From positions 1 through 37,927 of the forward strand of contig UYFQ01000481.1 of the NCBI GenBank assembly GCA_900617105.1: a stretch of DNA of 37,927 nt. The letters are read 5' to 3'. The stretch comes from Hydrurus foetidus. Taxonomy: Eukaryota. The position numbers and the translations under genes were made by a program. Positions 1-37,927 of the stretch are shown piece after piece. The notes beneath the pieces are model-generated. The model had not been told where the DNA came from. It saw only the letters and a list, made by a program, of their open reading frames with translations, and searched no databases. The stretch's first letter is position 1. Every line of letters starts with the position of its first letter.

Positions 1-204
1 TTCCCGTATGCAGAGATTCATTATACCGTATTTTGCCGCAAAATTCGGAAATTTCACCGGGAACGGCTCAATAAAGCCGTAGATACGGCGTAATTAAGCC
101 ATTTCCGGTACGTTTTCAGCACGGTTTTAGGTCCATTTCCGTTAAAATTTTGAAAGAAATTGGGGCTTAATTAGAATTTAAGAAACAATAGGTCCCCCAC
201 ACTA
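1..204. mobile_element. Possible right end of a DNA transposon interrupting the tandem Copia-1 gag copy
   Basis: Homology to Copia-1 gag stops abruptly at 205. The segment has scattered ccgta/tacgg-type motifs and ends ...cccccacacta (reverse complement TAGTGTGGG, a YAG start as in many hAT TIRs). The other end is outside the window. Confidence 0.3.
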
Positions 205-628
205 TTATGTAATTCAATATTTGCAGCGTATTTCTTACTTGCTGTCTTCCACCTCTCTATGGCCACCATGCCGGCGTTATCCGGCGGGTCGTCTGGCTCC
301 ACGAATCCTTTGTAATCTGAGAGGACCCCATCTATGCCAATGATTTCTTTAATGGAAGATTCGTAAGCACTATACATATAAACTCTTAAACATTCAAGCC
401 ATTTCAACACGGCTTCCGGATCTGCCACTTGGCCTCGTGGCAGATCCAGGTAAGCACCTACCTCGGGCTTCCTACCTTTTACTATGGGTTTATGGGGCTC
501 GCCTTGCCCCCTACCATATCGACCCCTGCCCCCGCCACGGGACTGGAATCTTCCATCGCCTCGTCCTCTCATCCTTGCAATCTTTTTGCAACTTACTATC
601 TAAGCTATCTAAGGATGACTGTCGTTTA
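205..628 (-). repeat. Second copy of Copia-1 leader and gag N-terminus (tandem unit sharing the LTR)
   Basis: 205-852 is nearly identical to 5956-6601. Both encode MRGRGDGRFQSRGGGRGRYGRG... Confidence 0.9.
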
Positions 629-901
629 TGTTGGAATTCTGGGCGATTTACACGGAATTTCTTCCGAGTTCCCAAACGATCCCTGCACTTCCGACTGCTA
701 GCAACGCTCGCTCAAAAGAGAAGAAGACGTTCTATTCAGTAAGTTGGATTAAACGACAGTGACATGCTGTCGATTACATCTAGGTAGCATAACATGAGTG
801 CGAGGGTTGCGGTCAATGTTATCGCTGAATGTACGTACACCCGCGCATGAAAACAATCATACATCACACAGGGATCCTAGTCTAATCCGGATATCACAAC
901 A
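629..901 (-). repeat. Copia-1 LTR (3' LTR of the main unit, 5' LTR of the tandem unit), about 273 bp
   Basis: Has TGTTG...CAACA termini and is preceded on the minus strand by the purine tract ATGGGGGTG (902-910). It matches 6378-6602 plus 28898-28998. The outer boundary is ambiguous by about 3 nt. Confidence 0.8.
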
Positions 902-1412
902 CACCCCCATGATGGTTATTGTTTGAATAAGAGAATATGTTAATTAGCATATGCTTATATAGTATACTTATTGGTTATTGTTCATAATGTTTCACACAAC
1001 ACTCAGATAGGGAACTTAGTGTTAGGGTATAGTAAACAGTAAATTTTCTTAAAAATATTTTGCACGGAATTTTTGAATATTGACAAGTTTCATCGTGATA
1101 TGGTGTAAAATAAAACATGAGTGGTTGGATTTGTGAATGGGTATTACTCGAGAAAAACTATTTCTAAACCGTCAAAAAAGCGTCAGCTGGTGACCGGTCT
1201 CGAGTTCGATCCAACCGATGTTGGTGCCCTTAAATCCACTAAAACGTCGACATTCGATGTCGCAAAAGCGGTGTATCGATGTCCCTCGCGGTCCTATCAA
1301 ACAAATGTTGATTTAAAGCGAAATCAGATTTTTATTTTTATTTTGTAATTTATCTGGAAAAAGCGCTATAAGTGGGTAAGTCAAAATCAATAAATAACTC
1401 CCCTGAATTTCT

Positions 1413-2960
1413 TTATACATTGAGCACTTGGTCACGTAGCTCTTGGAATAGCTTCCCCTGCAGTGGCTTGGTCAGCAAATCTGCAATCATTTCTTTAGTA
1501 CTCTTGTAGGTTACAATAATATGGTCTGATTTAATTCGGTCATGCAGGAAGAAAAACTTGATGTCTATGTGTCTAGTTCTTTCACTGTTGGACCTACCGT
1601 TCTTAACTAACTGAATTGTGGATAGGTTATCTTGGTAAATTAAAGCTGGACCTACCTCATACTCTTGATGGATAAGGAAATTCCTAGTCCATAAAACCTG
1701 ATTACCTGCTTCAGTCATAGCTACTAGTTCTGCCTCTGTGCTAGACGTAGTATTTAATTTCTGAGTGGAACTCTTACCATATATTGCTCCCTTACCTAGT
1801 GTTATAATACAGCCAGTGTGACTCTTCTTATCTGCATGTACAGCGTATGATGCATCTATATAGGCTATAACCTTAACCGGAGTATCTACCTCTAGGGTCA
1901 GCGGCATAGCTCTAGTCTCTCTGATATACCGTATAGTATGCGCTAACTTATTCCAGTCGTCGGTTCTAGGTTCTAGGACTCTTTTAGTTAGATATGCTAT
2001 ACATGTCAGTATGTCTGGTCTGGTTCTCTTACTTAAATATAACAACTTAGCTGTTAGTGAGTGGAATCTCTCACGTTCTTTATCTTTCAATAAAGGACTG
2101 TTAAGATCGATCTTAAATAGATTATCGTCGGCAGGTGTTCTAGACACCCCCACAATCTCTATGCAATCGTCTAACAAGTCTTTTATGAAACCTTCCATGG
2201 ATATGACAACTCTGCCTAACTGCTCAAAGTTAAAAGTCATACCTATATAATTCAACACTTTACCTCTACTCTTAGTCAAGCCTGGGTATAGTTTTTCTAT
2301 CTCTGAAATTATACTATCTATACGCTTCTCATCCCTACTGCTGATCATCATATCATCAACATGGATAACTAAAGTAGTCTGAGTGGAATCTAGCTCAGTC
2401 CTATTGAATACACATATGTCTGATGGATTTACCTTATAGCCTAGCTGTGTTAAATCTGATGATATTTTATCATACCATAACTTAGCTGACTCTACGCATC
2501 CATATAATGCTTTCTTAAGCTTAACTACTACTGTTCCTTTCTCATTTACATACTTCTGATAAGACTTGTCAATGCTAACTAATATGTTAGTCAAATATTT
2601 ATTCAGTCTCATCAGCACTGCATGGTCACCGTCTAGTGGCATATCACTGTTGAGGAATGCACCAGGAAAATCGATCGTAGCGACCGCTCGATTTTCACTA
2701 GCAGCAATTGCAGCAACAATAAATACGCTAGTGGTGCTAACAGTTGGTGATGAACCGTTATCATATATATTTCTATCTTGTAGATGACCTCCTGCTACAA
2801 GTCTAGATTTTAGCTTATCAAATTTACCATCTGCTGTATACTTATCTTTTAAAAACATACTGCTGGTTATGATACTTTTCCTCTGATTGTAACTAAGACT
2901 GTTGAGGTGAACTGCCTCCCACACATTCTTATCACACATCTGTTGTAACTCTTTTTAATG
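1413..2960 (-). pseudogene. pol: Copia-1 reverse transcriptase and RNase H (frameshifted from the upstream pol)
   Basis: RT motifs KSRLVAGG, IDFPGAFL, KKALYG and HVDD. RNase H motifs YIDASYA, SSTEAE, YQDN, RHIDIKF and ADLLTKPL. Confidence 0.95.
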
Positions 2961-4689
2961 GAATCTACGGCTATTTCGCCTAATTTCTGTACTCCTTCTG
3001 TTACGGTCATGTTCATCATGTACTTACACATAACTGAATCTTTGTAGCTAGGTATACTTAAACCTACTAATCTCTTATTCCATCTACCTGGCTGATGGTT
3101 TCTAGCACTACGTCTGGGTTGTATATCTAGAATTTCCTCTGACTTGCTATTTTCTGTGGTGGGGGTATCTACCTCATCATCACTGTCTACACCAAATATA
3201 TCATTCATTAATGCATCGGGGTCAGTTGGTGTATCGTCATACACTACATCCTCTCCTTCATTAACGTATATATCATTTGGTATGTATTCTGTTAATTGTT
3301 CGAACTCTGATTCGTAAGCTACATCAGAATTGCCATCGTATGAGTCAAAATTATTTGCTATCTCATGATGCACAAATTCATCTTCTGTGGAATAACTATA
3401 CGGTGTTATCATGTCAGGTGTCTGCAACTCAAATTCATCGTTGGAGTAATCATTTCCATCGTCTTCGAGGATTTGATTACTCTGTTCGAAAATAGGTTGC
3501 TTGACATTCACTGACATATTTAATTTCCTCTCAGATGCTAACTTATCGAGGTAACTGATCACATCATCTGTCATTGGTAGGCTAGTAGCCTTTGTCCTCT
3601 TCACTACTTTTAAGTTAGCTAACAGCAGATAATACCATGACCCTTCTAGGTTGCCTGCACTAACTAATGCTATTGCTGCCTGTGATCTGGGTTTGTTGAG
3701 TTATCCACGGAATCGGTATGTACTTGTACGTAATCACCGAAACCGTGTTTCAACTCCTTATCTACGTTAATCTTTCTACCGTATAATTTCTCTCTGGGGC
3801 TGACGTAAGCTACACTGTTTCTAGTTGGTACTAAATTTAATCTGTTCACAACATATCTAAGTAACCAACTTTCTAGTAGCTCACTCAGTGAAAAAGGTAC
3901 CGTGTTAATGATGGCACGAACACGTTCCTTGATCACTCTAATCTTCCTCTCAACTACAGCTACTGCTTCTCCTGCTCCAGTACTGTCTAATATAATACCT
4001 AGTGCGGCTAGCTTACTCTCAAAACTTAAAGTGTTAACTGCCGACTCTCCGTCTATTCTTATCATAGTTATCTTAAATCCATACTTAGTAATGTGATGTA
4101 TGTTGCTCTCTAAGTTCATCCACAAGGAAGACTTGTTTTTACGTGAGAGTTTACATATCATCACATATTCTAAGGGATTTGTAACAGTGACTAGATAGGG
4201 TATCGAGTTCACAAACATCAAATCTATGTACATAACCTGGTTCAGGAACTGCCTATCTACAACTGGCATCTCTTCCTCTAACTCAGTTTTGTGACTAGTT
4301 GTTTTCCCCTTAAGGGAACCCAAATCTGGTCCAAAAATATCTAATGCTCTAACTACATCTTGTGCTGTTATGTCACTCTTATCTAATTTCCCCTGACCTA
4401 TTAATTTAATTAACTGTCCTGGGCTGGCGTAACCTAACTTTCTCTGATACTCTCTAGCTAACTCTGCTGACTTAACTTGTCTAGCTGTGTACAGTTTCTT
4501 CTTATCCTTAACTGTCATGACCATGATCGATTTATCGAACGATACATTCTTGTAACTGACATTTCTGTCTAAGTCGCATAGATATATGTTCGTAGACTGA
4601 TCATGGACAAATCTATATACAGGTCCTGACTTAATCATCCTAACTTTGTAACAATCCTGGTCACTGTCATAGCTAACTGACTCGCTCAC
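2961..4689 (-). pseudogene. pol: Copia-1 integrase and acidic linker (frameshifts)
   Basis: DDE triad YIDLMF / RIDGE / VVERKIRVIKER. The N-terminal LGYASP...DVVRALDIFGPDLGSLKGKT block replaces the HHCC finger and is shared with Copia-3. Confidence 0.92.
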
Positions 4690-4690
4690 G

Positions 4691-5140
4691 CTAACTATGT
4701 TGCCAAAGGCTAACTATATTACCTATACAATTGCTGTCAAAATAAACTCTTCCGAAATCCGTCTCGCCACACTCCGTGATTATCAAGGGTTCCCCCTGAG
4801 GGTTCACTCCATTAATAATCATCGGGGTAGCGGACGGCATAATACTATAAAATAAATCTCCACTACAAAATACTGACTCAGCTGCGCATGTATCTAACAA
4901 CACTTGTCTATCTGTAAATGTGGAACTGTGTGTATATACATTCGCACTAAAAATCACAGGGTCACCCCCACAATTTTTACTGTTCAGTGGACAAAAATTC
5001 TCCAAGCTGCATGCTTTATCTAACAATGGCACAAACGCAGGGTAACCGGTCGACGTTGCAAATACGTCATGCAGTCCGGTTTCCCCACACGGAACATTTA
5101 CATCCTTAGCTAGTGAATCAGGTAAAAAAACATATAAGGG
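4691..5140 (-). pseudogene. pol: Copia-1 aspartic protease
   Basis: VLLDTCAAESVF active-site motif, located between gag and IN. Confidence 0.8.
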
Positions 5141-5142
5141 AC

Positions 5143-6321
5143 TTACTTTTCCGAAGAAGTGTGACGCGCAGGTGCGTTCTTCCTCGGCGGCTTCTTACAC
5201 TCGTACGCGTAATGGCCCTCCTCCCCGCAGTTGTTGCACGCTCCGTAACGGGTACCGTACTCCTGTACGGCACCACCTCTCTCTCTCTGTGGGGTGGCCT
5301 CCCTATCCCTATAGGGAGTGCCTGCCCTCTTACTGCTCTCGCTGCCGGGGGTGTCGAATCCTCCCTTCTCAGCTCCGCTCTCTCCGCTGCCACGGCCTCT
5401 GCCGCCTCTCCCGGTTGAACCCGCTCTCCCACCCCGACTGGCCGCGAAAACGTTTCGCTTCTCCGAGTTCGGGGGAGCTCCTCCGTGGACGGGCCTTCCC
5501 ATAAGGAAGTTGGCCGCGTCCTGGTTGGCATCGGCCATGGTCTGCGGCCATGACCGAACCTTATTTTTAAACGTATTGATATATTCTAAATAGTTTGAAT
5601 TAAGTCCAGTTACAAATAATACAGCATGGAACTCATCTGTGTGATGGGCTCTTCTTCGTCGGCGATCCTGTATGACTCGCTCTTGACAAATAGAAGCGTC
5701 CTACACCTACTAAAATATGCAGCTAGATCTTCGTTTGATCATTTTATTATTGTAAAAGTTTCTAACTGCTGTAGTCATATTATATACATCTCCATACCTT
5801 TTGTTGTTCATGTGTGTTGCCACCACACATGTCAACACCTCCAGAGGATCGCAGTCCTCCATGGCTCTCTTGCCTGCCGGCATCTCGTTCACCCTTGTGA
5901 TCGAGGCCTCTGACATTTGACCTAATATACACCATACAATTTTGCGCAGTCTTTTTTATGTAATTCAATATTTGCAGCGTATTTCTTACTTGCTGTCTTC
6001 CATCTCTCTATGGCGACCATGCCGGCGTTATCCGGCGGGTCGTCTGGCTCCACGCTCCTTTGTAATCTAGAGGACCCCATCTATACCTATGATTTCTTTA
6101 ATGGAAGATTCATAAGTACTATACATATAAACTCTTAAACATTCAAGCCATTTCAACACGGCTTCCGGATCTGCCGCTTGGCCTCGTGGCAGATCCAGGT
6201 AAGCACCTACCTCGGGCTTCCTACCTTTTACTATGGGTTTATGGGGCTCGCCTTGCCCCCTACCATATCGACCCCTGCCCCCGCCACGGGACTGGAATCT
6301 TCCATCGCCTCGTCCTCTCAT
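5143..6321 (-). pseudogene. gag: Copia-1 gag (several frameshifts)
   Basis: RG-rich N-terminus, a DPLEVL block, and the CCHC knuckle CNNCGEEGHYAYEC before the stop at 5143. Confidence 0.88.
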
Positions 6322-6366
6322 CCTTGCAATCTTTTTGCAACTTACTATCTAAGCTATCTAAGGATG

Positions 6367-6377
6367 ACTGTCGTTTA
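6367..6377 (-). promoter_or_regulatory. Non-tRNA primer-binding site of Copia-1 (TAAACGACAGT), complementary to LTR 6499-6509
   Basis: Abuts the LTR end (CCAACA), has no TGG, and is a perfect 11-nt complement of a site inside the LTR. The same pair occurs at 618-628 / 750-760. Confidence 0.75.
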
Positions 6378-6602
6378 TGTTGGAATTCTGGGCGATTTAC
6401 ACGGAATTTCTTCCGAGTTCCCAAACGATCCCTGCACTTCCGACTGCTAGCAACGCTCGCTCAAAAGAGAAGAAGACGTTCTATTCAGTAAGTTGGATTA
6501 AACGACAGTGACATGCTGTCGATTACATCTAGGTAGCATAACATGAGTGCGAGGGTTGCGGTCAATGTTATCGCTGAATGTACGTACACCCGTGCATGAA
6601 AA
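6378..6602 (-). repeat. Copia-1 5' LTR, inner part
   Basis: Matches 629-853, then breaks at 6603. Confidence 0.88.
6556..6602 (+). repeat. 47-bp direct repeat (left copy) flanking the Helitron-like insertion
   Basis: ttgcggtcaatgttatcgctgaatgtacgtacacccgtgcatgaaaa, identical at 28898-28944. Confidence 0.95.
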
Positions 6603-6925
6603 TAAATTTTAACATGAACTCAACCGTTTGGACTAGGTTTACGTTAAAATTCTTTGTATGACCCAAATTTCTGGATGTAATATTAGTCTCCCTCAAAATA
6701 GCTGATTTGATTAGTCCCCCCGTATTTTTCTTTCGAAGGGGGGGTCGAACCCCGTATACTGAAGTGCGCACGTATAAATTCTGCATACGCACTTTTTTTA
6801 GTACGTACTGCAAGTACGTATTGGAATTTTGCTCTTTTCACACGATGGTGTGAAATAGTCAGCTGACAGGAAATTATACTATATCGTTAGTTATACAATT
6901 TAACCAAGTATAATAAGTGCACAGT

Positions 6926-7939
6926 ATGTCTTCGTCTACTATCGTAACAGCTGACGATTCGGTTTTGCGTGTGTTTGACAGTTCAATTGTGTTGCCTTCA
7001 GCAAGTACCATTAATCTATTCTACGATGCTGTCACCTCGTTGACCTCGTTTGAAAGTGAGGCTACACTATGGGAAGAATACGTTGTAAATAGCGTACCTT
7101 TACTATTTAAAAATGAAGCGGAGTTTTGTGATCACAGCAAGGAGATTAAAGCAGCCATTGTTCTGGGTATCCGTGACCGATCTGAATCCTTGAGAGTGAA
7201 TGAAATTTTGACTATGGAAGCGGAGCGATTTCGCCGATTAGCTCAAAAACAGCGGGAAACGGAGAAGGATAAGGATAAGGAGTCTGATAGGGGAAAATTT
7301 AAGAAGAGGTTAGCCTATTTGGTTGATCTTATCAATAAGAGGGCTAACAGCAGATTTCAACGCATGGTTGAGAAGTATTTTCCCAAGATTGTGGCTGACA
7401 GTGCAATCGTATGTACACAGGTATAATTTATTGTAGTTATTTGTAATTATCAATTTTGTTGATAATTTAATTTTGTAACTTAGGAATCAAGTGATTCTTC
7501 TGAGGAGAGCGATTATTCCTCTGATGTGGGGGTTATGGCTGCTATCGAAGACATGACAGTAAGTGCTGATTTGGCTGACGAGGACCTCGAAGACAGTAAC
7601 GCCCTTGGCGCCCTCGGTAAACGCAAGAGGGATCAAACGACTCGATATACTCCTTCTGATGATTTCGCGGCAGCAGGATCTTGAGGAAAAATTTCCAAGA
7701 AAAGAATCAGCGTGGACAAGGAGCTTCTTGATGACTCCTCACCCTCTAAATCAATTCAGCCTCCATCAGTTAGGGAGTTGTTACAGAAGGTATTTTTAGA
7801 TTTGACGGGTGATGAGGCCGATAGCGTTGATAATGATCTAGTTGACATCGTTAATGAGTTGGGGTCGTTGGCATCATTAAATAAGGAGCAAAAAAGTGCT
7901 TGGCTTCTTCATGTTAAATCATTTGTTAAACCAGTGTAA
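6926..7939 (+). pseudogene. Unknown two-exon gene carried by the Helitron-like element (about 316 codons, one internal stop)
   Basis: Exon 6926-7420, GT-AG AT-rich intron 7421-7483, exon 7484-7939 in frame apart from TGA at 7682-7684. Charged/acidic protein with an NLS-like GKRKR motif. Confidence 0.6.
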
Positions 7940-8239
7940 ACTGTAATTTTTTTTACGGGGAATTTAAGATTTAATAAATGTAACTTATAATTTTGATTTC
8001 ATGATAATATTACTTTACGACCGTTAATTTTTAAGTAGAAATATGATCTATGACTTGTTTGTTGACATTAAAAAAAGTATTGTAAAATTCTTAATTTAAT
8101 TAATTAAAATTATTTTTGTAGTAACACTTTTATGAAGGCGGAAAAGAAAAGTTTGGTTAATGGTGATTTGAAGTAATATTAAATGTCATTACATTAATAT
8201 ATTTCATAAATTGAAAAAATATTGATATTGATATTGAGA

Positions 8240-9104
8240 TTAGACCAAATTAATGAGTCTATTATTTTCATTATCTATTGTATTTATTATGTAATAAGTA
8301 ACAAATTGTCTTAAATTACTTTGAACACAATCAACATGTTCACAATTCCAATCATGAGCTTTACTAGGTAAACGTTGATAATTATACCAATAGAAAGCAG
8401 TTATAAGAACGAATATTCCACAACTAGAGCCATCGGTTTGTTTTGGAAGATATTGTGGTATGTTAACGTGATTTATTAGTTGCCATGAATATATATCATA
8501 ATCGGAGTTATCTGAGACATCATAATTTAGTCTTTGCATTTCACTCTTGTACCATTTACGTATATTTTCTGTTATTTCCTCATTATCGTGGCGCATACTA
8601 TCAATTATGTAGTAAGTTTTCATAGTGGAATCTATTACACATAATAACCAATGACCCGGTATGTGAATCGGAATTATAAATGTTTTTAGAAACTCTAATG
8701 GTGATAAATGGTCTGTGAACCTTTTAAAGACAGTTATAATTTGTATTATTTGTTGTCAATAAACCGTAAAAAGGAGTGTGTAATATATTCATGAAATTCC
8801 TTTGTGATCCGTTGTCAGTATTCAAATCCATAGCGTCTAAAAATGTGTCCATAATTGTACCTGTAAGCCAGTTACGACGCCTTAGACTTAGCACGTCAAT
8901 TGGATTGTGCGCGTATTTTTCTCCACACTTTGGCATATCATCGTGAGTATAATTATCATTAACCATACGTTGAGCAATGTGTACATACTGGTCTGTTAAT
9001 AAAATTTGATTGTTTGATAGTGACCAAAATCTTAGTATTGATATATCTATTACATTGTCATCGTTGCTTATATTTCTATGGTTTTCATAAGTATTTTTAA
9101 TCAT
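8240..9104 (-). pseudogene. Ulp1/SENP-like C48 cysteine protease domain
   Basis: WLTGTIMD, then IPIHIPGHWLLCVID (in frame upstream of the 8623 ORF), IIDS and PKQTDGSSCGIFV, giving the H-D-Q-C catalytic set. Frameshift near 8722. Confidence 0.85.
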
Positions 9105-9947
9105 GAATAGTTAATTCATGATGAATGTCAAGTAAGTTTTGAACATCTATAGGAAAATTTTCTACATGCATTATATAAATTTCTTTAATAGACTCTGTAA
9201 AAAATTCATCTTCAACAAGAAAATTTTTGTCTTCTGATTTGAGAATTGATTTAACTTTTTTGACTAATTTTGTTCTCTTCTTTAATTTCTTTGACTTTTC
9301 ATTTTGCTTTATTGTTAATTTGTGATCATAGAATTGTTTACATCTTTTGTTATTCCATATTCCATTGCTTTCGAAACCTCTGAGCCAAATCTCTAAATAG
9401 TTGTCAGGTTTTAATTCTTTAAATACTGTAGATCTGATCCAGGTGTTATTGGCATTATTCGTAGATGTGATCTATGTGTTACACGTGACAAAGCAACCAG
9501 GAATCCATTGTAAGTAATTGAAGGAGAGAACGGTCTTTCGTTTAATTCGATGATAAGGTTAGGTATAGCTTTACCTTGCAATTTATGAAATGTGATAACA
9601 AACGCTAATTCTACACGATGTTCTTTTTGTTTAGTTATGGTTATATTTTTATGCAATTTTTCATTAATTTTTATATCAATTTTCGTTTCTTCTGTTCTTG
9701 ACCTGAACCCTATGGGAATAATGAATTTATCCTTTACAATGGTCTCGTCTGTCTTCCAAAGGGGTTTAAAATCTTTTGTGATATTTATTTCTACATTGAT
9801 GTATTTTGGTATAATTTAATTAATATGAATGTGTTCGCCTGGTAATGAATGTTTTATTCCATTACTGAATATTTGATAATCTTTAGTTAGCATGACCTCT
9901 TCAGAAAACGTTAAGGAATGCATATACACTGTCGTTCCGTTTGCTAA
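9105..9947 (-). pseudogene. PIF1-family helicase C-terminal part and linker to the protease
   Basis: ANGT, LAFVITFHKLQGKAI and FLVALSRVT (motifs V/VI). Frameshifted. Confidence 0.9.
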
Positions 9948-10168
9948 GAGCTCGTTCGGCGACTTTCGATTTTTATTTCGCTGTCTTCATCGATCCACTG
10001 TATAGAAAAAGACAGTGGATCGGTTCAGACAGTGCATTGGACTAACAAACGCATTTTACAATTTACTCGAATCAGTGCCTCGTAACAACAGCACAAGCCA
10101 TACCTGATCTCAGATATTGACCGATCGTCTGCGCACATAGTCATTCTACAATCGAGCGGCAAAGTTAG

Positions 10169-11000
10169 ATGGACGAAGTTGGGTTACTAGGCGTTGATGT
10201 CGTTTCTCTAGTGGCAATGCTTCTGAAAAGCAATATCATGAGAGAAGCGAAAGAGCCCATAGCGCAGCACGACTCGATATTGACCGGACAGTTGTACCTG
10301 AGAGAACTTCTTGAGACCCGTAGTACAGCCCAATTCCGCGATGTCACCCGAATGGACAGGAACACTTTCGACGAACTGCTTTTACTTTTGGAGAGTCGCG
10401 GGGGATTCAGGGATTCCAAGTACATTTCTACTGGAGAGAAACTTCTCATCTTCATTCTGGTTCTCGTTGGCCACACTAATCGATCAGTCAATGAAAGGTG
10501 GCAACACTCCGGTTCGACGATTTCACTCGTAGTTCACCAAGTTGCAACAGACATGATCACGTGCAAAAATCTTTTGATCGTTCCACCTACACTACTGGAC
10601 CCTATACCTTTGAAAATATCGAGCTCTCGCAAATTCTCTCCATACTTCGATAACTGTATCGGTGCTTTAGATGGAACTCACATCCACGCGGTTGTTCCGC
10701 CAGATGACAGAAAAGCATTCCGGAATTGTTAAAAAAACGATAAGCCAGAATGTTCCGGCGGTTGCTGATTTCGACATGATATTTACCTACGTTCTCGCCG
10801 GTTGGGAAGGATCTGCACATGACAGCAGAGTGTTTGATGATGCTAGAATGAAAGGCTTACCTATTCTGCCAGGGAAGTTCTACTTGGGTGATGCCGAATA
10901 TGCTTTATCATGGAAAGTCCTGACTCCGTACAGAGGAGTACGGTATCACTTAAAGGAGTGGGCTCAAGGTAATAGAAGGCCGCAAAATGCGAAAGAGTTA
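10169..11000 (+). pseudogene. Harbinger transposase, 5' part
   Basis: TRMDRNTF, GEKLLIF, CIGALDGTHI, LAGWEGSAHD, YLGDAEY and TPYRGVRYHLKEW. Frameshift near 10730. Cut by Copia-2. Confidence 0.93.
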
Positions 11001-11517
11001 TGTCAGCTTATATCAGCGATAAGTGCTATTTATAGCTGTATATAGCCGTTATAATCATCGATATGTAGCTAGGAATATCTCATACGTAAGTACATATATG
11101 CAGTTCGTAACTACATACAATGATCACTTTAAGTCGCTTCCTCAATGCTTATCGTATCATGTATAGTGTCATTGTTGTGGGTTCATGACCGCATATTTAG
11201 TATAGATTCCAGATTTTATGGTATGAGGGTACGAGAACTTTTCCATGTGTGATGTATGGTTTGAAGTATATCTCGTCGCTCGTCAACGTAGGCTTAAATC
11301 TACGAGTTCAAATTCAAATCTGAAATGGATGACGAATGAGAACTTATTGACTTGCGGCAGGTAGAATGATGTTCATCATGCAACGTCTTTTCAATTCGCA
11401 TGTGTTTAGTTTCTAATTCTTAACGAATATTCGATACTCAACTTCCAAACTTCTTCGCCTGGTCGCTTGTGCTTTTGGCCTCCTGCGACCTCATTGATCG
11501 TCCCTGATCAACTGACA
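11001..11517 (+). repeat. Copia-2 5' LTR
   Basis: TGTCAG...CTGACA. Only one difference from the 3' LTR was noticed by eye (11486 C vs 18411 T). Confidence 0.97.
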
Positions 11518-11526
11518 TGGTAGCGA
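11518..11526 (+). promoter_or_regulatory. Copia-2 tRNA primer-binding site (TGGTAGCGA, initiator-Met-like)
   Basis: TGG directly after the LTR. TGGTAGC matches the conserved 3' end of eukaryotic tRNAiMet. Confidence 0.75.
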
Positions 11527-11574
11527 TTGAAGCCTGAAGACTTCAAAGATAAGTTACCCGATTCCCCGTCCACA

Positions 11575-13942
11575 ATGATGCGAACAAGATCTGGCGCCGG
11601 TGACGATTCACCCGATGCTGAAGATGACTTCAGCGAGGAAATCACCGACGACGGCCCTCCTCCGCCGCATAATGATATGTCCGACATGGATCCTGCTTTG
11701 GAAGAGCAGGTGCTTGAGACCAACGTTGACGTTGTGTTTGATAGCTCTGCCTTCCAGGCAGCTGTAGATAGGGAAGTTGCCCGAGTTCTTAGGCAGAGAG
11801 AGAATGATGCGAAGGTTGATGCCCCTTATGGGACAGTCGACATTGCTCTACGGGCGGATCTGCCGTTGCGCGATCAGCCCCACTCTCGAACCCTATTACC
11901 TCGGGCGAATCCACCCATTGTGAGAATGTCCAGCGCGTATGTGTCCGAGAATGTTGAACAAAGTAGCATAAGAGAAATGAATCCAATGAATAATGAGGGG
12001 GGAAACTCTGGCTATTGATAAATTTAGCTACTCCAACAACAATATCTCTCAACAACGACGCGATTCTGATGCGTGGAACCAAAATTATAGTCGGCGCGAA
12101 AGTCCGAGTTGGAATAATAACAATAGTTCTCAACAACAACGCAGTCCGAATAGTAACAACACATCTAATAGATCCCAGCAAGAACGCGCGGAAAATATTA
12201 GACAGTCCTCTTCTCTTCCCAATATTCATGAGTATGAATCTGAGGAAAGCTACAATAGAAGAACGCCAAAACTTCGGCATAGATTAGTCCCTCAGACTAC
12301 ATATATCAAAGTTGCGCAAGTATTCATAAGTGAATGCGAAAAGAATAAGATAGATATGCATACCCCCGACAAATTTCGTCGATTACGGGGATTACATGCT
12401 ACATTAGCCAATGCTGATTTACTTACTCTCTTGACCGGACATCGTCCGCAACCTGTCATAGATCTTGAAGTAAATAAGTACGGTTACTCAGAAAGCCGTG
12501 TAATTAACATACCTGTTCTTTCTCAAACTGATGAGGATTCTTCATCCGTCTTCTCTACAAATAACACAACTCATTTCGAGGACGTTATGTTGAAGGAAGA
12601 CGATGCCTTTAAGTTTAAATATGATAATGAGAGATTGTATTCATTGATATTCGCCATGTTTTATCAAAATCTTCATCAACATGTTACAATCCAAAGCGAA
12701 TCCACACGCAATGGGATTAATGCATATCATGATATTCATCAATTTGTGTTCGGTCAGAAGCAAATTGACATTAAGTTCGCCAAACGCGCTCTTGAAAATC
12801 ATAAAGTAAATATACATTCCCCAATGCGGACAGAATATTCTCGATGGGAAACTGCGTTCTCTAACCTCGAGCATGCCCAAATGCGGCGCCTAACTGAAGT
12901 TGAAAAAATATCTTGGCTATCAGATCAATTCAAAGATGATCCCAGATCCCAAATACAATCCTGCTTCGTTTCAAGTGCGTCCAGTAATGAATCTTATAGT
13001 CTGATTATAGAGAAACTTCTCCGTATATACGATCTCATATCCGAAAATACCACATCTCGTGTTGCAAGTTTCGATACCTCCAATATGACTTCCAGTAGTA
13101 CCTAGCCTCATATCCTTTATCAAAATACTCTTTCAAATTCTGGTGCTCCTCCTCCAAATCCTCCTCTTCAAAACAAGTACAAACCTAATAACAATTATGA
13201 CCCCAATAAGTCAGCCAGTCAAAAGAATGCCAAGACTCAACCACCAAAAGTTGACAGTCGGAATAGTGACAAAAAGAGACTAGCTGCCGGAGGATTTTGT
13301 TTTAAGTTCAATATGGATGTGTGCCCTAAGTCGGCTCAAGAATGTCAATATAAGCATGAAATTATGCCAAAAGACTTCCGACCCCCTACACCTCCTCGTC
13401 GTGATAATTAACCGGTATCCTCGGCCAAAACCCAACCGGCTAATCCCATATATCCTAACCCAAGTTTCAAGTTAACTCAAATTCAACTTGACTCTGTGGG
13501 ACCTATGTCTGGCAATGCTCATGGCAGATATGCTGGCGGATATTCTCAAAATCAAATTAAGAAATTAAAGACCTTGGAAGAGGTACTAAATCAAGCCACT
13601 ACACCCACTGAGCATCGTGTTCAAGCGTTCTCTAGTTGGGGTAATCCATCTCAGCCTGCATATACAACGCATGGTGAGAAAGCTAATACACTAATGAGAA
13701 TTTGAATCGACCCGAATAATCAGCGTATATTGAAGACGCAACGGTTAGATAATTCTTGTCATAATAAGATTACAGAAAATGATTTAAAAAACAATCAGAG
13801 ATGTTTACTTCAAAATGTCATGTATTACCAAGATCCCAGATCTTTCCTCTGGAACATTGAACCTTACCCAGTCACCTATTATCCACTCAAAGGATACCGT
13901 GATGGCCCTTGTGACGTCTTAATGAAGCTCAACAGCAAATAA
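11575..13942 (+). pseudogene. gag: Copia-2 gag region (frameshift and in-frame stops) with a CCCH finger
   Basis: Lies between PBS and protease. Has a helical core around NGINAYHDI and CFKFNMDVCPKSAQECQYKH at 13298-13357. Confidence 0.7.
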
Positions 13943-14088
13943 ACTTTGAAAATGAAATTCATAATGAAATTAATAATGATAATGAATTTGAAAATATAGT
14001 ACTACCCATTATTGAAGAAATTCCTCCACCAGAAGTAGTACATGTCCCTCCAGATTTATATCATATAATTACTCCTGAAACTCCTGAT

Positions 14089-17000
14089 ATGACTTTGTTC
14101 GATTATTATTATAATCTGAACGTCCTTCGTACCAATTCTCATTTTAAAGCTATCAAACAAACACCTCATCAAATTATTTTTGATTCTGGTGCTTCTACCT
14201 GTGCTACGTCTGATGCTTCGCTGATTGATAATATAGTTTATGGTAATGGTGTCAAAGCTACTCCAGCTTTTGGTCCACCAGTTACTTCCCAAGCTTCCGG
14301 CAAATATGGCCCCCTTGGTTTAGACATTATCCTAATGCCAGGAATGAAAGAAACTCTAATATCAATATCCGAATTATGTCATGGTGGTATATCCGGTGAG
14401 CCTAATGGTGTCTTCATTACATCGGAAGGTCTACGTTGTTTTACAATAGCAAGCGTACGTCACCCTATGCAACTCATGCATGATCACGGAAAGGAAATAG
14501 TTCGTGGATTCTTATCCAATGGTGTCTATGTATATAAGGGTCCTGATGATAATTACAATAATGGACCAGTCCATAATACAGTCCAAGTTCCTAATATGAA
14601 TCCGACATATCCAATGCCTATATCCAATCAAAATATCCCTCTTAATAAGTCTATTCATAAGACGACTACAATACCATTACAATTATACCTGACTCAGTTT
14701 AAACCTGTTTCATTGTATGATCATGTACATATGGTAACCGGACATCCCGGTAATGCAGGCATGGCCTGGCATCTCAAAAATTCCACGGGAGCAAAATACT
14801 CCGAGGAAGATGCGTCCAAACAACGGGGTGCATGCAAAGGTTGTGTATACGGTACGATGCATCAAACACCTACCGATCACAGACGAGAGCATCGCGATCT
14901 TCCTAATAAACCTGGACAATGTTTCACACTCGATGCCTATTCTCATACTTCCTATTCCACACGTGGATACAAGTATTGTGATATATACACTGATATAGCT
15001 ACACGTCGTAGTTATCCAGTATTCACCAAAGATAGATCAGCACATGAATTATGTGAACAAAGCAATAAATTATTCTGCCAACACCCAGAATGGCAATATG
15101 TTCATGATACTGACACTCGTCGGTTCATTCGAGTAGACCCTGAACGCAATTATAAATCGTTCGAGTTCCTCGCATTCGCCTCCTCCAAGGGTTACAGCCT
15201 CGAACGTACACCGGCACGTGACAAACATGCTGGCGGTATTGCTGAGCGCGCAGTTGGACACATTGTTGCCAAAACCAACGTCGCAATGTTAAGCCCTGAT
15301 ATTCCTGTGCCTCAATCATTCTGGGATTTAGCTATGAAGTATGCATGTGACACAGCATCATACAATTTCAGTACTGTCATAGGAACTTCACCATACATGA
15401 AAATAACAGGTCAACCAATAAATATCAAATATTTGCAACCGTTTTGGGCATCATGTTACGTGTTTATACCACTAGCAGACAGAGTTAAGTTGGGTAGTCG
15501 CCGAGCATATAAAGCTCGATTTGTCGGTTATTCCAACACATTTCTCTTGTTTCCCAATTACTTTGTACTACCATATTCAAATGGTCAGTACGGTAAAGTA
15601 CGTGAAAGTAAAGATGTCATCTTTGATCCATCCATAGACTTTAAGATCTATGTTGATGACGAAGAGCCTTATGACCGTGAATTTGTTAATACAGATCACT
15701 ATGTCCCTTTCCTACATCGACCAGCTGCTCCTCTCGAATTACAAGGAGAATTAGCTGAACCCCATGTTGAGATAGTCGAAGATACTTTTGAACCTGATTT
15801 TCCTGAACGGTCTCAAGTCCTCGCTCCTCCATGTGAAAAAGAACAACATACACCAATACCATCTGAAGATGTCAATAACGAAAATATTAATATTGTAAAC
15901 ATGCCATACACTGATGATCAAAATGAACCAGTCTATTGGTATAGTCTTCAAGTAAAGAATGATGAATATGCAAAAGTAATGTGTGAATCACAGCATTATT
16001 CAAAATTAGGTGTACCAGTTGATCCTAGAATTCCTAAATCTTTTAAACAAGCTATTCAAATTCCAGCGTGGAAAATAGCCATTGATAAAGAATGTGAGAA
16101 ATTCGCCAAAAATGATTGCTTTATTGTTGTTCCTTTTAATGGTCAACAATTAGTATCAATGCTATGGCTTTTAGTATTAAAACTGATGGTACTTTTAAAG
16201 CTAGACTTGTTGGCCGTGGTGATCTAATGCAACCTTGGGTTCATTTCCATCCAGACCAAGTATATTGTGGAAATGTTTGTGCTTGTTCTATTAAGATTTG
16301 CCTTGCTATCGCTGCAAAATATAAACTCACAATGCGGGGTGGCGATTTAGAAGGTGCTTACTTAGTAACACGTGCAAATAAAGATTACCCAATATTTATA
16401 AGAACTCCTGAAGGATATAAAATACCTTTCGGAATGTGCATACAATCCATTGGCAATTTATACGGAACTCCAACAGCCGGTCAAAATTTTAGTATAGAAT
16501 TTGACAAATGTGTAATGGAGTGTGGATATCAAAATACACCATGGGATTTGAAATTATTTTACAAATGGATCGATGACAGAATACTATTGTTAATGGCTCA
16601 TAGTGATGATTTCCGATGGTTTGGTGATTTAAAAGATATTGCAGAATGGGATTTACTGCTCAAAAGTTTTAATAACCATAAATACAAAGTAACTGACTGC
16701 ACTGACAAAGAATTTGTAGGCATTCGTATTACTTGCGATGAAAACTTTAATTATTTCATTGATCAAACAAGAATGGTCGAAGACATTATCGATGGAATTG
16801 GAATGAAAAACGCTAAAGACGAAACATTGCCATACCCATTAGATAAACTCAGTTTATCAAAATTAGATAATGCAACTCCAGCACAATTATCTGAATGCAG
16901 TAAATTTCCTTACCGACGAATCGTGGGTCAATTAATGTACGGTGTAGTACATACTTTGGTTGCCATAATGTACGCACTCAATGTATTATCCCGCTATGGT

Positions 17001-17633
17001 AATAACCCAGGTCCTCGTCATATTGAATTTGCTAAACATTTACTTAGATATGTTAAATATTCGAAAAATGATCGATTAATGTTTAAAACTCATGATGGAC
17101 CACGAGACATTTCAACAATGACAAGAATATTGCAATTAAGATTTCAATGTGATGCAGACCTTGCTGGTAATCCTGACACTCTACATTCGCAAACCTCATA
17201 CCTTGGGTATTTGGGTGACGCATTAATATGTTGGTGTTCAACAGATCAAGGTAGTATATCAACATCTACAGCAGAATCAGAAATAAAAGCAGTTAATCAC
17301 ACATTAAAATGTGAAGTCATTGCGAATCGTGGTATGTTAAATCAAATGGGTTGGACACAATCTCCAACGGTAATTGAAGAAGATAATAAAGCATGTGTGG
17401 ATGCTTCAGTTGTAACACATATGACAAGAGGGTTACGTCATCTTGACCTAACAGAAAATTTCCTTAAAGAAAAATACGCCGATGGTACATGTGTACTAGT
17501 TAAAATAACACCTGCCGAAAATAATTCAGATATTGGAACAAAACGAGTCACAAAACAAATATTTGATAAGTTGACTAATGAAATAATTGATAAATCTTTA
17601 CGTATCGTAAAACAAAAAAATAACACTGAGTAG
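14089..17633 (+). pseudogene. pol: Copia-2 pol (PR, IN, RT, RNase H; frameshift near 16165)
   Basis: IFDSGAS (PR). H..GH...CKGC and TLDAY/RVDPE/AERAV (IN). FKARLVGRG, GDLEGAYL, NLYG and HSDD (RT). CDADLAG, STAESE, EDNKAC and SDIGTK (RNase H). Confidence 0.95.
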
Positions 17634-17925
17634 TGTTTCTATGAAAAAAAAAATTAAAAAAAATTAAAAAGTAAAAGTGAAGACGTTCAAAATAAAAGTT
17701 ACAAGCGATTTTAAGTTTATAAATAATATGAACTTCTCGGTTTCAAAGATTTCAAGACCAAGACGATGGAGCTCCAGATACCACTTTCTCATTCATATGG
17801 CTTCGCCATTTTGTAGAATAGTTTAATATTGTAGTATTTATGATGTCTAATGATATCAATTGATTAAAAAAACCGAATTGAAAATTCCGGGGTGTGTCCA
17901 ATAATCGATTGATGATTACGGGGTG

Positions 17926-18442
17926 TGTCAGCTTATATCAGCGATAAGTGCTATTTATAGCTGTATATAGCCGTTATAATCATCGATATGTAGCTAGGAA
18001 TATCTCATACGTAAGTACATATATGCAGTTCGTAACTACATACAATGATCACTTTAAGTCGCTTCCTCAATGCTTATCGTATCATGTATAGTGTCATTGT
18101 TGTGGGTTCATGACCGCATATTTAGTATAGATTCCAGATTTTATGGTATGAGGGTACGAGAACTTTTCCATGTGTGATGTATGGTTTGAAGTATATCTCG
18201 TCGCTCGTCAACGTAGGCTTAAATCTACGAGTTCAAATTCAAATCTGAAATGGATGACGAATGAGAACTTATTGACTTGCGGCAGGTAGAATGATGTTCA
18301 TCATGCAACGTCTTTTCAATTCGCATGTGTTTAGTTTCTAATTCTTAACGAATATTCGATACTCAACTTCCAAACTTCTTCGCCTGGTCGCTTGTGCTTT
18401 TGGCCTCCTGTGACCTCATTGATCGTCCCTGATCAACTGACA
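17926..18442 (+). repeat. Copia-2 3' LTR
   Basis: Copy of 11001-11517, preceded by the short PPT ACGGGGTG. Confidence 0.97.
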
Positions 18443-18447
18443 AGTTA

Positions 18448-18813
18448 TACAATCTTAGACATTTTTCATTAAGGAATGTGATAGAAAGAATATTTGGTGT
18501 AGTGAAGAAGAGATTCCCAATTCTAGTTGAAATGAGCCCCTATGCATTCCCATTCCAATGCGATCTTGTGCTTTGTGCTATGATGTTGCATAATTTCATT
18601 CGTTCTCACCAATTGTGTGAAGATGAATTTGATGAACCTGATGTTGAAATCAACAATGCTAACAATGATGATGACGATGTTGATGAAGTAGCAGAAGTTC
18701 TTGGTAATGGCAATGCGTTGAAGCAATGGCGTGATGGAATAGCAGCTGCTATGTGGAATGACTATGTAGTCTACATAGAAGAGAATGGATATGGGTCTGA
18801 GGATGAAGAATGA
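18448..18813 (+). pseudogene. Harbinger transposase, 3' part
   Basis: Rejoined junction reads KEL|YNLRHFSLRNVIERIFGVVKKRFPIL, followed by LHNFI and WRDGIAAAMW. Confidence 0.93.
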
Positions 18814-18957
18814 ACAATATACTTGACATGATTCATATTACTCTGTTTCAATGTCAACTCAATTTAACAGCTTTTTTCAATATTAGAGCTATTTCCAAAA
18901 GCAGTGTTCTTGATAAAGGCTTCATTAAGATTAGAGCAAAGTGCTACAAAAATAATC

Positions 18958-19892
18958 TTATGCATTTAAGCATTCTCTAATACTCTCATTTCTTTCTTCC
19001 TCATACTGTAGGATAAAGACACCACAATTTTCCTTCAGGTATTTCTGGACCTTGGACCTCTGCCCTGCATCTAGGTCACCTGAGTGTTCAGCTTTGAACA
19101 GAGCTAATGCCTTAGATAGATCATTCGGCGCGGTATGATGACTCACGAGCTTGTCCTGGTTATTTGCGATGACGTTCAGGAGTTTCAAAACCTCATCTTG
19201 GGGGCTAGCTTTGCATTTTTTGTACCCGTCCTTTGATGGGAGAGGTTTGACCGGTTTCTTTACGACTGAGACGTTGTCGTCGACGGAGCTTCCACAATCC
19301 TCTAGCGCCGAGAGTCTTTTATGGGACGACTGAGTTCCAACAATCTCTTCGTCGATTGAGTCCTGCGGCTCGTCGTCATTCCAAGCATCCTCGAGATTTC
19401 GTTTCTTCTCGGCCTTGAAAGGGAAATCAGGCGTCATGAACACAGACGATTTCGCGTATTTGCCTGTTGCACCTTTCCCAGTGAAGATGTAAGTGGAAGC
19501 ACTTTTTCTTCATACAGTGGAAGCACTTTATGCCTATAGTTCGCAGCATCTTTATGGGCAGCGATGACGTCGTTCCATACCGAGTCGCAAGCAGTAGGAC
19601 CTCCTGTATCGGGGTCTCTACCAAAGCCACTGTTCCCCATTAGCATATCGTAGATTGTCCATTGGCTCTTAACTTTTGAGTAGTAAGATTGACACTGTTG
19701 CTTTGTATAACTAAACTTGGGTTCGGATGCCTCCCTTTTGGCTTCGTATGTCGTATTGAGATCGACAACGATCTTTTGCTATGATGCTTTTTTGAATCCA
19801 GAGTCGACAAAGACGCATGCATCCATCTCCGAAACCATAGCTTTGATGAAACATTCACGGCTCTTCTCTGCCCATTTCGTACGTTCTGTCAT
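18958..19892 (-). pseudogene. Harbinger Myb/SANT-like DNA-binding protein
   Basis: MTERTKW...DSGFKK...QCQSYYSKVKSQW...NSGFGRD...VWND, read across frameshifts. Convergent with the transposase. Confidence 0.82.
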
Positions 19893-20181
19893 GCTTGTTC
19901 TGCTAGTTATTTGTGAGAGATTACTGTGAATTTCCTCGAATTGTGTGCCAGTCGTATTTTGGAGAGAGTCAGCGGAAGATAGCAGAAAGAAAGAAAGCCA
20001 GCAAAAAAGATTCGAGTCCAGAGTCGTTTCTACGATGCAGTGCTTTCATCTCGATGCACTGTTTTTTTATCGTCAAAATAATCCGCTGTCTTCTTCTGGA
20101 CAGTGCCTTGTGAAAAGACAGCGGAACCAGGGGTGGATCGGGGTAAGACAGAAGAAAAAAAAGTTACCGAACGAGGACTAA

Positions 20182-21671
20182 TCCTTTTTTAGGATTAACA
20201 TTTTCTGTTATGTACGACATTGCTCCTTGAACAAAAAATGATAATAGTCCACTCTATTCGTGAAAAATCTCTGTTTCGGTGTAAGAGTCCTTTAAATAAT
20301 TCATGATTGCTCCTGTGCATTAAATTTTCCATGATAATATTGGAACACCATGATTTTTGGCCCACAATTGGGCTCTAGAAAACATTACATGATCTCTTTC
20401 TGAATTAGAAGTAACAGCAAGTGGTGCTGAGTACCATTCTTGTAATAAAATATTTAGCTTTTCATTAATGAAATCCTTTTTTTTCAGTGTATTATTATGA
20501 ATAAGTGATTCAAATAATTTGTCGGAAACTTGATCTCCATTGAAACTTCTTAAATTTAATATAGTTTCCAATTGTTGAACATCTTCCGCTGCTCGAACTT
20601 GATCATTTAATTGTGTTAACTAAAATTTGGTGAATAATTCTGCACCTTTGTAGTTTCCTCCATTAATTTTATTATTATTGTTATTTCTATGAATACTTTT
20701 CGTATTGTTTTTAGCTTCTAATGTTTTAACGAAATATGTTATTATGTCCTTATACAAACAGGAATCACCAACGGGAATAATTTGAAAAAAATCTCCAAGT
20801 ACAACAATATTTATGCCGCCAAATGGTATATTGTTACCCATAACTTGCTGCATCCTTGCATTTATTATATAAAACAAGGATGAACCTACCATTCATATTT
20901 CATCAATAATGATGAATCTGCAGTTTCTAAATTTCCAATGTAAGTGACGTAAAGATGTATCACTTAAGGAATCTTTAACGATGGATTCTACATTTTTTCC
21001 TACAGGAATTTGGAACAAGGAGTGAATTGTTTCACCTCCAGCAAGTAAACTTGCAGCGGCGCCTGTATAAGCTGTGCATGCGATAACTTTGATTTGAATT
21101 CATTTATTGTCCACGTTTTTCCAACTCCGGGTCCTCCATGGATGAATAAAAGCAATTGTTTATCAAAATTTGTTGTAAGGTAATTCTCAAAAAAATTCAA
21201 TGCTTTTATTTGATCTTTTGTTGCTGTCGTAGGTATGTTTTTCGGACATTTATTATTATCTTTTTGGTGTTGATCGTTTTCAGGAAAGAAGTTATTTCCA
21301 GTAGATGTAACATTATTTAAGATTTCTTCCTCTACATTTTTTTCACGTATTACTTCCCATATTTTGTTCCCTAATGTGTTATTACCAAATTCATGTATAT
21401 CTATTTTATGTGTTTTAACATGATCATTACCAATTCCATTGAAAGTGTTAAAACAATTTTGTAAATATTTTACTATGGCATTAATTTTATTACTTTCTAA
21501 TTCTGAATTTTCTGTAAGTTCACTTAGAAGTACTTTAATCAAATCTCGTGTTTCTTTATCATCACTTATCAAATAATTACAATCATCATTGGTTTTGTCA
21601 TAAATATCATTATTATTTCTTTTACTATGTTTCCAGCGCCAGTAATTAACACTTTGACATACTGTTTGTAT
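20182..21671 (-). pseudogene. PIF1-family helicase N-terminal part
   Basis: Walker A HGGPGVGKT, AYTGAAA, IIIDEI*MVG, PFGGINIVVLGDFFQIIPV and QVRA. Contains stops and frameshifts. Confidence 0.92.
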
Positions 21672-21889
21672 TGTAGCCATATGCCATTTAGTATGGCATT
21701 ATGAGCTTCTAGGACTATCGGTCTACAGATCGGTCTACAGGGTCGTAGGCTTCCAGCCTCACCCTTACAACGTATACTCTGCTATCATCTAGCTAGTCCA
21801 CGTAGAAGTTACCCTAGCTACGGCTTTCCCCTGTAACTAAGACTTCAGCTCCTCTCCCTTCCTTTCTCTCTTTTGCCATTAGGACTACA
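21672..21889 (+). repeat. Gypsy 5' LTR (218 bp)
   Basis: About 4 substitutions and 1 indel relative to 27734-27950. Confidence 0.96.
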
Positions 21890-23542
21890 ATAGATCTATT
21901 CCGTCCACTCTTCTTTAGCTAATACCTCCGACTTCTACCTCTCCTTCCCGATACGCCACCTCCAGATCCCAGCCTCTGTCGACAGAGACGCGGACTCGAG
22001 TGAGCCTTCGTGGATAAGTCTTTTTCGTTACTTAAAATCCATCTCAGCGATTAAGTTCGTCTGCAGACGATTTCTCTGGGGATTTTCACCGAGACCAGTT
22101 TCGTCGGTTTAACTATCACAACTTGGATCCTCGAAGCTTTCAAGCTTGTGCACTTTCCAGTTAATTCTAGATCGTTTTGCACGATTGCCAAGGGTTAGTG
22201 AGCAACGTTAAGTCGTTTTCTCGCCTCAACTGTGCTTGGTTGGCTTTAAATAGCTATTCTCACCGAGATTTTTGACGCATCAAAAATCTTGACTTCTCAC
22301 CATATACCTGCTTCGTTTCTGCTGTTGTTTCCAAGGTTTTCTACCTTACAACACAGGGGGGAAACTCTGGCAAAAAAATTTCCAGAGTTAACTCTCTTCA
22401 GAAGAAATTTTGACAGTAATATCTCTTAAACCATATCAGGCTTAATTGCTTGATATGTCGAGCGGCTCTTCTAACACCGTTCCCACCTCGGGAATATTGC
22501 GAACTCCTGATGGCTTTCAAACAGCATCGGGTAGATTGCGTCAATAGCAATCACAGTCGAGTAATTCTTCGACAAATCAACGCTCGGGTTCATCACCAAT
22601 AGCATTCGATAATCGTCGTTCGCAGGGTTCATTACCTGACAATGTACGTCGCTCTCAGTCTTCGACTGTTCAATTACAACAACCTTTGTTCGTATTGAAA
22701 GGGCCGCACATCTCTCCTGAAGAGGCTGTTCTGTTTAAGACACAGGCGATACGTGTCCCTGACATCGGATCGTTTACGCCATGAACAAACGCGGGTCAGT
22801 TGCGTCAGCAACGATCGCAGTCCAGAGTTATTTCTCTTGTTGGAACAAACCTTTTGAAAATTATTTTCTATCGCATAACGCGCTTAATTGCTACTTATCG
22901 GGGGATGTTTCCCAAGGGATATACTCCACCAAAGCTCTTCTTCATGAAGAATTCATCGTCGACATGCGCCTTCGCGTTGAGCGCCATGCTTTCGACAAGA
23001 GCAATCGTCAAACCTTCTATTGCATTGCAAAAGGATTTGTTCGAAGGTGTGATGTCACTCCGTCCAGCTCTCAGCTGGAAGCTACAAAGGCAGAACCCTT
23101 CTTTCTAGACCAAACTGCATGACTCCGTACCACGCGTGTTATCAGACCTTCCTGGCTTTACTCCATAACTCGAATCGGGGACTTTTTATTAAACTGTGCA
23201 GCCCACTTTTAATCCCGTAGCGCACAAGGTGTCGGGGCGATTCGAACCAACGATCTGTTTGATCCCAGACAGCTAACCACTTAAGCGATAGCTGGTTCGT
23301 GCTCTTCATGTAAAATGTAAGCGTTTCAATACCGTTATTGGGCATCGTAACAACTCTGCGCAGAGGACTGTATAACTGTCAATTTTTGTGTCGGTGTAAA
23401 TACATCTCGAAAATGCACACCGGATTATAAATATTTTTTTTTTTCAAAATTATTATTTTTTTTTTTTCGAAGTGATATGCAGAATTGAATTAATTGCATC
23501 ACAGTTGAATCCAATGCTTTACATCTTTGCTATAATTCACTT

Positions 23543-26500
23543 ATGCCTTTGGTTGTGTGTAGTGGCTTAGATCGTACTGGCTATAATAATAACACTGTAA
23601 TCGACATAGGTATTAATTTCAAATCGATTAATAATGTATGCCATACCATATATTTGACTGTAAGGGTCAAAGAATCGTCGCTCATAGACTTAATTATTGG
23701 CAGAGTCTCTTTAAATAAATACTCGTTTTTTAAATTAACTCCTTTCGCTCTTGGGATAAGTGAGGAACACAAACCGATTTCCTCGTCAAGTTTCGATTGC
23801 TCAGCGTGCGACGAACTATCTGATGTCGAACCGTTACTTTCGCAACGGTTCACAACAATATTATCCAGTGATAGGATTAATAAAAATTTGATAAAAAAAT
23901 CAAAAAATTTACCTATCGAAGAACAGTCAGTTGCACAAAACTTTCTTCTACTTCTAATATCCTAAGGGACTTCGGACAACCTACAACCGAAGGGGAAAGA
24001 CTGACTATCTGTGGTCACTCATGTTGTTCGTCCGGGACAGGGTCCTGCCCGGCATTATTGGAATTAGCTACTCCAGAGGCCGGCTGTGAGAGGGGTCGGG
24101 CAGTTCATGGGAGTATCGTTCACCCTGAACTGACTCGTGACGGTGATACACCTCCCGAAGATGGATTAGATTACATCCCTCCGACACCAGGGTTTCTTAA
24201 CGACGAAACGCATGACACTTTAGGCCACTCGCCAAGTGTTGTCATTATCAGTAACGATGAGATTGACAGTGAGAAAACCGATACTTTCGGACCTTTCCTC
24301 CAAGGGACTAGCCCTGATTTACCGCCCGACAGTAACGGGTCAGACAAGTTTCTTGACGAAATAACTTTCGTTGGTATGGAAGACCAAATAATTGCAATGA
24401 AACTTCTCTGCTTAGAGTTTCGCGACTTGTTCAGCAATAAAATTGCAACTCTACCAGCTAAACTAGATCCGTTTAGACTGGATGTGAGGGAACAAGAATG
24501 GGAAATATCCGCAAACCGGACCCCGGTTCGACCCCAATCATCTCGTAAAGAGATTGAAATAAAAAGCCTTAGACGAGATGCTTTCATTAGGTATCATCGA
24601 ATCTTCGAGTGCAGTCTATTACAGTCACCCTGTAGTAGTACAAAAGACAGCTGATACGTATCGATTCTGCATCGATTACAGACTCTTAAATGCGTGCATG
24701 CAACCAGCTAGTTTTCCGCTACCGAATATTCGGGGTCTTTTTGAACGCATTGGCCGTCACCAAGCCGATATTTTCGGTGTAATGGACTTAACTGCCGGTT
24801 ACCATCAAGCTCCGCTTTATGAACCACATCGCCATTTTACGGCATTCATATGCTATGCAGGCATATTCCATTTTACTAGACTCCCCTTTGGACCTAGGTG
24901 TGCTCCCTCTTACTTCCAAGAGCAGATGGCCACCAAAGTCCTTCGCGGTCTCATATATATGATATGCGAAATATATCTTGACGATATAATTATATATGGC
25001 CGGGGATTTGCAGAGTTTCTTAGTAGACTGAGAGATATATTTTTACGTTTACGTGAATTTCGCATTTTGCTAAAAGCAAAGAAATGCAAATATGGTTGTA
25101 AAAGCCTAGAGTATGTTGGTCGTACAATCTCAAAAGACGGATTATCCATGTCTGAGACAAAAATTGAGTCTATACTCAACTTTCCAAGACCACAGACTTT
25201 AACAGCACTTCGCTCGTTACTGGGTCTTGCGAACTATTTTAGAGGATTTGTACCAAATCACTCTACTATAGTCGCACCTTTACAGAGATTAGTTGATTCT
25301 AAAGCTCACAAAAAATCACCAATTATTTGGACACCTAGTGCTATACTAGCATTCCAACACGTAAGAGTGGCTATATCAAGATGCCCTCTAATGTATTTTC
25401 TTGATGAAAAGTCAACTATTAAGTTATACACTGACGCATCAGATTATGGAATCGGTGGTGTGTTAATTCAAGTTGTTAACAATGAATGGAGACCTATCGC
25501 TTTCATAAACAAGTCACTTTCTGCAACACAATTAAAATGGTCCACGATACAAAAAGAAGCTTATGCTATCTATTACTCGTGTCAACAACTTGATTCTTTA
25601 ATTAGAGATCGTGAGTTTGAAATACATACCGATCACAAAAACATTACATATATGAAACAAACACCAACTTCAATGGTGTCACGGTGGTTTATAGCTTTAC
25701 AAGAATTAAATTTCAAAGTTATATTTGTGAAAGGCACACAAAATCAGCTAGCGGACGATCTATCAAGACTTTGTCCCAATATAGCTAAGTTAGCTTTACC
25801 GTTCACACCGGTAGCTACTAGTAATAATGATATGGTCGTTGGTGACCAAAGGACGGTGGACGAGGACGATGGACGAGGACGGAGGCGAAAAACGAAGATG
25901 GGGGAGATGGAAGAGTATTCTTATAGTTTACAGCGAGGTATGTGTACTCGCGTGGAAACTTACCGGACTTCACTACAGTACAGTGTATCCGTACATGCAG
26001 TACAGATACAGTGAGGCTACAATGAAATGGTATTATCTGCACTGACAGTTATACCTGAACCTAATCCAGAACAACTTGAATGGATGGAACAATGTCACAA
26101 CGCAATAGTTGGACATGGTGGTTCTTCTAGAACTCTTACCAAACTTTTCAGTTTAGGTCATGCGTGGAAGTATATGCGACAGCACGTACGTATGTTCATT
26201 GCATCTTGCCCATGCTGTCAAAAGATGAGCATGATAAAGGTACCGGTTGAAGTTCAACATTATGTGACTTCTTCTAACCGACCTTTTGACGTCGTGAATA
26301 TCGATTTTATCGGGCCATACCCAGACGATTCATACGTTCTTGTTATTATTGACACATTTTCTAAATGGATTGAACTTTTCCATTGCAAAGATGCCACTGC
26401 TAAATCAGCATGTGAGGCACTCTTGCAACATTTTGGTCGCTACGGCGCTCCCAATATGATTAGATCTGATAAAGGTTCTCATTTCGCAAACGATTTGATT

Positions 26501-27345
26501 AAAGAGTTTCTTGTTTTAACAGGTACTCCACACAACCTTACATTATCTTATTCTAAACAAGAAAATGGGGTAGTTGAACGTGCTAACAGAGAAGTCAACA
26601 GACATCTTCGCGCATTAACCTTCGAAACTAATGATGTAGATAACTACAGATTAAGTCTTCCATTTGTACAAAGAATTATAAATAGTTCTATACACGAAAC
26701 TACAGGCGTAGCACCTGCTAGTATGTTGTTCGGGAATCAAGTAAATCTTGATAGAGGTATTCTTATACCCAATCCGGTAATTCGAAACACTGAAAAGAGC
26801 TCAGCTCTTATATCTAATATGTTATACATACAAGATCAAATAATGCTAAATGCAATTGCAAAAGTAACACTAGCAAAAGCAAGACATTTAGTGAAAAATG
26901 CCAAACCATTGACTGTATTTCCAGTTGGTCCATATGTTTTAGCAAAGTATTCTGTGGGGCCACCGACTCGTTTACACACTAAATGGCAGGGCCATTTCAG
27001 GTCATTTCGTATATCGATTCAGAGTACACATTACTTAATTTAGTGAATAAATCTGAACGAATTACCCATGCAAGTAATCTGAAGCAGTTTATTTTTGATC
27101 CTTCAAGAACATCTGCTCCAGATATTGCTAGACGAGATTATACGGAATTCTTTGTTGAATCCATTGTAGAACATCGTGGAGACACAAAACGATTAAATTC
27201 GTTGTTTTTTAAAGTAAAATGGCTCAATTACGATGATTCACATAATTCATGTGAACCATGGAATGCATTAAGAACATGCGACAAATTACACGATTATCTT
27301 CGTTCAAATCAAAAGCTCAAGAAATTGATGCCTAAAAACTTCTAA
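23543..27345 (+). pseudogene. pol: Gypsy pol: protease C-terminal remnant, RT, RNase H, integrase, chromodomain
   Basis: DLIIGR (PR). RFCIDYR, DLTAGYHQ, LPFG and YLDD (RT). TDASDYG, TDHKN and ADDLSR (RNase H). HHCC, IDFIGP/SDKG/VERAN and GPF (IN). FFVESIVEH...FKVKWLNY...EPW (chromodomain). Confidence 0.95.
25828..26021 (-). repeat. Probable solo LTR inserted antisense between RNase H and integrase
   Basis: TG...CA ends. The minus strand starts TGTAGCC like the host Gypsy LTR and has TATAAG followed by a pyrimidine run. Imperfect 4-bp TSD ataa/atga. Removing it restores the open frame. Confidence 0.6.
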
Positions 27346-27733
27346 ACATTAATTTGTTATTATGAGTGGTATCTTTTGAAGATTTTTAGCCTAATTTTTT
27401 GCCCTCTGGGTTTTTATGGTTTTTTAGTCAGTAAGAATCTGACATACCCACATCATAATATATGTTATTTTGTACATACATTAATTTGTATTGATTTACA
27501 AAATAAACTTATTTCCACGACCACTCCCGACTCTCTTTAAATTTTGTTATTTTGTAACATTTTGTTTTTACTATTTTATATTGAAATCTTTTCTTTTTCT
27601 TTTATATTTCTGTAATCGAATTACTTTTCTTGTAAATATTTTAGTGGAATTTTTTTTTTTTTTTTTTTGAAAAATAGCTTAATTAGAGATAAGTGGGAGT
27701 AGGGTCATTCTCTGTGGAGATAAGTAGGAGTAG

Positions 27734-27950
27734 TGTAGCCATATGCCATTTAGTATGGCATTATGAGCTTCTAGGACTATCGGTCTACAGATCGGTCTAC
27801 AGGGTCGTAGGCTTCGAGCCTCACCCTTACATCGTGTATTCTGCTATCATCTAGCTAGTCCACGTAGAAGTTACCCTAGCTACGGCTTTCCCCTGTAACT
27901 AAGACTTCAGCTCCTCTCCTTCCTTTCTCTCTTTTGCCATTAGGACTACA
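27734..27950 (+). repeat. Gypsy 3' LTR (217 bp)
   Basis: Preceded by the PPT gagataagtaggagtag. Confidence 0.96.
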
Positions 27951-28897
27951 GTATTTTAGGATATATTGCGGGACCTTTTCTACTCTCTTCCCATAAATCT
28001 GATGATCTTGCTCTGTATTTTGCTGCCATAACTTTATTGGTTACTTTGCTTTTCATGTTTCTGGAAGTATCAACTATATAACTGAATAGACATCTATGTA
28101 AGAAAGATGACTTATAAATGTTTTTTTCATTATCATAACACTTCATTTTTGCCATAAATCGAACAAAGTCTTTGTATATATGTCCATCTTCCGGAATTAA
28201 TTCTAATTCCTGAAGTTCAGATTTATGTTTCTGTAGTGTCCATGGAGATGTTAATGTTAGGTAATACAATGCTGCTCTGTCTAATTTTTTTTTCTCGATA
28301 ATTGAACAATTTTTGTTGCAGTGTTTTATATTATTATCGTCAATACTATTAAAAATTTTTGGAGAACCTCCACAGAGAACTGGAGTAAGCAATTTTGATC
28401 GAACTCTTTGTGTATGAGTAGCGTGTAATGGATGCATAGCTTGTAAGTTGTAGGTTTTATTTTTGTGTCGCTTTAGATTTAAAGAAATACTGTTACTTTG
28501 AACCTTAAGTGGAATGATCCCAATTATAGATACGTATTCTAATAATGGTAATTGTTTTAACAATTGACCTCTATAAGCGTAATAAATATCTTGTGCTACA
28601 GGAATACTTTTTATGGTATTATTAGTTTCTATGGTGAATATTGAGGCACTTCCTAATAATGATTGAATCGAGTCATCCTTTATTAGTGTATCAAAATTAT
28701 CATCATCATTTTTTATGGCATCATGAACTATTTCATTTAAAAAATTCTCATCAGTTATTTTCTTTTTGCATTTTGTCTTACTTATTTTTAAATTTGATTT
28801 TTTAATTCTTTCTTTGATACATCTGCATGCATCATTAATGAAAACATATCCATTCTTAAATGATCCAAATTGTGCTGTCATATTTAATAAATGTAAT
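27951..28897 (-). pseudogene. Helitron-like RepHel linker region, truncated upstream
   Basis: Open frame joins the helicase ORF once the Gypsy is removed. The first 17 codons of the listed ORF are actually Copia LTR sequence. Confidence 0.75.
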
Positions 28898-28998
28898 TTG
28901 CGGTCAATGTTATCGCTGAATGTACGTACACCCGTGCATGAAAACAATCATACATCACACAGGGTACAAGATCCTGATCTAATCCGGATATCACAACA
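28898..28998 (-). repeat. Copia-1 5' LTR, outer part (includes the right copy of the 47-bp duplication)
   Basis: Matches 807-901 apart from a 6-bp indel and a few substitutions. Confidence 0.9.
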
Positions 28999-29825
28999 CA
29001 CTCTACCCCCCTCTTGGTTTACCGATCACAGAGTAGTTCCGGAACGTGAGATTTCCAACAATAGAATACCCTGCGTTGGTACATAGGGTTTTTTTCGTTT
29101 TCCTATTGCCTATGCATAGGGTTTTTTACCGTTTCCCTATATAGGTTATCCTATAGGGTTATGGTATGTTCGTTCGCGGTCAGTACGGTACATGAAAAAA
29201 AATGAAAAGTGTACGTACGTATTTTATTCATGTCACATGAAAATAGAGGTGTCGTTCGAACAGTGCATGAAATTCAATTGACATATGATCAAATCGTGGC
29301 ATTCAGCTTTCCTAGTGATTCAACAATATCAGTAAGGCGTTCACTCCTTCGTCCACAAGTTCTTGGCCGTAGTCAGCGTCGTCTACTTCGTCAATCTCAT
29401 CGGAAACTTTGCATGATTAAATTTACTAGGCGTATAGATTGACAGATTGTAACCAAACTTGTAGTAAATTGCGAATCGTCGTATTCAAGTTTTCTGCAAT
29501 TCAATTCGAATTGCACCCAGGAGATAGGAGACAGGAGCCCAGTGCTGCCAACAATGTGGTGGGGTCGGAAATGTGGTGGGTTCTCTCAAAATGCCCCATT
29601 TTGAACCCCCATAAATATATTTCTCAAAAACTGAATATTTTATTTGAGTAATTGGATAGCTGTGATTCCATTTTCAAAATCGAATTTATTTGAAACAAAT
29701 TCTGAAATACAGATATTCCCTTAGGAAATATATCGCTGGTTTTTAACTTGATTCTGGCTGCATTCTCAAGGTAAGTTAGATATCTTATCGTGTCAGAAAT
29801 GGTCGAATTAGTGGAGATGTGAAAA

Positions 29826-29981
29826 GATTTGACGTAAAACGGAACGATTCAAGAGATAAAACGTTTTCAGAGACAATTTACAGTATTTCCCCCGAAAAAT
29901 GACGTAAACTCACGGTCCGGAATCCACGAAAACACTGTAAATTGTCTCTGAAAACGATTTATCTCAAATCTACGTCAAATC
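29826..29981. repeat. Internal inverted repeat (foldback)
   Basis: 29853-29888 pairs with 29930-29965 (34/36), and gatttgacgta 29826-29836 pairs with 29971-29981. Confidence 0.9.
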
Positions 29982-30236
29982 TGATGGCTGCAATATATCT
30001 AACCGCAACGATAATCAGGAAATCACATTTGTTTCAATACTCAATTTGAAATACTCAATTTTAGCTATTATGGGGTTAAATAAGTGACGGGCTTTCGGCT
30101 GAAGCGTCGAGGAAACAGTCTGAGTGTTCGAACTAGGACTTTTCAAAAAACATAGGGAACAACTGGTTCCTATATATAGGGTACTATAATATAGGGTATT
30201 CCATCAAAAGCCTATAGAGGACCCTATGCCTGTGTA

Positions 30237-31819
30237 CAGTGTCGGACAAAAAAGTCGAGACCCCCCCATTTTCACGGATTTTTACAGACAACTTTTTTAC
30301 GGTTACAGCTACGGTTTCAAGTTGAGTGACGAATAGCTAGAAAATTCAATTGCGGTTCTGCCCATATATACTTTAGATAGGTGAATTTCAAATCTTAGCG
30401 TTCAAATTTCAAAAAATTGGTCGGCGCCGCAGCGAGAAAAGTGGTCAGCACTTTTCAGCGCTGCAATTCTTCAGTTATGGAGCGCAGTAAGAAAAATCCT
30501 TTGAAGAGTACTCTTCATACGCATACTGGAAGGGTTTCCAACAATCACCGCAGCAATCGGACAGTTCTGGAGCATAGAAGACGAGCCTCAACCGGTCCCA
30601 AGGAAAAATCGAGGAAAAGACCTCGATGAAGTCCAATGCGGTGGTATTGTCACCAGTAAACGGCTTGGATTGTCAATCAAGAAGATAATGAAGGTCTACA
30701 AGAAGTCCAGGTCAGCGATATTCAAAGTTCTGAGGAAATACAAGCTGGACAAAGTACTGGGTAGGGCAGATGGAAGTGGCAGAAAGCGAAAAACAACGGC
30801 GCAACAGGATCGGAGGATCATGCTCGAAGTCAGAAAGGATCGCAAGGTCACTGGTGAGGAAATCCGTGCATCGCTTGGCCTTAACGTCAGCGACAAGACG
30901 ATAAGGAGGAGGATCAGTGAGTCGGGAGAATTCAAGTCTTACTGGGCTACGAAGAAGCCTTTCATTAACGAGGTGAACAGGAAGAAGCGTGTCGACTGGT
31001 GTCGGCTCCACCAACACTGGACTATTGAACAATGGAGAAACGTCCTCTGGTCCGATGAGTCACCTTTTGTGCTAAGATTCAACAAGAAGATTAGGGTCTG
31101 GCGCCGGTACAATGAACGGTACAATCCAGCATGCACCATAGCGTCTGTCAAGCACGACAAGAAGATCATGGTTTGGGGTTGCTTCGCAGCTGCAGGAACC
31201 GGCAGCTTACACAAGGTGCAGGGAATAATGGAGCAAGTCCAGTATCGAGAAATCCTCGAAGAGAAGATGCTGACTAGTGCGGAGGATCTCTTTCCTGACG
31301 GTGGATGGACCTTTCAACAGGACAATGACCCAAAGCATACCGCCAGACTCACGAAAAGGTGGTTTGAAGACACTGGGATACTCGTCCTCGACTGGCCTTC
31401 TCAATCTCCAGACCTTAATCCCATCGAAAACCTCTGGTCCATACTGGATGCCAATCTCAAGAATTGGAAGCCACAAAACGAAGATGAGCTGTTCGAAGTG
31501 CTGAAAGAAGGCTGGAGAGACCTCCCAGTAGCCTTGTTAGAACTTTTGTCAGACAGCATGCCGCGTAGAATAGAAGCTGTGATCAAAGCGAAAGGTTTTG
31601 CGACGAAGTACTAAAACACCTCACATGAGTAGAACTATTTTCTTGAAATTTGAACGCCAAGATTTGAAATTCACCTATCTAAAGTATATATGGGCAGAAC
31701 CGCAATTGAATTTTCTAGCTATTCGTCACTCAACTTGAAACCGTAGCTGTAACCGTAAAAAAGTTGTCTGTAAAAATCCGTGAAAATGGGGGGGGTCTCG
31801 ACTTTTTTGTCCGACACTG
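30237..31819 (+). mobile_element. Tc1 family transposon
   Basis: TA TSD (30235-30236 and 31820-31821). Near-identical TIRs of about 176 bp starting CAGTG (30237-30412 and 31643-31819). Confidence 0.97.
30477..31614 (+). CDS. Tc1 transposase, DD34E (start uncertain; a possible mini-exon 30477-30486 splices to 30554)
   Basis: GRKR, KKPFI, WSDES, MVWGCF, QQDNDPKH and WPSQSPDLNPIE, with 34 residues between the second D and the E. Frame is open from 30505 to 31614. Confidence 0.92.
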
Positions 31820-31999
31820 TACCAACGCAGAGAATGCCTTCTATACATTCAAGAGTGCACAGCACAGCAGGGTTGTGTTTGATTCGTAAGCTCCTTTCCC
31901 ATGAATCAGAGCATCGGAAAGTCTACGGTGGACAATAGTTAGCACTCTTCAAACACCCTTCAGCGATAGAATTCGTTGACAACATCCACCTGACGCGGA

Positions 32000-32962
32000 A
32001 TGCGGGGGTCCGCTGTATTAATCTACTCAGCTTTCATTGAGCTGTGTAATCATCTGATTTTTGCGGGAACAGTTTGCGATCGTTTGTCTTCTTTGCAATT
32101 TTATGAAGAGAAGTTGTACTCACAAAACGGTGAAGATGGTGTTCTAGTCACCTTACTAGATATCATCAAAGTTAAATACAGCTCTTACGTCGAGTTTGGC
32201 GTGGAGGATGGCATTGAATGCAACACCAGGATACTACGAGAGCATTTTGGTTTCCACGGTCTCATGATGGATGGAGGTCACGAAAATACAGCGATCAATC
32301 TTCATCAGGAGCTTATCACTGTGTCGAATGTTTTGAATTTGTTTCAAAAATATCACGTTGTACGCGATTTTGACGTCTTATCGATCGATGTTGACATGTT
32401 CGATTTTTGGATCATGGCAAAATTGCTTGGCGAGGGACATTACCGTCCAAGAATAATTATCGTCGAAACCAATCCAACTCTGTGCCTGAATATTGGAAAA
32501 ATCGGGCCTAATAGAATGAAAGACTACTCACAAATAAACTCCCTGCCACTGACGGTCATTCATCCTAACATGACGGATCAGATAGCATGGGATCTCTCAC
32601 GATACGCCGGAGCAAATCCTCTTTCCTTTCAACTGCTCGGTAAGGAGTTTGGATACGAAACAATTCACTGTGAGAGATGTGGAGTAAACTGCTTTCTAGT
32701 TTTACGTACTGAATTGCCGATTGAGTGCCAAAAAGATTACCCACTACCAACGGTTCCGTATCCATGCTTCGGCACGGCAAGAACAGGTCTGGCCTATCCT
32801 GGTCATGAAATTGATCTCCTAGAGAGATCGGCTGTGAAAGTGAGTCCACAATTGCTTCAAGGTATCAAATCAGGGAACTTCACAGTCGCTGATGTGGAAG
32901 CTTCGACTATAAGCTGCAGCTCGCGAATGGATAATCCTAGCATATTACAGCGCTACAGTTGA
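32000..32962 (+). CDS. FkbM-like SAM-dependent methyltransferase-fold protein with hydrophobic N-terminus (host gene, intronless)
   Basis: YSQNGEDG, YVEFGVEDG.ECNT, GLMMDG, DVLSIDVD..DFW and PRIIIVE.N. Confidence 0.75.
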   Translation: MRGSAVLIYSAFIELCNHLIFAGTVCDRLSSLQFYEEKLYSQNGEDGVLVTLLDIIKVKYSSYVEFGVEDGIECNTRILREHFGFHGLMMDGGHENTAINLHQELITVSNVLNLFQKYHVVRDFDVLSIDVDMFDFWIMAKLLGEGHYRPRIIIVETNPTLCLNIGKIGPNRMKDYSQINSLPLTVIHPNMTDQIAWDLSRYAGANPLSFQLLGKEFGYETIHCERCGVNCFLVLRTELPIECQKDYPLPTVPYPCFGTARTGLAYPGHEIDLLERSAVKVSPQLLQGIKSGNFTVADVEASTISCSSRMDNPSILQRYS

Positions 32963-33322
32963 CGACAACTTTCTATGATTTGGTTGTCCGTGTACATATT
33001 GCCTAAGTGATGTAATCAGCATCTGTGACGGACGATGCCACGAAGATGACTGTTTTTTTCATTTCAAAACTTTTCTGCATATTTATCACTTAACTACGCA
33101 TAAAAAACGACAATAGGACCTCGCACAATGCTATCTGTCACTGACTGCTTTGTATGATTTAAATTTGAACAGTATATATCACTCGATACAGTCCCAAAAT
33201 TGATGAGTGGAAGTAATTACCAACCGAAGTGTCGCATCTCCGTCTACTGGTCGGGTTCGCAGAGCTCACCACAGCTACCTCTCTCGTTTCAGTCCGTCGA
33301 AGGCTGATGTGTCTTTATGGGC

Positions 33323-34486
33323 TCACGCAATTAACTTTACTATAAGAGATCCTACTCCATACGCGACACCTGCAGAAGATGCTGCTACGAGAAGTGTCTC
33401 GGCGCCAGAGTACACCCAAAAGACGGAACTGAAGCTGCTCTTAGTTGAGCCAAGCAGGAAGACGAAAAAGGCTGAGATACTCAGTGCTGCGTAAAACATG
33501 TTCTTGTCATCAGCGATGTCCCACTGCCCGAAACAGTACACAATTAATGGCAGACTGCCAAAACCTGCGAAGGATATAGCCATTAGAAAAGCGTCGGTGA
33601 GTAACACAGCGTCGTCGTCTTCAGGCAGCTGTAACCCCAACTCCTCCGTCACCATCAAATTGACGAAAAATCCTTCATACTGCGCCATTTTCGAAACGCA
33701 TAATTCAGCATCGGCCTTGGCCATTCCTCTTGATACAAATCTTTTGACCATCTTCATCACGGGGAGAATTGGACAAGATTGAGTGGATCAAAACAAAGGT
33801 TTTTTTTAATTTCGTGGCAATTTTTCGTACCTCTTTTGTCTCGATGTCCTTGAAATGCTTAAACTCCCATAATTCTCTCCTTTTTTCTGCCTGGATGAAC
33901 TCTCTGTGCGCTTTCGATGACAAGTACTCTCCTGCACCCATGGAGAGAGCATTTGCTGCAATCGTTGAGAAACCCATGACCAGCACAATATGCCACGAGA
34001 ACTCACCTCCTATATTTGGATGTGGAATCAATCAATATACCATCTTGCACCGAATATCAAGTGTCAAGGACTTCTGTCATGGAATATTACCTGCAGCACC
34101 CGATATGATTGTGAGAATTGTTATCAAACCATCTAAGCCGCCAAAAACCACTGATCTAATCACATATTTCCCGTTCGACAAGAGTTTGTGCGAGTAATCA
34201 AAATGGACCTTCGGGTACTGATGCATTGCAAGAAAAATTACTCACTTGACAAAGTCTGCAGATAGTAGAGGTGCTTGATCGTCGAATTCGCTGATTGCCT
34301 CCCCCATCTCCATAGAGTATCTGTGGCAAGCAAAGAAGCGAGTGAATGACCGATTTCCGATTGTGTTATTCCAGCCGAAACAACTTACCCAGCGGTAGTT
34401 CCTTTTTTAGCTGACTCCTTGCCTTGCCCTTTACTGCGGCTGCTACTTAACTCGGAGCCAACTAACCTCGCAGATTCCTGTGACAT
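33323..34486 (-). CDS. VIT1: VIT1/CCC1-family vacuolar iron/manganese transporter (host gene, about 5 exons)
   Basis: IRSVVFGGLDGL, ANALSMGAGEYLSSKA, EKRRELWE, MVTEELG and SFAGFGSLPL. GT-AG introns at 33752-33830, 34010-34090 and 34321-34388. One intron (donor 34245) has an unresolved acceptor. Confidence 0.88.
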
Positions 34487-35021
34487 TCTCCTCTTGATTC
34501 AGGGTAAACACTATTACCAAGATGAAGTACGATAAAAGTTGTGAGATGACGTAATGAAGCAATGTCTTGAGTATCTCCAAGGGCTCGCTTGCTAAACCCA
34601 GGGAGCAAAACAAATGAGCTACAATGACATACCAGATACAATCTTTTGAGTGACTTCGCTTTGATTTTTGGGAATTCTCTGGCACAGTCCAGTAAATTGC
34701 AGCCCTTCTTTTCCGCTCACAGTGCCTCTGATGGAGCACTCAGTCAAATAAAATACATCAGTGCATATCCTCCTTTATTATGACTAGCAGCCTCATTGGT
34801 ATGTCGACAGTCGACCCATGCATCATGCTATTCCAGTGCCCGGCATTAGGCCACGGACAATAATCAGGCCATGTTGGGATATGCGTAGACTAGGAATCCC
34901 TTTGGGGATAATATCATGAGCGATATCCAGTCCGGATAGTTGTAGCTTAGGCATACGTTTTATGATTCCTTGTAGACCGGTTGATACTATACACCAACCC
35001 GCGGTCACATCAGGAATGAAA

Positions 35022-35274
35022 TGTTGGAGTGATGAATCACACCAAGTAGCATACTAGCAGTTAGTATACAGCTGATGAAGTGGATGTTTTGACATGCTAA
35101 CCACTTCTTATTAAAAGAGACTATATGACATCACGTCATTATACCTACACTAGTTGACTTTTCTGCTGCTCTGGCTAGGCTTGCATTTCACAAGGTGTAT
35201 TCTCAACGAATCACTAGCAACCTACCAGTTCAGTACCGGGATCAGTTATCCCTAAAGGAACGGTTTTACCAAGA
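35022..35274 (+). repeat. Inferred Copia-3 5' LTR
   Basis: TGTTGG...CCAAGA (one mismatch from CCAACA). The partner LTR is not in the window. The end is supported by the adjacent self-complementary PBS-like site. Confidence 0.55.
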
Positions 35275-35301
35275 TAATAAGAAGCCTTTAAAGACTTTAT
35301 C

Positions 35302-37927
35302 ATGAGTCAAAAAGGTTCCAAAGGTGGTGCGCCACCGAGGAAAGATGAGGGTGCAAATGGATCCCTTGAAAAGAGGACCATACCCGCAGGATTGGTTGAG
35401 ATCAGCCATGATTGCCACAAGCAGTGGGATTCAATCATAGCTAAGCTGAAGGCGTACTGCAGAGATAACTATCAGGATCTACAGTCAATCTGTCAGGATC
35501 CGATGAAAGTGACTGTTGCACCGGCATACCGGAAGCACCTACCACCGATGGCCTCTGAGGCAGAACTGGAGGCGATCAGAAGAGAACGACCCAACTGGAG
35601 ATAAAAACAAGATCTTTATGGGACTACTCAGCGGCAGGAACAACCAGTACCTCAAGTTACTGACCCAACAGAGGATCGACAAGGAGAACTGCTACACAGT
35701 CATTCGAGAGATGTGTTCAGCACAGCTCAACTCGCTACTCGCTGTCGACGCTGCATTCATAGCCTGCGAAGAAGACGACCCACTCGAGTTGCTTCGTGTA
35801 ATCAAGCGCCTCGTCACGGCTCGACCAGATGGAAATGAAGAACTCGACCGTCAGAAAGCCCTCAGCGAGTGGTTTGGACTGAGAATGGAACATGGCGAGG
35901 TGATTCTAAGTTATGGCAGGCGTGCTATCAAAACATTTGAAAGACTCACCACGACTGGAATACCAGTGGAAGAACAGCCAAAGCCAAAGCAGCAATCAAT
36001 GCGCTTCATTGATGGACTCGATGGATCAGTTCCGGCATACCACGGTTACAAGATGTACCTGATCAATGCCAAACAGCAAACGGATCGAGACATATATCCA
36101 GCGACACTCGTCGACGCAATCCTACGAGCAACAAGATTTGAGACTTCATTCATTGAGAATATCAATGCAACCCTCCCGACAACGCCACATTCAGCATTCG
36201 GAGCTCAGCAGCAGACTGAAGATCGAGGAAAAAAGGGTGGCAAGCAGTTGGGAAAGGGCAAGGGTCACAAAGACAAACCTTCCGGCAAAGACACCAAGGC
36301 TGAATCTGACAAAGACAAGCCAAAAACAAAGTTCGAAGGCGAGTGTTTCAACTGTGGCAAGTTTGGCCACCGAAAATCTGAGTGCCGGAGCAAGGCGAAA
36401 GACGAGCCGAAAAAGGTGCGATTTGAGAAAAATCCAGAGCCGGCAAACAAGGCGAGCAGTCACTCCTCATATTACACATCATTTGGCAACATGCATGATG
36501 AAGAGGATGAAGAAATGGAAGATGATGATCGAAGATGCAATGTCGCGTTGAAAGGATCTCCACCCGACGACGGTGACGGAATCAGTCTACAGGCCACCCG
36601 AACTTCAATCCAACCATCATCGACCGAAGCGATTTTCGACACCGGTGCCACCGGCACAATCATCACAAGCGCTGATGTTCTCTCAGAGATTTGGACGTGT
36701 CGGCCAACTGTGTTTAAGGGCTTGCATGGATCCTTGACAGTGACAAAAGTCGGCAGACTTGGTGATATCGGCATCGTTCACTTCGATGATCGGGCGGCGC
36801 TCTCCATCATTTCAGCTTCGGATATCCTTTTGCAAGGACACAACTGGGAGTTCCAACGTGGAGGACATGTTGATCAAGATGCTTTCCTGGTGCACACAGC
36901 AAAGCAAACCTATCGCTTTCAACATCGAGGTGGACTCTATGTTTGCGATCTTGCATCACGACCAGAGCCTCGACATGAGAGCTCCAACAAGTCGAGATTA
37001 GAGTCAGCCAACCCCGCCATCGCTCTCAATAAGGCAGGAGGACCTTTTTCTCAGCTCCTTTGCCAACAACAACGGCAAATGAGGCAGCGTACTCCAAGCG
37101 CGAGGTTGCTCGAAGCTTCGATGCCCGACGGCTACAAGCAAGCCTTGGATTCCCACCCGACGCCAAGATGATCTCTGCTTTGAACGCCGGAGCATTCCTC
37201 AACTGCGACATCCTTCCTGAAGATGTTAATCGAGCAACTGCGATCTGGGGTGCCAACATCGCTGCTCTGAAAGGGCGAACAGTTCGAGCCCGACCATTTC
37301 CAGCATTGCAAAGTCACCGTGATTTTAAAAGTCACCGTGATTTTAAAAGTCACCGTGATTCTGATGAGCAACACATGCATTGTGATGTCATGTTTGTCAA
37401 TAAGCAACCATTCCTGGTTTCCATCACACATCCTCTTGGCATTGTCCTCGTTGCTTGCGTGGAGAATCTCACAGCGCCAATCCTGAGACAAAGCATCAGG
37501 AGGATGTTCGGCACCATCGGATCCCGCAGTATCAAGATCACCCGCTTCACCAGCGACAATGAACGAGGGATCGCGGCGCTTGCAGGAGACATGAATGCAA
37601 TGGGCGTGGCCGTCTCTCTCGTCGGACCAGGTCAGCATGATCACATCGTGGAGCGGATGATCCGCCACCTGAAGGAGACCATTCGGGCCACCATACACAG
37701 CCTACCCTACCTAGTCGCTGACGCGATGATGAATCACTTGGTGCTGAGCTGCTCCAAGAAACTACTGTTGTTCCCTTCGTCCACACGAACGGACAAAATA
37801 TCTCCCTTTGAGGCCTTCTTCGGGAGAAAGGCTGATACAAAGATGGACATCGGTCCACCTTTCGGCACCTACTGTCAGGTCACCAACCGCACCATGTCGA
37901 ATGGCATGGACCAGCGCACGATTGGAT
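35302..37927 (+). pseudogene. gag-pol: Copia-3 gag-pol (frameshifts near 35580 and 37040)
   Basis: DDPLELL, CFNCGKFGHRKSEC and IFDTGATG. An unlisted frame reads LGFPPD...DVNRATAIWGANIAALKGRT, HCDVMFV, TSDNE and VERMIRHLKE. Confidence 0.92.
37310..37360 (+). repeat. 18-bp tandem repeat, about 2.8 copies
   Basis: aaagtcaccgtgatttta repeated; in frame it reads (SHRDFK)n. Confidence 0.95.

What the first reader, a model, noticed from the sequence alone, without database searches (positions are those of the whole stretch)
6338..6509. Copia-1 appears to self-prime reverse transcription (Tf1-like) instead of using tRNA
Seen: on the element strand the LTR ends CCAACA and is followed by TAAACGACAGT (6377-6367), with no TGG. 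Its exact 11-nt complement ACTGTCGTTTA lies inside the LTR (6509-6499) and starts at the A of an Inr-like TCACT. The pairing stops exactly at the LTR boundary, so a primer cut after nt 11 would start minus-strand DNA at the LTR end. A second 9-bp helix (CAACTTACT 6495-6487 with AGTAAGTTG 6346-6338) brackets the PBS. A CGGAA-GAAA-TTCCG hairpin lies in U5. The same arrangement is repeated at 589-760. Established: S. pombe Tf1 (Ty3/Gypsy, Tf1/sushi group) anneals the first 11 nt of its mRNA to the PBS and cleaves them with RNase H, while Copia elements normally use tRNA. Inference: this is a self-priming Copia lineage. It may have been suggested for diatom CoDi elements, so the literature needs checking.
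Basis: partly seen in the sequence, partly recalled or inferred. Interest (0 to 1): 0.9.

Follow-up and report, generated by a model that had tools for sequence, protein, structure and literature searches.

The report
Self-priming Copia retrotransposon of freshwater microbes
This jumping gene has, where such elements normally bind a host tRNA, an 11-base site that exactly pairs with its own terminal repeat, and most relatives keep that pairing with different letters, so the lineage likely starts copying itself from the front end of its own RNA, a trick proven only in fission-yeast elements.

Summary
Confirmed. The 11 bases after the LTR end (6377-6367) have no TGG and are the exact complement of 6509-6499 in the LTR. 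The LTR end holds up: contigs from two studies run into unrelated flanks at that base. The copy at 589-760 is a truncated tandem element, not independent evidence. Among 42 related families, 27 of the 40 with an AACA site pair 9-33 bases from that site with their own LTR; shuffles give about 0.5 families. Cross-family pairing is rare (17 of 702). The paired arm starts at a TCA initiator in 15 of 27 (background 4%). The second 9-bp helix is not conserved, and no Tf1-style accessory helices were found. The start site and the cut are untested. Self-priming is already predicted for plant TAR Copia elements (PMC6317226), so it is not new to Copia; I found no paper on it for this protist clade. This scan has found the same thing in diatom Copia elements of other genomes. 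Verdict: likely self-priming, a new variant of a known kind.

The parts
6378..6605 (-). 5' LTR of Copia-1, ends CCAACA at 6378; its 5' end is missing (about 45 bases)
   Evidence: Repeat alignment; end fixed through its copy at 629 by divergent flanks
6505..6511 (-). Initiator-like TCACTGT; the A at 6509 is the predicted transcription start
   Evidence: 6 of 7 match to the Phytophthora INR YCAYTYY (PMC3599244); TCA at the arm start in 15 of 27 families; start not mapped
6499..6509 (-). Putative self-primer, RNA bases 1-11
   Evidence: Exact complement of the PBS; duplex -13.6 kcal/mol
6367..6377 (-). Primer-binding site directly after the LTR, no TGG
   Evidence: same geometry in relatives
6382..6432 (-). 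Predicted U5 stem (6432-6420 with 6392-6382) enclosing the CGGAA-GAAA-TTCCG hairpin (6415-6402)
   Evidence: Fold; hairpin probability 0.9-1.0; U5-adjacent stem not enriched in relatives
6338..6495 (-). Second 9-bp helix (6495-6487 with 6346-6338); family-specific, probably not essential
   Evidence: Present; end pair lost in nearly all laid contigs; no excess in relatives
5143..6321 (-). gag, own ORF with a CCHC zinc knuckle; broken by frameshifts in this copy
   Evidence: intact 394-aa homologue P0123 is 94% identical over the N-terminal 122 aa
2867..5194 (-). Protease and integrase region of pol, in several frames
   Evidence: no Pfam hit for the integrase, assigned from motifs and homologues
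1413..2954 (-). Reverse transcriptase and RNase H
   Evidence: RVT_2, E 2e-22; RNase H part assigned from position and motifs; order gag-PR-IN-RT-RH is Ty1/copia
902..910 (-). Polypurine tract before the 3' LTR
629..901 (-). Complete 3' LTR, 273 bp, TGTTG...CAACA, with the primer copy at 760-750
   Evidence: loose ends at 629 with agreement 0.43 and 0.45
205..628 (-). Second, truncated element in tandem: PBS 628-618 and the first 122 codons of gag
   Evidence: contigs continue into normal gag at 205
28898..28998 (-). 5' fragment of the same LTR after a different purine tract; supports 901 as the LTR start
35104..35284 (+). Copia-3, a distant relative in this window: 10-bp pair 35104-35113 with 35275-35284, directly after CCAAGA and starting one base after the A of CCA
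   Evidence: its LTR end is inferred, no second LTR in the window

Best explanation
The site after the LTR pairs exactly with 11 bases inside the LTR, and those bases are likely the first 11 of the element's RNA, which likely serve as its own primer for reverse transcription in place of a tRNA. Steps: (1) transcription starts at A6509 (inferred from the initiator motif); (2) bases 1-11 pair with bases 133-143 (complementarity shown, folding predicted); (3) a cut after base 11, most likely by the element's RNase H as in Tf1, frees a 3' end opposite the first base outside the LTR (inferred, untested); (4) reverse transcriptase copies U5 and R from there, and the plus strand starts at the polypurine tract 910-902 (standard Copia cycle); (5) copying of the primer into the plus strand would rewrite the PBS from the RNA's own 5' end in each cycle, which would explain the strictly Watson-Crick match (inferred). 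The copy in the window is frameshifted and probably dead; the family is recent.
For: LTR end fixed by divergent flanks in runs of two studies: 15 and 10 contigs, agreement 0.43 and 0.45. In loci L022 and L036 the two LTR copies part at, or within 6 bases of, the base where the paired arm begins. Counting the window, 28 of 41 families with an AACA site pair 9 or more bases from that site; shuffled upstream sequence gives a mean of 0.5, maximum 3 in 30 rounds. PBS of one family against the LTR of another: 17 of 702 reach 9; the window's PBS reaches at most 6 in 26 other families. Pairing never extends 2 or more bases into the LTR (0 of 27). The arm starts at TCA in 15 of 27 against 4.2% background (P 2e-14). 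No TGG in 27 of 27, and 25 distinct first 9-mers. All 9 loci in the RT clade of Copia-1 (SH-aLRT 97, quick tree) carry the pairing: 106 of 110 cells are Watson-Crick, with up to four pair types at one position. Internal control: Copia-2 in this window has a normal TGGTAGCG site and no self-pairing at its LTR end.
Against: No RNA data: the start site, the cut and the primer on cDNA are not shown. The primer helix has probability 0.67-1.0 in a 190-base 5' fragment but only 0.05-0.17 when the fold is extended to 310 bases; the whole-fragment z-score is only -2.0. The accessory helices that Tf1 needs are not conserved. 12 of 27 arms do not start at TCA. Five of 42 related families show no pairing (L024, L037, L054, L057, L075): two are too short upstream and three show no recognisable LTR end. 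Many arms are AT-rich, and L050's 28 bp lies in low-complexity sequence. The host tRNA set was not available.
Confidence: 0.85

Rival explanations
1. The same 5' bases prime, but not by a cut in cis: a short start-site RNA or the second packaged genome supplies the primer in trans.
For: No conserved accessory structure to position a cut; primer length varies from 9 to 18 bases, with outliers of 28 and 33, and the loop from 72 to 267 bases; the cis helix is weak in longer folds.
Against: The 3' end of the arm is fixed at the LTR edge and is mostly ...UUA (PBS starts T 23, A 22, A 24 of 27), which a defined cut explains most simply; Tf1 is a precedent for the cut.
Confidence: 0.08
2. The helix is structural (packaging, dimerisation or translation control) and a host tRNA fragment or other small RNA is the true primer.
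For: Half-tRNA priming exists in Copia lineages Osser, Bryco, Gymco-II and Bianca (PMC6317226); host tRNAs could not be searched (no genome; none in the window).
Against: 25 different PBS 9-mers in 27 families, each matching its own LTR and rarely another's, cannot follow a conserved tRNA; the pairing covers the very bases a primer must occupy.
Confidence: 0.05
3. The real LTR is the whole 650-bp repeat, so the supposed PBS is an internal inverted repeat without a role in priming.
For: The direct repeat does run from 856 to 205 and from 6605 to 5956, past the supposed PBS.
Against: Contigs leave into diverse flanks at 629, while at 205 they continue into ordinary gag; the extra part encodes the gag N-terminus; TGTTG...CAACA termini follow a polypurine tract; relatives share the geometry.
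Confidence: 0.02

Closest known systems
Tf1/Tf2 of Schizosaccharomyces pombe, Tj1 and the Tf1/sushi group (Ty3/gypsy chromoviruses)
   Same: PBS next to the LTR is complementary to the element's own presumed 5' end; the length here (11 bases) equals that of Tf1 (PMC7175516 passage; PMC4600332 passage).
   Different: Other superfamily (integrase before RT, RVT_2). The three-duplex 'pretzel' that Tf1 needs (PMC10085805 passage) is not conserved here. Primer length varies between families. Cleavage is shown for Tf1 and not here.
TAR lineage of plant Ty1/copia (Houba, Osr-1)
   Same: Copia elements with predicted self-priming, 89% of 203 elements, by a test much like mine (PMC6317226 passages and supplement row).
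   Different: Plant lineage, mostly a single GAG-PROT-INT-RT-RH frame (79%). Copia-1 has gag ending in a stop, a weak RVT_2 score and non-plant relatives. No TAR sequence was on hand, so separate origin is inferred, not tested.
Diatom CoDi groups (Maumus et al. 2009, PMC2806351)
   Same: Copia elements of algae, often with gag as a separate ORF1; a plausible home for this clade (from recall).
   Different: No CoDi sequence could be compared (supplements unreadable). The words 'priming', 'tRNA' and 'self' do not occur in the paper's main text.
Fungal GalEa Copia elements with a Conserved Hairpin Site (PMC5445492)
   Same: Copia elements without a tRNA PBS.
   Different: Their site is a local palindrome and hairpin, and the authors found no complement in the LTR. 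Here the complement lies in the LTR at an initiator.

Membership tests
Ty1/copia LTR retrotransposon | Domain order gag-PR-IN-RT-RH with an RVT_2-type RT | tested here: met
   ORF order; RVT_2 E 2e-22 and zf-CCHC; integrase by motifs and homologues
Ty1/copia LTR retrotransposon | TG...CA LTRs with a polypurine tract | tested here: met
   901-629, PPT 910-902
tRNA-primed LTR elements | TGG within 0-5 bases of the LTR end (whole tRNA 3' end) | tested here: not met
   Absent in Copia-1 and in 27 of 27 positive families; present in Copia-2
Half-tRNA-primed Copia (Osser, Bryco, Bianca) | PBS complementary to the anticodon arm of a host tRNA | not testable with these tools
   No host genome or tRNA set; PBS diversity argues against it
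Self-primed elements (Tf1-like mechanism) | At least 10 bases starting 0-5 bases after the LTR are complementary to the LTR | tested here: met
   11 bases at offset 0; 26 of 41 families reach 10 or more
Self-primed elements (Tf1-like mechanism) | The complement is the 5' end of the transcript | tested here: inconclusive
   Initiator enrichment 15 of 27; no mapped start site
Self-primed elements (Tf1-like mechanism) | RNase H cut that releases the primer | not testable with these tools
   Needs biochemistry
Tf1/sushi group | Ty3/gypsy chromovirus: RT-RH-IN order | tested here: not met
   Copia order
Tf1/sushi group | Three-duplex pretzel with helices next to both sides of the PBS | tested here: not met
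   U5-side median z -0.04 (P 0.62); leader-side median z -0.35 (P 0.011, 3 of 26 below -2; window +0.7); exact-match test shows no excess
TAR lineage (plant Copia) | RT clusters with Houba/Osr-1 | not testable with these tools
   No reference sequences were available
CoDi lineages | RT clusters with CoDiI, CoDiII or CoDi6 | not testable with these tools
   No reference sequences were available

The most novel reading that the evidence does not exclude
A large, old clade of protist Copia elements evolved self-priming independently of Tf1/sushi and of plant TAR, in a minimal form. A single helix runs from the initiator A to a conserved UUA at the LTR edge, with no pretzel, any length from 9 to over 18 bases, and a PBS rewritten from the RNA's own 5' end in every cycle.
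Probability: 0.55. Interest if true: 0.7.

Novelty: new variant of a known kind. Interest (0 to 1): 0.55.

Why it matters
Self-priming is proven only for a Ty3/gypsy element and predicted for one plant Copia lineage. A widespread protist Copia clade with clear compensatory change would show that tRNA-free initiation is common in the other main superfamily too. It bears on whether hairpin priming came before tRNA priming, as proposed in PMC3601003 (passage). It gives a test of whether a Copia RNase H can cut an RNA-RNA duplex without Tf1's accessory helices. Such elements would also escape control through tRNA supply or tRNA fragments (my inference), and LTR finders that require a tRNA PBS would miss or misjudge them.

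Tried and rejected
Long-LTR reading (650-bp repeat): rejected. Second helix and Tf1-type pretzel as conserved features: not supported. A rule that located LTRs from the polypurine tract and terminal inverted repeat alone was too noisy: it found the expected ends in only some loci and missed the window's own LTR, so I used AACA-anchored counts. Gag-based scans found no relatives in viral or metagenome contigs. RT and integrase scans of viral contigs found none. A splice donor overlapping the gag stop (GTAAGT at the end of gag) is not shared by relatives (0 of 17). No host genome was held, the window has no tRNA gene, and the protein atlas gave no result, so host and lineage names are open. No RNA run was laid, so the start site is open; the RNA runs listed hold only 9-10% of the words and are no evidence. 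The careful tree did not finish; the quick tree is used, and the Copia-2 outgroup sits on a very long branch, so the root means nothing. Literature searches found no paper on self-priming in algal or protist Copia; most subscription journals, Repbase and GyDB are not covered.

Full report
Observation. On the minus strand the LTR ends CCAACA at 6378 and is followed by TAAACGACAGT (6377-6367). Its exact complement lies at 6509-6499 and starts at the A of TCACTGT. The next bases are A against A, so the pairing ends at the LTR edge. The 11-mer occurs only at these two sites and in their copy at 628-618 and 760-750. None of 5000 dinucleotide shuffles of the LTR gives an 11-base complement; 16 give 9 or more. 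The second helix and the U5 hairpin are there as described.

The element. Copia-1 reads gag (ATG 6321, zinc knuckle, stop at 5143), protease, integrase, then RT-RNase H (2954-1413; RVT_2, E 2e-22), which is the Ty1/copia order. The integrase has no Pfam hit and is assigned from motifs and homologues. A polypurine tract (910-902) precedes a 273-bp LTR, TGTTG...CAACA, at 901-629. The 5' LTR is cut at about 6605. This copy is frameshifted in gag and pol, but homologues at 90-99% identity exist. The 20 runs that hold it or part of it are mostly freshwater, biofilm, sediment and glacier samples. The host is a eukaryote judged from the window's content; I could not name it, and 'stramenopile alga' is a guess.

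Where the LTR ends. That could have placed the site inside a long LTR. Contigs from four runs of two studies settle it. At 629 loose ends disagree with each other (15 contigs, agreement 0.43; 10 contigs, 0.45), as expected for many insertion flanks. At 205 they agree and continue into normal gag. One of these runs may be the window's own source. So the 3' LTR is followed by a second element truncated after 122 gag codons, and the repeat at 589-760 is no independent evidence. Among the 40 variant rows shown (56 not shown), none falls in the primer or the PBS, while 738 A>G, which breaks the end pair of the second helix, is nearly fixed.

Relatives. An integrase alignment brought 77 metagenome loci (the best 80 of 125 confirmed stretches, 28-46% identity) and 3 genome-collection loci. 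Many are circular assemblies of one LTR plus the internal region. Of these 80, 54 had enough sequence upstream of gag; with the window they form 43 families. I asked how many bases starting right after an AACA pair perfectly with upstream sequence. 41 families have such a site and 28 (27 of 40 relatives, plus the window) give 9-33 bases, 26 give 10 or more. With upstream sequence shuffled the mean is 0.5 families, maximum 3 in 30 rounds. Of the other 15 related families, 9 have a 10-15 base pair as their best inverted repeat beside a variant LTR end such as TACA (judged after the fact). L078 pairs 14 of 15 by eye. Five show nothing: L037 and L057 are too short upstream, and L024, L054 and L075 show no recognisable LTR end. 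In L022 the two LTR copies part exactly where the paired arm begins, and in L036 within 6 bases.

Controls on 27 positive families (L053 dropped because its arm starts at the contig edge). A family's PBS pairs 9 or more bases with another family's LTR in 17 of 702 trials; the window's PBS reaches at most 6. Pairing extends one base into the LTR in 14 of 27 and two or more bases in none. The upstream arm starts at TCA in 15 of 27 against 4.2% background (P 2e-14), a feature not used in selection. The Phytophthora initiator is YCAYTYY, and that paper cites initiation at the A from mammalian data (PMC3599244, abstract and passages); the window matches 6 of 7. No family has TGG near the LTR end, and there are 25 distinct first 9-mers; only the first three bases are biased (T 23, A 22, A 24). 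In a quick RT tree (careful search unfinished) Copia-1 sits in a clade with support 97 that holds 9 loci at 51-58% RT identity. All 9 carry the pairing; over 11 positions and 10 elements 106 of 110 cells are Watson-Crick, 1 is G-U and 3 are mismatches, all at positions 10-11, with up to four pair types at one position. The ends of L008 and L018 were chosen after the fact. In the window itself, Copia-2 has a normal TGGTAGCG site and no self-pairing at its LTR end, whereas Copia-3, a distant relative, pairs 10 bases after CCAAGA.

Results against. The second helix is peculiar to this family: self and cross-family matches do not differ (4.7 vs 4.8 bases). PBS-flanking duplexes of the Tf1 pretzel type are not enriched on the U5 side (median z -0.04) and only slightly on the leader side (median z -0.35, P 0.011; window +0.7; 26 families, L050 and L053 left out). 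The primer helix is predicted with probability 0.67-1.0 in the first 190 bases but 0.05-0.17 in 310 bases. No RNA evidence for the start or the cut was obtained, and host tRNAs could not be searched.

Mechanism. Shown: complementarity, its position at the LTR edge, compensatory change across families, absence of TGG. Inferred: transcription from A6509, pairing of bases 1-11 with 133-143, a cut after base 11 (by RNase H if it follows Tf1), minus-strand synthesis from the first base outside the LTR, and renewal of the PBS by copying the primer. I put this at 0.85. Priming by the same bases in trans, a structural helix with a host RNA primer, and a long LTR are the rivals.

What is known. Tf1 pairs its first 11 bases with the PBS and cuts between 11 and 12 with RNase H (PMC7175516 passage); it needs three duplexes (PMC10085805 passage); Tj1 is proposed to do the same (PMC4600332 passage). 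Self-priming is also predicted for plant TAR Copia elements, 89% of 203, including Houba and Osr-1 (PMC6317226 passages and supplement row; its source Capy 2005 and the Levin papers I did not read). Fungal GalEa elements lack a PBS but have no LTR complement (PMC5445492 passages). The CoDi paper's main text has no 'priming', 'tRNA' or 'self' (PMC2806351); its supplements were unreadable and may bear on this. Eight searches found no report for algal or protist Copia, within an open-access library. This scan has 50 earlier notes under these words, and 7 of the 8 shown describe diatom-type Copia elements in other genomes; none matched this RT by sequence. I tested the claim on my own loci, not theirs.

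Verdict. The feature is real and the reading is well supported by comparison, unproven at the bench. It works like Tf1 but is not a Tf1/sushi element, and membership of TAR or CoDi could not be tested. New variant of a known kind; interest 0.55.

Noticed in passing
window 34872-35303 (+): Copia-3 5' region: LTR likely TGTTG...CCAAGA (about 403 bp) with a 10-bp self-pair at the PBS position; a second likely self-priming family in the same window.
   Followed up: partly
window 11001-18442 (+): Copia-2: LTRs of 517 bp at 99.8% identity, AGTTA target duplication, tRNA-type PBS TGGTAGCG resembling the GalEa site quoted in PMC5445492; a young insertion.
   Followed up: partly
window 21672-27949 (+), site at 21891-21900: Gypsy element with a GTAT target duplication; after its 5' LTR there is no TGG and no LTR complement but a perfect 10-base palindrome ATAGATCTAT, recalling the palindromic site of fungal GalEa. 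Priming mode unexplained.
   Followed up: no
window 5140-5150 (-): The gag stop overlaps a perfect splice-donor-like GTAAGT, and many close gag homologues end in SSEK; not shared by 17 distant loci. How pol is expressed is unknown.
   Followed up: partly
window 205-901 (-); L014, L056, L068: Head-to-tail tandem copies sharing one LTR occur in the window and in some loci; in the loci they may be assembly artefacts of circular contigs.
   Followed up: no
L042 and L050: Very long self-pairs of 33 and 28 bases at the LTR end; L042's extends upstream well beyond a usual primer length.
   Followed up: no
window 30224-31832: Tc1/mariner-like DNA transposon with 161-184 bp terminal inverted repeats and a 369-aa ORF (30505-31614); family name from recall of the motifs.
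   Followed up: no
window 33323-34300 (-): Host VIT-family transporter gene (Pfam PF01988), apparently in several exons.
   Followed up: no
L001, L002: Elements of this clade are binned into actinobacterial MAGs, probably eukaryotic contamination.
   Followed up: no

Follow-up and report, generated by a model that had tools for sequence, protein, structure and literature searches.

Near one end of a 37,927-nt stretch of DNA from Hydrurus foetidus (contig UYFQ01000481.1; the whole stretch is called the window below), the Copia element Copia-3 carries a putative primer-binding site (PBS) that matches its own long terminal repeat (LTR), which raises the question of whether this element and its relatives prime reverse transcription with their own RNA instead of a tRNA. 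Eukaryotic and rich in repeats, the window contains three Copia elements and a single Gypsy element, whose features are listed in Table 1, and no tRNA genes were found in it. The best named eukaryotic match of the neighbouring host gene (56%) carries the label Ectocarpus fasciculatus; this gene (31994-32962, + strand) has no Pfam match, close environmental homologs, and distant bacterial homologs. Public sequencing runs that contain the Copia-3 stretch come from freshwater, sediment, and glacier, one public run presumed to be RNA (its label is a guess) yielded a single LTR-only Copia-3 contig, and a scan of viral contigs found no relatives.

Table 1. Coordinates of the LTRs, pairing arms, and coding region of the four elements, numbered from the first letter of the window
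Feature	Position	Strand	Remarks
Copia-3 5' LTR, TGTTGG...CCAAGA	34872..35274	+	403 nt; contig divergence on both sides
Copia-3 initiator-like CCA	35101..35103	+	A35103 is the putative transcription start, unpaired with the PBS
Copia-3 predicted self-primer arm CTTCTTATTA	35104..35113	+	exact reverse complement of the PBS
Copia-3 PBS TAATAAGAAG	35275..35284	+	adjoins the LTR end; no TGG
Copia-3 gag (CCHC), protease, non-HHCC integrase	35302..37927	+	frame breaks near 35580 and 37045; RT beyond the window
Copia-1 upstream LTR copy	6367..6509	-	arm 6509-6499 ACTGTCGTTTA; LTR end 6378; PBS 6377-6367
Copia-1 downstream LTR, 901-629	618..901	-	arm 760-750; second PBS 628-618; tandem arrangement
Copia-2 5' LTR, 11001-11517, and tRNA-type PBS TGGTAGCG	11001..11525	+	internal control; HHCC integrase
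Gypsy element, LTR TGTAGC...CTACA	21672-27950	+	PBS position 21890-21899; 4-bp target duplication GTAT

The boundaries of the Copia-3 LTR were fixed by comparison with contigs from public runs. Beyond position 35274 these contigs turn to unrelated sequence (three contigs in one run and four in another), and upstream of 34872 they likewise diverge, with two of the loose ends bearing a purine tract. The LTR is therefore 403 nt long, and the PBS starts at the position directly after its last base. No variant at 35273 is present among those listed from the public-run contigs, so that CCAAGA is taken as the end of the family; this end is one mismatch away from CCAACA and, together with the TGTTGG start and the purine tract in other copies, agrees with the LTR ends of Ty1/copia elements. 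The end at 35274 had been proposed earlier from the letters of the window, and it is now backed by the contig divergence without recourse to the 3' LTR. Over most of its length, the gag-protease-integrase region shares 80-88% identity with the full-length polyprotein P0121, the closest full-length relative of Copia-3, in which PF07727 lies downstream of the integrase. Copia-1 has an RVT_2 domain of its own (E = 2e-22), and its RT shares 31% identity with that of P0121, which makes Copia-1 and Copia-3 distant families. Both show the Ty1/copia gene order and an RVT_2-type RT, in Copia-3 by way of P0121. We conclude that Copia-3 and Copia-1 are Ty1/copia LTR retrotransposons outside the Tf1/sushi group.

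The exact complementarity between the Copia-3 PBS and the LTR arm that directly follows CCA, first reported in the earlier note, was found again. When the 403-nt LTR was shuffled with its dinucleotides preserved, a pair of at least 10 nt arose in 2 of 5000 shuffles (P = 0.0004; P = 0.001 when 0-2 nt of slack were allowed), and a comparable upstream complement exists for 48 of 37,494 window positions. Boundary-anchored 10-mers, whose frequent appearance in shuffled AT-rich controls was to have counted against the pairing, are thus rare. The helix is also present in the predicted fold of the RNA, with pair probabilities of 0.63-0.90. The primer had been described as 11 nt long; only 10 of these 11 positions are paired, because A35103 faces C35285, where no T variant is listed. 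A second helix had been proposed between TAAAGG in the LTR and the CCTTTA after the PBS; both motifs are present, but their role as a helix is unsupported, since such pairing is no commoner than expected by chance (p = 0.46), 6 nt being reached by 16% of swapped pairs, and in the predicted fold CCUUU pairs downstream and not with TAAAGG. Loose contig ends at 35108 and 35302 may belong to a sister family whose primer arm is longer by one T and whose PBS is longer by one A; they place an A opposite +1 after the PBS, and the two ends lie on separate contigs.

The corresponding pair in Copia-1 extends over 11 of 11 nt, was matched in none of 5000 shuffles, and likewise forms a helix in the predicted RNA fold. 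Three segments on the minus strand add to the picture of this family: at 205-901 the downstream LTR is followed by the second PBS and then by the gag start, 5956-6612 holds the upstream LTR without roughly its first 35-40 nt, and 28898-29010 carries an orphan purine tract and the initial ~100 nt of an LTR of the Copia-1 type. The TGG PBS and the HHCC motif ascribed earlier to Copia-2 were both seen again, and the longest self-pair of that element is just 3 nt. The Gypsy element has neither a TGG PBS nor a self-complement (4 nt at the longest). The palindrome ATAGATCTAT follows its 5' LTR and is reminiscent of the palindromic site of fungal GalEa elements.

The frequency of the pair was determined among related loci. 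An alignment of 52 homologs led to 96 loci (78 from metagenomes and 18 from MAGs), selected by similarity to the non-HHCC clade; the RNase H end is present in 86 of them and a complete LTR junction in 28 of those. LTRs were taken to start behind the purine tract and to end at candidate sites with at most one mismatch from AACA; for most loci this rule set the LTR end, maximising over the candidates, and the controls were run under the identical rule. After removal of two junctions without a start and one duplicate, 25 were scored, and a perfect self-pair of 10-17 nt was present in 21. Pairs of at least 10 nt were obtained with 29 of 600 LTRs swapped between families (Fisher p = 1e-21 for 21/25 versus 29/600, with loci treated as independent) and with 25 of 500 shuffles. 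None of the 25 PBSs begins with TGG. The four misses comprise two 9-mers, a locus whose pair lengthens to 16 nt if the end rule is relaxed (L047), and one with 7 perfect nt and a longer pair if G-U is admitted by eye (L041). From a further 33 long 3' tails, taken as a second batch, 25 junctions could be scored (L049 and L072/L073 overlap elements seen earlier), of which 17 reached 10 nt; two of these are unrelated inverted repeats, leaving 15, compared with 24 of 600 swaps. Among the eight misses in this batch, inspection by eye showed no PBS region in four (L005, L040, L044, and L059), and L051 pairs over 9 nt. The pairs of L076 and L078, just 7 perfect nt each, differ from one another by a compensatory change; L050 has a true LTR-PBS mismatch, its PBS no longer fitting its own LTR. 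We conclude that self-pairing is a real, clade-wide feature. The loci L079-L096 are Copia elements on eighteen GTDB bacterial MAG contigs, most likely as eukaryotic contamination of the bacterial bins.

The two arms also change together. Across five hand-picked pairs of close relatives (L045 figures in two of them), all 15 PBS differences are mirrored in the LTR arm and the pairing is perfect, and in L032 and L036 a one-base indel is common to both arms. From family to family the PBS almost always changes in sequence and length, even where the RTs are 70-86% identical, and it matches the LTR of the same element; many PBSs start with TAAT or CAA. The argument that pairing kept despite sequence change points to function and not to chance had been made from two families, and with 21/25 and 15/25 junctions and the paired changes it holds far beyond them.

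The anatomy of the arms was compared in 40 elements, namely 38 loci chosen for having both arms and the two window elements; for four of them the anchor was reset, either with the strict rule or manually. In 35 of the 40 elements a C-A junction lies at the start of the LTR arm or no more than 2 nt away, and CA accounts for 5.7% of the dinucleotides in the LTRs. Such anchoring fits an initiator, so the complementary arm would be the 5' end of the element RNA. The A at +1 is paired in 26 of these 35 elements and unpaired in nine, including Copia-3. The base that faces the unpaired A is A in 5/9, C in 3/9, and G in 1/9 (L001, L058, L060, L073, and L094), which possibly reflects untemplated addition at the primer end. 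The deduced primer length ranges from 9 to 17 nt over the 35 elements, which rules out a fixed 11-nt primer, so the length of 11 nt attributed to both window elements is not a rule. The ACT...TTA frame noticed in these two is common to some elements but is not clade-wide. U5 and the leader pair no more than they do in swapped families (n = 39; p = 0.46 for length, p = 0.60 for energy), and on this basis a helix between them was dismissed as a trait of the clade. TATA-like boxes were found in just 2 of 32 elements. A purine-purine-TT motif (AGTT, GGTT, or GATT) occurs 3-10 nt past the primer arm in 18 of 40 elements, an uncontrolled count; the AAC at the LTR terminus is a possible pairing partner for it.

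The base that follows the T pairing with +1 is C in 13 of 26 elements, versus a background of 20.8% (p = 0.0009), and in 10-12 of 21 when close relatives are collapsed. The second batch gave 1 of 6, and both sets together give 14 of 32 (p = 0.003, post hoc). Reverse transcriptases copy the cap G, and a C after the PBS would follow if a capped primer were copied into the plus-strand PBS. We regard this C, noticed post hoc, as a weak hint of RNA cap copying. The accessible text of PMC3035444 is uninformative on the cap question.

The claim that the trait tracks with the non-HHCC clade agrees with the integrase data as far as they go: HHCC is present in 0 of 64 integrase N-terminal segments printed, some of which begin downstream of the motif region, and the contrast itself rests on one HHCC element and on loci picked by similarity. 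The median pairwise RT identity among the rows of the tree is 39.7%. The only named integrase homolog is a protein of the diatom Cyclotella cf. meneghiniana, and the RT of the Cyclotella cluster nests within the RT tree of the loci (a quick tree with long branches and without named references). This homolog and the Ectocarpus-labelled match of the host gene together make an ochrophyte alga the likely host. The non-HHCC clade is likely CoDi-like, membership in CoDi being judged on a tree without named CoDi sequences.

Copia-3 and Copia-1 thus have a PBS at the LTR end that is complementary to the LTR and has no tRNA complement, as in self-primed elements. From the sequence, we put the probability at about 0.8 that the 5' end of their own RNA, and not a tRNA, serves them as the primer for reverse transcription. 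RNA polymerase II would start transcription at the C-A site, and the first 9-17 nt of the RNA would fold back onto the PBS. RT/RNase H would then cut past the paired stretch and free a 3'-OH, as in Tf1, from which minus-strand DNA would be primed. Plus-strand synthesis would copy the primer into a new PBS, so that the arms would stay matched. Weighing against self-priming are the lack of a conserved leader helix of the Tf1 type, the unpaired +1 A in 9/35 elements, the loci L076/L078 and L050, and the scarcity of TATA-like boxes (2/32).

The alternative that survives best, which we consider quite improbable, holds that the helix is functional in a structural capacity (packaging, dimerisation, or translation control) and that priming is by something else, for instance a protein hydroxyl or a trans-acting short LTR transcript. 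Covariation shows pairing and not priming, and the variable primer length and the absence of conservation of the leader helix that Tf1 needs are in keeping with such a role. However, minus-strand synthesis has to begin at the base next to the LTR end, which is just where the downstream arm starts, and there is no tRNA PBS. A structural helix would have no reason to hold the register of the LTR end, and a short transcript acting in trans would amount to self-priming in another form anyway. Far less credible is a host RNA primer, either a tRNA fragment or another small RNA, with the LTR copy as a by-product; half-tRNA priming is known in Copia lineages according to the accessible part of PMC6317226, and the recurrent TAAT or CAA start of the PBS also speaks for it, but the PBS varies among nearly all families, even those with 70-86% RT identity, and always in step with the LTR of the same element. 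Chance complementarity has a negligible probability and is ruled out at the level of the clade, for although the arms are AT-rich and swapped controls hit 10 nt in about 5%, 21/25 stands against 29/600, the window boundary was fixed independently, and the changes are compensatory.

Self-priming by the RNA 5' end is our preferred reading. To our knowledge, tRNA-independent priming has been demonstrated for Gypsy-type Tf1 only and predicted for one plant Copia lineage. Clade-wide use in a large and diverse algal Copia clade would add another origin of the trait, probably an independent one, within the other LTR superfamily, and it bears on which came first, self-priming or tRNA priming, a question raised in the accessible text of PMC3601003. 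With such a clade one could test whether the RT/RNase H of a Copia element is able to cleave an RNA:RNA duplex and how the position of the cut is measured at primer lengths of 9-17 nt; PBS filters based on tRNAs will overlook such elements. A more specific proposal, tentative and on balance unlikely, is that a deep algal Copia clade devoid of the zinc finger would have acquired self-priming independently of Tf1/sushi and TAR, in a minimal form free of a pretzel and with primers anywhere between 9 and 17 nt long; its reverse transcriptase would read the capped primer, while this is still attached, through to the cap and so leave the C after the PBS. If true, this C would be a genomic record of cap copying and would mark the transcription start of each family.

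A literature search, with most subscription journals and Repbase outside its scope, returned no report of self-priming in CoDi-like or algal copias. CoDi elements are described as diatom-specific in PMC2806351, whose main text, in its accessible portion, makes no statement on PBS or priming and whose structural supplement may bear on the point; CoDi-like elements belong to Branch 1 of Ty1/copia by the accessible text of PMC2774666. The likeness of the present elements to CoDiI and CoDiII lies in the Cyclotella integrase homolog, whose cluster member nests in our RT tree. The TAR elements differ in belonging to a plant lineage, where they sit among ordinary HHCC plant copias, and were compared with ours by description. 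They are alike in being Ty1/copia elements, Houba and Osr-1 included, that are predicted to self-prime in the accessible text of PMC6317226, which also records self-priming in Tf1/sushi and Tcn1. The fungal GalEa elements are Branch 1 copias without a tRNA PBS and with a conserved hairpin site; the partner there lies downstream of the LTR and, in the part of PMC5445492 available, the authors found no LTR complement, whereas here the partner is within the LTR. The closest likeness in anatomy is to Tf1/Tf2 of Schizosaccharomyces pombe, Tj1, Tosmo, and the Tf1/sushi group, in which, by the accessible parts of PMC4600332, PMC5341516, and bioRxiv 2022.12.06.519325, the PBS adjoins the LTR, complements the RNA 5' end, and serves without a tRNA primer. 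The Tf1 pretzel has three duplexes and requires the leader helix (bioRxiv 2022.12.06.519325, in its accessible part), whereas the leader-U5 duplex is unsupported here, the primers are 9-17 nt long, and the mechanism is a prediction drawn from sequence. Tf1/sushi elements are Ty3/gypsy chromoviruses, whereas the elements described here do not qualify as chromoviruses and have the Copia order, with integrase before RT, and RVT_2.
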